A stretch of DNA of 64,000 nt from NCBI GenBank assembly GCA_947627935.1, contig CANQXY010000004.1, forward strand, positions 1,536 to 65,535, given 5' to 3'. The DNA is from an uncultured Clostridia bacterium (GTDB taxonomy: Bacteria > Bacillota > Clostridia > TANB77 > CAG-508). Shown one piece after another: positions 1-64,000 of this stretch (positions within the stretch are counted from its first letter, which is position 1; each line of letters opens with the position of its first letter). The translations under genes and the position numbers were made by a program. The notes beneath the pieces are model-generated. The model had not been told where the DNA came from. It saw nothing but the letters and a program-made list of their open reading frames with translations, and ran no database searches.

Positions 1-88
1 TACTTATTCCTGCTAAAATTAAAAGAACTATTATTGTTATTACTAATGCTATTAATGTTATTCCTTTCTCTAATTTTGTTTTGTTCAT
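1..88 (-). CDS. Prepilin-type N-terminal domain protein (type IV pilin/pseudopilin-like); 5' end only, continues past the window start
   Basis: ATG at 88..86 translates to MNKTKLEKGITLIALVITIIVLLILAGIS. The KG/ITLIALV hydrophobic helix resembles a prepilin cleavage/methylation motif. A GGAGGA RBS lies at 101..96 (rev). Confidence 0.6.
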   Translation of the reverse strand, partial: MNKTKLEKGITLIALVITIIVLLILAGIS

Positions 89-162
89 TTTTTATTCCTC
101 CTATTATTATTTTTTACTTATTTTTAAAATTAATACCAAACAAGCACAAAAAGACAGCAATA

Positions 163-294
<132 letters not shown>

Positions 295-333
295 TGTTTT
301 TATTTTCTCCTCTTTGGTTTATTTTTCTTTTTT

Positions 334-362
334 AGTATATATTAAACTTTTTATTTTTGCAA
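334..362 (-). promoter_or_regulatory. Predicted sigma-A-type promoter, TTGCAA-17 nt-TATACT, driving the mini-ORF
   Basis: The -35 is at 362..357 and the -10 at 339..334, with a 17-nt spacer. It lies downstream of the ylmH-like stop codon. Confidence 0.4.
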
Positions 363-385
363 TAGCTGTAACATAAATGTAATAT

Positions 386-1189
386 TTATACATATTTTTC
401 TATATTAATTATATATCTTCCACTTCTAGTATTGCCAACAAATTCTTTTATTTCAAATCTTCCTTTTCCTCTTATTGTTATAATATCATTTTGTTTTATT
501 TGCTTTGTCTTTTTAGTTTCATTTTGTCCATTTATAAAAACTCTTTCTGTATTTAATATTTGTTCAGCTTTGTTTCTTGAACATTTAGCTAATTCTGAAA
601 CTATATTATCTAATCTTAAAGAAGATACTATTATTTTAATTTCTTCTTTTCTTACTTCTACTTTCCTTAAATTATTAATTACTTCTAGAGTAATATTAGA
701 CATAGAAAATCTAGTAAGTGATCCTATATTTTGTAATAAAAATTCTGAAATTTCTTCCATTACTATAATATCTGCTCCATTTTTGTCTACTAATATATCT
801 CCTACTTTTTCTCTTTTTAATCCTAATTTAATTATTCCCCCTAAATAGTCTCTATGAGTATATTTCCCAACTAAATCATCTGGAAGTTTAATTCTTATAA
901 CTTTTAATATATTTGATATATTTTTATTTATCATATTATAATCATATTTTTCAGGATATATTAAAAGTATTTTCCTTTCTGAATTTTCATAACCACCAGT
1001 TAAAATATAATTTTTAATATCTAATTTTTTTAAAAAACTTTCTACTAAATTTACTTGATACATATCTAAAAAATCAGTGTTTTGTATCCTATTTTTTGTT
1101 TGAGAAAAATTTATTTTATCCAAAACTTGAGCTAATAATATTTTGTCTTCTGGTTTTTTATATTCATTTAAAATTTCCTGTTTTGTCAT
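386..1189 (-). CDS. ylmH: YlmH-like RNA-binding protein with a C-terminal S4 domain
   Basis: The ORF has a C-terminal S4 motif (LRLDNIVSELAKCSRNKAEQIL..VFINGQ). The ATG at 1189 has an AAAGGA RBS; the alternative ATG at 1204 has no RBS and overlaps dxs. Confidence 0.65.
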   Translation of the reverse strand: MTKQEILNEYKKPEDKILLAQVLDKINFSQTKNRIQNTDFLDMYQVNLVESFLKKLDIKNYILTGGYENSERKILLIYPEKYDYNMINKNISNILKVIRIKLPDDLVGKYTHRDYLGGIIKLGLKREKVGDILVDKNGADIIVMEEISEFLLQNIGSLTRFSMSNITLEVINNLRKVEVRKEEIKIIVSSLRLDNIVSELAKCSRNKAEQILNTERVFINGQNETKKTKQIKQNDIITIRGKGRFEIKEFVGNTRSGRYIINIEKYV

Positions 1190-1190
1190 A

Positions 1191-3068
1191 CTAATTCCTT
1201 TCATTAAAAAAATTATCTATTATGCATCTATAGATACTTTGTGTATCTAATCCATATTTTTCTTCTATTTGCTCAACTGTTCCTTGTTTTATAAATTCAT
1301 TTGGATATCCAAATGTTTTTAGGTTTACATCTTTTACATTATTATCTATTATTAACTCTTTTATTATTGAAGAAAGTCCTCCTAATTTAATGTTATCTTC
1401 AATTGTTATAACTTTTTTAGTTTTATTTATAGAATTAAGTATCGTTTCCTTATCTATTGGTTTTAAAAATCTAACATTTATTATTTCTGAATCTATATTA
1501 TTTTCTTTTAATTTATTTGATATATCTATTGCTTTATCTACCATTTTTCCTATCGCTATTATAGAAATATCTTTACCCTCTTTTATTATTTCTGATTTTT
1601 CTAATATTATATCTTCACATTTATCAAATTTATTTTTTCCTTCTCCTCCTCTTGGATATCTAATTACAACAGGCTTACCTAAATTTACTCCAAATTCAAG
1701 CATTTTTTCTAATTCCTTAAAATCTTTTGGAGCCATTATAGTTAGATTAGGTATTATGTTAAAAAATGATAAATCTAAAATTCCTTGATGTGTATCCCCA
1801 TCAGCACCTACTATTCCTGCTCTATCTACACACATAACAATAGGTAAATTCTGTATACATATATCATGTATAACTTGATCATATGCTCTTTGATAGAAAG
1901 ATGAATAAATAGGTACTACTGGTATCATACCATTTTTTGCTAACCCTGCTGCAAAACCAATTGCGTGTTGTTCTGCAATTCCTACATCGAAAAATCTATT
2001 TGGAAAACTTTTTTGAAATTTTGTAAGTCCTGTTCCGTCTTTCATAGATGCTGTTATTGCTACTATTTTTTCATTTTCAGTTGCTAGTTTTACTAATTTT
2101 TCTCCAAAAACTTTTGAATAATCTGCTTGTTTTTCTTTTAATGCTTTACCAGTATTTATATCAAAACTTCCGATTGCATGAAACCTATCAGGATTTTCTT
2201 CTGCTATTTTATATCCTTTACCTTTTTTAGTAAGTACATGTATTAAAACTGGTCCATCTAATTGTTTACTTATATTTAATAAACTTTCCAATTTTTCTAT
2301 ATCATGTCCATCTACTGGTCCTAAATATCTAAAACCAATATCTTCAAAATACATTTTTGGTATTATAAATTGTTTTATACTTCTTTTGGCCTTTTGCACT
2401 AATTTAACAATTGGTCCACCTACAACTGGCACTTTTTTTAATATATTTTTTATAGAAACATTTGATTTAGTATAAAGCTTTTTTGTTCTTAATCTACTTA
2501 AAAGCATATTTACTCCACCAACATTTTTAGATATACTCATCTCATTATCATTTAGTATAACAGTTAATTTAGTATTACTACTTCCTGCATCATTTAATGC
2601 TTCTAGTGCCATTCCTCCTGTTAAAGCTCCATCACCAATTACACAAACTATAAAATTATTCTCATTTTTTATATCTCTTGCTTTTGCCATTCCTAAAGCT
2701 ACTGATATTGATGTACTACTATGTCCTGTGTTAAAACAATCTAACTCAGACTCTTCTACTTTAGGAAACCCTGCAATTCCATTTAATTGTCTTAAAGTTT
2801 TTAACTTATCTTTCCTACCTGTTATTATTTTATGTGCATATGTCTGATGTCCAACATCCCATATTATTTTATCTTCTGGAACATTAAATACACTATGCAA
2901 ACAAATTGTAAGTTCAACAACTCCTAAATTTGATGCTAAATGTCCACCATTTTTTGATACTATATCTAATATATATTCTCTTATCTCTTGTGCTAATATT
3001 TTTTTATCATCTATATTTAATTTTTTTAAATCATCTATAGAATTTACTTTTTCTAACATTTTTCTCAC
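1191..3068 (-). CDS. dxs: 1-deoxy-D-xylulose-5-phosphate synthase
   Basis: 625 aa. It has the TPP motif GDGALTGGMALEALN, an N-terminal HLASNLGVVELT, and a transketolase-like C-terminal half. Confidence 0.95.
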   Translation of the reverse strand: MRKMLEKVNSIDDLKKLNIDDKKILAQEIREYILDIVSKNGGHLASNLGVVELTICLHSVFNVPEDKIIWDVGHQTYAHKIITGRKDKLKTLRQLNGIAGFPKVEESELDCFNTGHSSTSISVALGMAKARDIKNENNFIVCVIGDGALTGGMALEALNDAGSSNTKLTVILNDNEMSISKNVGGVNMLLSRLRTKKLYTKSNVSIKNILKKVPVVGGPIVKLVQKAKRSIKQFIIPKMYFEDIGFRYLGPVDGHDIEKLESLLNISKQLDGPVLIHVLTKKGKGYKIAEENPDRFHAIGSFDINTGKALKEKQADYSKVFGEKLVKLATENEKIVAITASMKDGTGLTKFQKSFPNRFFDVGIAEQHAIGFAAGLAKNGMIPVVPIYSSFYQRAYDQVIHDICIQNLPIVMCVDRAGIVGADGDTHQGILDLSFFNIIPNLTIMAPKDFKELEKMLEFGVNLGKPVVIRYPRGGEGKNKFDKCEDIILEKSEIIKEGKDISIIAIGKMVDKAIDISNKLKENNIDSEIINVRFLKPIDKETILNSINKTKKVITIEDNIKLGGLSSIIKELIIDNNVKDVNLKTFGYPNEFIKQGTVEQIEEKYGLDTQSIYRCIIDNFFNERN

Positions 3069-3073
3069 CTTAA

Positions 3074-3721
3074 TTATATAAACATTAGCATTAATAAACT
3101 TGCTATTGGAACAGTTATATTATCTGTTCCTTTTATAGAAACTGCTTCTATAATAGTTATTATCAGTGCAATTATTATAGCTTTTATGCACCAATACATG
3201 CTATTTATACATATCAAATATATTGCTACTATAATAAATGAAATTATAAGCATTGTAATGCATCCTGCAACTGATTTTTGTGTATCACCTATTTTAAATT
3301 TCTTACTTTTAATTAATTTTCCAAATATTGCAGCAAAACCATCTCCATATGCCATTATAAATATAGATACTAATCCTAATATTGGATTATTTAATATTCC
3401 AAATGTTACTATTGATATGATAAGTAATGATAATGCATAATAGACTGTTCCTAACCCTTCATTACTTCCTTCATCTCTTTCCATTACTTTAATAATATCT
3501 TTTTTATATGACAAATAGTTTATAATTACAAATGTAGCAGGAACAAATGCTACAAAATACATATTATCAAAAAAATACATTGCAATTAACCACCAATTAC
3601 CAAGTGCAATGTGTATAAATTTTCTACTTGCTTCTTTTCCTATTTTTTCAAACAACTTTGCTCCAAGTATTACTAAAAATATAAATAAATATGAAATTAT
3701 TACTCCAATTATGTTTTGCAT
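3074..3721 (-). CDS. Polytopic membrane protein of the CTP-dependent polyprenol/dolichol/phytol kinase (CdsA-like) family
   Basis: 215 aa and multi-TM, with motifs RKFIHI and AYGDGFAAIFGK..KSVAGC. Confidence 0.55.
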   Translation of the reverse strand: MQNIIGVIISYLFIFLVILGAKLFEKIGKEASRKFIHIALGNWWLIAMYFFDNMYFVAFVPATFVIINYLSYKKDIIKVMERDEGSNEGLGTVYYALSLLIISIVTFGILNNPILGLVSIFIMAYGDGFAAIFGKLIKSKKFKIGDTQKSVAGCITMLIISFIIVAIYLICINSMYWCIKAIIIALIITIIEAVSIKGTDNITVPIASLLMLMFI

Positions 3722-3803
3722 TTCTTACCTCTCTTTCATGCTTATATATAATAACATATATTTTTTATTTTTTCTACAAAATTTCACCATTTTCATAAAT
3801 TAC

Positions 3804-3843
3804 AAAAAATAACAGTTTGTTATAAATATAATAACAAACTGTT
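3804..3843 (-). terminator. Rho-independent terminator downstream of eno
   Basis: AACAGTTTGTTAT (3811-3823) pairs with ATAACAAACTGTT (3831-3843), followed by a U-tract on the minus strand. Confidence 0.7.
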
Positions 3844-3851
3844 TAATAAAT

Positions 3852-5126
3852 TTATATATTTAAAGAAATATTATTTTCAATATTTAATAATCTATTATAT
3901 TTAGCAACTCTATCTGTTCTACATGGTGCTCCTGTTTTTATCTGACCTGAATTTATTGCAACTGCTAAATCTGCAATTGTTGTATCTTCTGTTTCACCAG
4001 ATCTATGTGAAATTATTGTTTTATATCCATATTTTTTAGCCAAACTTATTGTTTCTAATGTTTCTGTTAAAGTTCCTATTTGATTTGGTTTTATTAAAAT
4101 TGCATTTGCAATTTTTTTAGTTATTCCTTTTTTTAATCTTTCTATATTAGTTACAAACAAATCATCTCCAACTAATTGAACTTTATCTCCTATTCTATTA
4201 GTTAATATTTCCCAAGATTCCCAATCTTCTTCTGCTAATCCATCTTCTACTGAAATAATTGGATATTTTTGAGTTAAATATACAATATATTCAATCATTT
4301 CTTCTTTAGTTTTAAATTGTTCTGTTTTCCAAAAATAATATCCTGTTTTTCCTATTTTTTTAGCTTCATCATACATTTCTGTACTTGCAATATCTAAACT
4401 TAATGCTATATCTTTTCCAGGTTCATATCCTGCTTTTTCTATAGCTTTTATTATATATTTTAACGCTTCTTCTTCATTTTCTAAATTTGGTGCAAAACCT
4501 CCTTCATCTCCTACTGCTACTGAATATCCATCTTCTTTTAATACTTTTTTTAATGAATGATATACCTCTACTCCTCTTTTTAATCTTTCTTTAAATGATA
4601 TATTTCCAATTGGCATAATCATAAATTCTTGAATATTTATATTATTATCAGAATGTTTTCCTCCATTTAATATGTTCATCATTGGAATTGGAAGTTCTAA
4701 TCCATTTATTCCACCTATATATTCATATAATTCTAATCCTAATGATTTAGCAGCAGCTTTTGCAACTGCTAAAGATACCCCTAAAATTGCATTTGCTCCT
4801 AAATTAGATTTATTAGGTGTATCATCTAATTTTAGTAATTCTCTATCTATATTTCTTTGATCATAAATATTAAAACCTTCTAATCTTTTTGATATTTTTT
4901 TATTTACGTTATCTACTGCCTTTAATACTCCTTTTCCTAAATATCTTTTTTCATCTTTATCTCTAAGTTCAACAGCTTCAAAACTTCCTGTTGACGCTCC
5001 AGATGGAACTAATGCTTTTCCATAATCTCCATTTTCTGTTATAACTTCTACTTGAACAGTAGGATTTCCTCTAGAATCTAATACTTCCATAGCTTCTATT
5101 TCTTTTATTAATAACTCTTTTTTCAT
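3852..5126 (-). CDS. eno: Enolase (phosphopyruvate hydratase)
   Basis: 424 aa with [25 protein letters not shown] and [17 protein letters not shown] signatures. Confidence 0.97.
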
Positions 5127-5215
5127 AATAAACCTCCTATAGTTATTTTTGACATATTTTACATATTTATACTTTAATAATAACTAAAAAAGTTCATACA
5201 CTTAAGTATGAACTT

Positions 5216-6847
5216 TTATGCAGTTTTTTTATTTCTTAGTTCTAGAGCATATTTAATTGTAGTATCATTTACTTCTCCCGATGATATCCTAGCAATTTCA
5301 TTAATCACTTCATTTTCATTTAATAACTTAATCATCGTTTTTGTTCTTTCGTTTTCTATTTCTTTACTTATATAATAATTATAATCTGCAAAAGCTGCAA
5401 TTATTGGTAAATGTGAAATACATAAAACTTGATGATTATTAGAAATTATTTTTAATTTATCTGCTACACTACTTGCTGCTTTTCCACTAATTCCTGTATC
5501 TATTTCATCAAATATAAGTATTGGAGTATTATCTGTTTCAGATAATACTTTTTTTATTGCAAGCATTATTCTTGACATTTCTCCACCTGATGCAATCTTA
5601 TTTAATTCTTTTTCTTCTTCACCTAAATTTGTCAATATATAAAATTCAACTTTATCTTTACCATTTTCATAAAATTCATCTTGCTTATAATCTACTTTTA
5701 CATCAATTTTAGCATTTTTCATTTCCAAATCTTTAAGTTCTTTATTTACACTTTCACTTAATTTTTTAGCATAATTATTTCTTATCAAATTCATATTTTT
5801 TGATATTAAATTTAACTCTTTTACTAAAACATCTAATTCGTTTTTTAATTTATTATTATTTTCTTCTAAATTTTCAATATATTCTATTTCTTTTTCTATT
5901 TCTTCTTTATATTTTAAAATTTCTTCTATATTATTTCCATATTTTCTTTTTAGTGAAAATATTAAATCTAATCTTTCTTCTATTTTTTCTTGTTCTTCTT
6001 GATTAAAATATGTATCATCATTATAATCACTTATATCCCTTGATATCTCTTGTAATTCATAATATATATTTTTTAAACTACTTGTAACTTTTTCATATTT
6101 TTCATCAATTGTTTCAATTTTCTCTAATGCTCTTATTGCTTCGCTTAAACAATCTATGCTATTGTCACTAATTAATGTATTTGCTTTATTTAAGTTCTCA
6201 TATATTTTCTCAGAATTTAAAAATATTCTTCTTTTTTCCTCTAATTTACTTTCTTCATCTGGTTCCAATTTTGAAACTTCTATTTCATTTAGTTGATATT
6301 TTAATAAATCTAATTTTCTTTGTTTTTCTTTTTCATCCCCATAATTTTCTTTTAATTGTTTTTTTATCTCATTAAATCTATTAAATTTTAATTTATATTC
6401 ATCTAATAATTGTTTTAATTCTAATCCTATAAAATTATCTAAATATCTTAAATGTGTTTTTGATTCTAGTAAATCTTGATTTTCATTTTGTCCATGTATT
6501 TCTATAAAGTTAGACATAAATTGTTTTAATTCATTTACAGTAACTAATCTTCCATTTATTTTACATGAATTTCTTCCATTATCATAAATCTCTCTTGATA
6601 CTATAATGTTACCATCTACTGAATATGGACTTTTAGGATTATACATACATAATTCTACAAATGAATAATTTTCTCCTTTTCTTATCATATCTTTAGAAAA
6701 TCTTCCACCTGATATTATTTCTAAAGAATCTATTATTAATGTTTTCCCTGCTCCTGTTTCCCCTGTAAGCACATTAAATCCTTTATTTAATTCTATACTT
6801 AAATCATCTATTATTCCTATGTTTTTTATATGTAAATTTGTTATCAT
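5216..6847 (-). CDS. recN: DNA repair protein RecN
   Basis: 543 aa. It has Walker A GETGAGKT, a long coiled coil, and C-terminal SGGEMSRIMLAIK plus ILIFDEIDTGISG. Confidence 0.93.
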   Translation of the reverse strand: MITNLHIKNIGIIDDLSIELNKGFNVLTGETGAGKTLIIDSLEIISGGRFSKDMIRKGENYSFVELCMYNPKSPYSVDGNIIVSREIYDNGRNSCKINGRLVTVNELKQFMSNFIEIHGQNENQDLLESKTHLRYLDNFIGLELKQLLDEYKLKFNRFNEIKKQLKENYGDEKEKQRKLDLLKYQLNEIEVSKLEPDEESKLEEKRRIFLNSEKIYENLNKANTLISDNSIDCLSEAIRALEKIETIDEKYEKVTSSLKNIYYELQEISRDISDYNDDTYFNQEEQEKIEERLDLIFSLKRKYGNNIEEILKYKEEIEKEIEYIENLEENNNKLKNELDVLVKELNLISKNMNLIRNNYAKKLSESVNKELKDLEMKNAKIDVKVDYKQDEFYENGKDKVEFYILTNLGEEEKELNKIASGGEMSRIMLAIKKVLSETDNTPILIFDEIDTGISGKAASSVADKLKIISNNHQVLCISHLPIIAAFADYNYYISKEIENERTKTMIKLLNENEVINEIARISSGEVNDTTIKYALELRNKKTA

Positions 6848-6865
6848 ATTACATCCTCCAATAAA

Positions 6866-6934
6866 GAAAATATGTTCGCAATTATTGTATTTGACTTTTT
6901 AAAATTTGTCAATACTTTTTGCGAACATTTTTTC
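6866..6934 (-). promoter_or_regulatory. Two putative LexA (Cheo-type) boxes upstream of recN
   Basis: CGAACATATTTTC (minus strand, 6878..6866) and CGAACATTTTTTC (plus strand, 6922..6934). Each matches CGAAC-N4-GTTC except G to T. recN is a classic SOS gene. Confidence 0.4.
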
Positions 6935-7512
6935 TATTTTTGAATAATTTTTTCTTTTAAATCTAAAATTGCCATTTTTCTATGACTAACTTTATTCTTT
7001 TCTTGTGAGGATAATTCTGCATAAGTTCTTTCATTTGGAAGTTCAAATATCTCGTCAAATCCAAAACCATTATCTCCTCTTTTCTTTAAAGCTATCTTTC
7101 CTTCTACTACTCCCCTTCCAACAATAAAATCTACACCATCATAATATGCAACTACACATTCCACTCTTGCCTTTCTTTTATCATCTTTTAAATTTTTCAT
7201 TTTTTCTAAAATATAATCATTTCTATCATCTTTACTTGAATTTTCTCCTAAAAATCTATCCGTATATATACCAGGCCATCCATTAAAGTAATCTATACAT
7301 AATCCACTATCATCTGCTATACAATTAATTTTAGTTACATCATATATTTCTTTTGCTTTCTTTTTAGCATTTTCCTCAAAACTATTACCATCTTCTATAA
7401 CTTGAATATTACATTGTACATCTTTTAATGATAAAATTTCATATTCTGAAAGCATATTTTTTAATTCTTCTAATTTTCCTTTATTATTTGTTGCAATTAA
7501 TAATTTTTTCAT
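6934..7512 (-). CDS. rdgB: Non-canonical purine NTP pyrophosphatase (RdgB/HAM1 family)
   Basis: 192 aa with LIATNNKGKLEE and GFGFDEIF motifs. Confidence 0.9.
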   Translation of the reverse strand: MKKLLIATNNKGKLEELKNMLSEYEILSLKDVQCNIQVIEDGNSFEENAKKKAKEIYDVTKINCIADDSGLCIDYFNGWPGIYTDRFLGENSSKDDRNDYILEKMKNLKDDKRKARVECVVAYYDGVDFIVGRGVVEGKIALKKRGDNGFGFDEIFELPNERTYAELSSQEKNKVSHRKMAILDLKEKIIQK

Positions 7513-7608
7513 ATTTAATACTCTCCATTTTTTTCTTATTATACTATAAATATTATTTAATAATATAAATCTTACAAATTTTATTTAATAATTATATTAA
7601 CTAAAATT

Positions 7609-7638
7609 GGAAAACTCACTATTAATAGTGAGCTTTCC
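7609..7638 (-). terminator. Rho-independent terminator of the 7670-7987 gene
   Basis: The hairpin GGAAAGCTCACTATTAATAGTGAGTTTTCC (minus strand) is followed by AATTTT. Confidence 0.6.
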
Positions 7639-7669
7639 ATCAGATATTAATCTTGATTTTTTAGGTTAA

Positions 7670-7987
7670 TTACTGCACATTTACAATTTTAATATCAAGC
7701 TTTTCTGCAATTTTTTTTACTTCTAAATCATTTTCACTTAATTTATCATAGTTAGCATACCATGATATTCGAGTTGGTAAATCCCAATATTGCCAGTTTT
7801 CAACATCATATCCTGCTTTTTTAAGCATTTTAGCTGTTGATTTTGAAATATCCTTTTCGTAATAAATTGAACTCAATCCTTTTTTTATTGCCTTTTCAAT
7901 AGCGCAATTAATTTGTGGAATTTCTTTTTTTAGCTTCTCTTTTATTGTTTTCCGTGCAGCTTTCTTACATGAAATAATTTTTTCCAT
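7670..7987 (-). CDS. Hypothetical protein (105 aa)
   Basis: An ORF with a GGAGGG RBS, its own promoter (8020-8049) and its own terminator. No family recognised. Confidence 0.6.
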   Translation of the reverse strand: MEKIISCKKAARKTIKEKLKKEIPQINCAIEKAIKKGLSSIYYEKDISKSTAKMLKKAGYDVENWQYWDLPTRISWYANYDKLSENDLEVKKIAEKLDIKIVNVQ

Positions 7988-8019
7988 AATGTTAACCCTC
8001 CTAATATTATTATATTTAT

Positions 8020-8049
8020 ATTATATCATATTTTACATAAAAACTCAAA
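8020..8049 (-). promoter_or_regulatory. Promoter TTTGAG-18-TATAAT with the spacer motif TTTTATGTAAAA
   Basis: The -10 is at 8025..8020 and the -35 at 8049..8044. The motif reads TTTACATAAAA on the plus strand at 8032-8042. Confidence 0.5.
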
Positions 8050-8196
8050 TTTACATAGTATTTGTAAAAACTATATAAAAACAAAATAAGTCACTAATAT
8101 AAATATAAAACTTTTAGAGACTTATTTTTATTTTATTATATGTCACCATAATTTTTTTCATCTTGATAACATTAATTAGAATATATAAAATGTGAT

Positions 8197-8225
8197 TTGA
8201 AAAATTATGTAAAATATGATATACT
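8197..8225 (+). promoter_or_regulatory. Promoter TTGAAA-17-TATACT with the spacer motif AATTATGTAAAATATGA
   Basis: The -35 is at 8197-8202 and the -10 at 8220-8225. A 17-nt segment, TTATGTAAAATATGATA, is a perfect inverted copy of part of the promoter at 8020-8049. Confidence 0.5.
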
Positions 8226-8297
8226 CAATATTGAATATGAGGATTTCCTTATATTTGTAGGTACTATTTACTATAACCTATTTAAGGAGGACGTATA

Positions 8298-8639
8298 ATG
8301 AAAAAAGAAGTAATTCTTGTACCGATGGACAAATGCCCACTGGATGTACTGGCAGAAATGGGGGATCGGATAAAAGATTCTTGGATTTTCTTACATTCAA
8401 ATGCTGTAGAGTACTTACATTATAGTGATGGTGTATCCAGCCAAGAAGGGAAAAAACCGGGAACATTGGTTTTAACATGGGAAGCAACAGAATACTATCC
8501 TGAAACGAGAGTTGTAATTGATGTCTGCAGCTTGAATGCAGATTGGAAACCTATCATCTCTATTTCAGCTTGTGACATTGCATTTACCATTATGACGTGT
8601 GATCCCGAAGACATCTACTTCTTAAAAATGGCGGAATAA
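8298..8639 (+). CDS. Hypothetical protein (113 aa), G+C-richer than flanks
   Basis: AAGGAGG RBS at 8284-8290, clean ORF, terminator at 8659-8706. No family recognised. Confidence 0.7.
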   Translation: MKKEVILVPMDKCPLDVLAEMGDRIKDSWIFLHSNAVEYLHYSDGVSSQEGKKPGTLVLTWEATEYYPETRVVIDVCSLNADWKPIISISACDIAFTIMTCDPEDIYFLKMAE

Positions 8640-8658
8640 TTTGTCCAATTTTAAAATC

Positions 8659-8706
8659 GAACCAGAGTAGACTGTTTTTATAACATCTGACTCTGGTTCC
8701 TTTTTT
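8659..8706 (+). terminator. Rho-independent terminator
   Basis: GAACCAGAG (8659-8667) pairs with CTCTGGTTC (8691-8699), followed by TTTTTT. Confidence 0.75.
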
Positions 8707-8835
8707 ATTTATATTTTATTGATAACTTCTACTATTTAACACATACTAAAATAAAAAAATACAATAATTTTAAACAGTATATATTACAAATAGATGACAC
8801 ATCTTTCGATATGTCATCTATTTTCTTAGGGCTAA

Positions 8836-9084
8836 TTAGTCGATAGAAGTAATAAGAATAATTTTCTTTCCGTGTTCATCCTTTTCGCTACCTTCTTTAG
8901 CAACCAGCTTCCCGTAATTTCTGAAACTTCTCTGTTCATATTCAGTTGTGATAACACAGCTTCCAATTCCAGAGTAAATACTCAATGTATCGAATATCAT
9001 TTCAGTATATTCCCGAGATTCTCCAGGATTAAGATTGTCACCTAAGATTTCAAGTGTGACGGCTGTTTTGTTTGTTATTGTCAT
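8836..9084 (-). CDS. Hypothetical protein (82 aa), G+C-richer than flanks
   Basis: AGGAGGTG RBS, promoter at 9114-9142, hairpin at 8788-8823 downstream. No family recognised. Confidence 0.65.
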   Translation of the reverse strand: MTITNKTAVTLEILGDNLNPGESREYTEMIFDTLSIYSGIGSCVITTEYEQRSFRNYGKLVAKEGSEKDEHGKKIILITSID

Positions 9085-9113
9085 AGCAGCACCTCCTAAT
9101 AATTTATAATTAT

Positions 9114-9142
9114 ATTATAATGCATTTGACATAAAATTGCAA
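9114..9142 (-). promoter_or_regulatory. Promoter TTGCAA-17-TATAAT with the spacer motif TTTTATGTCAAAT
   Basis: The -10 is at 9119..9114 and the -35 at 9142..9137. Confidence 0.55.
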
Positions 9143-9377
9143 ATCACATAAATATAACTTAATTATTTTTTATATTTCAAATTATTGTATAATATTTTAC
9201 AACATCAAACATTTAAAGATTTTATTTAATTTTACAAAAAATCAATCAATTTATATATAGATTACCAGATTATTTAATAAAAATTAAGTAATTTACAAAA
9301 ATAACTAACAAAACAAAGGAGCCAGCCAAAGCTGACTCCTTTTGCCCCAAAACATGAAATTCTTGTCAAGGGAACGG

Positions 9378-10109
9378 CTACTTGGTAATGGAATCCCAAC
9401 GTGCTTTCAGAACAGAATCCTGAATCTGCTCACAGTTCGAGAACGGAACAAACAGACCAGCTTTGGTGTATCCAGCAGCACGCAACTCGCTCAGAATACC
9501 ATACCCCTTTGTCACATAGGTTTTTCCATTGCGATACACAAATACCACTTTTCCATTATTGGTGCAGAAGTGCCCAATGTTGTCAACAGCGGTACAGTCA
9601 AAGCAAGTGGAATTGATGATAGGATAATAGCAATCTTCGAAATCGAAGTGCTTTACCTTGACACCAGTAGAAGGCATCTCAAAACAATTCCGAAGTGTTT
9701 CGTCGCTGATAGTGCCAATGTGATGTTCATCACAGTAAGATACACAATCCTCAACGAAATCCTCTGCATATGACTGGCGAGCCTTTTCGAGGAGAAAGTT
9801 CCACTTAAACTGTTCAGACTTGGGATAATCCGAATTGCTGAACGGAACGTAGAAACGCTCCTGATGGAAACCAGCGGCATGAAGGGAACGAAGTGTGAGA
9901 CGAGTGCACGGAGTAACGAAAATCTCATTATCGGATACAAAGCAGACCGTTGAGTTATTCGTTGCATAGCAACCATTGAACTTCGGTGCCAATTCCGAAA
10001 TATTGAGAGTTTCTTCCTGTGAGAACTGCGGGAAAACGGTAATCATGCCATTATAAACCCGAACAGCCTCTTCCTTCAGAGAATCCATTGTGATGATTTT
10101 GTTAGCCAT
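9378..10109 (-). CDS. Hypothetical protein (243 aa) with an internal two-fold repeat; the most G+C-rich ORF in the window
   Basis: A repeat of about 48 aa occurs twice: G.YATNNSTVCFVSDNEIFVT..LRSLHAAGFHQERFYVPFSNSD and G.FCTNNGKVVFVYRNGKTYVT..LSELRAAGYTKAGLFVPFSNCE. The gene has an AAGGAGG RBS and a terminator at 9305-9339. Confidence 0.75.
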   Translation of the reverse strand: MANKIITMDSLKEEAVRVYNGMITVFPQFSQEETLNISELAPKFNGCYATNNSTVCFVSDNEIFVTPCTRLTLRSLHAAGFHQERFYVPFSNSDYPKSEQFKWNFLLEKARQSYAEDFVEDCVSYCDEHHIGTISDETLRNCFEMPSTGVKVKHFDFEDCYYPIINSTCFDCTAVDNIGHFCTNNGKVVFVYRNGKTYVTKGYGILSELRAAGYTKAGLFVPFSNCEQIQDSVLKARWDSITK

Positions 10110-10196
10110 TTTTTTACCTCCTTAAAAATATTTGTTGTCGATCAATCATGATGCAGATGCAAACATGGAAGATCATTAAAAAATGGTTACACTTAT

Positions 10197-17901: not shown

Positions 17902-19269
17902 TTATATAATTTCACCAATTAAGTCATAATTATCAATGTCAATTATTTTAATTTTAGTGAATGTATTTATTAGTTGATTTTCATCTGATTTGCTTGTATT
18001 TTTTATATAAACTATTCCATCTTCCATAGGTATATCTTGCATAGTTCTACCTATTAAATATTTACCATCAAAAGATATATTTTCAATAATTACTTCAAAA
18101 GTTTTTCCAATTTTGTCTTTTAAAATTCTATTTGATATTTCTTGTTGTTTTTTCATTATCTTATTATATCTAGATTTCTTTGTTAAATGATGTATTTGAT
18201 TTGGAAGTTTAGCAGCAGGTGTATTTTCTTCTTTTGAATACATAAAAGTACCTAATCTATCAATTTTTGTTTTACTAACAAAATTATATAATTCTTCAAA
18301 ATCTTCTTTAGTTTCACCTGGGAATCCAACTATTAAACTTGTCCTTATAACTATATCTGGAATTTCTTTTCTTATTTTATATATTAAATTTTCAATATCT
18401 TCTTTTGATGTTTTTCTATTCATCATTTTTAATATTTTGTTTGAAATATGTTGAATTGGTATATCAAAATATTTACAAATTTTTTTATTTGATTTTACAA
18501 CATTTATTAATTCATCTGTTATTCCTTCGGGATATGAATATAAAAATCTAATCCACTTTATACCTTCTATTTTACTTAAATTTTCTAATAGTTCTGCAAG
18601 TTTAGAAGTTCCATATATGTCTATACCATATTTAGTAGTATCTTGTGCAATTATTATTAATTCCCTTATTCCTTTTTTAGAAAGCATTTTTGCTTCTTCT
18701 AAAATATCTTCCATTTTTCTACTTACAAATGGCCCTCTTATATATGGTATTGCACAATATGTGCATTTATTACTGCAACCTTCTCCAATTTTTAAATAAG
18801 CATAATTCTTACCTGTTGTTATAGTTCTTTGTAAAAATTCTTCTTTTGTTGGAAGTGGTAATTTATTTATTTCAGATATCTTAGTTACTACTTTCTTTTT
18901 TGATTTATCTACTATGTTTTTATTTATTAATTTATCAATACTATCCCATAGCTTATTATATTCATCTAATTTTATAAACAAGTCTACTTCTGGCAATAGT
19001 TTTACTAAATCATTATAATATCTTTGTACTAAACATCCCATTACAATTAAATATTTACATTTTTTATTTTTATACTCGGCCATTTCTAATATTGTATTTA
19101 TTGCTTCTTCTTTAGCTTTATCTATAAATCCACAAGTATTAATAACTATAATATCCGCTTCTTCCGGATTATTTGTAATTACATATCCGTTGTTTTTAAA
19201 ATGTCCTATTGCAACTTCAGTATCAATTAAATTTTTGCTACATCCTAGTGATACAAATCCTACCTTCAT
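17902..19269 (-). CDS. rimO: Ribosomal protein S12 methylthiotransferase RimO (radical SAM MTTase)
   Basis: 455 aa with N-terminal MKVGFVSLGCSKNLIDTE, the radical-SAM motif CSNKCTYC, and a C-terminal TRAM-like region. Confidence 0.8.
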   Translation of the reverse strand: MKVGFVSLGCSKNLIDTEVAIGHFKNNGYVITNNPEEADIIVINTCGFIDKAKEEAINTILEMAEYKNKKCKYLIVMGCLVQRYYNDLVKLLPEVDLFIKLDEYNKLWDSIDKLINKNIVDKSKKKVVTKISEINKLPLPTKEEFLQRTITTGKNYAYLKIGEGCSNKCTYCAIPYIRGPFVSRKMEDILEEAKMLSKKGIRELIIIAQDTTKYGIDIYGTSKLAELLENLSKIEGIKWIRFLYSYPEGITDELINVVKSNKKICKYFDIPIQHISNKILKMMNRKTSKEDIENLIYKIRKEIPDIVIRTSLIVGFPGETKEDFEELYNFVSKTKIDRLGTFMYSKEENTPAAKLPNQIHHLTKKSRYNKIMKKQQEISNRILKDKIGKTFEVIIENISFDGKYLIGRTMQDIPMEDGIVYIKNTSKSDENQLINTFTKIKIIDIDNYDLIGEII

Positions 19270-19281
19270 ATTTTTCTCCTA

Positions 19282-20466
19282 CTAATCTTTATGACTACAA
19301 ATATGTTTTCTTGTAAGTTCCATTAAATCTAATTTTGTAAATCCTTCTATCTGAGTTTTTGCTCTATCTTCACTTAATTTTTCTTTAAGTAAATTAATTA
19401 TCTTTTGTTTACTTTCTTCTTTTTTCATATCAATATAATCAATTATAATTATTCCACCTATATCTCTTAGTCTAAGCTGTTTTGCTATTTCAATTGTAGC
19501 TTCTTCATTTACTTTATATATAGTTTCCTCTAAATCTTTTTTTCCTACATATTTTCCTGTATTAACATCTATTGCTGTTAATGCTTCTGTTTTATCTATT
19601 GTTATAAATCCACCACAATTAAGCCATACTTTTCTATTTTTTAATTTGTCTATTTGGTTTTGAATATCATACATATCTAGTAAATTACTATTTTCCCTTA
19701 ATTCAACTTTTATATCTTTTATACATTCATTTTCTGATTTAAATGATAAAATTTCTTCATATTCTTGTTTATCATTTGTTATTATATTAGCTATTTTTTT
19801 ATCTATTAAATCTATAATCATTTTACTTATTATGCTTTCACTTTTATAGATTAATCTATCTTTTAAGTCAGTTTCTTTACATTTATTTAATATTTTTTCC
19901 CATTTACTATACACATTTTTAATATCATTTACTAATTGCTCTTTACTTTTATTTTTAGCAGATGTCCTTATTACTGCTCCATTTCCTTTTGGTAAGTTTT
20001 CTTTAAATATTTTTAATAACCTCTGTCTTTCATTTTGATCTTCAATTTTTTGTGAAATTGTTATTATATCTGTATTTGGCATTAATACCATATATATACT
20101 TGGAAGACTTATATGTGTTGAAACTCTTGCACCTTTTTGTTCATTACTATCCTTTTTTACTTGAACAATTAAATTATCATTTACTTTTATAACACTTTTA
20201 ATATCAGTATTTAATTCTACTTTTTCTTCCTTTTCATCTACTTTTGGAAGAATGTCTTTTAAATGTATAAAACTATTTTTTTCAGTTCCTATATCTACAA
20301 ATGCTGATTGCATACCTTGTAAAATATCTTTTACTTTACCTACATATATGTTTCCTTCATTTCTATTTAAGTTTTTTTCTTCTTCATATACTTCAATAAG
20401 CTTTCCGTTTTCAGTTAAAGCAATTGTTTTTATATTATTTTGTTTATTTACTATTATTTCTAACAT
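19282..20466 (-). CDS. rng: Ribonuclease G/E family protein (short form)
   Basis: 394 aa with an S1 domain (GNIYVGKVKDILQGMQSAFVDIG) and the catalytic region GGFITIDKTEALTAIDVNTG. Confidence 0.8.
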   Translation of the reverse strand: MLEIIVNKQNNIKTIALTENGKLIEVYEEEKNLNRNEGNIYVGKVKDILQGMQSAFVDIGTEKNSFIHLKDILPKVDEKEEKVELNTDIKSVIKVNDNLIVQVKKDSNEQKGARVSTHISLPSIYMVLMPNTDIITISQKIEDQNERQRLLKIFKENLPKGNGAVIRTSAKNKSKEQLVNDIKNVYSKWEKILNKCKETDLKDRLIYKSESIISKMIIDLIDKKIANIITNDKQEYEEILSFKSENECIKDIKVELRENSNLLDMYDIQNQIDKLKNRKVWLNCGGFITIDKTEALTAIDVNTGKYVGKKDLEETIYKVNEEATIEIAKQLRLRDIGGIIIIDYIDMKKEESKQKIINLLKEKLSEDRAKTQIEGFTKLDLMELTRKHICSHKD

Positions 20467-20478
20467 TAAATTTTCCTT

Positions 20479-21042
20479 TCAATTTATCTTATTCATAGCA
20501 TTATCGATACCATTTTTTATAATTTCTATAATTGCATCTTTTGCAAGTGTTGTAGCTTTATCTAATATTTCTTGTTCATCTTCTGGAATATGTCCTAAAA
20601 CATAATTTATTAAATCTTCTTTATGCTCTGGCATACCTATTCCTACTCTTATTCTTGCAAAATCAGTTGTTCCTAGCCTTTCTACTACAGATTTCATTCC
20701 ATTATGAGTACCTGCTCCACCTTTTTTTCTTATCTTAACTGATCCTTTATCTAAATCTATATCATCATATATTAATATTATATCTTTAAAATCTATCTTA
20801 TAAAAATTAACAAATTCTACTATACTATCACCACTTAAATTCATATATGTCTGTGGTTTTAATAAAACTACTTTTTGATTTTCTATAATACCAGTACCAT
20901 ATAATCCATTAAATTTATTTTTATTTACTTTTATTTCATATTGTTTAGCTAATTTATTTATTGTATTAAATCCCATATTATGCCTTGTTTTACTATAATC
21001 TTCTTCAGGATTTCCAAGTCCTACTATTAAATACATTTTCAT
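20479..21042 (-). CDS. pth: Peptidyl-tRNA hydrolase
   Basis: 187 aa with LIVGLGNPEEDYSKTRHNMGF. Confidence 0.93.
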   Translation of the reverse strand: MKMYLIVGLGNPEEDYSKTRHNMGFNTINKLAKQYEIKVNKNKFNGLYGTGIIENQKVVLLKPQTYMNLSGDSIVEFVNFYKIDFKDIILIYDDIDLDKGSVKIRKKGGAGTHNGMKSVVERLGTTDFARIRVGIGMPEHKEDLINYVLGHIPEDEQEILDKATTLAKDAIIEIIKNGIDNAMNKIN

Positions 21043-21111
21043 TCCTCTTTCTTTATGTATTTTATCCTTATATATTTTACATTATTTTTCCATATTTTTC
21101 AATATAAAAAC

Positions 21112-21141
21112 AAAAAAGCACCCTTTAAAAGGGTGTTTTTT
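21112..21141 (-). terminator. Rho-independent terminator downstream of spoVG
   Basis: Hairpin GCACCC-TTTAAAA-GGGTG, flanked by an A-run and a T-run. Confidence 0.7.
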
Positions 21142-21147
21142 AATTTA

Positions 21148-21420
21148 TTATTCTGCTGATTCCTCTGTTTCTGGAGCTTCATAAGCTTCTAATATAGCTG
21201 TTTGAATTTTCTCTCTAGTTTCAGCATTAATTGGATGAGCTATATCCTTAAATTCTCCGTTTGGAGTTTTTCTGCTTGGCATAGCAATAAATAATCCATT
21301 TTGGCTTTCGATAACTTTGATATCGTGAATTACGAATTCATTATCGAATGTTACAGAAGCAACAGCTTTCATTCTGTTCTCTGAATTTACTTTTCTTAAA
21401 CGTACGTCTGTTATTTGCAT
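21148..21420 (-). CDS. spoVG: Septation protein SpoVG
   Basis: [11 protein letters not shown].. matches the SpoVG family. The ATG at 21420 follows AAAGAGGTG; the tracked GTG at 21429 overlaps the RBS. Confidence 0.92.
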
Positions 21421-21672
21421 ATTGTGCACCTCTTTCCAATGTTTTAAATTTTATACATAAATTTAATCTTATGTACATTTATAATATTCTTCAAAAAAAA
21501 TGTTTTTCCCGCTTTTTTTTACAAAAATTTTTAATTTATATTTTTGTAACTTTTTATTATAATTTTTAATATATTAAAATGATATTATTTTCTCTAAAAT
21601 TGATTAAAAAATATTGAATTTTGTATAATATAAGTATATAATTTGACTGTTAATATAAAAGGAGTGTTTTTA

Positions 21673-23052
21673 ATGCCTAAAATAGATAATCTTAAAAAAT
21701 ATAAAAATATACATATGATCGGAATTGGCGGAGTAAGTATGAGTGGAATTGCTGAAATTTTATTAAATTTTGGTTTTTCTATAACTGGTTCTGACGCAAA
21801 TTCTTCAGAAATAACTGATATTTTAAGCAAAAAAGGAATAGATGTTACAATTGGTCATGACATAAATAAAATTTCTAATTCTGATTTAGTTGTATACTCT
21901 GCAGCCATAAAGCAAGATGACCCTGAAATGTTAGAGGCTAAAAAATTAAATATTCCTACAATAGAAAGAGCTGATTTTTTAGGCGAATTAACAAGATGTT
22001 ATGAAGATACAATTGCTATTTCTGGAACTCACGGAAAAACAACTACAACTTCAATGGTATCACTTTGTTTTATAGAGGCTTTGAAAGATCCTAGTATTCA
22101 GGTTGGTGCTATTTTAAAACAAATAGATGGAAACTATAAAGTTGGAAATAGTGAACATTTTATTATAGAAGCTTGTGAATATGTTGAAAGTTTCTTAAAA
22201 TTTAGTCCTAAAGCTGAAATTGTTTTAAATATAGATAATGATCATTTAGATTATTTTAAAACTTTTGAAAATATCAAAAATGCATTTATAAAATATGTTA
22301 AACTTTTACCACAAGATGGTCTATTAGTTATAAATGGTGATGACTCAAATTGTTTAGACTTAAAACAATATACTAGTGCAAAAACATTAACATATGGTAT
22401 AACAAATAAAAATACAGACTTTTTTGCTGTTAATATTGTATTTAACAATGATGGTTTTCCAGAATTCGATGTATATAGTAAAGATGGTTTTTATAGTAGA
22501 ATAAAATTATCTGTTCCTGGAACTCATAATGTTTTAAATGCATTAGCTTGTATAGCACTTTGTAATGAGTATGGAATTTCTAAAGAAAATATAGTATCTG
22601 CTCTTCTTAATTTTACAGGTGCACATAGAAGATTTGAATTTAAAGGAAAAGTAAACGGTGCAAGTATTTATGATGATTATGGACATCATCCAACAGAAAT
22701 AGTTGCAACTGCAAAATCTTTAATGAATAAAAAATATAATGAATCTTGGGTTGTATTCCAACCACATACTTATAGTAGAACTAAAAATTTATTAGATGAT
22801 TTTGCAAAAGCATTACTTAATTTTGATAATATAATTATTTTAGATATATATGCTGCTAGAGAAAAAAATACTTATAATATATCTTCAAAAGATTTAGCAG
22901 ATAAAATTATATCACTTGGAAAAGATGCTAAATATATTCCTGACTTTAATGAGTGTGTTTCTTATATTAAGAAAAATGTTAAAGAAAATGATATTATAAT
23001 GACTTTAGGTGCAGGAACAGTTACTGAAATTGGTCCAATGTTATTAAAATAA
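21673..23052 (+). CDS. murC: UDP-N-acetylmuramate--L-alanine ligase
   Basis: Contains GIGGVSMSGIAEIL and the Mur ligase P-loop GTHGKTTTTSM. The ATG at 21673 follows AAAGGAG. Confidence 0.93.
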   Translation: MPKIDNLKKYKNIHMIGIGGVSMSGIAEILLNFGFSITGSDANSSEITDILSKKGIDVTIGHDINKISNSDLVVYSAAIKQDDPEMLEAKKLNIPTIERADFLGELTRCYEDTIAISGTHGKTTTTSMVSLCFIEALKDPSIQVGAILKQIDGNYKVGNSEHFIIEACEYVESFLKFSPKAEIVLNIDNDHLDYFKTFENIKNAFIKYVKLLPQDGLLVINGDDSNCLDLKQYTSAKTLTYGITNKNTDFFAVNIVFNNDGFPEFDVYSKDGFYSRIKLSVPGTHNVLNALACIALCNEYGISKENIVSALLNFTGAHRRFEFKGKVNGASIYDDYGHHPTEIVATAKSLMNKKYNESWVVFQPHTYSRTKNLLDDFAKALLNFDNIIILDIYAAREKNTYNISSKDLADKIISLGKDAKYIPDFNECVSYIKKNVKENDIIMTLGAGTVTEIGPMLLK

Positions 23053-23098
23053 ATTTAAAAAACATAATAAATTTAATTTATTATGTTTTTATTTTTAT

Positions 23099-24397
23099 TT
23101 AGTTTTCAACTTCTCTCATTTGCTTTATCATTAAATCTCCAAATACTGCATAACCTTCTTCAGGATTATTAAGTAAAACATGTGTTACTGCTCCAACGAA
23201 TTTACCATTTTGTATTATTGGACTTCCACTCATTCCTTGTATAATTCCTCCTGTTTTTTGTAAAAGTTTTGGATCTGTTACTTTTATAAGCATACTTTTG
23301 TTATCATAATTGTTATTAATATATATTTTTTCAATTTCAATTTCATATTCTTCTACATTCTGATTATCTAAACTACACAAAATAGTAGCTTTTCCCATTT
23401 TAATTTCTTCCCTATATGCAACTTCCATTTCTTTATTTTTATCAATATTAATGCTAGACAAATTATCTACTCTTCCATATATACCAAAATTTGTATTTTT
23501 ATATATTTGACCTATATTTTTACTATTTTCTATTGTTCCTTGAATTTTACCAGTATTCCCTTTTTCTCCTTTTTTTATTGATACAACTCTTGTTGTAACA
23601 AATTCACCAGATGCTATATTTAACAATTTATCTGTATCTATATCTGTTATTCCATGTCCTAATGCTCCAAACATTTTAGTTTCTGGCTCATAAAAAGTAA
23701 CTGTTCCAACTCCTGCTGCACTATCTCTTACCCATAATCCTAATTTATATTCATTTTCTGCTGTTTGAGTAGGTGTCATACTACATTTTTCTGTTTGTCC
23801 GTCTCTTACATATTCAATATCTATTTCTTTTCCATTTGATTTATTTACCATATCAATTAAATCAGATGTACAAGTAATTGCTTTGTCTTCTATTTCTATA
23901 ATCATATCTCCTTCTTCTATTCCAGAATTCTCATATGGTTTATATTTATTATTATCCATTCCTTCTATTTCTGACATTCCAACAACTAAAACTCCGCTTG
24001 TATATAATTTTACACCTGCTATATCTCCTACTGGAATAACTTTTGTTTTTGGAATTACACTTACATTAACATCTTTTATAAAAAACTTTTCAAATAAATT
24101 TACACTTATAGTTGTAGTTCCAACTTCATCTATTTTTTGATTTCCTATATTGCTAGATGTTAGTACTGTATTATAATTATTTTTTTGTTTTATATTCATC
24201 CCTAAAATAGTATTTATATTTAAGTTTTCACCTTCAAAAACTATTAAATTATCAGGAATATAACTTATAACTAATGTATAAATATATATAATCATTAAAA
24301 TAATAATTAAACTTAATCTTCTTATAACTTTCAATTTTCTTCCACCTTTAATAAATTCTTTTATTATTATTCCATTTTTATATATTTTTTTATACAA
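23099..24397 (-). CDS. spoIVB: SpoIVB peptidase (S55), stage IV sporulation
   Basis: 432 aa with an N-terminal TM, a PDZ-like region, and the catalytic serine context GMSGSPI. Confidence 0.88.
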   Translation of the reverse strand: MYKKIYKNGIIIKEFIKGGRKLKVIRRLSLIIILMIIYIYTLVISYIPDNLIVFEGENLNINTILGMNIKQKNNYNTVLTSSNIGNQKIDEVGTTTISVNLFEKFFIKDVNVSVIPKTKVIPVGDIAGVKLYTSGVLVVGMSEIEGMDNNKYKPYENSGIEEGDMIIEIEDKAITCTSDLIDMVNKSNGKEIDIEYVRDGQTEKCSMTPTQTAENEYKLGLWVRDSAAGVGTVTFYEPETKMFGALGHGITDIDTDKLLNIASGEFVTTRVVSIKKGEKGNTGKIQGTIENSKNIGQIYKNTNFGIYGRVDNLSSINIDKNKEMEVAYREEIKMGKATILCSLDNQNVEEYEIEIEKIYINNNYDNKSMLIKVTDPKLLQKTGGIIQGMSGSPIIQNGKFVGAVTHVLLNNPEEGYAVFGDLMIKQMREVEN

Positions 24398-24428
24398 AAA
24401 AATCTGATTTTTTAAAATCAGATTTTTA
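24396..24428 (-). terminator. Hairpin terminator at the end of the filament operon
   Basis: AAATCTGATTTT/AAAATCAGATTT, overlapping the stop codon of the 24426 gene. Confidence 0.6.
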
Positions 24429-26036
24429 ATTATTTATATAATTATCATAATTTACTCTATACATACCATACCTTTCTCTTCCAAGCGCAGTATAATATGC
24501 TTTTGCTAGATCTGGTTTATCAGATAAATAATCATAAATACTTGTATAACTTTCAACTGAAGTTTGATTTACAATACTTGAATATGAACCTAATTCATCA
24601 TGTGGATAACAATAATAATTCTCATCATTAATACGATATAATTTTTTCTCAAAATCAACATTAAAATATCCTATTAAATCCTCTTTATCATTTAATCCTT
24701 TTTCATTTACTCTGCTATATTGATCTCCATTTACTATAAATATAGAATCTTCTGACACTACTTCTTGTGTTTTATCATTTGTTATAACTGCATATCCATT
24801 ATACATTTTTCCGCCTATTGCTAGTCCTTGTAAAAAGCTTATTAAAGATGGATGATGTATTATTCTATACCAATCTGTTTCTGATAAATTTGGCATCTGA
24901 AATTCATTATTGCTATTTGAATAATCATTAAAATTTGCTATTGCTATTGATAAATTCTTTTGTATTGCATATCTTATTACCGCAATTCTATGTTCATTAA
25001 AATTAGAATCTTCATCTTCTATGCTTTTACCATCTTGTTTTTTAAATATTAAAGTATTTCCATATAATCCATTAACTGATTTTCCATCACTATCCGTTAT
25101 AGATTCTCCATTTTCATTTTTAGCATCAGAATATTTAAGATCTCCTAAATTGTCTCTTACCCAATCAGTAAATTCTTTAGCTTTTTTATAGTAATTTATT
25201 GCACTATCATTATCATCATTAAAATAATCATTTCTATATTTTTCTGCTAGGTTATTAGATAAATACATTTTTTCACCATTAACAACAGAAAATATTTTTT
25301 CATCATTTTCTAAATAATACTTTACACCATTTAATTGAACATATGGATATATTGCAGTCTTTTTTGATTCATCATCATCAATTATAACTCTCTCTTGAAT
25401 ATTTTCTTTTTCAATTTCTACATTTCTGTATTTAACAATATCATTTGTTATGTCAATATTATCTAATAAATATCCAGATTTATTTACATAGTTTTCTCCA
25501 ACTTTTCCTTGAACTGTTATATAATTATCTAATGTATATGTAATTACTACATCTATATTTCCTTTTATGTATCTACAAGAATAGTATACATATGGTTTTA
25601 GTCCTTGTACAGTCTGTCCATTTTGATATGTACTATTATTATATAAAGTTATATCTTCTCCTAAATTATTAGTATATGGTGAATATATATAATATCCATC
25701 ATATAGTGTATATACTAGTGCTGGTACATAGTTTTTTATTGTATCAGCATTATATCCACTTAATCCAAAGCTATTTGCTACAGAATCAAAAAATACATTT
25801 GCTGACGCTTTTATATCTCTCATTTTTGATGATGCAACATCAGAAGATGTATTTGAAAGAGTATTTATTTGAAATGCCTTAACTGCATCATATGTTGAAT
25901 TAACTAATTTTGAATCATATGAAGTTTGTAAATTTAATGTTTTTATTTGATTTCTTGTATATGCAGATAATACTATAGATATTGGTAGCATTATAACTAT
26001 AAAAATTATTGCTAAATTCTGTAGTTTCATAAGCAA
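24426..26036 (-). CDS. Large filament-associated protein (536 aa) with an N-terminal hydrophobic anchor; possible minor subunit or tip protein
   Basis: N-terminus MLMKLQNLAIIFIVIMLPISIVLSAY. It is the last gene of the operon. No family recognised. Confidence 0.45.
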   Translation of the reverse strand: MLMKLQNLAIIFIVIMLPISIVLSAYTRNQIKTLNLQTSYDSKLVNSTYDAVKAFQINTLSNTSSDVASSKMRDIKASANVFFDSVANSFGLSGYNADTIKNYVPALVYTLYDGYYIYSPYTNNLGEDITLYNNSTYQNGQTVQGLKPYVYYSCRYIKGNIDVVITYTLDNYITVQGKVGENYVNKSGYLLDNIDITNDIVKYRNVEIEKENIQERVIIDDDESKKTAIYPYVQLNGVKYYLENDEKIFSVVNGEKMYLSNNLAEKYRNDYFNDDNDSAINYYKKAKEFTDWVRDNLGDLKYSDAKNENGESITDSDGKSVNGLYGNTLIFKKQDGKSIEDEDSNFNEHRIAVIRYAIQKNLSIAIANFNDYSNSNNEFQMPNLSETDWYRIIHHPSLISFLQGLAIGGKMYNGYAVITNDKTQEVVSEDSIFIVNGDQYSRVNEKGLNDKEDLIGYFNVDFEKKLYRINDENYYCYPHDELGSYSSIVNQTSVESYTSIYDYLSDKPDLAKAYYTALGRERYGMYRVNYDNYINN

Positions 26037-26062
26037 TCCTTTCCTTTGTACAAAAATATATT

Positions 26063-26093
26063 CAAATAGCTTGTAATTTAATTACAAGCTATT
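26063..26093 (-). terminator. Intra-operon stem-loop (partial terminator or processing site)
   Basis: AAATAGCTTGTAA (26063-26075) pairs with TTACAAGCTATTT (26081-26093). The U-tract is weak. Confidence 0.4.
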
Positions 26094-26112
26094 TCATTTA
26101 TAATTACTAAAA

Positions 26113-26634
26113 TTAATTTCCGTTTGTTGTTACCATTCCTGAAGCATCCGCTGTTATTTGATATGAATTATTTCCTGTTACTTTATATAGGAAATTTTTT
26201 AATTGTTGTGAAATTGTTGTATTTGTATTTTTTACACTTACTGAAATAGTATCTCCCTCTTTTAATGTATATACATGGTCTTTTTCTAGCACATCTAGAA
26301 TTTGAGTAGTATAAACATCATAAGATTGATTTTCACCTATTTTATCTTTTGAAACCTTATCTGATTTTTTAGCTATGTTTTCATCTAGTATTTTTGCTTT
26401 TAATTCTACATCATAAGCATTTCCTGTTGCTGAAATCTCCTCTATAAATTTGCCATAATTTTCTTCTGTTAATTTACCTGTTTTCTTTATGTTGTCAACA
26501 AATTCACTAGTTGCTGTTTGTACTGTTAATTGTGATACATCATCACTTGTATCTGATAGTGTCATTAGTGGGAAAACGAACATTAATATTGCTGCTAAAA
26601 TTATTGCAATTACTGTTATTGTAGAATTTTCCAT
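26113..26634 (-). CDS. Pilin-like protein (173 aa), N-terminus MENSTITVIAIILAAILMFVFPL
   Basis: Short polar leader plus one hydrophobic helix, in the filament operon. Confidence 0.45.
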   Translation of the reverse strand: MENSTITVIAIILAAILMFVFPLMTLSDTSDDVSQLTVQTATSEFVDNIKKTGKLTEENYGKFIEEISATGNAYDVELKAKILDENIAKKSDKVSKDKIGENQSYDVYTTQILDVLEKDHVYTLKEGDTISVSVKNTNTTISQQLKNFLYKVTGNNSYQITADASGMVTTNGN

Positions 26635-26682
26635 TTTATTACCTCCTTTTACTTAAGATGTAAAATCAACATCCTTTTATTT

Positions 26683-27279
26683 TTAAATTTCTGTATATGT
26701 TATAACTCTCTTTTCTGTTTTATTAATATTTGATATAGTTTCACTTTCTTGCTCTTCTAAATTATTAATATCTTCAATTTTGTCTTCTATATAATATATA
26801 CCGAGTTCTTCTTTGAATTTCTTCCCTTTTATTGTATCATAAAATACATTATTATGCAAGTTTTGTGCATTAGGAAAGTTGTTTTCAAAATTTCCATTTA
26901 AAATACCATTAATAAATAGAGTAGCTTTATCTTGATTTCCTATTGCTTCTTGCTCTAAATCTATCTCATTTGTTTCTTCAAAATTCCCAGATACTTTTCT
27001 TTTATATATAATTAATGGGTCCCCATTTTCTTTGTAAAATCTTACTACATAATTTTCTTTATATGCTCTATATAGTGTTGGAACTATTGTTTCTGCTCCA
27101 ACTACTCTTTTAGTATCTCCTATTGAAACATATGTATAATCATATGTTTTATCAGTTGATTCAATTATCATTTGTGATGTTTGTCTAGCTAATGAAAAAG
27201 ATGACATACCTATTGATAGTGCTAGTACAAATATTAATACAGCAAAAGCCATAATTAATGCTTCACTTGCATTTTCCAT
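26683..27279 (-). CDS. Pilin-like protein (198 aa), N-terminus MENASEALIMAFAVLIFVLALSIG
   Basis: Member of the MENAS(K/E)AL family. Confidence 0.45.
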   Translation of the reverse strand: MENASEALIMAFAVLIFVLALSIGMSSFSLARQTSQMIIESTDKTYDYTYVSIGDTKRVVGAETIVPTLYRAYKENYVVRFYKENGDPLIIYKRKVSGNFEETNEIDLEQEAIGNQDKATLFINGILNGNFENNFPNAQNLHNNVFYDTIKGKKFKEELGIYYIEDKIEDINNLEEQESETISNINKTEKRVITYTEI

Positions 27280-27323
27280 AATACATCATCCTTTCTAATT
27301 TTTATAAATTATTTTATGTATTG

Positions 27324-27755
27324 TTATTCTGTTATAGTTACACTACTTACTAAACCTGAAGTATAGTTGCATTTAACTTTATATACTTTAGATGTTTTTG
27401 CTCTAACACTTATTTGATCATTACTTCCGTTTTCGCCACCTAATGCTATTACCTCATCATTTACACCTTTAGCTGTAGTAGATAATAATGTTACTTTTCT
27501 ATTTGCTGCTATATTTAATTCATCTGAATTACTTGTTATTATTTGTTGTAAAAGTGCATTTACATTTGCTCCTCTAACAGACTCACCTTGATATTGTTCA
27601 AATTTAGCATTAAATGTTTCTTTTTCCATATCACTCATTGATGTACTATTAATTACTTCTGATGCCTGTCTCCATATAACAATTCCAAGTGAAATTATTA
27701 ATATTGATAATAATATAGCTCCTGCTATAATTAATGCTTTTGATGCGTTTTCCAT
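27324..27755 (-). CDS. Pilin-like protein, candidate major subunit, copy 2 (143 aa)
   Basis: N-terminus MENASKALIIAGAILLSILIISLG. The first 87 aa are identical to the 27775-28209 product, and the C-terminal third diverges. Confidence 0.5.
   Translation of the reverse strand: MENASKALIIAGAILLSILIISLGIVIWRQASEVINSTSMSDMEKETFNAKFEQYQGESVRGANVNALLQQIITSNSDELNIAANRKVTLLSTTAKGVNDEVIALGGENGSNDQISVRAKTSKVYKVKCNYTSGLVSSVTITE
27492..27755. repeat. Copy A of a tandem direct repeat of about 264 bp (5' part of the pilin-like gene)
   Basis: Aligned by eye to 27946-28209: 3 mismatches, all silent at the protein level. Confidence 0.9.
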
Positions 27756-27774
27756 AAAATCAATCCTTTCTATT

Positions 27775-28209
27775 TTATTTCTTTTCTATATTTTCTATTG
27801 TTACTTTATTTACTACACCAGCACTATAACCACATGTAACTTTATAAACTTTAGATGTTTGTGCTCTGTTAGCTATTGCATCTAGATTAGTACCTGATAA
27901 TGATATTGCTGTATTGCCAACTCCAGTAGCACCTCCATCTATTGATACTTTTCTATTTGCTGCTATATTTAATTCATCTGAATTACTTGTTATTATTTGT
28001 TGTAAAAGTGCATTTACATTTGCTCCTCTAACAGACTCACCTTGATATTGTTCAAATTTAGCATTAAATGTTTCTTTTTCCATATCACTCATTGATGTAC
28101 TATTAATTACTTCTGATGCTTGCCTCCATATAACAATTCCAAGTGAAATTATTAATATTGATAATAATATAGCTCCTGCTATAATCAATGCTTTTGATGC
28201 GTTTTCCAT
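27775..28209 (-). CDS. Pilin-like protein, candidate major subunit, copy 1 (144 aa)
   Basis: Same N-terminal 87 aa as copy 2. The segment after NRKV is variable, then the conserved TSKVYKV.C.Y..G.V..VTI follows. Confidence 0.5.
   Translation of the reverse strand: MENASKALIIAGAILLSILIISLGIVIWRQASEVINSTSMSDMEKETFNAKFEQYQGESVRGANVNALLQQIITSNSDELNIAANRKVSIDGGATGVGNTAISLSGTNLDAIANRAQTSKVYKVTCGYSAGVVNKVTIENIEKK
27946..28209. repeat. Copy B of the tandem direct repeat of about 264 bp
   Basis: See 27492-27755. Confidence 0.9.
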
Positions 28210-28275
28210 AAAATTTTCCTCCTTAATTTTAACTTTTGTTTATTTCACGATAGTTTCCTATCAAATTTAATAACA

Positions 28276-28707
28276 TTATTTAGATATTTGTGATATATGT
28301 ATCTTTTTTATTCTGTTAGTCTTCTTATGATATTCTATTTTATCACATTTAAACTTTATTGTGCTATAATTTTTTACGAAATTATCAATTCCGCCGTTAT
28401 AAATAGTCTCCATATCATATGTAGTATCATTATCTATAATATATATTTCTATTTTTATTGAATTTTCTTCATCTTCTACATATTTACCATCTTGATTTTT
28501 TTGTACATTGTAATTTATATTATTATCTATAGCTTTATTTATTAATGTTGCTATATCTATACCTTGTAGTTCTTTCTCATAATAGTATTCAAATTCTAGA
28601 TTATCTTTTTTTACTTTATTATATGATGATTTATAATTAATATAAACCATAGATATTGATACTACTATAATTAAAACTAATACTAAAAAAATTATTATTT
28701 TTTTCAT
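28276..28707 (-). CDS. Membrane-anchored paralog of the pilin-like family (143 aa) lacking the MENASKAL leader
   Basis: N-terminus MKKIIIFLVLVLIIVVSISMVY. It shares the family C-terminal motif KFKCDKIEYHKKTNRIKKIHI. Confidence 0.4.
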   Translation of the reverse strand: MKKIIIFLVLVLIIVVSISMVYINYKSSYNKVKKDNLEFEYYYEKELQGIDIATLINKAIDNNINYNVQKNQDGKYVEDEENSIKIEIYIIDNDTTYDMETIYNGGIDNFVKNYSTIKFKCDKIEYHKKTNRIKKIHISQISK

Positions 28708-28769
28708 TTTATTTCCTTATTAAATTTAACATATTAGATTTTATTTTTCAACTTAAAATATCATAAGTT

Positions 28770-29231
28770 TTAATTCTTTTTAAATATTACTTGATATACT
28801 CTTCCTGTTTTGGAACTAATCTTAACTTGTGAGCATTTATAAGTATTCTTCGTTACACTTGCTTGATTTTCTTCTAATTTTTCATTTTGTTTATCTAAAC
28901 TTAGTGTTTCGAAGTTGTTATCACTATCTAGTTTTACATTTATGTAAAAAGTACTATCAATTCCTGCAGATGATGTATCTAAATTATATTTATCATTATT
29001 TTCTTTTGCATAATTTGCAGCAGTTATTACATCATATATCGTTAAATCGCTTCTTCCTTCATATACTGTAAATTTTGAATTGAATTCTGAAAGTATTTTT
29101 TGTTCATTTTCTTTTTGTATATCTGCTGCCGAAGATCCAAATGTTGCAATTAAATATGCTGCTAATGATAGTATTAAAACTGCCATTAATACTCCTGCTG
29201 CCATAATTAAAGCTTTTGATGCATTTTCCAT
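28770..29231 (-). CDS. Pilin-like protein (153 aa), N-terminus MENASKALIMAAGVLMAVLILSLA
   Basis: Carries the family motifs FNSKFTVYEG and C-terminal YKCSQVKISSKTGRVYQVIF. Confidence 0.45.
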   Translation of the reverse strand: MENASKALIMAAGVLMAVLILSLAAYLIATFGSSAADIQKENEQKILSEFNSKFTVYEGRSDLTIYDVITAANYAKENNDKYNLDTSSAGIDSTFYINVKLDSDNNFETLSLDKQNEKLEENQASVTKNTYKCSQVKISSKTGRVYQVIFKKN

Positions 29232-29242
29232 AACACACCTCT

Positions 29243-29983
29243 TTATTCAAATGTTCCTGTAAATTCAAATTTCATTTTTATTATTCTACCTGTTGTTTTA
29301 TCATATTCTGTAGATGTACATCTAAAATGAGCTCTTTTAAGTTGTACATATTCATAATATTTATATATATCTTCCCTTATTGTACTTCCTTCTGCAATTT
29401 TATCAAAACTATTTATTTCATTTCTTGCTAATGATAATTTGTTATAACTATCTACTGCATTATCTTTTTTTTCTTGTATACTATCATTAGATATAAATAT
29501 TTTTGTAATTGATTTTGATAAATTTTCTAAACTGTTTTCACTATATTTACTAATAATTTCATCTAAATCTTTTTTTAATCCACTTCTAAAAGTACTATTG
29601 TTCGTTTTTTCTGTATATGTTTTTTTTGTTATCAATTTAGGATTTTCTCCATCTGCTGTAAATCCTTTTAAGTCTCCTAAATTTATTGTTACTTCTATAG
29701 GTTCATAACCTACATTTAATCCTTCATTTCCTATATTAGATTTTCTATCATTGTAATTTGCAACTTTGTTTAATAGTGAAAATAATTCTGTTCCTCTTAC
29801 ATCTTCTCTATTATATGCTTCATATTCTAGATTAAATTTAACTATTTCTTCTTCACTTGCTACACTACCTTCATTAGAATAAAATATTCCAATTCTATTA
29901 AACATCATTACTAATAGTGTAACAGTTAAAACAGCGATTAACATTCCTCCAGCCATTAACAAAGCTTTTGATGCATTTTCCAT
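29243..29983 (-). CDS. Pilin-like protein (246 aa), N-terminus MENASKALLMAGGMLIAVLTVTLL
   Basis: Carries the family motifs FNLEYEAYN..VRG and C-terminal FRCTSTEYDKTTGRIIKMKF. Confidence 0.45.
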   Translation of the reverse strand: MENASKALLMAGGMLIAVLTVTLLVMMFNRIGIFYSNEGSVASEEEIVKFNLEYEAYNREDVRGTELFSLLNKVANYNDRKSNIGNEGLNVGYEPIEVTINLGDLKGFTADGENPKLITKKTYTEKTNNSTFRSGLKKDLDEIISKYSENSLENLSKSITKIFISNDSIQEKKDNAVDSYNKLSLARNEINSFDKIAEGSTIREDIYKYYEYVQLKRAHFRCTSTEYDKTTGRIIKMKFEFTGTFE

Positions 29984-29999
29984 ATCAATTCTCCTATCT

Positions 30000-32078
30000 T
30001 TATACTGTTAAATTTTGAAATGTATTAGACATTGCAGTTAATCCTATAAATACTAATGGTATAATTAAATATCCTACAAATAGACATACCATTGGTGCAA
30101 ATCCTATAGCTTTTCCTATCATACCCTTTTTTTGTATTAATCTATCATTTGATTCTTTACGTTTAGCTTGATAATAATCTCTTTCTGAATCTAATTCATC
30201 AAATGCATCTCTAATTGGTATTTTTTCAACTGCTGCTTGTAAACTTTCAATTATACGTATAAATTGTGGATATGATACATCATTTTTTAATTCTTCTAAT
30301 GCTTCCCACGCTCCAGCTTCATAGTTGTTAACACATTTGCTAATAGGTTCTTTGAATATATTTGAATATCTTTCAAGCCATTCTAATATGATTTCAACAC
30401 TAACTCTTTCTATCCTCATAAGCATAAGTATAATTGTTTGGAACTGCATTACTTCATCTTCCATTTCAAGTTGTCTCATTTTTAATTGGAATTTTAATAT
30501 CCAAATTGGTCCCATATATGCAACTAATGCAAATACAATTGCTAATAATAATTCAAACCATTGCATATATTCACTATTTACTATTTTTAATTTTTTAAAC
30601 ACCCTTTCAGATGCTGTTTTTATTTCTTCATCAGTTGAATCTTGATAATATTTTGAATATTTCATTGCATGTTGTATATCTTCAACTGTAGTATCCATTT
30701 TTCCTTTAAACTTATCTAAAAATACATTGTCTTTTTCTGTTAATTCATTAGCATTTTTTAAATCTCTTTCAGACAGTCCTCCTATTATATCATAATCAGT
30801 AGTAGGTTCTTCATAAACATAATTTACTGCAATCCTATGTAATTGTGCAAAAACAACTATTGAAGTTAGTAATGTAACTATGGCTAATGCAATTCTATTT
30901 ACATATAACCATTCCATTTTTAGTTTTGATGCAGAATCTTTAAGTAAATTTTGTACTTTTCTATAATCTTTTGTACCTTTTTTTGGTATAAATAAATCTA
31001 CTATTTTCTTTATTATAGGTTTTCTGTATAATTTAGCCTGCCATGGATTTTCAGATCTTGTATCAATTGAAGTTGATCCATTATCTTTTAACTTTCTAGT
31101 AAGCATGTATGCTACAACTGTTATTATCATCATTAATATCTGTACAATCATTCCTGATTTGCCTTGGTAAAAACTTTGTGTAAAGCTGAAATTTGATATA
31201 GCCCAATTTTTTAATGGTTCTAATAATAATATTGGAACTATTGATATTACTGACAAACTTTGGAATACATAGTCTAATTTATCTCTTTTTAAAATTTCAA
31301 GTTGCATTTCTTGTGTTATATTATTAACATTTTTTAAATATAATGAAGCTCCATCTATTTTTCTATCTCCAAATTCTTTTGTTAAATATGATATTCCTGC
31401 AAATTCTTTTAAGAAACTATTTGGTGCAACATCATAATATTTTTCAAGTTCTGTTTCTGGTTCATTTGATATTAAAACTTCGTATATCTTTTCACCTTGT
31501 CTTGATACATCCATTTCGTCGTCTTGAGATACTTGATATATAGCCTCTTCTACCATATTAAATTCATGATATGCATGTCTTATTTCTGAAAAAAATTCTA
31601 TTTGTTGTTTCAATAAATTATTATCTTTTTTATCTACTAATCCATCTATATATGTATCTATCATAAATAATTCAAATATCAAGATAATTCCCATTAATAA
31701 CATATTTGAATGTGTTATTACTATAGTAAAAATTACTAGTGGTGTTAATATTAATAAAGTTTTTGTTAATATTTTAGCTGCATCTCTTCTTGTTATATAT
31801 TCATCATCTACATTTATTATTTCCAATCTTCTTCTAAGTTTTAATACATATCTTTTTAAAATTGGTATTTTTAAATATGTTAAATATAATTTTTGAAATA
31901 GAACTTCTGAAGAATATTTATTTGATTTTGTTCCTTGTTGTAATTGAGCTATTTGTTTATATTCAGAGTCTTGCATTTTCTTTCTTAATAAATAATATGC
32001 AATGATTATTATAGCAAATAGTCCTACTGTTCCACCCATTATATAAAATAAAATTTCATTTGATATCAATAATAACAC
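30000..32078 (-). CDS. Polytopic membrane platform protein, apparently a fused TadB/TadC (two T2SS-F-like halves)
   Basis: 692 aa with clusters of TM helices separated by cytoplasmic helical regions. The C-terminal region resembles the T2SSF domain. The true start may be the TTG at 32069 (GGAGG RBS) rather than the GTG at 32078. Confidence 0.5.
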   Translation of the reverse strand: MLLLISNEILFYIMGGTVGLFAIIIIAYYLLRKKMQDSEYKQIAQLQQGTKSNKYSSEVLFQKLYLTYLKIPILKRYVLKLRRRLEIINVDDEYITRRDAAKILTKTLLILTPLVIFTIVITHSNMLLMGIILIFELFMIDTYIDGLVDKKDNNLLKQQIEFFSEIRHAYHEFNMVEEAIYQVSQDDEMDVSRQGEKIYEVLISNEPETELEKYYDVAPNSFLKEFAGISYLTKEFGDRKIDGASLYLKNVNNITQEMQLEILKRDKLDYVFQSLSVISIVPILLLEPLKNWAISNFSFTQSFYQGKSGMIVQILMMIITVVAYMLTRKLKDNGSTSIDTRSENPWQAKLYRKPIIKKIVDLFIPKKGTKDYRKVQNLLKDSASKLKMEWLYVNRIALAIVTLLTSIVVFAQLHRIAVNYVYEEPTTDYDIIGGLSERDLKNANELTEKDNVFLDKFKGKMDTTVEDIQHAMKYSKYYQDSTDEEIKTASERVFKKLKIVNSEYMQWFELLLAIVFALVAYMGPIWILKFQLKMRQLEMEDEVMQFQTIILMLMRIERVSVEIILEWLERYSNIFKEPISKCVNNYEAGAWEALEELKNDVSYPQFIRIIESLQAAVEKIPIRDAFDELDSERDYYQAKRKESNDRLIQKKGMIGKAIGFAPMVCLFVGYLIIPLVFIGLTAMSNTFQNLTV

Positions 32079-32095
32079 CTCCTTATGTGTAAAAT

Positions 32096-34042
32096 TTAAA
32101 CTGTCTTAGGTTTTCTTCCTCTTCTCTTTTTTTCTTCTGCTCCTACTGTAACTGTTTCGTTTGATTTTCCCCAATATTTTTGAATAAATTTGTCAAATTC
32201 TTCTGCATCACTTTCATCCATATTGTTTCTCATTTCTCTAATATTTTTATCTGATATTTTATTTGTAATTACATATTCTCCATTTACATATTCTAAAATA
32301 TTTCTATATGTATATAATTGTCTTTCTGTTGTTTTTGTAAAATAATGTGTTGCATTATCAAAGAATTTATCAAATTTACCTTCTAAAGTTTTCTCTTTTC
32401 TATGATCAAAAGTATATTCATTTTTTTGTTCTACTGGAATACATTCTGTTACTCTTTCTATGTATCTTCTTCCTCTAAAGTCTTTAACTAAATGTATATC
32501 AAAATTTAATACTTGTACAACTTGTTCTTCTGCTGTTCTTTCATCTTTAAACACTCCTGCTCTTAACATTGAGTTACGAAGAGCTGTTACTAAATCTGGG
32601 AATGTTTTAGCATGGTGAGTAAATAATGTGAACTTTGATGCAACTTGTGCTGATTGTATCATCCAAGATGCAACAGGGTCTGTTGCAACCTCACCTATAA
32701 TGTTAACAGAACCATCTGTTTTCTTTTGAACGTCCAAACAATCTTGTCCTGAAACTGTTTCTGTTTCACGCATTGATAAAATATTTCTTGTTGGATATAT
32801 TTTTCTTAAGTGTAACTCAAATGCTGTTTCTGTAATACGAAGGTTCATTGTTTCATAAATGTTTTCTATCATTGCCATAAGCATTGTTGTTTTACCACAA
32901 CCTTGCTCACCAGTAAGTGATATAATTCTTGCACCTTTTACTAAGAATTTTAGTAAATTTATTGCATCTTCTTTTCCAGGGAATAATACTATTTGCTCTA
33001 ATGTAGCACGTTTAACGTCAAATTTTCTTACGAAAAATGCCCATGTTTCTGACATACTTGGTCTTACAACAACAACACGTGATCCATCTTTCATTTCATT
33101 TATTTTATAACCATTTGTATCTGATAATTGTCCTGGATTGTTATATTTATATATATTTTGACATACTCTCTTAAGTTCTGCTTCTGTTCCAAATGATAAA
33201 AATGCTAAACGTATTGATTTACCTTGGAACATTATCCAAATACTATCACATGCTCTAGGTACTTTATGTTCTGTTATTTGTTCTAAATAATCTCCATCTG
33301 TTTGTGACACTTGGCTTAAGAATGATTCTGGAAGTCCAGATACACCACCAGAAACACCATCTATGTTCATATCTCTTATTTCATCTATTGCACTATATCC
33401 TTTATAGTGTTGATATATTCTTTGTACTAATATACTTAATTTATCTTGAAATGATAATACTATATTTTCAGTTTCATATATCTCGTTTATTTCATCTTCT
33501 GTTATAACATATGATGGTTTTGTTTCACCTTCGACATATTTTAATGCTGCTAAATTATATTTTTTTATCATTTCTGTTAATGCTTCATAACCAAACTCTT
33601 TTTTATACATATATATTAATATGTCAAATTTATCTTGAGCAGTTAAAAGTGATGGAATATCAAATGGTATTGATTTTGAAATATTTACTTCATCTACTCC
33701 ATATTCTTGTTCTAATAAATCTGATATAAGTTCTTTAACATATTTTTTGTCATTTACATCTCCATATGTACAACCTTTTAATGCTTTCTTTAGTTCATAT
33801 TTTTTATTTTTTCTTCTTTTTAATTCTTCTTCTGAAAGTCCTATATCATATAAATTAACTTTTGTTATTTCATCTAATCTTTTTTTAACAAATTGTGTCA
33901 TCATTTGTAATGTATAAGTTTGATCATCTACTTCTACTGTTTCTTCTACAGGTGCTTCATTTTTATTTTTTATATATCTCATTACTGCAAATATAGCTAA
34001 ACATATAATTATTAACATTAATATAATATTAGTTATAGTCAT
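32096..34042 (-). CDS. CpaF/TadA-VirB11 family secretion ATPase with an unusual N-terminal TM anchor (648 aa)
   Basis: Walker A GEQGCGKTT; DGSRVVVVRP..AFFVRKF (CpaF-like); Walker B region GSVNIIGEV; His box FTHHAKT. The N-terminus MTITNIILMLIIICLAIFAV is hydrophobic. Confidence 0.7.
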   Translation of the reverse strand: MTITNIILMLIIICLAIFAVMRYIKNKNEAPVEETVEVDDQTYTLQMMTQFVKKRLDEITKVNLYDIGLSEEELKRRKNKKYELKKALKGCTYGDVNDKKYVKELISDLLEQEYGVDEVNISKSIPFDIPSLLTAQDKFDILIYMYKKEFGYEALTEMIKKYNLAALKYVEGETKPSYVITEDEINEIYETENIVLSFQDKLSILVQRIYQHYKGYSAIDEIRDMNIDGVSGGVSGLPESFLSQVSQTDGDYLEQITEHKVPRACDSIWIMFQGKSIRLAFLSFGTEAELKRVCQNIYKYNNPGQLSDTNGYKINEMKDGSRVVVVRPSMSETWAFFVRKFDVKRATLEQIVLFPGKEDAINLLKFLVKGARIISLTGEQGCGKTTMLMAMIENIYETMNLRITETAFELHLRKIYPTRNILSMRETETVSGQDCLDVQKKTDGSVNIIGEVATDPVASWMIQSAQVASKFTLFTHHAKTFPDLVTALRNSMLRAGVFKDERTAEEQVVQVLNFDIHLVKDFRGRRYIERVTECIPVEQKNEYTFDHRKEKTLEGKFDKFFDNATHYFTKTTERQLYTYRNILEYVNGEYVITNKISDKNIREMRNNMDESDAEEFDKFIQKYWGKSNETVTVGAEEKKRRGRKPKTV

Positions 34043-34056
34043 TTATTTTAGCCTCC

Positions 34057-34893
34057 TTATCTTCTTTGTTGTAATATTTGTAACCTATATAAAATGTTTT
34101 CAGATAATCTATTTACTTCACTTATAAAAAATGAATTTCTTTCATCTTCTATTTTTCTAAATTTTAAAAACAAATCTGCTACTTTTCCTTCCTCTGCTGC
34201 TTCAAAATATTGAGTGTTATATGGTAAAGTTAGAACTTGATTTCTTTCTCCTAAATATCTTGTTATATTTTTTGAAGTATATTTTGAAAATTTATCATAT
34301 CTTCCTATCAATAATAATACTTTAGGATCTTTAAATAATGGATTTTTTGTTTTTATATCAAGGAAATTGTTTATTGCTCTTAATCTTTGTGATAATGTTG
34401 CAACTACCAAATCTGACATTTTTATTATTTCATCTTGCAATGGTATTGGCATTACAGTTGCTAAATCTACAAATACAAAATCATAATATGTGTTTGCTAA
34501 TTCTATAATTTGTATATAACTTTCTGCTATTTGTTTATATTCACTTTCTTGTCCTTCAAATCCTAATAACAATTCTAATCTATCTTTGAATATTATTTTT
34601 GTATAATCTGTTATTAAATTTGCTGTAAATTTATTACTTCTTACAATTCTATCTAATCCTTCTATTCCACTTTGTATAGACGAATTAGCATTTTGTCCAA
34701 ATAATCCTATATTTTTTGTTGTTTTTTTATTTTGTTCAAAAAAACAATTTTCTATAGTTTCATCATTAAGACTTGTAGATATTAATAAAATCTTTTTATT
34801 ATGTTCTATTGCCATATGTGTTGCCACAGCGACAGCAGATAGTGTCTTTCCTACATGTTCTTTATTATTACCCCAAAATGTAACAATTGCCAT
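34057..34893 (-). CDS. ParA/MinD-family ATPase (TadZ/CpaE-like)
   Basis: 278 aa with a deviant Walker A, FWGNNKEHVGKT, and the Walker B-like YDFVFVDLA. Confidence 0.55.
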   Translation of the reverse strand: MAIVTFWGNNKEHVGKTLSAVAVATHMAIEHNKKILLISTSLNDETIENCFFEQNKKTTKNIGLFGQNANSSIQSGIEGLDRIVRSNKFTANLITDYTKIIFKDRLELLLGFEGQESEYKQIAESYIQIIELANTYYDFVFVDLATVMPIPLQDEIIKMSDLVVATLSQRLRAINNFLDIKTKNPLFKDPKVLLLIGRYDKFSKYTSKNITRYLGERNQVLTLPYNTQYFEAAEEGKVADLFLKFRKIEDERNSFFISEVNRLSENILYRLQILQQRR

Positions 34894-34897
34894 AGTC

Positions 34898-35593
34898 TTA
34901 TGCTCCTTTTTCTATAGTTTTTATAGCCTTTCTAATATCTGTATTTTTAACTTCTTTATAAATGCCTTCTACAATATAAGATAAATTTTCTTTATATGCA
35001 GAAGTTAATTTTTTGAATTTGATTTTTTCAACTCTCTGATTTTCTATAATAGCACTAAAATCTTCCATTGTTATAGTAAAATAAATTTTATATTCATTCC
35101 AACTTATATTGCAATCTTTAGATAGAAAATCTAAATATTGTTCTTCTTCTGGTAACATATTTTTTGAAAACAATATTTTTGTAACCTTGATTTGTTCTTC
35201 AAGTTCACTTAATACTTCTAATCCTTTTTTTAAATCATAAACATCAAAAGATGTAACAAAATAATTTATATCTGAATTTTCTAATTCAAATCTTTTAAAC
35301 ATATCATATGAATCAGTATCTACAAACACTATATCATATGATTGATTTAAGTCATCAATTCCTAAGTATTGTCTTAAATGTTCAAAGCTACTAAATCCTA
35401 TAGCTACATCTATATTTTCAAATTCTGTTACATAGTTTGCAGTTGGAGTTATAGCTGGCACTACATATTTGGCTTTTTGCTTTTGTGTACAATCTACTAT
35501 TAGAATTCTTTTACCTAAAACTGTTAAAATCTTTGCTACATATAACATAAGGTCAATTTTATCATAAGCTCCAATAAATCCTATTTTTTGCAT
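34898..35593 (-). CDS. Degenerate ParA/MinD-like protein lacking a P-loop
   Basis: 231 aa. It has the same fold signature (IGFIGAYDKIDL.., YDIVFVDTDS), but the GKT/GKS of Walker A is absent. Confidence 0.45.
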   Translation of the reverse strand: MQKIGFIGAYDKIDLMLYVAKILTVLGKRILIVDCTQKQKAKYVVPAITPTANYVTEFENIDVAIGFSSFEHLRQYLGIDDLNQSYDIVFVDTDSYDMFKRFELENSDINYFVTSFDVYDLKKGLEVLSELEEQIKVTKILFSKNMLPEEEQYLDFLSKDCNISWNEYKIYFTITMEDFSAIIENQRVEKIKFKKLTSAYKENLSYIVEGIYKEVKNTDIRKAIKTIEKGA

Positions 35594-35645
35594 AGTATTC
35601 TTCCTTTCTCCTCAGTATTAAGGGCATATAAATATGCCCTTAATA

Positions 35646-36551
35646 TTAATATCCTGCTAATGTATCTAAATATTGTTTTCTTGATTCTTGTGAATTTGCT
35701 GTACTATTTGATATTCCTTCTTCTACGTTTGTTTGAGCTTGTTCTGATCCGGCAATTGCAGGAGTTAAATGTTCATTTCTTAGCTGTGATAAATTATTTT
35801 GGCCATATCTTGCATTTAATGCATTCATAGCTTCTTTTAATATGTTTGGATCACTTTTTAATAATGCAACTACTTCTGCACTTACAGGATATGTAGGTGT
35901 AGCAGCTTTTTGCATTCCTGGGTCTGTATATTTTGTAGCATATATTTTTGATCCATTAATTTTAAATGCATCATAAATTGCATTTGAAATTGATAATATT
36001 TCATCTTCACTTAAATTAATTCTTATTGTGTCTGATGAAAGAGATCCTCCTAAATCTGGTATTTCAACTTTTTTCTTAGATACAACTATATAATTTTGTC
36101 CTGATGGAAGCATTAATCTAATATCAACATAATCTCCATCTTCTAAGTCTATTGGTAAGACTATCATATTATATTCTTCTATTCTTGTATCATCATTTAT
36201 TTTATTATCTGACTCAGTTATTAAATCTGATGTTATTATAGTATTTTTATTCATATCAACTTTTGCAATTACATTTTCTTCTCCAGTTAAGCTAATTGCA
36301 TTAGCTGGTACTGCATCAGAAGGAAGTGTTTTTGCAGTAATTGTACTTAAATCTACTGTTTCTCCAGATTTAACATCTTTATTTAATACATATACTGTTT
36401 TACTAGCCGCTTTTTCTTCTTGTTCTTTCTTTTTAATATTCATTAATTGTAAAAATAATAACGCTATTATTATACCTGTTATAACTAACGTTAATAACAT
36501 TCCTAACAAAAATGAATTTCTTGATTTTCTTTGCATTGGATTTGTTGCCAT
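35646..36551 (-). CDS. CpaB/RcpC-like pilus assembly protein
   Basis: 301 aa with an N-terminal TM, a SAF-like segment (LNKDVKSGETV) and a GDYVDIRL motif, as in CpaB. Strong AAGGGAGG RBS. Confidence 0.55.
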   Translation of the reverse strand: MATNPMQRKSRNSFLLGMLLTLVITGIIIALLFLQLMNIKKKEQEEKAASKTVYVLNKDVKSGETVDLSTITAKTLPSDAVPANAISLTGEENVIAKVDMNKNTIITSDLITESDNKINDDTRIEEYNMIVLPIDLEDGDYVDIRLMLPSGQNYIVVSKKKVEIPDLGGSLSSDTIRINLSEDEILSISNAIYDAFKINGSKIYATKYTDPGMQKAATPTYPVSAEVVALLKSDPNILKEAMNALNARYGQNNLSQLRNEHLTPAIAGSEQAQTNVEEGISNSTANSQESRKQYLDTLAGY

Positions 36552-36675
36552 GACAAATTCCTCCCTTAATTTATAATTTATATTATTTTTTTACAAAATA
36601 TTCATCTATTTTATTTTAACTTAAATCAAGTTGAAAATCAATAATTTATAGCGTTTGTAACCTAAAATTAATATC

Positions 36676-36697
36676 ATTGTAATATTATTGTAATATT
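36676..36697. repeat. Tandem 11-mer ATTGTAATATT x2 in the divergent intergenic region between the filament operon and the SASP gene
   Basis: Read directly at 36676-36686 and 36687-36697. Confidence 0.9.
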
Positions 36698-36822
36698 ATT
36701 TTTTTATTCCTTATTTTTTGAAAAATTTACCTGTTTATTTTAAAAAAAATTGCTAATTCTATTATTAGAAAAAGCAAAAGTTTTTTCTATAAATGTTATA
36801 TATAGCAGGAGGTGAAAAAACA

Positions 36823-37020
36823 ATGGCAAACACAAGTAACAGAAAATTAGTTCCAGAAGCTATGTCTGCATTAGACAAATTCAAATATGAAGTTGCTTCA
36901 GAAGTTGGTGTTAACTTAAAAGACGGATATAATGGTGACATTTCAGCTAAAGACGCTGGTAAAATAGGTGGACAAATGGTTAAAAAAATGATCGAACAAG
37001 CTGAAAGAAACATGAAATAG
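36823..37020 (+). CDS. Small acid-soluble spore protein, alpha/beta type
   Basis: 65 aa: MANTSNRKLVPEAMSALDKFKYEVASEVGV..GGQMVKKMIEQAE. AGGAGGTG RBS. Confidence 0.9.
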   Translation: MANTSNRKLVPEAMSALDKFKYEVASEVGVNLKDGYNGDISAKDAGKIGGQMVKKMIEQAERNMK

Positions 37021-37142
37021 TTATTACTATTTTAAAATTTGAATTCTATTTATAGACAGGAGGTTAAGTTTTGTTTTTATGAATACATAAAGGCAGGATT
37101 TGATTTCCTGCCTTTTCTTATTTTTAATTATGCTTCTGGTTC
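36908..37142 (+). repeat. Direct repeat copy 1 (235 bp): SASP 3' part, intergenic terminator and the last 15 nt of hpf
   Basis: Aligned base by base to 38576-38810 (offset 1668): 233/235 identical. Confidence 0.95.
37089..37117. terminator. Bidirectional terminator (duplicated at 38757-38785)
   Basis: AAAGGCAGGA-TTTGAT-TCCTGCCTTT with flanking A/T runs. Confidence 0.75.
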
Positions 37143-37313
37143 ATAAAATGTAATTTTTTAAATTAATTGTTGTAAATATTAAAAATAGTACAAACTCAAC
37201 AAGAGGAATTTTGTGAAACACTCTTTTTTTTGCATTATAATTTGTTTTGTAACTATTAATTAAGGATTATGCTTGCTACTTTCTTTATTTATTAGGGAAA
37301 ATCATTTTTCCCC

Positions 37314-38009
37314 CTAAATTTCTTGTACTATAAAGTTATTATAGTTTTGTAATTCTTTTTTTATTTCTTCCTTATTTTTTCCATTCCAATAATTATAGTT
37401 ATATATAACCTTATTATCTATTTTTATTACATTTGTTATTGTAGGTATTTGTTCATTTTCTATCTGTTTTAATTCTTCATACTTCTCTGTTGCTACTTTT
37501 TCAGTATATCCACCTACACAATATCTAGCACCTATACAAACATCATTTTCATCAAATGACATTATTATAGTAGCTTCTAATTTATCATCATTACTTTCTA
37601 TCAATAAATTTGTAACCTTAGAAATTGTTTTTCTATTTTCTTGTGTTATCCATTCTTTAAATGCTTCAAAATATTCAGGATTCCCATTTTCATCAACAGC
37701 AACTCCACCTATTGAAAGAAAAAAACTAATTATTAATGTTATTAATAAAATTGAAATTGATAAAACTATTCCTATTATTATTACATTTCTATGTTTTATT
37801 TTTTTTAGATAATCAATTTTTTTTAATTCATCTATTCTATCTAATACAATTTCTTTTCCCATATCTTTTAAAATATTTGTACACTCTTCACATTCTTTAA
37901 TATGATTTTCAATGTATTTGTTTGTTTCTTCACTTGTCAAGCCTTCTATATAGTTTGGTAATAAATCTTGTATTAATTTACACTCGTTGTTTTTTTTCAT
38001 TCTCATCAA
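37314..38009 (-). CDS. Anti-sigma factor (zf-HC2 type, single TM)
   Basis: 231 aa. The N-terminus CKLIQDLLPNYIEG..HIKECEEC fits zf-HC2. It has a TM at about residue 80 and overlaps the sigma gene's stop codon. Confidence 0.75.
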   Translation of the reverse strand: MMRMKKNNECKLIQDLLPNYIEGLTSEETNKYIENHIKECEECTNILKDMGKEIVLDRIDELKKIDYLKKIKHRNVIIIGIVLSISILLITLIISFFLSIGGVAVDENGNPEYFEAFKEWITQENRKTISKVTNLLIESNDDKLEATIIMSFDENDVCIGARYCVGGYTEKVATEKYEELKQIENEQIPTITNVIKIDNKVIYNYNYWNGKNKEEIKKELQNYNNFIVQEI

Positions 38010-38469
38010 CCTCCTTCATTTTTTGTTTTCCTCTATAAAAAGAAACTCTTGCCAAATTTTCACTTATTCCTAGGATTTCGCCTATTTCTTTAAATGTAAA
38101 TTCTCCTGTGATTTTTAAATAAAATATTTCTTGTGTTCTTGTATCCAATTTTTTTATTTTATTAATTAAATCTAATTTATCCGTGCAATTATTTTCTAAA
38201 CTTTCATAAGATACAATTTGTATCTCATCTAAATTTACTATGTTTATATTATGTGTTTTCTTTAATTCTTTAAGCCATAAATTTTTTGCAATTTGGCATA
38301 ACCAAACATATAATTTACACTCTCCTCTATATTGTTTGATATGTTTAAATGCTTGATAAAAAGTTTCTTGAGTTAAATCTTCTGACAAGGCATCATTATG
38401 AGTTAAGCAGAACAAATATTTATAAACCTGTTTTGAATATTCTTTATATATTTCTTCAATATTCTGCAT
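37978..38469 (-). CDS. RNA polymerase sigma-70 factor, ECF subfamily
   Basis: 163 aa with region 2 (DLTQETFYQAF) and the region 4 HTH (FTFKEIGEILGISENLARVSFYRGKQKM). Confidence 0.85.
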   Translation of the reverse strand: MQNIEEIYKEYSKQVYKYLFCLTHNDALSEDLTQETFYQAFKHIKQYRGECKLYVWLCQIAKNLWLKELKKTHNINIVNLDEIQIVSYESLENNCTDKLDLINKIKKLDTRTQEIFYLKITGEFTFKEIGEILGISENLARVSFYRGKQKMKEVDENEKKQRV

Positions 38470-38575
38470 TAATCAAAATCCTCCTTTCTTTTCTTATGTT
38501 ATAAGAGTATAAAAAAATTAAATTCGTTACAAATATTTTTATTATATAAAAAATAGTTGGTTAAATTAAAAGTGA

Positions 38576-38688
38576 GTGTTAACTTAAAAGACGGATATAA
38601 TGGTGACATTTCAGCTAAAGACGCTGGTAAAATAGGTGGACAAATGGTTAAAAAAATGATCGAACAAGCTGAAAGAAACATGAAATAG
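38576..38688 (+). pseudogene. 3' fragment of the SASP gene (no start, no promoter)
   Basis: Identical to 36908-37020. It begins mid-codon at the repeat boundary. Confidence 0.85.
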
Positions 38689-38810
38689 TTATTACTATTT
38701 TAAAATTTGAATTCTATTTATAGACAGGAAGTTAAGTTTTGTTTTTATGAATATATAAAGGCAGGATTTGATTTCCTGCCTTTTCTTATTTTTAATTATG
38801 CTTCTGGTTC
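38576..38810 (+). repeat. Direct repeat copy 2 (235 bp)
   Basis: See 36908-37142. Confidence 0.95.
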
Positions 38811-39323
38811 TACTAAACCATAATTTTTGCCATCTTTTAATTTATGTATTGCATTAACTTTACCTGTTTCAACATTTATAAATACTAAAAAATTATGTGT
38901 TGGTTTTTCTTGTAATTTTAACATTGCATCTTCTGGCATCATTGGTTTTAATTCATAATATGATGTTTTTATTATTTCATTTTCAATTTCAGGTATTTTT
39001 GTATCTACTATTTCCATATTTTTTATAGATGCATCTTTCATCATTTTTTCTTTTTTAGTTTTTGTTTTTCTTATTTGTCCTTCTAATATATCTATATCTT
39101 TATCTATAGATGCATATAAGTCTTTATCTTCTGTAACAGCCCTATATTTTTCTCCATTGGCTACAATAGAAATTTCTGCTATCTGTTCATTTTTTTCAGT
39201 TCTTAATGTAACCTCTGCATCAGCTTCTTCAAAATATTTATCTATTCTGTCTAATTTTCTTTCTACATAATCATTTATAGCTTCTGTTATCATTAGTTCC
39301 TTTCCTATTACTTTTATTTTCAT
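38796..39323 (-). CDS. hpf: Ribosome hibernation promoting factor (long HPF)
   Basis: An N-terminal YfiA/S30AE domain (MKIKVIGKELMITEAI..) plus a C-terminal dimerisation domain. The ATG at 39323 follows GGGAG. Confidence 0.88.
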   Translation of the reverse strand: MKIKVIGKELMITEAINDYVERKLDRIDKYFEEADAEVTLRTEKNEQIAEISIVANGEKYRAVTEDKDLYASIDKDIDILEGQIRKTKTKKEKMMKDASIKNMEIVDTKIPEIENEIIKTSYYELKPMMPEDAMLKLQEKPTHNFLVFINVETGKVNAIHKLKDGKNYGLVEPEA

Positions 39324-39417
39324 AAAAATCGCTCCCTTCATCTTTTTTGTTTTTTATGTTACAAGCTTATTATATATATAATATTTTTAAATTTCAACAT
39401 TATTTTATATATTTTTA

Positions 39418-40146
39418 TTAAAATAGTTCTTCTAATTTATATTCTTTTTCTAGTTTTTCATTAAAATATATTTTTGTTAAAATTTCTAATTCTTTTAAAC
39501 TTTCATCTTTTAAACTAAAAGAAAATAGCTTTTTCGCAGGTGCACTTATTATGTATTTTATAGCATTTTGCGTACTTTGATTTATCTTTATACTTCCTTT
39601 ATCTTGTTTGCCACATGCTTCACACTTAAATCCATTATCTTTTATGCTAAAGTAAGCAATATCATTTTTTTCCTTACAGCTAACACATTCATTTATTCTT
39701 GGAGTAAATCCTAATATTGAAAGTAATCTTAGCTTAAATATAGATAAAACTAAATTTAAATCTTTATCTGTTTCTGAAATAACATATAAAGTATTTAAAA
39801 ACAATTGTAAAATTTTATAACAATTTTGATTTTCTTCTGTTACATCTCTTATAATTTTAGTTATATGTACTGCATATTTTAGTTTATCTAAATCAGTCCT
39901 TATATTATAAAAAACTTCTATAGTTTCACATGAATTAATATTATATGTATTAGAACCTTTATACATTAAATATTCACCAAAGCATAGAAGTTGTGTGCCT
40001 GCTAAAAGAGCACTTTTTGTTCTTCTTGCTCCTTTAGCAACACATGAAATTTTTCCTAATCCTGGAGTAAGCATTGTTAACATCTTATCAGAATCCCCAA
40101 AATTATTTTCCGATATTATTATTCCATTCGTTTTTATTGTTCCCAT
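39418..40146 (-). CDS. recO: DNA repair protein RecO
   Basis: 242 aa with an OB-fold N-terminus and zinc motifs CVSC..CEAC. The era-yqzL-recO synteny is conserved. Confidence 0.88.
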   Translation of the reverse strand: MGTIKTNGIIISENNFGDSDKMLTMLTPGLGKISCVAKGARRTKSALLAGTQLLCFGEYLMYKGSNTYNINSCETIEVFYNIRTDLDKLKYAVHITKIIRDVTEENQNCYKILQLFLNTLYVISETDKDLNLVLSIFKLRLLSILGFTPRINECVSCKEKNDIAYFSIKDNGFKCEACGKQDKGSIKINQSTQNAIKYIISAPAKKLFSFSLKDESLKELEILTKIYFNEKLEKEYKLEELF

Positions 40147-40258
40147 TTTGCTCCACCTTTTGTATATTTTCTTCTATATCTTTTATTTGTTTAAATTCTA
40201 AAAAACTATCAATACTACCTGTATTTTTAAAGGTATCCCATGCAATCTTTTTTATCAT
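40103..40258 (-). CDS. yqzL: YqzL family small protein
   Basis: MIKKIAWDTFKNTGSIDSFLEFKQIKD resembles YqzL, and the position between era and recO matches Bacillus. The start is taken at the internal ATG. Confidence 0.6.
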   Translation of the reverse strand: MIKKIAWDTFKNTGSIDSFLEFKQIKDIEENIQKVEQNGNNKNEWNNNIGK

Positions 40259-40314
40259 TTTATCACTCCCTTTAAATTTATCTTTTGTGTTTTTTATTAA
40301 ATTATACAAAAAAA

Positions 40315-41220
40315 TTATTTATTTTGTTTAAATTTATTTACAATACTATCATTTTCTTGCCAGTCTTCTTTAACTTTAACCCATGTTTTTAAATTAACTT
40401 TTTTTCCAAAATTTTCTTCCATATCAATTCTTGCCATTTTACCAATTTTTTTAAGCATTTGACCGTTTTTACCTATTATTATTCCTTTATGTGAGTTTCT
40501 TAAGCAATAAATTGTTGCTTCTATATCATATATTTCTTCATTTTGTTTATTTTCTCTGAGATTCATTTTTTCAACTTCTACATATATTCCATGAGGTACT
40601 TCTTGGTCTAATATTTTTAAAGCTTTTTCTCTTATTGTCTCTTCTGCCAATTGTCTTAATGTTTGATCTGTATATTCTTCTACATCATAATAAGCAGGAC
40701 CAGGTTTTAAGTATTTTTCTATCTCATCTAATATTACATTTTTATATTTTGTATCTAATGCAGAAATTGGTATAACCGCTTCAAAATCATATTCTTTTCT
40801 ATACAAATCAATTAGTTTTAGTAATGATTCTTTTTGTACTAAATCAATTTTATTTATTATTAAAATAGTCTTTTTATTTGATTCTTTTATTTTTTCTAAA
40901 ATCTTACTATCGCCTTTTCCAATCTCTTTGCTATCTGCTTCTATTAAAAATAATATTACATCAGCATCTAACATTACTCCAAATGATGTTTCTATCATTG
41001 TTTCATTTAATTTTGTTTTTGGTTTGTGTATTCCTGGTGTATCTATAAATATTATTTGAGAATTTTCTCTATTTACTATTCCTCTTATAGCTGTTCTTGT
41101 TGTCTGTACTTTATTAGCAATTGCTGCTATTTTTTCTCCCACTAAAAGATTTATTAGTGTGGATTTTCCTACATTAGTTCTACCTATTATTGATACAAAT
41201 CCTGATTTGAATTCTTCCAT
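40315..41220 (-). CDS. era: GTPase Era
   Basis: 301 aa with GRTNVGKST, DTPG, NKID, and a C-terminal KH domain. Confidence 0.95.
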   Translation of the reverse strand: MEEFKSGFVSIIGRTNVGKSTLINLLVGEKIAAIANKVQTTRTAIRGIVNRENSQIIFIDTPGIHKPKTKLNETMIETSFGVMLDADVILFLIEADSKEIGKGDSKILEKIKESNKKTILIINKIDLVQKESLLKLIDLYRKEYDFEAVIPISALDTKYKNVILDEIEKYLKPGPAYYDVEEYTDQTLRQLAEETIREKALKILDQEVPHGIYVEVEKMNLRENKQNEEIYDIEATIYCLRNSHKGIIIGKNGQMLKKIGKMARIDMEENFGKKVNLKTWVKVKEDWQENDSIVNKFKQNK

Positions 41221-41352
41221 TTTATTTCTCCGTTATTTTATATTTTCTATATTATACACTATTTTTTTGCTAAATTTGTAGAATTTAAGAATTTTTTTTA
41301 AATTTTATAAAAAAAGAAGATATTAATTTTAAATATCTTCTTTCAAAATTTA

Positions 41353-42402
41353 TTATTCAAATTTTACTTGTGCACCTTTAGGACATATATTTACCCATGT
41401 GTTTCCATCATTTACTTCTATTTCATTTCCATTTTCATCTTTATATACTGTCTTTTTATTTCTATCAGATTTTGTACAAGTAATTTTTATAGCTTTTCCA
41501 TTTGTTATATAATATCCATCATATGTACCTATATTATTTAAACCTTGTCTTCCTTTTCCTGATCCATCATTTAGATCATAATTTTCTATAAATTCTACTA
41601 TAATATTTTTTGTTGTAATTGCTTGTTTAGAATCCCAATCAGTTTGTGCTTTTCCTCTAGCAGCTCTTGAATATGTTTTTTCTTGTTCATTATAAGTATA
41701 TGTTACTGTTTGAAGATTTGAATGTGGAATTGTAACTTTTTTAGCTTGTGTTCCATTTTCTAATTCAATCTCATTTTCTGAATATTTTAATACACTTTGA
41801 GAATTTGATGTTGTTCTGTATCCTTTATTTTGTGCAATTTTTAATATATTAGATGTGTCTGTTGCTACATTATGTGGTGCTTTTTTATCAGATACTCTTC
41901 TAAAAGCACTTGTACTTTCTGTTATTCCATTTATATTATTAACACTTAATTTTGTTATATCTTTTTTGGCTTGTGGACTCCATCCATAATGAACATATAT
42001 TGCATCATTTTCTAAAGCATAATCTAAGAAATAATGTCTTGAACTTCTTACTGGTCCTATTTTATCAACATCAGCACCTTTAAATAATGCCATTAATCTA
42101 GTTTCTCCACCTTCTACAATTATTTCATATACCATATATGTGTTATTTAATCCAGCTTGTGGCCAAGCTCCACTATGATTATCTATCATTACAGCAATAG
42201 GTCTTTGTGTTCCACTAAATATTTCTATATTTTCATTTCTCTCTACTTGCTCTTCAGGTTCTTCTTCAAATGTAGGAACTTCTTGTTCATTATTCTTGTT
42301 ATTTACTATTTTATACGCTAGCATTCCTCCTGCAATGATTATTAATACTACTAAAACAATTATTAACTTCTTATTCTTTAATATTTCTTTAAATTTTTCC
42401 AT
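41353..42402 (-). CDS. DUF3048 (YerB-like) exported protein
   Basis: 349 aa with an N-terminal TM and the motif RPIAVMIDNHSGAWPQAGLN..YEIIVEGGETRLMALF. Confidence 0.65.
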   Translation of the reverse strand: MEKFKEILKNKKLIIVLVVLIIIAGGMLAYKIVNNKNNEQEVPTFEEEPEEQVERNENIEIFSGTQRPIAVMIDNHSGAWPQAGLNNTYMVYEIIVEGGETRLMALFKGADVDKIGPVRSSRHYFLDYALENDAIYVHYGWSPQAKKDITKLSVNNINGITESTSAFRRVSDKKAPHNVATDTSNILKIAQNKGYRTTSNSQSVLKYSENEIELENGTQAKKVTIPHSNLQTVTYTYNEQEKTYSRAARGKAQTDWDSKQAITTKNIIVEFIENYDLNDGSGKGRQGLNNIGTYDGYYITNGKAIKITCTKSDRNKKTVYKDENGNEIEVNDGNTWVNICPKGAQVKFE

Positions 42403-42406
42403 AACA

Positions 42407-42880
42407 CTATCCCCTTTTTATATTTAATTTATTTAAAACTATTTCTTCCTTTTCTCTCATCTTAAGCTTGTCCATATCTATCATATGGTCATATCCCATA
42501 AGATGATAAAATCCATGTACTAACATATATGCTAATTCTCTTTCAAAACTATGTCCATATTCTTTTGCTTGTTCTTCAACTTTCTGTATTGATATAACTA
42601 CATCTCCTAAAATATCTACTAAATCAAATTTATTGTTTTTTATCATTTTATCTAATTCTTCTTTTTCAAACATTGGAAATGAAAGCACATCTGTTTCTTT
42701 ATCAATACCTCTAAATTGATTATTAATTCTTTTTATGTTTTCAGGATTTGTTAAAGTAATGCTTATATATAATTTTGAATTAATTAAGTTTTCTTGTTCA
42801 AAACATTGTTCTACTACTTTTTTTATTATTTTTTCATATTCTTTATTTTCTTCTATATCTAAATATTCTAATTGATACAT
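42407..42880 (-). CDS. ybeY: rRNA maturation endoribonuclease YbeY
   Basis: 157 aa with the zinc motif HGFYHLMGYDH. Confidence 0.93.
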   Translation of the reverse strand: MYQLEYLDIEENKEYEKIIKKVVEQCFEQENLINSKLYISITLTNPENIKRINNQFRGIDKETDVLSFPMFEKEELDKMIKNNKFDLVDILGDVVISIQKVEEQAKEYGHSFERELAYMLVHGFYHLMGYDHMIDMDKLKMREKEEIVLNKLNIKRG

Positions 42881-42891
42881 GTTACTTTCCC

Positions 42892-44103
42892 TTATTTAAC
42901 TTTCACCTTGTTTTTTATATATTTTCCTTTTGATGTAAATCCTTTTAATTCTCTTATTGCATCATAATCAACTAATTTTCTTTTATAATATTTTATTAAT
43001 CTTGTATAATCAGTTTTTTCATCATGTAACTTTTTCATATCATCTTTTATAAATAATATTTCTTTTTGTTTTACATATTCTATAAAATCAGTTTCCTTTA
43101 TTTTTTCATTTTCTTTATATTTGTCCCAAAACTTTTTAAAATCTAGTTTTTCTTGTTCATTTTCCCAATATACTTTTGTTGCAAGTAATTTTGTATTATA
43201 TTCTTCTATCAATTTTATAAGCATTGAATATGCTTTTTCTCTCTTTACTGCAATTTTTGTATCTTGTACTAGGTTTCTTGCATCTGCTAATAATCTTTTA
43301 TAACATTGTTCTGATACAACAAGTGGCAAGCTATGTATAAACAATTTTCTGCTTAACGCAAGTAAAATCATATTTTTTTCTATTGTATCTTTAGTATCAA
43401 GTTTTCCTACTTCAAAGTTTTCATATTTTTCATATTCGTCTAATATATTTTGTGAAACTTCATTTTCTTTTATTTTTAATGATAATATACTTTTAACATA
43501 TTCTTCTAGTGTATAGAAAATTTTTGTATATACCCAATCTTTAGTTGAATCATATACATTTGTAGTATCAGCCAATTTTATTGAATAATTTTTAAGTATA
43601 CCTTTATATAACATATCCATTTTGAATATATAAAAATCATAATATCTTTCCAATGATTTATTCTTATTAGATGTCTTTAATCCTTCATAATCTAATTCTA
43701 TTAAATATTTTTGTTTTCTATATTTATATTCAACATATTCAGGTTCTTTTAAGCTTGTTATTTCATAATATCTAGATAATGCATTTTTTTCATATTCTGA
43801 TGCACTGTTACTTTTTACTTTCTTATATATAGAATCTAAAACATATTTATCTAAAGCTTCTAAATACGCTGTATATGATTGTTCATATTTTTCTTCTAAT
43901 GATTCTTTTTTGTCTTTATCTAATTCAGGATTATTATAGATTTCAAAATTTTTTAGTAGTGCATTTCTTTTTACAGTTATTAACATACTATTAATACCGA
44001 TTTTAGTTGGTATTAATATTCTTGTTAAGGTATTTGATAATCTATTAAAAAATGTTTTGTCTGCTCCAGTAATTTTTAAACTTCTTTCTTCCATAACATC
44101 CAT
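42892..44103 (-). CDS. Hypothetical protein (403 aa, K/E/Y-rich, predicted helical)
   Basis: A clean ORF immediately upstream of ybeY, where PhoH/PgpH-type genes are usually found. No family recognised. Confidence 0.6.
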   Translation of the reverse strand: MDVMEERSLKITGADKTFFNRLSNTLTRILIPTKIGINSMLITVKRNALLKNFEIYNNPELDKDKKESLEEKYEQSYTAYLEALDKYVLDSIYKKVKSNSASEYEKNALSRYYEITSLKEPEYVEYKYRKQKYLIELDYEGLKTSNKNKSLERYYDFYIFKMDMLYKGILKNYSIKLADTTNVYDSTKDWVYTKIFYTLEEYVKSILSLKIKENEVSQNILDEYEKYENFEVGKLDTKDTIEKNMILLALSRKLFIHSLPLVVSEQCYKRLLADARNLVQDTKIAVKREKAYSMLIKLIEEYNTKLLATKVYWENEQEKLDFKKFWDKYKENEKIKETDFIEYVKQKEILFIKDDMKKLHDEKTDYTRLIKYYKRKLVDYDAIRELKGFTSKGKYIKNKVKVK

Positions 44104-44192
44104 CCTCTCAAAATACTATTTTTTCATTAGTCCCTATATTTTCAAGTACCTCATATGTAACATATACTTCTACATAATCTTGGTGCTGATAT

Positions 44193-45293
44193 TTATTTAC
44201 AGTTCTTCCGAAGTATATTGTTTTTTTCTTCAATTTCATCTAACAACTCTTTATCTAATTCTTCTATCCCTATGTTCGTAGCTTCTTCTATATCATATAC
44301 TACATTTGTCTTTTCTTGCTCTTTATATGTCAATTTTGTTACAGAAATCGGTAAATATAAGTTTGAAAATAACTTAAACTTTTTTTCTTCGTTTATTGTA
44401 TCATAAAATTTAAATTTTGAAACCCTTTTATTAAAATTTATTTCAAAATTATTTATTTTTATGCCATACTTTTTCTCCTGAGCCCCTGTTTCCGTATATT
44501 TTTCTTGATTGTAATATATTTTTTTTGATTTAGTATACCATACTTTTGCTTCTATTTCTCCTATACTATGTACATATCTTGTACCTGTATACTTTCCTTC
44601 CATAGTTCCAGATATTAATATTGTTCCTTCTTTTATAGTATCTCCTTCTTTTACCATTGCAGTTCCGTTTTGTGCATTTATTTTTGTTATAATTCCATTT
44701 TTATCTGAAACTATATTACAATACTCTGTATCATCAATTATTTCTGGTTTTTCTTCTGCTTTAACTACTTTTACTATTACATTTGTCCCTTTTAGTTCTA
44801 TTCCCATCCATGCAATATCATCTCTTTTTAATCTTATATTATTTATTATTTCTTTTGAATCTACTTTTGACTTCAATATTCCAGTCTTTAACCCAGCTTC
44901 TTTTAAATCTTCTTCTATACTTGCAAGATCATTATTATTTTCTTCTTGTATTTCTATATTCCATATATAATTAGAAGCAAATATTATTAAAGATATAACT
45001 AATATTAAAAATATAGCAAATATTTTTCTTTTTCTATATCTATTTAAAATAAATGGAATTCCTTTTTTTCTTTCTATTTTTACTTTACATTTTGTTTTTC
45101 TTGCTACTTCTGCTATTTTCTTAAAATCACTTATTCCTATATTTAAATATAATCTTACGTTTTTATCTCTTTTTAAATTCCATATTAATATTTTATTATT
45201 TGTACATATATTTATAAATCTCTCTATGTAGTATCCTTCTACACATATTCTTAAGTATCCAATTATATAATTAAAAAGTATTTTTATAAACAT
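44193..45293 (-). CDS. yqfD: Sporulation protein YqfD
   Basis: 366 aa with a central TM, and downstream of yqfC as in Bacilli and Clostridia. Confidence 0.8.
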   Translation of the reverse strand: MFIKILFNYIIGYLRICVEGYYIERFINICTNNKILIWNLKRDKNVRLYLNIGISDFKKIAEVARKTKCKVKIERKKGIPFILNRYRKRKIFAIFLILVISLIIFASNYIWNIEIQEENNNDLASIEEDLKEAGLKTGILKSKVDSKEIINNIRLKRDDIAWMGIELKGTNVIVKVVKAEEKPEIIDDTEYCNIVSDKNGIITKINAQNGTAMVKEGDTIKEGTILISGTMEGKYTGTRYVHSIGEIEAKVWYTKSKKIYYNQEKYTETGAQEKKYGIKINNFEINFNKRVSKFKFYDTINEEKKFKLFSNLYLPISVTKLTYKEQEKTNVVYDIEEATNIGIEELDKELLDEIEEKNNILRKNCK

Positions 45294-45303
45294 TATTACT
45301 CCT

Positions 45304-45582
45304 TTATCCTATTGTTTTTTCTATATCTATACTATCAATATCTCCTATGATTTTTATATCATCATTTGTCATTTGTTCTAATTTTAAATTAAATCCATTA
45401 ATATTTACGATTCCTATATGTGTATTTACTTTTACATAGTATTCTTCATATTCTAATATTCCTTTATAATTTTCTATAATCATTTCATTAAATCCAACTA
45501 TTGTTAATTTAGGCTCATTTGTATAAAGTTCTCTTGGCATTTCTAAAATATTATCAATTTTCCTTAGATTAGGTTTTTTCAT
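45304..45582 (-). CDS. yqfC: Sporulation protein YqfC (YabP family)
   Basis: 92 aa with the YabP-like repeat pattern (LTIVGFNEMIIENYKGILEY..). Confidence 0.8.
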   Translation of the reverse strand: MKKPNLRKIDNILEMPRELYTNEPKLTIVGFNEMIIENYKGILEYEEYYVKVNTHIGIVNINGFNLKLEQMTNDDIKIIGDIDSIDIEKTIG

Positions 45583-45596
45583 ATTTCCCCACCTTA

Positions 45597-46415
45597 TTAA
45601 TTTTCAAATTCATCCAAACTTTTAATTTCATATCCTTTATTTTTTATTTCTTTAATAACACTATCTAAAATATTTGTATTTGTTTTTGAATTTCCATGTA
45701 ATAACATTATTTCTCCATTATGAAGATTTGATATTATCATTTCCTTTGCAGTTTGCTCATTTGGTTGATTATCCTCATTCCAATCTTGATAAGCAAAACT
45801 CCACATTACAGTTTTGTATCCTAATGATTTTATTATATTTAATGTTCTTTCACTAAATTCTCCCATTGGTGGTCTTATATACTTCATTTCATATGCAAAT
45901 TTTTCGTAAATAGCTTGATGTAAATTCATAACTTCTGATTCTACCTTATCATCACTTAAGTCTGGCATACTTTTATGATTAACAGTATGATTTCCTACTA
46001 TATGCCCCTCTTCTAACATTTGTTTTACTAAATCTTCTTGAGTATTTAAATAATGAGCTGTTATAAAAAATGTTGCTGTTACTTCATTTTGTTTTAGTAC
46101 TTCCAATATTTTAGGTGTATATCCTGCTTCATATCCTTCATCAAATGTTAAATATATTATCTTTTTTTCTTGATTTCCTAAACATATACCTTCATTTTGT
46201 TCTAATATACTTCTATTTTTAGATCCAACATCTGGCTGTTTATTATCATTATTTCTTTTAATTCCCCAACCAATTTTCGTATTACTTAACCCTGATGCAT
46301 TTGTTTTTAATGTCTTTTCTTGAGAACTAGATAAATAAAATGTACAAATTGAAAATGTAATAATTATTAAACTTAAAAAAATAACTTTATATGAAATATT
46401 TTTATTTATTTTCAT
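45597..46415 (-). CDS. pdaA: Polysaccharide deacetylase, PdaA-like (spore cortex delta-lactam de-N-acetylase)
   Basis: 272 aa with a NodB domain (IYLTFDEGYEAGYTPKILEVLKQNEVTATFFIT, HTVNH). Confidence 0.65.
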   Translation of the reverse strand: MKINKNISYKVIFLSLIIITFSICTFYLSSSQEKTLKTNASGLSNTKIGWGIKRNNDNKQPDVGSKNRSILEQNEGICLGNQEKKIIYLTFDEGYEAGYTPKILEVLKQNEVTATFFITAHYLNTQEDLVKQMLEEGHIVGNHTVNHKSMPDLSDDKVESEVMNLHQAIYEKFAYEMKYIRPPMGEFSERTLNIIKSLGYKTVMWSFAYQDWNEDNQPNEQTAKEMIISNLHNGEIMLLHGNSKTNTNILDSVIKEIKNKGYEIKSLDEFEN

Positions 46416-46729
46416 CTTCCTACTCCTTATATTTTTTTAATAAATTTTATGATTATTTTCTTATATTATTACTTCTAATTTTAATTCACTAAAAACAAAT
46501 TTACATTTTATATAGTAATTATTTTATTTATTAATATAAATAGTTCTATTTTGTAATAAAATTCATACTTATCGTCTTATTTTTTTGTAAAATAATTCCA
46601 ATTTTATATTGACAACTTAAATATTTTGCATTATATTGATAATATTGCTGGAAAAATAAGGTAATTTTTTATACTTTGTCGAAACCTGTTTTTCTAGTAT
46701 AATTTATGTTTTTAAAGGAAGGTTATAAT

Positions 46730-47443
46730 ATGTTAAATTTTATAATTTGTGATGATAATCAAAATATTTTAGATAAATTATCTAAACTTTTAGAAGACAT
46801 TTTTAATAAGAATAATTTTGATGCTAAAATTTCTTTTAAATCAACTGATGTACAAAGTGTTTATACTTTTGTTAATTCAAATAAAGTTGATGTATTAATT
46901 TTAGATATAAACTTAAAATCAAAAATGTCTGGTTTAGAATTGGCACAAAAAGTAAGAGAATTTAATAAAGATTGTTATATTATATTTACTACTGGTCATT
47001 TAGAATATGCAATGATGGCATACAAATTCAAAACTTTTGATTATTTAGCAAAGCCTATTACATATGAAAGATTAGAAGATACAATAATAAGATTATTTGA
47101 TGATATTCATGGTCTTCCTAAAAAATATATAAAAATTGATAATAAAAATACTTTAATTGATGAGGCTGAAATTCAATATATAAAAAGAGATGGTATGAAA
47201 TTAATATATCATACTGAAAGTCGTGATTATGAAGCTTATAGTTCTTTTAATAAAATACAAATGAACTTACCTAATAATTTTGTAAGATGCCATAAATCAT
47301 ATGTTGCAAATATAAACAACATTAAAAACTTTGAACCAACAACTAATACAATTTACTTTAATGATGATGTATCTTGTGATATTGGTCCAAAATATAAATC
47401 TAGCTTTATGGAGGTAATGAATAATTATGGAGATTTTAAATAA
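46730..47443 (+). CDS. LytTR-family response regulator (AgrA-like)
   Basis: An N-terminal receiver domain (ICDDN.., LILDINL) plus a C-terminal LytTR domain. The ATG at 46730 follows AAAGGAAGG. Confidence 0.85.
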   Translation: MLNFIICDDNQNILDKLSKLLEDIFNKNNFDAKISFKSTDVQSVYTFVNSNKVDVLILDINLKSKMSGLELAQKVREFNKDCYIIFTTGHLEYAMMAYKFKTFDYLAKPITYERLEDTIIRLFDDIHGLPKKYIKIDNKNTLIDEAEIQYIKRDGMKLIYHTESRDYEAYSSFNKIQMNLPNNFVRCHKSYVANINNIKNFEPTTNTIYFNDDVSCDIGPKYKSSFMEVMNNYGDFK

Positions 47444-48770
47444 TATTTGGATTGCATTAACTACAGAAAACCCAATATTGATGAAATGGATATTACTACT
47501 AATGTTTGTTGAAAATTATTTATCATTACATTTATTTTTATCAATATTAAATATTTCTTCTACAAGAAAGCAAAGAATATTATATATTTTTCTATTTAGT
47601 ATAGAAGGAATTATAAGTATGCTTTTCATTCCTTCTCCATTTAATTTAATATTTAATTATGTGATATCTTTTTTAATGATATTTATAATTTTCAAATTAA
47701 AACCTTTAAAAGTTATACTTTGCATTATATTACCAGTTATAATATTTGCATTAGTTGGAAGTTTAATTTCAAATCCATATCTTAGAATACTTAATATAAG
47801 TCATGAACAATATGAAACAATTCCTATATATAAATTAGGATATCTATGCATAATGTATATATCCATATTTTTGATAATTAAATTAATTAAACGTAAAAAT
47901 TTAAAAATTAATATACTAGAAGATTTAGATAATAAAACAAAAATGATTATAATTTGTAATTTCATTTTAGGTTTATTTGTTTTATGTGTGCAATTAATTA
48001 TAAATTCATATTTTATTGATAATTTACCTATTTTAATAACTTTTCTTAATTTTATATCTTTACTTGCATATTTCTTTGTAAGTATATATAGTTTAACTAG
48101 AGTAACTAAATTATCTATAACTCAAAAAGAATTAGAAAGCTCAGAATCATATAATAAATCTTTATCAATTTTACATGATAATATTAGAGGTTTTAAACAT
48201 GATTTTGATAATATTGTTGCAACAATAGGTGGATATGTTAAAACAAATGATATGGAAGGACTAAAAAAATATTATTATGAACTTGAAGATGATTGTCAAA
48301 GAGTAAATAATATAGCAACATTAAATCCTAATATAATAAACAACCCTGGTATTTATGCACTTCTAACATCTAAATACAATAAAGCAGATGAAAAGAATAT
48401 AAAAATAAATTTAGAGTTTTTCTTAGATTTAAATACTTTAAAAATAAAAATTTATGAATTTTCTAGAATTCTTGGTATATTATTAGATAATGCAATAGAA
48501 GCAGCTTCTGAATGTGAAGAAAAAGTTATAAATATTAAGTTTAGAAATGAACAAAGTAGGCATAGACATGTAGTTATTATAGAAAATACTTTTAAAGATA
48601 ATAATTTAGATATAGAAGAAATGTTTCAAAAAGGTGTATCTGGTAAACAAAATCATTCTGGACTTGGTTTATGGGAAATAAGACAAATATTAAAGAAAAA
48701 CAATAACTTAAACTTACATACTGAAAAATCTAAAAATTTATTTAAACAACAACTTGAAATATATTATTAA
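47427..48770 (+). CDS. AgrC-like GHKL sensor histidine kinase
   Basis: 447 aa with a multi-TM N-terminal half, then N-box LLDNAIEA and G-box SGLGLW. Confidence 0.8.
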   Translation: MEILNNIWIALTTENPILMKWILLLMFVENYLSLHLFLSILNISSTRKQRILYIFLFSIEGIISMLFIPSPFNLIFNYVISFLMIFIIFKLKPLKVILCIILPVIIFALVGSLISNPYLRILNISHEQYETIPIYKLGYLCIMYISIFLIIKLIKRKNLKINILEDLDNKTKMIIICNFILGLFVLCVQLIINSYFIDNLPILITFLNFISLLAYFFVSIYSLTRVTKLSITQKELESSESYNKSLSILHDNIRGFKHDFDNIVATIGGYVKTNDMEGLKKYYYELEDDCQRVNNIATLNPNIINNPGIYALLTSKYNKADEKNIKINLEFFLDLNTLKIKIYEFSRILGILLDNAIEAASECEEKVINIKFRNEQSRHRHVVIIENTFKDNNLDIEEMFQKGVSGKQNHSGLGLWEIRQILKKNNNLNLHTEKSKNLFKQQLEIYY

Positions 48771-48771
48771 T

Positions 48772-48800
48772 AAAGCTCTATTTTGAGCTTTATTTTTTTA
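48772..48800 (+). terminator. Rho-independent terminator of the RR-HK operon
   Basis: AAAGCTC/GAGCTTT followed by T7. Confidence 0.7.
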
Positions 48801-48802
48801 GC

Positions 48803-48841
48803 CCAAAAATAAACAACCCCTCTTTATTTGGGGTTGTTTAT
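48803..48841 (-). terminator. Rho-independent terminator of agrBD
   Basis: ATAAACAACCCC/GGGGTTGTTTAT followed by TTTTT on the minus strand. Confidence 0.7.
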
Positions 48842-48907
48842 CGTAAAATGGTTTTAATTTTATAATATTTAAGTTAAGGATTACTTAACTTTTATAAAAT
48901 CCTTTAA

Positions 48908-49026
48908 TTAATCTTTTTTGATCATAGATGCTGGCATTTTTGGTTGGTGCATAAACCACCACATAAGACATGCTGTATTTGTTGATTTTGCATATTTTTC
49001 TGCAACTTTAGCTAAAAATTTTAACA
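48908..49026 (-). pseudogene. agrD: AgrD-like autoinducing peptide precursor; the RBS-linked ATG is 1 nt out of frame
   Basis: One frame reads ..KFLAKVAEKYAKSTNTACLMWWFMHQPKMPASMIKKD*, with Cys and HQP as in clostridial AgrD, but it has no in-frame start. The ATG at 49026 (GGAGGG plus 7 nt) reads MLNF* in another frame. One extra base in the AAATTTTT tract (49021..49014) would give MLKFLAKV... Confidence 0.65.
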
Positions 49027-49090
49027 TATAAATTCCCTCCTTTTTTTTATATATATAGTATTAATATAATGTACTTAAATAAATTTAAAA

Positions 49091-49702
49091 TTATCCATAT
49101 ACTTCATATCCATACTTATTGTTAGTTAATTTATATGCGATTTTAGTTATTGAAATTGTCTGAATTAATGTGCCTATAATTAAGATATTTGATATTATAT
49201 AATTTGGATATATTAATGAAACTATTGTAGTTACTGTTACTATTATGTATGAAGCTACTTGTTTCTTTTTTCTTACTTTTGTTTCTAATATTGGAACATC
49301 TTCTGTATCTGCTGGAGCATAAAGTTTTATCATAATCATAGAAAATATCCAAACAAATGCTATTAATATATATCTAATTGCATCATCTATAATTAAATAC
49401 TTACTTAAGAATGCTGTTCCACAATATGTTAATGTAGTTGCTAATATGCAACCTAAATGTGTGTGTAAATGAAATCCTCCAGAAGTTGATCTATATGGCA
49501 TTATTAATATAAAAGTTAATAATGTTAATTTAAATATTCCAAGTATTAATGCAATTAGTAATGTTATAAATATTTTTGGAATCTCTCCAAATATAATTTG
49601 AAGTCCATAATTTATAACTTCTGCTCTTTCATCATCTACTTCAGGCATTTTTTCTCTTATTTTTTTAGTTAACAATGAACAGATTTTATCTATCATCTTC
49701 AT
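49091..49702 (-). CDS. agrB: AgrB family accessory gene regulator (AIP-processing membrane peptidase)
   Basis: 203 aa, polytopic, with the conserved His/Cys region RSTSGGFHLHTHLGCIL. Confidence 0.85.
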   Translation of the reverse strand: MKMIDKICSLLTKKIREKMPEVDDERAEVINYGLQIIFGEIPKIFITLLIALILGIFKLTLLTFILIMPYRSTSGGFHLHTHLGCILATTLTYCGTAFLSKYLIIDDAIRYILIAFVWIFSMIMIKLYAPADTEDVPILETKVRKKKQVASYIIVTVTTIVSLIYPNYIISNILIIGTLIQTISITKIAYKLTNNKYGYEVYG

Positions 49703-49767
49703 CGCCTCGCTTTTTTATTAAGCTCAGTTAGAAGTCTATCATTAGTATTCCTATTTTTATTATTTCT

Positions 49768-49819
49768 TTTATGAAATGTATATTTTACTTTATGAAAATT
49801 TATTCTATTGTTTCATAAA
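49768..49819 (-). promoter_or_regulatory. Candidate LytTR-type binding site: TTTCATAAA-N12-TTTCATAAA direct repeats plus an inverted third copy
   Basis: On the minus strand the 9-mers lie at 49797..49789 and 49776..49768 with a 12-nt spacer, 66 nt upstream of agrB. The inverted copy is at 49811-49819. Confidence 0.5.
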
Positions 49820-49844
49820 AATTTTATATAAAAAAAGATATAGA

Positions 49845-50537
49845 TTAATCTATATCTTTAACATTTTTTAATATACACCATGTTCCATTAGTTTCTGGTA
49901 AATCTTTAAATGACATTTCTTCTTTAGTTATAGGATGCTTTATTGTAAGTTTATATGCCCATAGTGCTATTTGCTTTCCTTGTCCCCTCGTTCCATATTT
50001 TTGATCTCCAAAGATACTATGATTAAAATGAGCAAGTTGTACTCTTATTTGATGATGTCTTCCTGTATGTAAATTTATTTTTAATAATGATAAATTTTTT
50101 ACTTCATTATATGCTAGTACCTCATAATCTAGTTTAGCAAACTTACTATTTTTCTTATTTTTATCTACAACTTTACTTATATTATTTCTCTCATCTTTAT
50201 ATAAATAATCTTCTAATGTACCTTTAAGATTTTCTATTTTCCCATCAACAACAGCTAAATATTGTTTTTTAAATTCTTTATTTCTTACTTGTTCACTTAA
50301 TCTTGATGCAGCTTTTGATGTTTTTGCAAATATCATAACTCCACCTACAGGTCTATCTAGCCTATGAACTAATCCTAAATATACATTTCCTGGTTTATTA
50401 TATTTTTCTTTTAAATATTCCTTTATAATTTTTAAGCAATCAATATCATCTGTTTTATCTGCTTGTGAAGGAATATTTGGCTTTTTTTCCACTACTATTA
50501 TATGATTATCTTCATAGATAACTTTTAAATTTTCCAT
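49845..50537 (-). CDS. RluA-family pseudouridine synthase
   Basis: Contains the HRLDRPVGGVMIFAKT catalytic motif. The ATG at 50537 follows AGAGG. Confidence 0.85.
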   Translation of the reverse strand: MENLKVIYEDNHIIVVEKKPNIPSQADKTDDIDCLKIIKEYLKEKYNKPGNVYLGLVHRLDRPVGGVMIFAKTSKAASRLSEQVRNKEFKKQYLAVVDGKIENLKGTLEDYLYKDERNNISKVVDKNKKNSKFAKLDYEVLAYNEVKNLSLLKINLHTGRHHQIRVQLAHFNHSIFGDQKYGTRGQGKQIALWAYKLTIKHPITKEEMSFKDLPETNGTWCILKNVKDID

Positions 50538-50547
50538 TTTTATACCT

Positions 50548-51411
50548 CTATTTTTCCCAACGACCATATATTCCACATGGTAAAATTAGCTTTGAATCTT
50601 CCATAGGAAGTCCTACTTCTCCTGAAGTTACTCTTCCTTTATATTTTTTATTTACAGTTAAATTCAAAATATTTTCTAATACAACACTTGATATTCCTGT
50701 TGTATATGAATTTATTAAAAAGAATAATGGATCATCTGATAAAACTTTTGTACAAAGTTCTACTAAATCATATATATTATTTTCAAATTGCCAAACTTCT
50801 CCATTTGTACCTCTTCCATATGAAGGAGGATCCATTATTATGGCGTCATACTTATTTTCTCTTCTTATTTCTCTATTAACAAATTTAACTACATCATCTA
50901 TTATGTATCTTACTGGTCTATTCTCTAACCCAGATGAAATAACATTTTCTTTAGCCCAAGAAACCATACCTTTTGAACTATCCACGTGGCAACAAGATGC
51001 TCCTGCATACAAACAAGCAACTGTTGCTCCACCAGTATATGCAAATAAATTCAATACTTTTATTGGTCTTTTTTCACATTTTATTTTTTCTATCATCCAA
51101 TCCCAATTAACAGCTTGTTCTGGAAATAATCCTGTATGTTTAAATCCCATTGGTTTTATATTAAAAGTTAAATCTTTATATTTTACTTGCCATTGCTTAG
51201 GCATCTTTTTAGTATACTCCCAAGATCCTCCACCTGTTTTACTTCTATGATATGTAGCATTTATTTCATCCCACTTTTTTGGAAAACTCTTATCTTTCCA
51301 TATTATTTGAGGATCTGGTCTTGATAATATTACATCTCCCCATTTTTCTAGTTTTTGACCATTTGCCATATCTAATATTTTATAATCTTTCCAATTATTT
51401 GCTATATTCAT
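50548..51411 (-). CDS. Class I SAM-dependent methyltransferase (RlmI/YwbD-like)
   Basis: 287 aa with the SAM-binding region VLNLFAYTGGATVA and DAIIMDPPSYG. Confidence 0.65.
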   Translation of the reverse strand: MNIANNWKDYKILDMANGQKLEKWGDVILSRPDPQIIWKDKSFPKKWDEINATYHRSKTGGGSWEYTKKMPKQWQVKYKDLTFNIKPMGFKHTGLFPEQAVNWDWMIEKIKCEKRPIKVLNLFAYTGGATVACLYAGASCCHVDSSKGMVSWAKENVISSGLENRPVRYIIDDVVKFVNREIRRENKYDAIIMDPPSYGRGTNGEVWQFENNIYDLVELCTKVLSDDPLFFLINSYTTGISSVVLENILNLTVNKKYKGRVTSGEVGLPMEDSKLILPCGIYGRWEK

Positions 51412-51491
51412 TATTTTCTCCTTAAAAAATACTATTCATCAATTTGAATAGTATTATTTTAACATATTTTTTTAAATTTTCCAATATAGCT

Positions 51492-51701
51492 TTATATATT
51501 TGTTAATATAGCCATAAAGTTATATATTAACAAAAAATTAATACTTGAAAGTAAAATAAAAGCAATCAAAAATATGTTTAGTAACATATGTTTTTTAAAA
51601 AACTTCATAAATTTGCTTGTCCAACTTTCATTTTTGATTTCTAATCTGTTTAATCTTGTATTGTACCTTATATTAAATATTTCATCTTTAGCATATTCCA
51701 T
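51492..51701 (-). CDS. Hypothetical small membrane protein (69 aa)
   Basis: The ATG at 51701 follows AAGGGGG. One C-terminal TM segment. Confidence 0.45.
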   Translation of the reverse strand: MEYAKDEIFNIRYNTRLNRLEIKNESWTSKFMKFFKKHMLLNIFLIAFILLSSINFLLIYNFMAILTNI

Positions 51702-51799
51702 TAAAATTTCCCCCTTATATTTTATTATCACTAATATATTCATTATTTTTATATTTAGAACAAAAACTCATCGCAAAAAAACATAAAAAGAATCAAACA

Positions 51800-53581
51800 T
51801 TACATTTGTTTGACTCTTTTTGCTAAATCTCTTGTTATTCCTTTAACTTTCATCAAATCTTCGACTTTTGCTTTTTTTATGTTTTCTATACTTCCAAATT
51901 CTTTTAATAGTGCTTTTTTCTTTGTATCCCCTATTCCTTTAATATTATCTAATTCTGATTTTGTAATTTCTTTGTCTCTTAATTTTCTGTGATAAGAAAT
52001 TGCAGTATCATGAACTGTATCTTGAAATCTAGTAATTAATTTCATAAGATTATCTGAGATTTTATATTCTTTTTTTTCTTCATCTATTAATGCTCTTGTT
52101 TGATGTTTATTATTTTTGACCATACCAAAAACTGGTATATTTAATTTATATTTTTCTACAGCTTTTTTAGTAGCTTTTATTTGAGTTATACCACCATCTA
52201 CTAATATTAAATCTGGTAATTTTCCGAATCCACCTTTTTCATTTTCAATAGAATGCTTTAGTCTTCTAGTAACTACTTCTTCCATACATTTAGGATCATC
52301 TTGACCATATACTGTTTTTATTTTAAATCTTCTTGATAAATTCTTTTTTATTTCTCCATCTTGAATTATACACATTGCAGCAACCATAAACTGACCTGAA
52401 ATATTTGATATATCATATGTTTCAATTTTTCTAGGTAATTTTTCTAAATTTAAAACTTCTTTAAATTCTAATAATACTTCATTTTTATTTTTTTCTTTAT
52501 TTTCTAAAGTAACTTTACTATTTAATTCTGCCATTTCAACAAATCTTAACTTTTCACCTTTTTTTGGTGTCCTTAATTCCACTTTTTTACCTAATTCTGT
52601 GGATAACCATTCTTCAATTGCTTCTTTATCATCTAATTCTTCTCTTAGCATAATTTTATTTGGTATGTTTGGATTTTCAAAATAATATTGTTTTATAAAT
52701 CCAGATAAAATTTCTTTATCATTCATTTCAGTTAAATCTTTTAAGAAGTAATGTTCTCTTCCTATCATTTTACTATTACGTACAAAAAATATTTCAATAC
52801 AAACTTCTATATCTGATTTAGAAAGTCCTATAACATCTATATTATTTTCTGAAATATTTGAAACCTTTTGTTTTTCTGAAACTCTTTCAATTGCTATTTT
52901 TCTATCTCTAATATATGCAGCCTGTTCAAAGTCTAAATTATTAGATGCATTTTTCATTTGAATATCTAGTTCTTTTATTAGTTTATCTGTTTTCCCATCT
53001 AATAAATCTATTATTTCATTAATTTGATTTCTATATTCTTCTTTTGATATATAACCCATACATGGAGCCATACACCTTTTTATATGATAATTTAAACATG
53101 CTCTTGTATTAGATTTAAAATTTCTACATTGACGTATTTTATATTTTTGTTTAATAAAATCGACCATTTCTTTAGCAGCACCTGGATTTGCATATGGGCC
53201 AAAATATTTTGATCCATCATTTACTACTTTTCTTGTTATATATACTCCTGGATAATCTGATTTTACATCTATTTTTATATATGGATATGTTTTATCATCT
53301 TTTAATAAAACATTAAATCTTGGTCTATTTTTTTTGATTAAATTACACTCTAAAATTAGTGCTTCTGCTTCATTATCAACAACTATATATTCAAAATGGT
53401 CAATTAAACTTACCATCTTCTTTATTCTTTCAGTTTTGTCTGTTTTTCTAAAATATGATCTAACACGATTTTTAAGTGATATTGCTTTTCCTACATATAT
53501 AATTTTATCATCTTTATCTTTCATTATATATACTCCAGGTTTTCCTGGTAACTTTTTTAATTCTTCTTCAATATTAAACAT
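51800..53581 (-). CDS. uvrC: Excinuclease ABC subunit C
   Basis: 593 aa with a GIY-YIG N-terminus (GVYIMKDKDDKIIYVGKA), a UVR domain, an endonuclease domain, and a C-terminal HhH. Confidence 0.95.
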   Translation of the reverse strand: MFNIEEELKKLPGKPGVYIMKDKDDKIIYVGKAISLKNRVRSYFRKTDKTERIKKMVSLIDHFEYIVVDNEAEALILECNLIKKNRPRFNVLLKDDKTYPYIKIDVKSDYPGVYITRKVVNDGSKYFGPYANPGAAKEMVDFIKQKYKIRQCRNFKSNTRACLNYHIKRCMAPCMGYISKEEYRNQINEIIDLLDGKTDKLIKELDIQMKNASNNLDFEQAAYIRDRKIAIERVSEKQKVSNISENNIDVIGLSKSDIEVCIEIFFVRNSKMIGREHYFLKDLTEMNDKEILSGFIKQYYFENPNIPNKIMLREELDDKEAIEEWLSTELGKKVELRTPKKGEKLRFVEMAELNSKVTLENKEKNKNEVLLEFKEVLNLEKLPRKIETYDISNISGQFMVAAMCIIQDGEIKKNLSRRFKIKTVYGQDDPKCMEEVVTRRLKHSIENEKGGFGKLPDLILVDGGITQIKATKKAVEKYKLNIPVFGMVKNNKHQTRALIDEEKKEYKISDNLMKLITRFQDTVHDTAISYHRKLRDKEITKSELDNIKGIGDTKKKALLKEFGSIENIKKAKVEDLMKVKGITRDLAKRVKQM

Positions 53582-53796
53582 TTTCTCACCTTAACATAAA
53601 TATCATTTATATTATATCATCCAAACACTTAATTGTCTATATTTTAAAACTATCACTATTTCTTGTTAAATAAATTTTTTTATATTTTATATATATTTTT
53701 TTACAAAAACTTGCCACTTTTTTTGTTTTAGTGTAATATAATAAAGTAATTGAAAGACAAATAATAAAATTTTTAAGAAAGGAGTTTTTATTATTT

Positions 53797-53936
53797 AAGC
53801 GCCTGGACAGTTTTATACTGTTGACGAGGTCTAAAGTTATCGAAAAATTCGGCGGATGCTTTAGTGGCAAAGGTTACTGTCATAGATATTAATAAAAAGC
53901 AATAGTGATATTGTAACAGAGTTAATATTAGTAACT
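53797..53936 (+). ncRNA. glmS ribozyme (GlcN6P-responsive self-cleaving riboswitch)
   Basis: AGCGCCUGGACAG..CUGUUGACGAGG..GUUAUCGAAAAAUUCGGCGGAUGC matches the conserved glmS ribozyme core. It sits directly upstream of glmS. The 3' boundary is approximate. Confidence 0.85.
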
Positions 53937-53985
53937 ATTATTTGTATGCTTTCAATTCCTATACAAAATTTAAGGAGGATTTTTT

Positions 53986-55809
53986 ATGTGTGGAATTGTA
54001 GGTTACATAGGAACCAAAAAAGCAAGTCCTATATTAATTAATGGACTTTTAAAATTAGAATACAGAGGATATGATTCTGCTGGTATTTCTACAATGGAGA
54101 AAGACTCTATATCTGTTATGAAAGATAAAGGTAGAGTTAAAAATTTATATGATTTAGAGGGAATAAATGATTTAAAAGGAACTGTTGGTATTGCTCATAC
54201 TAGATGGGCAACTCATGGTAAACCTTCAAAAGAAAACTCTCACCCTCATTTAGACAATAGTAATACTTTTTGTGTAGTACATAATGGTATTATTGAAAAT
54301 TATAATGATTTACGTACTTTTCTAAAAGATAATGGGTATGAATTTTATTCTGAAACAGATACAGAAGTTATACCTAATTTAATATCTTATTATTATAAAA
54401 AAGGAAATGACTTTTTAAAATCTGTAAATCTTGCTTGTAATGATTTAAAAGGAAGTTATGCAATCGAAGTAATTTGTAAGGATATGCCAGAAAATATGAT
54501 AGTAGCAAGAAAAGATAGCCCTTTGGTAATTGGAAAATCAGATGATGAAATATTTGTTTCTTCTGATATTCCAGCATTAATTTCTTTTACAAATACTTTT
54601 TACTTCTTAAATGATAATGAAATTGCATATATATCAAAAGATAATATTAAATTTTATGATAATAATTTAAATGAAGTATCTAAAGAGTTAACAACTGTTG
54701 AATTATCTGCTAATAGTGCTGATAAAGACGGATTTGAAGATTACATGCTAAAAGAAATTTATGAGCAACCAAAAGCAATAAGAGAAACAATAGGAACTTC
54801 TTTAAATGGAAGCAAAATAAATTTTGAAGGATTAAATCTTACTAAAGAATACTTATCTAAAATTAATAAAATTTATATGGTAGCTTGTGGTACAGCAATG
54901 CATGCAGGCTTAGGTGTAAAATCTAACTTTGAAACATTATGTAATATACCTGTAATTGTAGAAGTTGCATCAGAATTTAGATATAGAAATCCTTTAATAG
55001 ATGAAAATACTTTATGTATTTATATAAGTCAATCAGGAGAAACAGCTGATACTATTGCAGCACTTAAACTTGCAAAATCAAAAGGTGCTAAAACAATTGC
55101 AATTACAAATGTTATAGAAAGTTCTATTACAAGAGAAGCAGATTATTTTGTATATACTCATGCAGGCCCTGAAATAGCTGTTGCTTCAACAAAGGCATAC
55201 ACATCTCAATTAGTTTTATTAAATATAATGGCACTATATTTCGCTGAAATATTAGAAAGTTCTACTGAAAGTAGAATTGATAATATTAAAAAAGAAATAT
55301 TAAAATTACCTGAAAAAGCTGAAGAAATCTTAAAAGATATAACTAATATAAAAAATATTGCACATGAAATTCACTCAAAGAAAACTATGTTTTATTTAGG
55401 CAGAGGTATTGATTACTCTGTTGCAATGGAAGGAGCTTTAAAGCTAAAGGAAATTTCTTATATCTTCTCTGAAGCATATCCTTCTGGTGAATTAAAACAT
55501 GGACCAATCGCTCTAATAGAAAAAGGAACTTCTGTTATAAATATTTTAACAAATTCTACTTTAGTAGAAAAATCTTTAAGCAATATCCAAGAAGTTGTTA
55601 CACGTGGTGCTACTTGTATAATAATTACAAATCAAGATTTTGATATATCAAACTTTGAAAATGTAATAAAAATACCAGAAATATCTGCACTTTTATCACC
55701 AATACTTTCAGTTATTCCGCTTCAATTACTTGCTTACTATATAACAAAAGAAAAAGGATTAGATGTTGATAAGCCTAGAAATTTAGCAAAATCAGTAACA
55801 GTTGAATAA
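53986..55809 (+). CDS. glmS: Glutamine--fructose-6-phosphate aminotransferase
   Basis: 607 aa with an MCGIVGY Ntn nucleophile, two SIS domains, and a C-terminal KSVTVE. Confidence 0.97.
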   Translation: MCGIVGYIGTKKASPILINGLLKLEYRGYDSAGISTMEKDSISVMKDKGRVKNLYDLEGINDLKGTVGIAHTRWATHGKPSKENSHPHLDNSNTFCVVHNGIIENYNDLRTFLKDNGYEFYSETDTEVIPNLISYYYKKGNDFLKSVNLACNDLKGSYAIEVICKDMPENMIVARKDSPLVIGKSDDEIFVSSDIPALISFTNTFYFLNDNEIAYISKDNIKFYDNNLNEVSKELTTVELSANSADKDGFEDYMLKEIYEQPKAIRETIGTSLNGSKINFEGLNLTKEYLSKINKIYMVACGTAMHAGLGVKSNFETLCNIPVIVEVASEFRYRNPLIDENTLCIYISQSGETADTIAALKLAKSKGAKTIAITNVIESSITREADYFVYTHAGPEIAVASTKAYTSQLVLLNIMALYFAEILESSTESRIDNIKKEILKLPEKAEEILKDITNIKNIAHEIHSKKTMFYLGRGIDYSVAMEGALKLKEISYIFSEAYPSGELKHGPIALIEKGTSVINILTNSTLVEKSLSNIQEVVTRGATCIIITNQDFDISNFENVIKIPEISALLSPILSVIPLQLLAYYITKEKGLDVDKPRNLAKSVTVE

Positions 55810-55851
55810 TAACTTAAAAGGTTCTAAGTAATTAGGACCTTTTATTTGTAT

Positions 55852-56121
55852 TTATCCTAATAATATTTTTATTAGTACTAATGCAATAGCTCCTGGTATT
55901 CCCAAAATTCCTATTGTAATTGAAGTAATTAAATTTAATCCTATATGAAACCCAAAACTTGTTCCTATTATATTTATTATAAATATTAATACTCCTCCTA
56001 AGATTGAATTTAAGACAAGTTTTAATACTTTTTTAATTGGTAATATAAATATTCTACCAATTAAAAATATAAAACAAATACATGCTAAAAAAGCTATTAT
56101 ATTTTGATCCAAATTAATCAC
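55852..56121 (-). CDS. bofA: Pro-sigma-K processing inhibitor BofA
   Basis: 89 aa with two TM segments and the glycine-rich C-terminal helix GILGIPGAIALV. It is adjacent to a yaaL-like gene, as in Bacillus. Confidence 0.75.
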   Translation of the reverse strand: MINLDQNIIAFLACICFIFLIGRIFILPIKKVLKLVLNSILGGVLIFIINIIGTSFGFHIGLNLITSITIGILGIPGAIALVLIKILLG

Positions 56122-56184
56122 CTCAAAAAAGATAGTAATAAAATCTTATTACTATCTTTATGAATAATTTAGGACAAATATTAC

Positions 56185-56469
56185 TTATACTGCCTCATTT
56201 TCTTTTTCTATTCTTATTTTTAGTTCATTTATTCTGTCTAATACAATTCCTCTAGATTTAGCTACTCTAATCAAATAATCTAATTTTTCTTGACTTGCCT
56301 TTATTTGATATGTATAATAATCTACCATATCATGTTCTGCATGTTCAAAATTATTATTTGCATTTTGTAATTCTTTTTTTGCTGACATAATACTTTTAAT
56401 TAATTCTACTCTCTTTTCCTCTTCTGTTTTTTCAAAAATCTTTTGCTCTTTAATATATTGTTCGTACAT
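56185..56469 (-). CDS. DUF2508 (YaaL-like) protein
   Basis: Contains AKKELQNANNNFEHAEHDMVDYYTYQIKA, typical of YaaL. The ATG at 56469 follows AAGGAG. Confidence 0.65.
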   Translation of the reverse strand: MYEQYIKEQKIFEKTEEEKRVELIKSIMSAKKELQNANNNFEHAEHDMVDYYTYQIKASQEKLDYLIRVAKSRGIVLDRINELKIRIEKENEAV

Positions 56470-56534
56470 AATGCTCTCCTTAAATAATTTACATTTTTTA
56501 GTAGTATATGTTTTAAGAAAAAATTTATTCAATA

Positions 56535-57374
56535 TTATATAAAACTATATATTAAAATTCCTATTGATTGAATTATAAATAAATTTAAAATATTAGATGT
56601 AAGTAAATTATTTGTAGCTTCTACTACACCTGAAATATTATTATTATTTTTTTTATGATGTTTTTGAGATTCAAAAAATGTTATAAGCTCAGGTATACTT
56701 GTTATAAATCCTAATAATATTCCTATAATTATTTGCGGAATGTTAAAAATATTGCATAAAGATTCTAAAGTATTACCTAATTTATTCCCTATTATAAATA
56801 ATAAAACTCCAGTTAAAATTAAATATATTACATATTTAAATGTTTTTAATTTGATATTTTCATTTGTATTTATTTGTATATCTATATCTTTAGTATCATT
56901 TTGTTTATTTATATATAAAGTATGTGATTTACTATTTAATAATATAAACAAACAATATAATATTATAAATGCAGGGATTATATTTGTATCTATATCTATA
57001 TTAAATATTAATAATAAAATTGGTATAATTATTGTTATACTTACTAAAATCATATCTAATATAATAGCTTTATTTCTTAAAATTTTATGATTTTTATTTA
57101 ATATTATTGCAAATACATATTGAATAAGATTTATTACATTTGAACTTATTATATTATATATACTAGTTCCTATTAATCCATTAAAACTAGATATTCCTAC
57201 AGTTAATAATTCAGGAATTGATGTTGCATAACCTGCGATATTTCCAACTATTCTAGATTTCAATTTTAAACTTTCTGCTAAACTTCTTAATGTTGTTACT
57301 AATATATATTTTGAAATTATAACAATTAATCCAGAATAAATTATAAATTTAATAATTTCTAAAAATAAATTCAT
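56535..57374 (-). CDS. Cation/Ca2+ exchanger (CaCA) family membrane protein
   Basis: 279 aa, about 8-10 TM, with two alpha-repeat motifs: GYATSIPELLT and GFITSIPELIT. Confidence 0.55.
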   Translation of the reverse strand: MNLFLEIIKFIIYSGLIVIISKYILVTTLRSLAESLKLKSRIVGNIAGYATSIPELLTVGISSFNGLIGTSIYNIISSNVINLIQYVFAIILNKNHKILRNKAIILDMILVSITIIIPILLLIFNIDIDTNIIPAFIILYCLFILLNSKSHTLYINKQNDTKDIDIQINTNENIKLKTFKYVIYLILTGVLLFIIGNKLGNTLESLCNIFNIPQIIIGILLGFITSIPELITFFESQKHHKKNNNNISGVVEATNNLLTSNILNLFIIQSIGILIYSFI

Positions 57375-57491
57375 ATCTGCTTTTCCTCTATAATAATATT
57401 TTTAGAATTATTATTTCCATTTTGTTGATAATTATCATAATTTATTATATAATATGAACTATTAAAATGACTTTATATGGAGGTTAAAAAA

Positions 57492-64000: not shown

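Follow-up and report, generated by a model that had tools for sequence, protein, structure and literature searches.

Our analysis suggests, with a probability of roughly 65%, that thirteen genes of a Gram-positive bacterium from the uncultured gut order TANB77 encode a machine for type IV filaments, of a divergent Tad (type IVc-like) type. The locus spans positions 24426-36551 of the 64,000-nucleotide stretch of DNA that was analyzed, here called the window. A previous reading of the sequence alone had put it forward as undescribed, but it is the conserved TANB77 pilus gene cluster, which has been known since 2024. Kim et al. (Nat Commun 15:10726; PMC11680825) found this cluster in 122 of 129 TANB77 species, named it a Tad-like pilus, and annotated CpaB, TadZ, CpaE, TadA, TadB/TadC, and pilin-like proteins on the basis of AlphaFold and Foldseek models. 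What is new here is a nine-gene core of the same locus on plasmids of Bacillales and Clostridia. The features of the locus are as follows.

35646..36551, minus strand: g1, 301 aa, CpaB/RcpC-like membrane protein, one N-terminal helix and a SAF domain (subthreshold CpaB and SAF profiles)
34898..35593, minus strand: g2, 231 aa, ParA-like but degenerate, P-loop absent (sequence reading, profile comparison)
34057..34893, minus strand: g3, 278 aa, ParA/MinD-like, TadZ/CpaE-like, with a degenerate deviant Walker A (KEHVGKT) (family HMM)
32096..34042, minus strand: g4, 648 aa, secretion ATPase of the CpaF/TadA family, transmembrane helix at the N-terminus (T2SSE, PDB profile search)
30000..32078, minus strand: g5, 692 aa, about eight transmembrane helices, predicted fusion of TadB-like and TadC-position platform proteins (half-HMMs)
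29243..29983, minus strand: g6, 246 aa, pilin-like paralog, starts MENASKAL (one N-terminal helix; hhalign)
28770..29231, minus strand: g7, 153 aa, pilin-like paralog, starts MENASKAL (AlphaFold2 model, homolog alignment)
28276..28707, minus strand: g8, 143 aa, paralog of g7 without the MENAS N-terminus, starts MKKIII (hhalign)
27775..28209, minus strand: g9, 144 aa, pilin-like, candidate major subunit (BLAST match in plasmid modules)
27324..27755, minus strand: g10, 143 aa, tandem copy of g9 whose C-terminal third differs (nucleotide comparison)
26683..27279, minus strand: g11, 198 aa, pilin-like paralog, starts MENASEAL (hhalign)
26113..26634, minus strand: g12, 173 aa, one N-terminal helix, separate family, starts MENSTI (BLASTP, hhalign)
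24426..26036, minus strand: g13, 536 aa, anchored by its N-terminus, homologous to "pilin 938" of Kim et al. (homology)
26064..26094, minus strand: palindrome between g12 and g13 with a perfect 14-bp stem, possibly an attenuator or terminator (terminator-like site in scan)
36552..36792, no strand: intergenic region between g1 and the divergent SASP gene with short ATAATATTACA-type tandem repeats, presumed promoter region (direct sequence reading)

The thirteen open reading frames form an operon, as had been claimed: all are codirectional on the minus strand, the gaps between them measure 4-76 nt, and most are preceded by a Shine-Dalgarno-like purine-rich run (AAGGAGG upstream of g9). A CpaB-like protein comes first, followed by two ParA-like proteins, a CpaF-family ATPase, the 692-aa platform, seven small single-helix proteins, and the 536-aa anchored protein. 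Because this gene order recurs in 80 of 80 fetched related species-level genomes, the arrangement is not due to chance. The placement of the locus between spoIVB (PF05580, E 1.5e-85) and an alpha/beta SASP gene (E 7e-30) is borne out by family profiles on both sides. In the presumed promoter region, a sigma-70 scan of the AT-rich DNA did no better than on shuffled sequence.

The case for Tad/CpaF-type machinery, also made by the sequence-only reading, is carried by profiles that tie g1, g3, g4, and both halves of g5 to CpaB, TadZ, TadA, and the platform, in an order (CpaB, TadZ, TadA, TadB/C, then small proteins) that is colinear with Firmicutes Tad loci. The motifs quoted for g1 (GDYVDIRL), g3 (GNNKEHVGKT), and g4 (GEQGCGKTT, DGSRVVVVRP..FVRKF, FTHHAKT) are all present. 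For g1, scores stayed below the cut-offs of TIGR03177 pilus_cpaB (E 7.4e-8, 31.9 bits; cut-off 71) and SAF (18.6 bits; cut-off 21), and an HMM of its family matched the annotated RcpC/CpaB protein of Thermoanaerobacterium pMU3262 (22.2 bits, E 1.4e-5). Two ParA-like proteins do exist, but the one without a P-loop (g2) precedes the one with the degenerate Walker A (g3), not the reverse as first described. No Walker A occurs in g2, which had no significant family match in Pfam or NCBIfam and whose profile resembles that of g3 only weakly (hhalign probability 53%). In turn, g3 matched AAA_31 and CbiA below their cut-offs, and its family HMM picked out, at 33.1 and 30.2 bits, the AAA ATPases that occupy the TadZ position in two canonical Firmicutes Tad loci. 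Kim et al. reported structural homology to CpaB for protein 927 and to TadZ for protein 928 (PMC11680825).

The ATPase g4 passes Pfam T2SSE narrowly (26.9 bits; cut-off 24.9), while the platform g5 misses T2SSF. With a profile of 22 homologs, the only PDB match of g4 was Caulobacter crescentus CpaF (E 1.8e-10, residues 269-543), in an alignment that covers Walker A, Walker B, and the His box. The N-domain of about 265 aa was unmatched, and residues 1-26 form a transmembrane helix that had previously been overlooked. Across 80 species, g4 has a median identity of 82%, higher than that of MurC (75%) and also of RecO. No Pfam, NCBIfam, or PDB sequence match was obtained for g5, even with a 114-sequence profile. 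Nevertheless, an HMM of its residues 95-335 matched the first platform protein in three Firmicutes Tad loci (27-29 bits), and an HMM of residues 495-692 matched the second (31-37 bits), when the next unrelated match among 4,321 open reading frames reached 11 bits at most. These half-matches indicate that the earlier call of a TadB-TadC fusion, with a TadB-like and a TadC-position part, was right. Two of the three first platform proteins themselves pass T2SSF, which makes the link of g5 to that family transitive rather than direct; this, along with a poor AlphaFold model (pLDDT 50.6), tells against a filament machine. Public gene calls give g5 a length of 689 aa.

The small proteins appear to be pilin-like proteins of a new family, marked by a highly conserved and very short N-terminus, MENASKAL. 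The sequence-only reading had the candidates start with MENAS(K/E)AL, which holds for five paralogs (in g11 as MENASEAL), each with one N-terminal helix, but neither for g8, still a paralog, nor for g12, which belongs to another family. Among these five or six paralogs, which share the N-terminus and differ in their heads, hhalign joined g7 to g6 (probability 99.9%, residues 1-84) and to g8 (98.8%, 124 columns), and g11 to g6, g7, and g9 (97%, N-terminal 32-82 residues). The g8 equivalent, protein 934, was predicted by Kim et al. to carry a signal peptide (PMC11680825). In the AlphaFold2 model of g7 (mean pLDDT 89.2), a continuous helix of 54 residues (2-55) leads into a small alpha/beta head. 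For g9, identity between species averages 77% over residues 1-30 and 30% over the remainder. Its tandem copy g10 is identical at 261 of the first 264 nt and in the first 88 aa, then diverges, and the number of copies in this slot differs between species. Conserved N-termini, variable heads, and a duplication with diverged 3' ends together make the pattern of a surface-exposed filament subunit. None of g6-g13 had a significant match in Pfam or NCBIfam, and no small protein matched Flp, TadE, DUF4320, Pfam pilins, or PDB pilins. This agrees with the earlier statement that the candidates are not Flp or TadE proteins, and it counts against a filament, as does the failure of the g7 model to match any solved or viral pilin fold and of g7 to match Pfam pilin families (69 members compared). 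Outside the paralogs, g12 showed no relationship to g6-g11 by hhalign, and g13, a candidate minor pilin or tip protein, corresponds to protein 938. According to Kim et al., the N-terminal quarter of protein 938 has a TadE/PilV-like structure, and the recombinant protein activates dendritic cells in a TLR4-dependent manner (PMC11680825).

It is also a point against a filament that the subunits show neither an Flp or classical prepilin motif nor a conserved class III cleavage site and that, as previously noted, neither the locus nor the 64-kb window encodes a prepilin peptidase. However, the lack of a peptidase within the locus is not unusual, since three canonical Firmicutes Tad loci that we fetched have none annotated within 6-7 kb of the ATPase. 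Cleavage after K-A in archaeal-type class III signal peptides, by a FlaK/PibD/EppA-like peptidase encoded elsewhere, which would point to an independent transfer from archaea, strikes us as very improbable. Residues 6-11 of five TANB77 paralogs (KAL[IL][IM]A) do match what we take to be a FlaFind-like pattern, the N-terminus, Ala7-Leu8 included, is invariant across 120 g7 homologs, and one homolog carries the JGI label "UPF0333 family." Yet the resemblance, which had been considered intriguing, proved weak: the pattern fits one of six plasmid homologs, the Paenibacillus homolog lacks the Lys (MNNAQSALKV), and 8% of arbitrary open reading frames contain a permissive version within their first 40 residues. 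Moreover, no protein matched the Pfam class III signal family, the PDB match of the ATPase is bacterial CpaF and no archaeal ATPase, and the nearest machinery is that of Firmicutes Tad loci.

If the locus is a Tad-type machine, the membrane-anchored ATPase g4 would dock onto the fused platform g5, with the CpaB-like g1 and the ParA/TadZ-like g2 and g3 scaffolding or positioning the complex. The machine would then pull pilin-like proteins from the membrane and polymerize them into a surface filament through the long hydrophobic helices at their N-termini. In such a filament, g9/g10 would likely be the major subunit, g6, g7, g8, and g11 paralogous minor subunits, and g12 and g13 accessory or tip proteins. 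An argument to the contrary is that a filament has yet to be observed; microscopy is not reported by Kim et al. (PMC11680825).

The same machinery could instead drive a short pseudopilus or piston that exports or displays proteins across the thick cell wall, like type II secretion or the Com pseudopilus, rather than a long adhesive pilus. We consider this unlikely, although it would accommodate the many paralogous subunits per locus, the large anchored last protein, and the cell-wall-binding (SLH or repeat) proteins and giant DUF5704-type protein that follow plasmid modules as possible cargo or partners. It would also fit a locus without a retraction ATPase, but Tad systems run on one bifunctional ATPase (CpaF), so the absence of a second says little. 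The fast-diverging, tandemly duplicated g9 heads, in contrast, suggest environmental exposure. A mating-pair or aggregation pilus that assists conjugation, like the IncI thin type IVb pilus, with the chromosomal TANB77 copy as a domesticated descendant, seems more doubtful still. The nine-gene core does occur on large Firmicutes plasmids, among them pBsph, which is reported to be conjugative (PMC13239906); on pTHECO01, a coupling protein is encoded 8 kb away from the module, which adjoins a Tcp-type transfer region, and the modules of pCY186 and a C. argentinense plasmid are flanked by peptidoglycan hydrolases and a single-stranded-DNA-binding protein. Still, most carrier plasmids are typed as nonmobilizable, the Paenibacillus agilis copy is chromosomal and adjoins thiamine genes, and the TANB77 locus keeps a fixed position among housekeeping genes in 80 species, with no transfer genes in its flanks.

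The remaining proposal, that the locus is active in sporulation and forms a structure on the spore surface or in association with the forespore, is very improbable. In its favor, the order SASP, locus, spoIVB is kept in most of the 80 related genomes, and all known carriers belong to groups that include spore formers. But the SASP gene is transcribed divergently, a sporulation-type promoter was not callable in the AT-rich DNA, and Butyrivibrio, a carrier, is not known to form spores. Furthermore, the homologous modules of five genera (Paenibacillus, Thermobacillus, Lysinibacillus, Butyrivibrio, and Clostridium) have unrelated surroundings, without sporulation neighbors. The SASP/spoIVB neighborhood therefore reads as inherited synteny and not, as had been suggested, as a functional linkage.

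Among known systems, the cluster of Kim et al., genes 927-938 of CAG-245 sp000435175, is the same locus; in Clostridium sp. CAG:245, gene order and product lengths agree with their Table 1. The window, which stems from a different species in the clade and carries the g9 slot in duplicate, encodes proteins 33-83% identical to these, and the functional assignments agree, except that Kim et al. take the first half of the platform as TadC and the second as TadB, whereas our profile searches point the opposite way. Their text, which describes the proteins as essentially exclusive to TANB77, does not address Flp, a peptidase, an N-terminal motif, or homologs outside the gut (PMC11680825). Nine-gene modules in which g1-g5, g9, g12, and g13 all have true homologs, arranged in that order and likewise with a fused platform, occur in the P. 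agilis chromosome and on large Bacillales and Clostridia plasmids (pTHECO01, pBsph, pCY186, C. argentinense pRSJ17_1, and Paenibacillus plasmids), part of which are conjugative. Their proteins are annotated as hypothetical only, and our literature searches found no publication on them. The ATPases are 36-58% identical to g4 across the whole protein, and each module has three or four small proteins where the window locus has eight. Of the pilin-like paralogs only g9 has a BLAST match there, in the first gene after the platform; the g12 family is present in all plasmid modules (in Thermobacillus, Paenibacillus, and Lysinibacillus, g12 matches the third small protein at E 7e-16 to 3e-7), and g13 is homologous to the last gene (323-342 aa). 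Downstream of some modules come genes for a cell-wall-binding protein and a giant protein as well as GGDEF/HD genes, and some modules have conjugation genes in their vicinity.

The canonical Tad-like loci of the Firmicutes plasmids Thermoanaerobacterium pMU3262, Alkaliphilus pB6464, and C. botulinum pCLJ contain the nearest detectable relatives of g1, g3, and the g5 halves. These have separate platform genes, ATPases of 410-490 aa with just 24-28% identity to g4, and Flp-sized small genes (55-75 aa), to which pMU3262 adds a DUF4320 protein; none of these products matches g6-g13. Archaeal Epd/Aap-type type IV pili, whose subunits carry class III signal peptides, share with the locus a short polar N-terminus that leads into a hydrophobic helix and, in the TANB77 paralogs, the K-A-L/I pattern, but the pattern is not family-wide, no family HMM matched, no archaeal-type peptidase was seen, and the ATPase and platform are nearest to bacterial Tad proteins. 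With the Tad/Flp (type IVc) pili of C. crescentus (Cpa), Aggregatibacter (Tad), and Bifidobacterium breve (Tad), the locus has in common a single CpaF-family ATPase, CpaB-like and TadZ-like proteins, two platform domains, and a colinear gene order. It differs in that it lacks the G/XXXXEY site, recognizable TadE/TadF, and TadV, as well as a secretin, which is expected of a monoderm host. Instead, its platform is fused, its ATPase is membrane anchored with a long novel N-domain, and its subunits are proteins of 143-246 aa with globular heads, compared to the 50-80 aa of Flp proteins.

The locus is best read, on sequence evidence, as a divergent Tad-type filament machine whose platform is fused and whose ATPase is anchored in the membrane. 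We infer the steps from gene content to filament: the machine would assemble pilin-like subunits of a new family, and the product is most likely a surface pilus. Its 13 ORFs run along the minus strand from 36551 to 24426 with intergenic gaps of 4-76 nt, and a purine-rich, Shine-Dalgarno-like run precedes most of them. An alpha/beta SASP gene (E 7e-30), transcribed divergently, lies upstream of the operon, and SpoIVB (E 1.5e-85) lies downstream. In order of transcription, the genes are as follows.

Genes of the operon (24426-36551)
g1, minus strand, 301 aa: CpaB-like protein with a single N-terminal helix
g2, minus strand, 231 aa: ParA-like protein
g3, minus strand, 278 aa: ParA-like protein
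g4, minus strand, 648 aa: CpaF-family ATPase with a single N-terminal helix
g5, minus strand, 692 aa: platform protein with about 8 helices
g6 to g12, minus strand: seven proteins of 143-246 aa with one N-terminal hydrophobic helix apiece
g13, minus strand, 536 aa: protein anchored at its N-terminus

Every motif quoted in the sequence-only reading was found in the sequence. The pair of ParA-like genes that it described is present, but not in the order given, and the MENAS(K/E)AL start that it ascribed to the subunit candidates is found in all of them save g8 and g12, which do not carry it. Within the 76-nt gap between g12 and g13 there is a perfect palindrome with a 14-bp stem (26064-26094; AAATAGCTTGTAATT...AATTACAAGCTATTT), possibly an attenuator that controls how much of the large last protein, g13, is made. 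The divergent intergenic region between g1 and the SASP gene contains short tandem repeats of ATAATATTACA-like units (36660-36705, approximately 110-150 nt upstream of g1) that may constitute a regulator-binding site. A promoter scan was uninformative, returning 113 sites where 121 were expected by chance.

The predicted machinery encoded by g1 to g5 is Tad-type. The g4 protein clears the Pfam T2SSE cut-off by two bits (26.9 against 24.9 bits), and a profile of 22 homologs, when searched against 177,635 PDB sequences, matched only Caulobacter CpaF (E 1.8e-10, residues 269-543), in an alignment where Walker A, Walker B, and the His box all line up. We assign it as the TadA/CpaF-family ATPase component of a Tad system. 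Matches for g1 to TIGR03177 (CpaB; E 7e-8, 31.9 bits) and to SAF (18.6 bits) fall below the respective cut-offs, far under the curated value of 71 in the first case and under 21 in the second; the g1 family HMM matches the annotated RcpC/CpaB protein of a canonical Firmicutes Tad locus at 22.2 bits. Similarly, the ParA-type Pfam matches of g3 are all under cut-off, and its family HMM matches the AAA ATPases in the TadZ position of two Firmicutes Tad loci (33.1 and 30.2 bits), which identifies g3 as the putative TadZ/CpaE ParA-like component. In Pfam and NCBIfam, nothing significant was found for g2, g5, or any of the eight downstream proteins.

For the platform, homology had to be traced through intermediates. 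Profiles of g5 built from 20 and 114 sequences had no match among PDB sequences, and T2SSF was found neither in g5 nor in 72 diverse members of its family (Pfam scan, E up to 1). Comparison loci were fetched from the Thermoanaerobacterium pMU3262, Alkaliphilus pB6464, and Clostridium botulinum pCLJ plasmids, along with one Rhizobium Tad locus. An HMM of g5 residues 95-335 matches the first platform protein in all three Firmicutes loci (26.7-28.9 bits); two of these proteins pass Pfam T2SSF, and one connects onward to Rhizobium TadB. An HMM of residues 495-692 matches the second platform protein of the same three loci (31.0-36.6 bits). Each HMM is specific to its class, neither matching the class of the other half, and the best unrelated match among 4,321 background ORFs scored 11.3 bits. 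Alignment of one half against the other with hhalign revealed no internal duplication. Because the halves of g5 match the first and second platform proteins of Firmicutes Tad loci, the earlier proposal of a TadB-TadC fusion appears correct by transitive homology, even though T2SSF itself is not matched directly. An AlphaFold2 model of g5 from a shallow 20-sequence alignment reached a pLDDT of 50.6 and was left out of the fold search; a published fold comparison agrees with the TadB/TadC assignment (Kim et al. 2024, PMC11680825). With the T2SSE score of g4, CpaF as its sole PDB match, and the g1, g3, and g5 HMMs all matching Tad loci, the Tad/CpaF-type machinery of the sequence-only reading is upheld.

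The candidate subunits are, by profile comparison, a pilin-like family of their own. Paralogy links g6, g7, g8, g9/g10, and g11 (hhalign probability 95-99.9%), while g12 and g13 represent two separate families. All 120 g7 homologs examined keep Met1-Glu2-Asn3 and Ala7-Leu8, and in g9 the mean identity across species is 77% for residues 1-30, compared with 30% for the remainder. A confident AlphaFold2 model of g7 (69 sequences, pLDDT 89.2) predicts that residues 2-55 form one unbroken helix and that a small alpha/beta head comes after it; this model has the general shape of a type IV pilin. Searching the model with Foldseek against the PDB and a viral library returned nothing below E 0.1, the g7 profile had no match among PDB sequences, and no Pfam pilin family was matched by 69 members of the g7 family. 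In the canonical Firmicutes loci, none of the small proteins had a match to an Flp-sized gene or to the DUF4320 gene; none matched the TadE family in Pfam or NCBIfam, and neither the G/XXXXEY motif nor G-F-x-x-x-E occurs in g6 to g13. These results agree with the earlier reading, which could find neither an Flp-type pilin nor TadE/TadF pseudopilins. The g9 slot varies in copy number between species. The window has two tandem copies, g9 and g10 (27324-28209), which share 261 of their first 264 nt, giving 88 identical residues, before diverging completely, a pattern that recalls the variation of pilin heads through duplication or gene conversion.

A TadV/PilD/FlaK-type peptidase had likewise been reported missing, and we found no dedicated prepilin peptidase (TadV/CpaA, family A24) in the locus, nor any family A24 peptidase among the five ORFs with multiple helices in the 64-kb window. 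These are g5, FeoB, an AgrC-like kinase, an Na/Ca exchanger, and a 215-aa protein whose YGDGFAAIFGK motif presumably marks a polyprenol or phytol kinase. A peptidase hidden elsewhere in the window was considered and rejected, as three of the four ORFs other than g5 have the identities just given and the 215-aa protein does not resemble an A24 peptidase. No extra gene occurs within the locus in 80 related genomes. The missing in-locus peptidase is not remarkable on its own, because the three canonical Firmicutes Tad loci also have no peptidase annotation within 6-7 kb of the ATPase.

The sequence-only reading had likened the subunit N-termini to archaeal class III signal peptides, and five of the TANB77 paralogs do contain a FlaFind-like pattern. 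Of six plasmid homologs, only one fits this pattern, and 8% of arbitrary ORFs fit it too. In plasmid-borne modules, the first pilin-like proteins start with MSTNASKAL, MNNAQSALKV, and MESPVVKAI, and therefore the Lys preceding Ala is not conserved. Searches with HMMs of archaeal class III signal-peptide pilin families gave no match, and no FlaK/PibD/EppA-type peptidase was found in the window. The resemblance thus does not hold. An association with sporulation, suggested by the flanking genes, fails on distribution: the SASP and spoIVB neighbors are conserved only inside TANB77 and are missing from every other carrier examined. Phage origin was also excluded, since PHROG matches were uninformative and 50,697 phage records yielded a single weak tblastn match to the ATPase.

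Elsewhere in the window, a 260-nt direct repeat (36883-37142 and 38551-38810; copies 95% identical and 1,668 nt apart) carries a second copy of the SASP gene's 3' end and terminator, and brackets an ECF sigma factor/zf-HC2 anti-sigma pair (37314-38469). The pair looks like an insertion, since the related loci examined lack it and have hpf as the next recognized gene past the SASP gene. An Agr-type quorum-sensing pair, unrelated to the pilus finding, lies at 46706-48770; it consists of a LytTR response regulator and, after it, a GHKL histidine kinase with six helices. The FeoB ORF (13991-15883) starts within the G-domain, with Pfam FeoB_N positions 63-156 aligning to residues 3-96; possible explanations are a true start farther upstream, a truncation, or a frameshift.

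The locus had been proposed as an undescribed variant, but it is already known as the conserved pilus gene cluster of TANB77, an uncultured gut order. Kim et al. (2024; Nat Commun 15:10726, PMC11680825) described "a stretch of 10-14 genes" conserved in 122 of 129 TANB77 species. From eggNOG, topology, and AlphaFold/Foldseek, they annotated genes 927-938 of CAG-245 sp000435175 as CpaB, TadZ, CpaE, TadA/CpaF, fused TadB/TadC, six pilin-like proteins, and one 621-aa protein (PMC11680825). The last of these, 938, is the homolog of g13, and its N-terminal quarter is reported to be TadE/PilV-like, a partial structural likeness. The ORF lengths at the Clostridium sp. CAG:245 locus (357/230/279/639/692/164/177/156/143/236/177) are a near-exact match to the published table (358/231/280/640/693/165/170/143/146/237/178; PMC11680825), and the window genes are colinear homologs, which places the window locus within the cluster. 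Two findings brought the cluster into the literature: the abundance of TANB77 varies with response to cancer immune-checkpoint therapy, and the last protein of the cluster, as recombinant "pilin 938", activated dendritic cells via TLR4 and improved anti-PD-1 responses in mice (PMC11680825). The paper makes no mention of Flp, a peptidase, the N-terminal motif, or microscopy.

Among species-representative genomes, g4 has at least 446 relatives. Uncultured gut Clostridia, Clostridium sp. CAG:245 and CAG:780 among them, account for all of the best 80. In every one of these the genes run in the order g1 to g13, and the SASP and spoIVB flanks are kept in most. Compared with the window across the 80 genomes, the ATPase has a median identity of 82% and the platform 70%, against 75% for MurC and 64% for SpoIVB, with the pilin-like proteins at 33-45%.

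Beyond TANB77, the g5 family comprises 1,233 representative clusters at 50% identity, and a colinear nine-gene module encodes an SAF protein, two ParA-like proteins, the ATPase, a fused platform, and four small proteins. Its ATPase homologs are full-length, at 36-58% identity.

Carriers of the module
Thermobacillus composti, plasmid pTHECO01
Lysinibacillus sphaericus, plasmid pBsph
Butyrivibrio proteoclasticus, plasmid pCY186
Clostridium argentinense, plasmid; three small proteins
Paenibacillus agilis, chromosome

Full-length ATPase homologs, identified by the ATPase match alone, also occur on plasmids of several Paenibacillus species, Cohnella, C. botulinum, and C. beijerinckii. The pTHECO01 module has a Tcp-type conjugation region and a coupling protein as neighbors, and a published report describes pBsph as conjugative (PMC13239906). 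As a lead to a plasmid Tad-like transfer system, pXO16 yielded nothing relevant. In three of the four plasmid loci examined (pTHECO01, pBsph, and the C. argentinense plasmid), the module is followed by a cell-wall-binding protein and a very large protein; the former has SLH or cell-wall-binding repeats, and the latter is about 1,000 aa or larger and is a DUF5704 protein in two of the three cases. On pTHECO01 and the C. argentinense plasmid, GGDEF and HD-domain genes come next. This downstream set hints at wall-anchored partners and c-di-GMP control for the plasmid modules. In P. agilis, a 507-aa Ser/Thr protein kinase (3595-5118 of the fetched locus, L081) directly upstream of the module, with a C-terminal half that looks like a further degenerate ParA-like domain, suggests phosphorylation-based control.

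A broader scenario, which we regard as rather unlikely, is that the MENASKAL-type lineage consists of leaderless pilins assembled without prepilin-peptidase cleavage, spread Firmicutes-wide via large conjugative plasmids, perhaps as a Gram-positive mating or aggregation pilus, with a chromosomal copy fixed and expanded in TANB77. The presence of homologs in cultured, genetically tractable bacteria, such as L. sphaericus with pBsph, Paenibacillus polymyxa, T. composti, and B. proteoclasticus, makes questions of subunit, filament, and processing testable without culturing TANB77. Kim et al. (2024) described the cluster proteins as essentially exclusive to TANB77 (PMC11680825), a claim that is qualified by the many g5-family clusters and the plasmid modules.

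What the first reader, a model, noticed from the sequence alone, without database searches (positions are those of the whole stretch)
26113..29983. A paralogous family of putative filament subunits with shared N-terminal, post-helix and C-terminal motifs
Five ORFs begin MENAS(K/E)AL(I/L)(I/M)A followed by about 20 hydrophobic residues, and a sixth begins MENSTITVIAII. After the helix several share F-N-x-(K/E)-(F/Y)-x2-Y-x-G..(V/L)xG..(V/L), as in TFNAKFEQYQGESVRGANV, EFNSKFTVYEGRSDL and KFNLEYEAYNREDVRG. Most end with (F/Y)(K/R)C-x5-8-(T/S)G(R/x)(I/V)xx(I/V)x(F/I), as in YKCSQVKISSKTGRVYQVIF, FRCTSTEYDKTTGRIIKMKF and YKVKCNYTSGLVSSVTI. The 28276-28707 product has the same C-terminal motif but an ordinary MKK anchor. 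This architecture, a conserved N-terminal helix with a variable globular domain and a conserved last strands, is what major and minor pilins look like. I do not recognise the sequence family.
Basis: seen in the sequence. Interest (0 to 1): 0.65.

Follow-up and report, generated by a model that had tools for sequence, protein, structure and literature searches.

The report
Putative pilins of a Tad-like pilus
These seven small genes are the putative filament subunits of a very divergent Tad-type pilus locus that was published in 2024 for the uncultured gut order TANB77, but they lack the standard pilin leader peptide and no filament has yet been shown.

Summary
Five ORFs start MENAS(K/E)AL and a sixth starts MENSTITV. 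Orthologues in 80 other genomes keep these N-termini: the first 24 residues of the 144-aa type are almost invariant.

Profile comparison without the helix shows that four types (246, 153, MKK-143 and 144/143 aa) are true paralogues. The 198- and 173-aa proteins share only the N-terminus.

The genes lie in a strictly syntenic locus: CpaB-like SAF protein, two ParA-like proteins, a membrane-anchored CpaF-like ATPase (best PDB match CpaF, 5e-10), an 8-TM protein, the seven small proteins and a 536-aa anchored protein.

In gene order, sizes and predicted helices this matches the "pilus gene cluster" (genes 927-938) of Kim et al. 2024, Nat Commun 15:10726, who already called 932-938 pilin-like. So the finding is already known as a hypothesis.

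That paper does not mention several points:
- The subunits have no canonical class III signal peptide. There is no Gly before residue 12, the 6-7-residue polar head is neutral or acidic, and an in-frame stop lies a few codons upstream.
- No prepilin peptidase gene was seen in the loci.
- No small protein has a Pfam or PDB relative.
- The system is not confined to TANB77. It also occurs in Paenibacillus, Lysinibacillus, Butyrivibrio and other Firmicutes, often on megaplasmids.

A filament remains unproven.

The parts
36591..36696 (-). Conserved upstream control region: tandem AATATTACAA repeats with an 11-bp period, -35 TTGATT (36641-36636), a 17-nt spacer, -10 TAAAAT (36618-36613), and an inverted repeat copy ATATTTTGTAA in the 5' UTR
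   Evidence: Same layout upstream of the first gene in about 60 orthologous loci. Window sequence. The scan lists the TTGATT/TAAAAT pair.
35646..36551 (-). CpaB-like protein: N-terminal TM helix plus SAF domain (301 aa)
   Evidence: Pfam SAF E=0.003. Orthologues carry SAF in precomputed Pfam hits or are named 'SAF domain-containing protein'. Kim et al. report structural homology to CpaB.
34898..35593 (-). First small ParA/TadZ-like protein (231 aa)
   Evidence: Position conserved in 69 of 80 loci. Pfam gave no significant hit. TadZ-like by structure according to Kim et al..
34057..34893 (-). Second ParA/CpaE-like protein (278 aa)
   Evidence: Pfam AAA_31 and CbiA at E about 1e-3. CpaE-like by structure according to Kim et al..
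32096..34042 (-). CpaF/TadA-family secretion ATPase (648 aa) with an N-terminal TM helix and a C-terminal extension
   Evidence: Pfam T2SSE 26.9 bits, above the cut-off. Best PDB matches are CpaF, 5e-10. NCBIfam best hit is the TadA-family ATPase. TM helix at residues 3-21.
30000..32078 (-). Polytopic membrane protein with 8 predicted TM segments (692 aa), the presumed assembly platform
   Evidence: TM prediction. 76 of 80 loci have it right after the ATPase. No Pfam or PDB match by HMM. The AlphaFold model is too poor to use. Kim et al. report TadC-like (first half) and TadB-like (second half) folds.
29243..29983 (-). Pilin-like protein, 246 aa (MENASKALLMAG...), head domain with an insertion
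   Evidence: Homologous ectodomain with the MKK-143 type, hhalign probability 98.6%.
28770..29231 (-). Pilin-like protein, 153 aa (MENASKALIMAA...)
28276..28707 (-). Paralogue of the same head domain with an ordinary MKK signal or anchor (143 aa)
   Evidence: hhalign 98.2-98.6% to the 153 and 246 types without the N-terminus. Kim et al. predict a signal peptide for the equivalent gene 934.
27775..28209 (-). Candidate major subunit, copy 1 (144 aa)
   Evidence: 7188 homologues, none with a Pfam domain. Invariant N-terminus and variable residues 85-120. AlphaFold pLDDT 80.
27324..27755 (-). Candidate major subunit, copy 2 (143 aa). The first 264 nt are 99% identical to copy 1, then the sequence diverges.
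   Evidence: The gene is present in 1-4 copies in other loci.
26683..27279 (-). Pilin-like protein, 198 aa (MENASEALIMAF...), related to the others only in the N-terminus and last strand
26113..26634 (-). Conserved minor-subunit candidate, 173 aa (MENSTITV...; near-invariant Pro22)
   Evidence: Found in all seven distant loci searched with the family HMMs at E 1e-17 to 1e-30. Sub-threshold DUF4320 hits in 17 of 41 orthologues.
26064..26094 (-). Terminator-like hairpin between the 173-aa and 536-aa genes
   Evidence: 14-pair stem followed by a T-rich tail.
24426..26036 (-). Large N-terminally anchored protein (536 aa; orthologues start MKLQ...), the equivalent of 'pilin 938'
   Evidence: Conserved in 70 of 80 loci and in the distant loci. 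No Pfam or PDB match. Kim et al. report partial TadE/PilV-like structure and TLR4-dependent dendritic-cell activation.

Best explanation
The seven small ORFs, together with the 536-aa protein, are the structural subunits of a highly divergent Tad-type (type IVc-like) type IV filament machine of a Gram-positive bacterium.

Shown:
- They form one conserved gene block with a CpaF-family ATPase, a polytopic membrane protein, two ParA-like proteins and a SAF/CpaB-like protein.
- Four of the small types are paralogues that share a head domain.
- Five small ORFs share a near-invariant N-terminal helix.

Inferred mechanism:
- Each subunit is inserted N-in/C-out and held in the membrane by its N-terminal helix.
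- The membrane-anchored ATPase hexamer turns the platform protein and lifts subunits out of the bilayer, so that the conserved helices pack into a filament core.
- The 144-aa type, which is multi-copy, has a hypervariable middle and has its own ribosome-binding site, forms the shaft.
- The 246, 153, 198, 173 and 536-aa proteins prime or cap the filament.
- The MKK-143 paralogue, which has the head domain but not the polymerisation helix, stays at the base or is secreted.

I think it most likely that the subunits are used as made, without removal of a leader. Glu2 near the free N-terminus would then play the charge-neutralising role of Glu5 in classical pilins. This last step is the least certain.
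For: - Synteny of the whole block in 70-77 of 80 loci.
- The ATPase's best PDB match is CpaF at 5e-10, and it passes the Pfam T2SSE cut-off.
- SAF and ParA-like hits.
- 8 TM segments in the downstream protein.
- Entropy of 0-0.14 bits over residues 1-24, against 2.3-2.6 bits with indels over residues 85-120, in the 144-aa family.
- Conserved Gly12 and Gly24, and Pro22 in the 173-aa type.
- Tandem copies that are 99% identical for 264 nt and then diverge.
- Paralogy of the head domains.
- Homologues of the 144, 173 and 536 types next to the same machinery in seven distant loci, and same-sized small genes in the same positions on four plasmid loci.
- True starts at Met-Glu-Asn.
- No Gly before residue 12, and N-terminal heads that are neutral or acidic across lineages.
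- No prepilin peptidase among the polytopic ORFs of the 64-kb window or in the annotated plasmid loci.
- Independent structure-based assignment of CpaB, TadZ, CpaE, TadA and TadC+TadB in PMC11680825.
Against: - No filament has been seen.
- No small protein matches any pilin family in Pfam, NCBIfam or PDB profiles.
- Foldseek with a pLDDT-80 model gives no hit better than E=0.5. The model has a helix break at residues 36-41.
- The platform protein shows no T2SSF signal in 35+54 family members scanned with Pfam, or in PDB HMM searches with profiles of 35 and 96 members. No internal repeat was detected.
- A small residue (Ala or Gly) directly before the hydrophobic stretch recurs across lineages. 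One metagenomic relative starts MLKKG-MEYIGE..., like a normal prepilin. Cleavage by an unlinked peptidase is therefore possible.
Confidence: 0.6

Rival explanations
1. They are true type IV pilins with a very short (5-8 residue) class III signal peptide. A prepilin peptidase encoded elsewhere in the genome cuts after the small residue that precedes the helix (Lys6-Ala7 | Leu8 in the window). As in archaeal pilins, there would be no Glu5.
For: An Ala or Gly immediately before the hydrophobic stretch recurs in the major-subunit type across lineages: SKA|L, QSA|L, VKA|I, TKA|I, STG|L, SEG|L, KKG|M. One relative has a textbook MLKKG leader. Prepilin peptidase genes are often unlinked to their substrates (general knowledge of type IV pili).
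Against: - The presumed leaders are neutral or acidic (MENASKA 0, MERESNDA -2, MENAVDA -2), not basic.
- Residues 1-5 (MENAS) are as invariant as the helix, which is unusual for a discarded leader.
- The 198-aa type has Asp or Glu at -2.
- The 173- and 536-aa types have no consistent small residue at that place.
- No A24 peptidase was found in the window or the loci.
Confidence: 0.25
2. They do not polymerise into an external pilus. They are bitopic membrane proteins that form a short pseudopilus or static wall-spanning assembly. The ATPase uses it to export or display another protein, such as the large DUF5704 or 536-aa proteins encoded next to it, or to support cell-cell contact for conjugation or type VII secretion.
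For: - No pilin fold was found.
- An MKK-anchored paralogue shares the same head domain.
- In Bacilli the locus is always followed by an SLH or 'stalk' domain protein and a DUF5704 protein of about 1100 aa.
- Some relatives sit beside conjugation-type genes (VirD4-like, NlpC/P60 hydrolases, topoisomerase) or beside EssC/WXG100 genes.
- PMC11217815 notes Tad genes always adjacent to T7SSg and T7SSh.
Against: The hypervariable, indel-rich middle and the copy-number variation of the 144-aa type suggest an abundant exposed surface. In TANB77 and in Paenibacillus agilis the locus is chromosomal, with no secretion substrate or conjugation genes nearby.
Confidence: 0.12
3. The locus builds a sporulation-specific structure, such as a spore appendage or a forespore channel. 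This is suggested by its position between a SASP gene and spoIVB.
For: SASP lies at 36793-37020, spoIVB at 23099-24397 and yqfC/yqfD-like genes upstream. spoIVB follows the locus in 47 of 80 loci.
Against: - The conserved promoter has a housekeeping-type -35/-10 pair preceded by a repeat array, with no conserved sporulation-sigma motif.
- Homologous loci in Paenibacillus, Lysinibacillus, Butyrivibrio and others lie in unrelated contexts, often on plasmids.
- The machinery is CpaF-type, not SpoIIIA-type.
Confidence: 0.03

Closest known systems
TANB77 'pilus gene cluster', genes 927-938 of HRGM_Genome_2725 (Kim et al. 2024, Nat Commun 15:10726, PMC11680825)
   Same: Same gene order, and matching sizes for most genes: 358/231/280/640/693/165/170/143/146/237/178/621 aa in the paper against 301/231/278/648/692/246/153/143/144(+143)/198/173/536 aa here. 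Same predicted helices: 1 in the ATPase, 8 in the platform, and a signal peptide on the 143-aa protein. Low G+C (24%). Uncultured gut Clostridia. I regard the window's locus as a member of this cluster.
   Different: The paper infers 'pilin-like' from context and topology only. It does not mention the shared N-terminal motif, the paralogy, the missing leader or peptidase, or the tandem mosaic copies. It calls the cluster exclusive to TANB77 among gut genomes, whereas I find homologous loci widely in Firmicutes. Taxon membership of the window could not be tested because no GTDB tool was available.
Tad/Flp (type IVc) pili, e.g. Caulobacter CpaF system
   Same: CpaF-family ATPase, a CpaB-like SAF protein, ParA-like TadZ/CpaE proteins, a membrane platform next to the ATPase, and a set of small N-terminally hydrophobic proteins, in Tad-like gene order.
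   Different: - No Flp pilin: the subunits are 140-250 aa with a folded head, not helices of about 50 aa with G/XXXXEY.
- No TadV/CpaA peptidase gene in the locus.
- No Pfam TadE, TadG or T2SSF signal.
- The platform is one fused 690-aa protein.
- The ATPase has an N-terminal TM helix and long extensions.
Archaeal class III signal peptide pilins (Epd/Aap type)
   Same: Subunits with a folded head, no Glu5 requirement, and a tolerated Ala at -1 with Lys at -2. The window's ...SKA|LII... would fit this. This comparison rests on my own knowledge of PibD/FlaK specificity and was not tested here.
   Different: The N-terminal heads here are neutral or acidic and invariant. No peptidase was found. 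No sequence or structure match was obtained.
'Tad pilus genes' noted beside T7SSg/T7SSh loci of Paenibacillus and Acetivibrio (Garrett et al. 2024, PMC11217815)
   Same: One relative of the platform protein (L089) lies between an EssC-like FtsK_SpoIIIE ATPase gene and a WXG100 gene, which fits that description.
   Different: I could not confirm that the loci in that paper are the same family. The window itself has no T7SS genes near the locus.

Membership tests
Type IV pilins (class III signal peptide proteins) | Short basic leader ending in Gly (rarely Ala) at -1, cut by an A24 prepilin peptidase | tested here: not met
   Translation starts at Met-Glu-Asn, with a stop 4-7 codons upstream and an SD-like motif at about 11 nt. 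There is no Gly before residue 12, and residue 12 is Ala or Phe in two of the paralogues. The polar head is neutral or acidic. An Ala7|Leu8 cut cannot be excluded.
Type IV pilins (class III signal peptide proteins) | Glu at position +5 of the mature protein | tested here: not met
   The acidic residue is at position 2 (or 3) of the primary product in 87-99% of orthologues of five types. It is absent in the Paenibacillus major type, MNNAQSAL.
Type IV pilins (class III signal peptide proteins) | Hydrophobic N-terminal helix of about 20-25 residues, conserved between major and minor subunits of one system | tested here: met
   TM segment at residues about 6-27 in all seven proteins. Shared MENAS.AL..A start in five of them. 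Entropy of 0-0.14 bits over residues 1-24.
Type IV pilins (class III signal peptide proteins) | Long alpha-1 helix whose C-terminal half packs on an antiparallel beta-sheet (pilin fold) | tested here: inconclusive
   The AlphaFold model (pLDDT 80) has H2-35, a break at 36-41, H42-53, two more helices and six strands. The best Foldseek PDB hit has E=0.5, to NTF2-like proteins, and no pilin is found.
Type IV pilins (class III signal peptide proteins) | Assembles into a helical filament | not testable with these tools
   Needs microscopy or biochemistry. No multimer prediction was available.
Tad (type IVc) pilus system | CpaF/TadA-family hexameric ATPase | tested here: met
   Best PDB hits are CpaF at 5e-10 over residues 269-538. 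Pfam T2SSE is above the cut-off. The Walker A motif GEQGCGKT is visible in the sequence.
Tad (type IVc) pilus system | TadB/TadC platform with T2SSF domains | tested here: inconclusive
   No T2SSF hit in 35 close and 54 distant family members. No PDB hit with two profiles. My AlphaFold model has pLDDT 52 and is unusable. Kim et al. report TadC/TadB-like halves by Foldseek.
Tad (type IVc) pilus system | Flp-type pilin with the G/XXXXEY processing motif | tested here: not met
   No Flp_Fap hit. The subunits are 143-246 aa and lack the motif.
Tad (type IVc) pilus system | TadV/CpaA prepilin peptidase in the locus or genome | tested here: inconclusive
   None among the polytopic ORFs of the 64-kb window: one 215-aa, 4-TM ORF has no family and the others are AgrB, a histidine kinase and a Na/Ca exchanger. 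None is annotated in the four plasmid loci. Whole genomes could not be scanned.
Tad (type IVc) pilus system | TadE/TadF/TadG-type minor pilins | tested here: not met
   No TadE or Tad hit for the 173- or 536-aa families. Only sub-threshold DUF4320 hits, in 17 of 41 sequences with a best E of 0.011. Kim et al. report partial TadE/PilV structural similarity for protein 938.
TANB77 pilus gene cluster (Kim et al. 2024) | Twelve conserved genes in the order CpaB, TadZ, CpaE, TadA, TadC/B fusion, then seven pilin-like genes, with the published sizes and helix predictions | tested here: met
   Searches compared with Table 1 of the paper.

The most novel reading that the evidence does not exclude
This would be a Firmicutes-wide branch of the type IV filament superfamily whose subunits carry no class III signal peptide and need no prepilin peptidase. 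The primary translation product (Met1-Glu2...) would itself be the polymerising form, so one of the supposedly universal core components of type IV filaments is dispensable. It occurs on chromosomes (TANB77, Paenibacillus) and on megaplasmids, some beside conjugation-type or type VII secretion genes. There it could serve as a contact or mating filament of Gram-positive bacteria.
Probability: 0.3. Interest if true: 0.8.

Novelty: already known. Interest (0 to 1): 0.45.

Why it matters
The cluster is already in the literature as a marker and possible effector of response to checkpoint immunotherapy. Protein 938, the equivalent of the 536-aa protein here, activates dendritic cells through TLR4. 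Whether it really builds a pilus, and what the exposed subunit is, therefore has practical weight.

For pilus biology the interest is narrower. The subunits do not look like any known prepilin. If they are assembled without processing, the accepted minimal parts list of type IV filaments (ATPase, platform, pilin, peptidase) would need revising.

TANB77 is uncultured, but close relatives of the system exist in culturable Paenibacillus, Lysinibacillus and Butyrivibrio strains. The question is therefore directly testable.

Tried and rejected
- **Family scans of the small proteins.** Pfam and NCBIfam scans of all seven small proteins and the 536-aa protein gave nothing significant. Scanning 41 orthologues of the 173-aa type gave only sub-threshold DUF4320 hits. 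Scanning 29 relatives of the 536-aa type gave nothing.
- **PDB sequence searches.** Single-sequence and profile searches for the 144-aa, 173-aa and 536-aa families and for the platform protein found no relatives.
- **Foldseek of the 144-aa model against the PDB.** No hit with E below 0.5.
- **AlphaFold of the platform protein.** pLDDT was 52, because only shallow alignments were allowed. The Foldseek output on that model is meaningless.
- **Internal duplication of the platform protein.** hhalign of the N-terminal against the C-terminal half was not significant, E=0.07-0.13. My visual impression of two T2SSF-like halves remains unproven by my own tests.
- **Sporulation structure.** Rejected on promoter and cross-taxon context.
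- **Cleavage after Gly12.** Rejected because position 12 is Ala or Phe in two of the paralogues and the remaining helix would be too short.
- **Literature searches.** Searches for the motif string and for leaderless pilins found nothing relevant. The relevant paper surfaced only through 'Paenibacillus CpaF pilus'.

Full report
**1. Observation**

The window has 24% G+C. On the minus strand between 29983 and 26113 there are seven consecutive small ORFs.
- Five begin MENAS(K/E)AL followed by a hydrophobic stretch. A sixth begins MENSTITVIAII. The one at 28276-28707 begins MKKIIIF.
- Each ORF is preceded by a Shine-Dalgarno-like sequence.

In 80 related loci fetched from other genomes the same families recur with the same N-termini. 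An in-frame stop lies a median of 4-7 codons upstream of the Met in every family. An SD-like motif lies about 11 nt upstream in about 90% of the MEN-type and 173-aa genes, and in about 60% of the MKK-143 and 536-aa genes. The proteins therefore truly start Met-Glu-Asn, and the shared N-terminus is not chance. In the 144-aa family, column entropy is 0.00 bits for residues 1-12 and 0.14 bits for residues 13-24. It rises to 2.3-2.6 bits, with indels, for residues 85-120.

**2. Which of the proteins are really paralogues**

I built ortholog alignments from the loci, removed the first 32 residues and compared the profiles.
- The 246, 153, MKK-143 and 144/143 types are related in their ectodomains (probability 88-98.6%). 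The 246-aa protein carries an insertion.
- The 198-aa, 173-aa and downstream 536-aa proteins show no detectable relation to them beyond the N-terminus.
- The C-terminal hairpin motif (F/Y-K-C ... T-G-R-I/V-x-x-I/V-x-F) is kept in orthologues of the 246, 153, MKK-143 and 144 types. The 198 type keeps only the last strand.
- The two adjacent 144/143 genes are 99% identical over their first 264 nt, differ almost completely over the next 85 nt or so, and are similar again at the end. Other loci carry 1-4 copies of this gene.

**3. Context**

Upstream on the same strand lie, in order:
- a TM-anchored SAF-domain protein (35646-36551);
- two small ParA-like proteins (34898-35593 and 34057-34893);
- a 648-aa ATPase with an N-terminal TM helix (32096-34042);
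- a 692-aa protein with eight predicted TM segments (30000-32078).

Downstream lie a 536-aa N-terminally anchored protein (24426-26036) and then spoIVB.

The ATPase passes the Pfam T2SSE cut-off, and its best PDB relatives are the CpaF structures at 5e-10. The order of all thirteen genes is kept in 70-77 of the 80 loci. It is also kept in a 1.39-Mb contig of another genome, where none of the locus genes has any Pfam hit on record.

All 80 loci come from uncultured Clostridia or 'Clostridium sp.' MAGs of animal and human guts. The 144-aa protein has 7188 homologues at E<=1e-3. None of the 120 listed carries a Pfam domain or an informative name.

**4. Structure and remote homology**

- An AlphaFold model of the 144-aa protein (pLDDT 80.5) has a helix over residues 2-35, a low-confidence break at 36-41, three more helices and six strands ending in the conserved hairpin.
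- Foldseek against the PDB finds nothing better than E=0.5, to NTF2-like proteins, and no pilin.
- Profile searches of the PDB with the 144-aa, 173-aa and 536-aa families find nothing.
- The 173-aa family gives only sub-threshold DUF4320 hits.
- The 692-aa membrane protein matches no Pfam family in 35 close or 54 distant members. It matches no PDB chain with two profiles. My model of it was too poor to use.
- This membrane protein belongs to a large family: 1240 clusters at 50% identity, nearly all about 670-700 aa.

**5. Literature**

A full-text search led to Kim et al., Nat Commun 2024;15:10726 (PMC11680825). They describe a 10-14-gene cluster conserved in 122 of 129 species of the uncultured order TANB77. 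Its Table 1 gives the sizes and assignments as follows:
- 358 aa: CpaB
- 231 aa: TadZ
- 280 aa: CpaE
- 640 aa: TadA/CpaF, with 1 TM helix
- 693 aa: 8 TM helices, first half TadC-like and second half TadB-like by structure
- 165, 170, 143 (signal peptide), 146, 237 and 178 aa: no homology found
- 621 aa: N-terminal quarter TadE/PilV-like by structure

In gene order, most sizes and predicted helices this is the locus in the window. The authors called proteins 932-938 'pilin-like' on the grounds of context, separate promoters and topology. They showed that recombinant 938 activates dendritic cells through TLR4 and improves anti-PD-1 response in mice.

The paper contains no mention of a peptidase, a leader, an N-terminal motif or paralogy. 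It describes the cluster as exclusive to TANB77 among gut genomes. No later paper in the library examines the pilus itself.

**6. What I can add**

(a) *The subunits are not canonical prepilins.*
- There is no Gly in the first 11 residues.
- The 6-7-residue polar head is neutral or acidic (MENASKA 0, MENAVDA -2).
- Residues 1-5 are as invariant as the helix.
- The acidic residue sits at position 2-3, not +5.

(b) *No prepilin peptidase gene was seen.* The polytopic ORFs of the window are AgrB, a histidine kinase, a Na/Ca exchanger, the platform protein, a 630-aa 7-TM ORF that I did not scan, and one unassigned 215-aa protein. None of the four annotated plasmid loci lists a peptidase.

(c) *The system is not confined to TANB77.* Distant relatives of the platform protein (23-37% identity) sit in the same gene block in:
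- the chromosome of Paenibacillus agilis;
- many Paenibacillus species, including P. vortex, P. dendritiformis, P. macerans and P. thiaminolyticus, where the major-type protein is mis-named 'ABC transporter permease';
- megaplasmids of Butyrivibrio proteoclasticus B316, Lysinibacillus sphaericus C3-41, Alkalihalophilus pseudofirmus OF4 and P. polymyxa M1, with further hits in Clostridium, Thermobacillus, Cytobacillus, Sporosarcina and Cohnella.

HMMs of the window's families find a 144-type and a 173-type protein in all seven distant loci searched, and a 536-type protein in five of them. The plasmid loci carry small genes of matching size in the same positions. The common set therefore appears to be four pilin-like genes. 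TANB77 has expanded the head-domain family.

In these relatives the N-termini are again short and unprocessed-looking: MNNAQSALKVAAG, MESPVVKAIIL, MDSVTKAIIFG, MERESNDALKIV, MDNVPSSAILAI. The post-helix motif (Y/F)-x-x-Y-(D/E/N)-(G/N)-x-x-(V/I)-x-G-(S/A)-x-V is the most conserved part of the head.

**7. The open point: processing**

Across lineages a small residue (Ala or Gly) directly precedes the hydrophobic stretch of the major type. One metagenomic relative begins MLKKG-MEYIGE, like a standard prepilin whose mature end would be Met-Glu. This can be read in two ways.
- The leader has been lost, and Met1-Glu2 of the TANB77 proteins corresponds to the mature end.
- A very short leader is still cut at [A/G]|[L/I/M] by an unlinked peptidase.

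The recurring small residue favours the second. I put about 0.3 on truly leaderless assembly and about 0.25 on short-leader processing.

**8. Mechanism proposed**

I propose a Tad-derived type IV filament machine of a monoderm cell.
- *Shown:* the gene block, the ATPase family, the paralogy, the helix conservation, and the variable middle and copy-number variation of the 144-aa type.
- *From the literature:* the fold assignments of the CpaB, TadZ/CpaE and TadC+TadB homologues.
- *Inferred:* N-in/C-out insertion of the subunits; extraction by the ATPase-platform pair; a helical core formed by the conserved N-terminal helices; the 144-aa type as shaft; the 173, 198, 536, 246 and 153 types as priming or tip subunits; and the MKK-143 paralogue as a non-polymerising base or secreted factor.

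Confidence that the proteins are subunits of an ATPase-driven filament or pseudopilus is about 0.6.

**9. Rivals**

- Short-leader true pilins: 0.25.
- A non-filamentous membrane or export complex: 0.12. In Bacilli the locus is always followed by an SLH or stalk-domain protein and a DUF5704 protein of about 1100 aa, and some relatives sit beside conjugation-type or T7SS genes. The latter fits a remark in PMC11217815.
- A sporulation structure: 0.03. It is contradicted by the conserved housekeeping-type promoter with an upstream repeat array and by the unrelated contexts in other taxa.

**10. Verdict**

- The pilin interpretation is partly supported. It rests on context, helix conservation and surface-like variability, but not on signal peptide, fold or family membership.
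- The finding is already known for TANB77 as a published hypothesis.

The residual interest lies in three things: the non-canonical N-terminus, the absence of a linked peptidase, and the wide distribution in culturable Firmicutes, which makes the question testable.

Noticed in passing
window 36591-36696 (minus strand), and the same place in about 60 loci (L002-L080): Upstream of the first gene of the locus there is a conserved array of 2-4 tandem AATATTACAA repeats with an 11-bp period. It is followed by -35 TTGATT, 17 nt, -10 TAAAAT, and an inverted copy (ATATTTTGTAA) in the 5' UTR. It looks like a transcription-factor binding array on a housekeeping-type promoter. The 9-mer itself is not rare in this AT-rich window; the evidence is its positional conservation.
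   Followed up: partly
window 46706-49702: An agr-like quorum-sensing set lies 10 kb from the locus: a LytTR response regulator (46706-47443), a GHKL histidine kinase with 7 TM segments (47427-48770) and AgrB (49091-49702). LytTR regulators bind direct repeats, so this is a candidate regulator of the repeat array. That link was not tested.
   Followed up: no
loci L004, L005, L007, L020, L021 and others (ATPase gene); window 32096-34042 is intact: In many orthologous loci the ATPase ORF is split at the same place (about residue 470) into two ORFs that overlap by 29 nt in a different frame. The C-terminal 190 residues or so are therefore a separate or frameshifted product. This could be a gene fission, a programmed frameshift or a recurrent assembly error.
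   Followed up: no
window 27324-28209: Two tandem major-subunit genes are 99% identical over their first 264 nt, then unrelated for about 85 nt, then similar again. The pattern suggests gene conversion of the 5' part or diversifying selection on an exposed loop region.
   Followed up: partly
L085 1-2413; L087 1058-2938 and 18706-20016; L091 (B. proteoclasticus pCY186) 1192-2968: Some distant relatives of the whole locus sit next to conjugation-type genes: a VirD4/TraG-like coupling protein, NlpC/P60 plus a cell-wall hydrolase, and a Toprim topoisomerase. These are on plasmids or ICE-like regions. This raises the idea of a contact filament linked to DNA transfer in Gram-positive bacteria.
   Followed up: partly
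L089 1-2821 and 20277-20660: Another relative lies between an EssC-like FtsK_SpoIIIE ATPase gene and a WXG100 gene. This fits the published remark that Tad genes always flank T7SSg and T7SSh loci (PMC11217815).
   Followed up: partly
L088 11099-15436; L089 15721-20235; L092 13580-17953; L093 12393-16951; L094 12647-16793: In the Bacilli-type loci and two metagenomic relatives, the four pilin-like genes are always followed by a gene for an SLH, 'stalk' or Cu_amine_oxidN1 domain protein and then a DUF5704 protein of about 1100 aa. This may be a cargo, adhesin or tip component. It is absent from the window.
   Followed up: no
P0391-P0528 (Paenibacillus homologues of the 144-aa type): The major-type protein is widely annotated 'ABC transporter permease' in RefSeq and UniRef. 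This looks like a propagated mis-annotation of a single-TM protein of about 155 aa.
   Followed up: no
window 26064-26094: A 14-bp-stem palindrome with a T-rich tail lies between the 173-aa and 536-aa genes. The large protein, the paper's immunostimulatory '938', may therefore be transcribed or attenuated separately.
   Followed up: no

Follow-up and report, generated by a model that had tools for sequence, protein, structure and literature searches.

The convergent ssp/hpf terminator region of one TANB77 species appears to have received a real, old and apparently fixed insertion of a self-contained, probably autoregulated ECF operon through one recombination event, a reading to which we assign a probability of roughly 70%. 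That event would have set an insert (X) between two copies of a 235-bp target stretch (R). Positions given below are those of the window, the whole 64,000-nt stretch of DNA that was analysed.

Positions 36908 to 37142 and 38576 to 38810 form direct repeats with an offset of 1668, which are identical at 233 of 235 positions and differ at 37062 (G/A) and 37086 (C/T). Similarity drops to background directly beyond each repeat end, where gapped local alignments of the adjoining sequence scored much as shuffled sequence did (z = -0.6 and 0.7). The 235-bp repeat is present in exactly two copies in the 1.30-Mb genome. It comprises the last 113 nt of the SASP gene, a 107-nt intergenic region with a terminator hairpin, and the 3'-terminal 15 nt of hpf (GAACCAGAAGCATAA, minus strand). 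The left copy completes ssp, the right copy completes hpf, and the terminator is kept in each copy. What remains is a promoterless 113-nt ssp 3' fragment at 38576 to 38688 (plus strand) and an orphan 15-nt hpf 3' fragment (EPEA-stop) at 37128 to 37142 (minus strand). The intrinsic terminator hairpin of the left copy (37089 to 37115, plus strand), which has a 10-bp stem and a T tract and is read as the ssp terminator, was invariant in all relatives. The terminator search placed the hairpin of the right copy (38757 to 38783, plus strand) between hpf and the sigma promoter, and two terminator-like sites were found vs 0.4 expected.

Between the repeats lie the 1433 bp of unique DNA that constitute X (37143 to 38575, minus strand), in which neither a recombinase nor a credible ORF besides those of the sigma and anti-sigma factors was found; terminal inverted repeats were not found at the cassette. 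In the initial annotation, this locus had been described as 1433 bp of unique DNA flanked by 235-bp repeats of 233/235 identity, with ssp intact through the left copy and hpf through the right, and with an ECF sigma factor and a zf-HC2 anti-sigma factor as cassette content and no recombinase. The repeat comparison, the gene anatomy with its domain matches, and the ORF and Pfam content agreed with these descriptions, respectively.

Both flanking genes are intact. The alpha/beta-type SASP gene (36823 to 37020, plus strand) encodes 65 aa matching PF00269 (E = 7e-30), and the exact protein is encoded on four other contigs. The hpf gene (38796 to 39323, minus strand) encodes a long HPF of 175 aa with PF02482 and PF16321 and a TIGR00741 match above the cut-off. 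Within X, the gene for the 163-aa ECF sigma factor (37978 to 38469, minus strand; PF04542 [Sigma70_r2] and PF08281 [r4_2]) overlaps the start of the anti-sigma gene by 23 nt. The sigma factor scored 75 bits with TIGR02937, above the cut-off of 42.9, and is nearest to the SigM subfamily, yet it falls below the equivalog level (TIGR02950, 106 vs 148 bits; NF007226, 90 vs 199). The 228-aa anti-sigma factor (37314 to 38000, minus strand) has an N-terminal zf-HC2 domain (PF13490, E = 1.7e-7), one hydrophobic segment and a predicted extracytoplasmic domain of ~130 aa outside known families. It had no NCBIfam match, and its family is small (25 clusters). With regions 2 and 4 only in the sigma factor and an overlapping downstream zf-HC2 gene, the pair is, as predicted from sequence, an ECF (group 4) sigma factor with a class I anti-sigma factor.

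A putative autoregulated ECF promoter, TGTAAC-N17-ACTCTTA (38502 to 38531, minus strand), was recognised from invariant columns in the alignment with orthologous cassettes, and a hairpin at 37293 to 37316 lies immediately past the anti-sigma stop, within the tail of X. The operon, with its own promoter and hairpin, is probably autoregulated; a regulon search of the genome with the strict form of the promoter motif gave the operon's own promoter as the sole match. Going by what is known of the family, the operon would work like any ECF pair, the zinc-finger domain of the membrane anti-sigma factor holding the sigma factor until an envelope signal releases it to drive its own TGTAAC-N17-ACTC promoter. 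The pair resembles Firmicutes ECF pairs of the SigM, SigX and SigW types in its sigma-2 and sigma-4 domains, its overlapping downstream gene for a zf-HC2 membrane anti-sigma factor and its upstream AAC-containing -35 motif. Unlike those pairs, the sigma factor reaches none of the equivalog cut-offs, the anti-sigma factor has a sensor domain outside known families, and the operon is patchy in the genus.

Full-length orthologues of the sigma and anti-sigma factors were present in 2 of 200 sampled genomes of the genus, and orthologous cassettes were located at unrelated loci in G095, in G201 and on contigs L034-L038. The segment common to these orthologues extends exactly from the promoter to the hairpin; flanking repeats were looked for around the cassettes of G095 and G201, and none were found. 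Among the 200 sampled genus genomes, X was detected at the ssp/hpf site of no other species. The non-coding tail of X (37143 to 37313) is its fastest-evolving segment (87% identity between lineages) and has no relatives elsewhere: a search of the 200 genomes for a source of 37143 to 37300 returned A+T-rich noise matches alone, and Rfam gave no match in the region. A scan of GTDB contigs with the anti-sigma protein gave only a distant Ruminococcus paralogue. Paralogues of X within the same genome are just 66-69% identical, and no source copy of X is left there. No donor locus was found that has X together with its additional ends of 112 and 28 nt. The junctions are therefore not assignable to a homologous, a site-specific or an illegitimate join, and the type of event is one that we infer.

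In at least seven sister species (L004-L009 and L014), and also in L020, ssp, terminator and hpf are uninterrupted and R is contiguous and single-copy. Since sister species carry this empty site, it is the ancestral state and the cassette is a derived insertion; the comparison with relatives that had been suggested thus gave an insertion with a 235-bp target duplication. Both novel junctions were reproduced in contigs of seven other ENA samples representing two lineages ~5% apart. Contigs L018 and L019 traverse both repeats at ~95% identity; the contigs of the 5%-diverged lineage that span the whole structure are two (8.9 and 14.8 kb) and have a distinguishable left-repeat edge. The order hpf-R-X is seen in L048 and L049, and in L015 at 99.9%; L021 has ssp-R-X. 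As the same filled structure and junctions occur in both lineages, the insertion predates the within-species split, and as seven independent assemblies carry both junctions, the structure is not an artefact of the source assembly, an exclusion that the initial annotation had proposed. Its idea of a gain/loss module fared less well: every informative conspecific contig from the seven other samples and both lineages was filled, with no empty allele among them, which matches part of what that annotation had named as refuting and leaves the idea unsupported, the species set being small (n = 8) and of a size from which rare empty alleles or excised circles would escape. Scans of JGI metagenomes, a collection that does not include the species, gave 0 hits both for an empty-site pattern and for the X/R junction, a negative that carries no weight. 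The insertion is thus apparently old and fixed.

The two repeat copies have not diverged independently. Two lineage-specific substitutions occur in both repeat copies of each lineage (in lineage 2, three left and four right copies). The ssp 3' fragment, which is non-coding, matched the functional copy fully in all genomes examined, with 0 differences vs ~15 expected at the neutral rate, although the neutral tail of X is 13% diverged. The conspecific assemblies are low-coverage (~3x) short-read SPAdes contigs, and bulge collapse might inflate the identity of the copies, for example in L015, whose right copy has left-type alleles. The shared substitutions and the missing divergence imply that the repeat cores are kept alike by gene conversion (concerted evolution), so that recombination between the copies does take place. 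In the second lineage, the orphan hpf fragment has decayed: in L018, L019 and L021, the left copy has five changes over its final ~25 nt, one of them a deletion. We propose that, since the insertion, RecA-type gene conversion would have kept the repeat cores alike and that the useless hpf stub would have begun to erode. Excision through the repeats may also take place, though rarely.

Because the cassette encodes no mobility function, the join would have been made by host recombination. Three routes could have led to the same topology, namely single crossover of an R+X circle, an unequal exchange in which one chromosome was occupied and the other empty (a 'patch' that is homologous on one side and illegitimate on the other), and template switching. 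Several other origins were rejected. Tandem duplication followed by replacement does not account for an X that lacks a second copy and, in every relative, is foreign to this neighbourhood, and a formerly longer, decayed duplication does not agree with gapped alignments of the X ends to hpf and ssp, which were no better than shuffles. An integron cassette does not fit either, since X carries a promoter of its own and lacks attC. A transposon or IS was dismissed on the lack of a transposase and of terminal inverted repeats and on a duplication of 235 bp vs the short one (2-15 bp) of such elements, and a skin-like sporulation gene-intervening element on the intactness of both ssp and hpf and the lack of a recombinase.

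The first alternative is that X is what remains of a larger element (an ICE, a prophage or an intervening element) that once lay at one junction, disrupting ssp or clipping hpf, until a single exchange, unequal or illegitimate, with an empty locus on a sister chromosome or incoming DNA restored both genes, deleted most of the element and made the duplication. We regard it as less likely than not. At murA, the same 1.3-Mb genome shows such a history, and it has at least one further repeat-insert-repeat footprint and probably a second. At murA, a 435-bp repeat flanks a 2.25-kb insert, and the edge of this insert shows homology to the end of an element of 17.5 kb in G007. That element splits murA, interrupting a frame that its excision would restore, and has a large serine recombinase next to a junction, and the murA breakpoint is the same in five further species. 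The murA footprint is a remnant of the 17.5-kb serine-recombinase element and is best explained if a chromosome occupied by the element exchanged unequally with one whose locus was empty. The orthologous cassette of G095 adjoins conjugative-element genes (a T4SS coupling protein, a T4SS pilin, AbiEii, and DnaD- and DnaC-like proteins), and the hpf 3' flank is variable within the genus, both of which suit an element remnant. Against it, no relative has an element at the ssp or hpf junction, and the outer ends of X are unmatched in the 200 genus genomes.

Two groups of known systems come close to the ssp/hpf locus. Merodiploids can rescue an interrupted gene by unequal crossing-over in natural transformation (Johnston et al. 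2013, PMC3784515). These, and homology-facilitated illegitimate recombination, resemble the ssp/hpf locus in having an intact copy next to one that is interrupted or partial and in relying on host homologous recombination and inter-chromatid exchange; the merodiploids differ in that they are duplications of 100-900 kb between IS repeats, whereas 235 bp border a 1.4-kb foreign operon at ssp/hpf. Spore formers also carry gene-intervening elements, including skin, SPbeta in spsM, gin in gerE and yin in yabG (PMC4191935, PMC5595907, PMC10747680). The locus shares with them a sporulation-related context (an ssp gene in a spore former) and the sister footprint at murA that derives from a serine-recombinase intervening element, but the ssp/hpf cassette interrupts no gene, lacks a recombinase and is bordered by 235-bp repeats instead of a short att core. 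A recurrent process in this lineage is conceivable but speculative, in which an element enters or adjoins an important gene, one unequal exchange with a copy of the locus that is free of the element restores the gene through a duplication of a few hundred bp, and a small piece of the element is kept as domesticated cargo; ssp/hpf would be one instance. The cargo would then be the ECF regulator at ssp/hpf and two unknown genes at murA, and beside spoIIID possibly DGR-like modules.

It is rather unlikely that X arrived by a replicative template switch (FoSTeS/MMBIR-like) or by staggered-break fill-in at the convergent terminator, in which the nascent strand would leave 15 nt into hpf, copy X elsewhere and re-anneal 235 nt back. 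Duplication and insertion would then stem from a single event, and the site is a convergent-transcription zone with a hairpin. The weak similarity outside the repeat ends (5/8 nt on the left, 12/16 nt with a 2-nt gap on the right) could be taken as a trace of such a switch, but it is not above background in DNA of 75% A+T. The genome holds no source copy of X for the strand to have copied, its paralogues being too distant (66-69%, as above), and Ku was not found in the genome, which speaks against capture by end joining.

Campbell-type integration of non-replicating circular DNA is familiar from laboratory suicide vectors. As in such integration, the direct repeats at ssp/hpf are the homologous segment, each completes one flanking gene, there is no element recombinase, and recombination between the repeats would reverse the insertion; unlike it, the case is a natural one in an uncultured gut bacterium, with no vector or replicon and no circle observed, and is stable over ~5% divergence. 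The initial annotation had read the locus as the footprint of a 1668-bp circle, and the topology does fit, since the repeats correspond to a segment that is contiguous and single-copy at the empty site, but unequal exchange or a template switch would give the same topology. Integration of this type has also been seen for circularised incoming DNA, which enters by recA-dependent single crossover (PMC3240628), and RecA and the DNA-uptake proteins ComEC and DprA are encoded in the genome. Gene conversion, moreover, shows that the repeat copies interact. Even so, it is improbable that an R+X circle integrated by single homologous crossover and that the cassette is still an active gain/loss module: no informative conspecific contig has an empty site, the structure is stable between the lineages, no other sampled species of the genus has X at ssp/hpf, and the first circle would still require two illegitimate joins.

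Very little speaks for a cis-mobilisable (CIME-like) element whose repeats are attL and attR for an integrase encoded elsewhere. Three large serine recombinases (contig C9) and tyrosine recombinases are encoded in the genome, and elements that insert into gene ends often bring a replacement end. However, no integrase lies in or near the cassette, which was not seen at this site in other species, and the other footprints of the genome have unrelated repeat sequences; in terms of an integrative element (IME/CIME or prophage), a related att site was not identified. Finally, a chimeric or expanded repeat is scarcely credible, even though the source is a 48-contig MAG assembled at k=77 and A-R-X-R-B shares one de Bruijn graph with A-R-B plus a circle, given the recurrent junctions, the two spanning contigs and the inability of a 1.7-kb circle with no replication gene to persist alone.

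An insertion of the ECF operon by one recombination event would therefore make the ssp/hpf cassette a clean natural case of gene gain with a long target duplication and no element-encoded recombinase, in a gut lineage that is uncultured and has a genome of 1.3 Mb. The population snapshots capture a footprint that is stable, with repeats apparently homogenised by gene conversion. Taken alone, the point is a modest one for genome evolution. Its weight would grow if the several repeat-insert-repeat footprints of this genome stemmed from a general route through which small genomes mend genes disrupted by elements and retain pieces of those elements as new regulators.

In the window, ssp (36823-37020, + strand), which encodes an alpha/beta-type SASP (PF00269), and hpf (38796-39323, - strand), which encodes a long HPF (PF02482 and PF16321; TIGR00741 over the cut-off) and is followed by recO and era, are separated by a 1433-bp insert (X) between two copies of a 235-bp direct repeat (R). 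The near-identity of 36908-37142 and 38576-38810 claimed in the initial annotation was reproduced: 233 of the 235 positions agreed at an offset of 1668 nt, with mismatches at 37062 (G/A) and 37086 (C/T). R comprises the final 113 nt of ssp, the terminal 15 nt of hpf, and, between them, 107 nt of intergenic DNA that include a strong hairpin terminator (37089-37115 in the left copy, 38757-38783 in the right); exactly two copies of R were present in the genome (1.30 Mb, 48 contigs). Identity fell to background at once beyond either end of R, and when the sequences next to it were locally aligned with gaps, the score did not exceed that of shuffles; the duplication therefore has sharp limits and is no conserved remainder of a longer one that has decayed.

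X carries a bona fide ECF sigma/anti-sigma pair. The sigma gene (37978-38469, - strand) scored under every equivalog cut-off, and the overlapping zf-HC2 anti-sigma gene (37314-38000, - strand) encodes a sensor domain without a match to a known family. A TGTAAC-N17-ACTCTTA motif upstream of the sigma gene (38502-38531) was conserved in the alignment of orthologous cassettes and, in its strict form, occurred once in the genome. Downstream of the anti-sigma gene, X has a hairpin and a 171-nt non-coding tail. No recombinase, terminal inverted repeats, or known RNA family was found in X. A 43-aa frame (38557-38688, + strand) with a TTG start within the end of X would give the C-terminal half of the SASP; no ribosome-binding site was seen, and thus it is probably not expressed.

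A contiguous ssp-R-hpf arrangement with a single R was observed in at least seven sister species (L004-L009 and L014) and in one further species (L020), indicating that the empty site is ancestral and the filled site derived. These sister-species sites and the gene content of X support the proposed insertion with target duplication into an ancestral empty site without a recombinase. Among 200 sampled genomes of the genus, a full-length orthologue of the anti-sigma gene was present in only two (G095 and G201), where the cassettes are located at unrelated loci, one by gyrA and one by a DNA polymerase III alpha-like gene, and no flanking repeats were found around either. Further orthologues on metagenome contigs (L034-L038) showed 76-83% DNA identity and had different flanks. 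In every case, homology to X was limited to the promoter-to-hairpin stretch; the two ends of X, 112 nt (37143-37254) and 28 nt (38548-38575) long, had no match in the orthologous cassettes or in the 200 genus genomes. The G095 cassette (L071, G095:C2:176000-195900, 10752-18556) lies between gyrA and a conjugative-element block encoding DnaC/IstB-like and DnaD-like proteins, an AbiEii toxin, a T4SS pilin, and a T4SS coupling protein; from this context, the ECF cassette may be carried along at an ICE boundary. Separately, the relative G001 contains a G+C-rich MITE-like repeat in ca. 42 copies (L010 1-84 on G001:C95, plus at least 41 other places); its ends (ca. 50-78 nt) are paired in inverted orientation at spacings of 310-420 bp. 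The hpf stop codon of G001 is directly followed by one of the copies, and the repeat was absent from the window's own genome (G000), G013, and G018. In both G001 and G013, the 3' end of hpf coincides with a contig break.

Conspecific contigs from seven other ENA samples were obtained via exact-protein look-ups. Two of these, L018 (14.8 kb) and L019 (8.9 kb), which represent a second lineage of the species, showed ca. 95% identity to the window across 8 kb and span ssp-R-antisigma-sigma-R-hpf-recO-era with the same junctions. The hpf-R-X junction was seen in L048 and L049, and ssp-R-X in L021. L015 (99.9% identity) has the order recO-hpf-R-X and ends 55 nt inside the left R, and L016 consists of X flanked by 55 and 49 nt of R, ends that are typical of a k=55 graph break. 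Because these contigs repeat the structure, an artefact of a single assembly, which the initial annotation had raised as a concern, is excluded. An empty site accompanied by a separate circle would be the same as the integrated form in a de Bruijn graph alone; however, a circle of 1.7 kb would need a replication gene to be inherited and has none, and the left R edge of the second lineage can be told apart, which phases those contigs. Besides the window, the hpf-R-X link was found in five samples and the ssp-R-X link in three. All informative conspecific contigs were filled, and none of the contigs of this species from the seven samples had the ssp-R-hpf arrangement. JGI scans for the empty site and the X/R junction gave 0 matches, which says no more than that the JGI collection lacks the species. 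The available population sample does not support the suggestion that the cassette is an active gain/loss module.

Identities between the two lineages were 87% for the X tail, 96.8% for era, 97.1% for recO, 98.4% for hpf, 98.5% for the anti-sigma gene, and 99.1% for the sigma gene. X has therefore diverged along with its flanks, and the insertion is older than the lineage split. The neighbouring Tad-like pilus genes left of ssp (32823-36551 compared with L018) were 92.7% identical, less than the right-side housekeeping genes (97-99%), and are therefore fast-evolving or exchanged. In the right R, the 113-nt ssp fragment, which lacks a promoter, matched the functional copy at every position in each genome and was also invariant between the lineages (ca. 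15 differences would be expected at the X-tail rate). This likeness is to be read in light of the ca. 3x coverage of the contigs, at which distinct copies may be made similar through bulge collapse. Two intergenic substitutions in R are lineage-specific, yet they occur in both copies of each lineage (three left and four right copies in the second lineage). The R copies thus show concerted evolution, and therefore exchange by gene conversion. L015, whose right R has the alleles of the window's left copy, is a possible example of bulge collapse, and the consistency over seven copies argues against such collapse as the whole explanation. The last ca. 25 nt of the left R (the hpf stub) had five changes in the second lineage, which shows erosion of the R edge.

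What the footprint establishes is the position of X between two copies of a single target segment, not the route by which X arrived there. The genome (97.5% complete) encodes RecA, ComEC, and DprA, whereas Ku was not found in it; homologous recombination and DNA uptake are thus plausible routes, but Ku-dependent end joining is implausible. The footprint matches insertion-duplication (Campbell) integration, and circularised incoming DNA can integrate in this way (PMC3240628). The Campbell crossover of an R+X circle put forward in the initial annotation fits the footprint; however, it is one of several equivalent options rather than the mechanism singled out, and making such a circle still takes two unexplained illegitimate joins.

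Whole-genome self-comparison revealed further footprints of the same kind, at least one clear and a second probable. On contig C15, 2.25 kb of DNA with two genes whose products (383 and 147 aa) belong to no known family lie between the copies of a 435-bp direct repeat (G000:C15:11254-11687 and 13942-14375; L055 1755-2188 and 4443-4876; 98.6% identical), which contains 72 nt of upstream sequence and ca. 360 nt from the start of murA. An intact murA results from one copy and a 118-aa stub from the other, and the same stub and insert were present on two conspecific contigs (L073 and L074). In the sister species G007 (L064, G007:C7:32800-52700), the orthologous murA is split at the same point by a 17.5-kb element into a 5' part (L064 548-1040) and a 3' part (18601-19482) that overlap by ca. 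20 nt. Every gene of this element is on one strand, and its large serine recombinase (L064 16924-17712; PF00239 and PF07508) adjoins the junction. The breakpoint is common to five more species (G013, G001, G002, G003, and G008), and the G000 insert shares homology, at its edge, with the end of the 17.5-kb element. The G007 element looks like a gene-intervening element of the skin type in a murA paralogue, of which we know no description. The simplest explanation of the G000 locus is a single unequal exchange, with one copy of the locus occupied and the other empty, by which murA was restored and an element remnant kept, and this reading parallels the merodiploid rescue of interrupted essential genes (PMC3784515). 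The spoIIID candidate on contig C27 is a 183-bp direct repeat (G000:C27:1674-1855 and 5442-5623; L056; 95.6% identical) over the 5' end of spoIIID, flanking 3.6 kb with two tandem gene pairs, each for a bAvd-like protein (PF22296) and a ca. 350-aa protein with a weak FGE-sulfatase fold match. These pairs resemble diversity-generating retroelement components (target and accessory genes), with no reverse transcriptase seen in the vicinity. Contig C29 has a 108-bp direct repeat (801-907 and 2060-2166; 91% identical; copies 1.15 kb apart) adjoining a tyrosine-integrase fragment with an internal TGA (2255-2410), probably the remains of an integrative element.

By analogy with murA, the ECF cassette could be the leftover of a larger element. 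No relative shows such an element at the ssp/hpf site, and this reading therefore ranks as a rival, below the preferred account. A CIME-like element acted on in trans is an unlikely possibility, for which no support was found. A transposon was rejected on the lack of a transposase and inverted repeats and on the 235-bp duplication, an integron cassette because X has its own promoter and no attC, and a skin-like intervening element because the ssp/hpf cassette interrupts no gene and has no recombinase. If the recurrent footprints reflect a general repair-with-domestication mechanism, the insertion between ssp and hpf gains interest.
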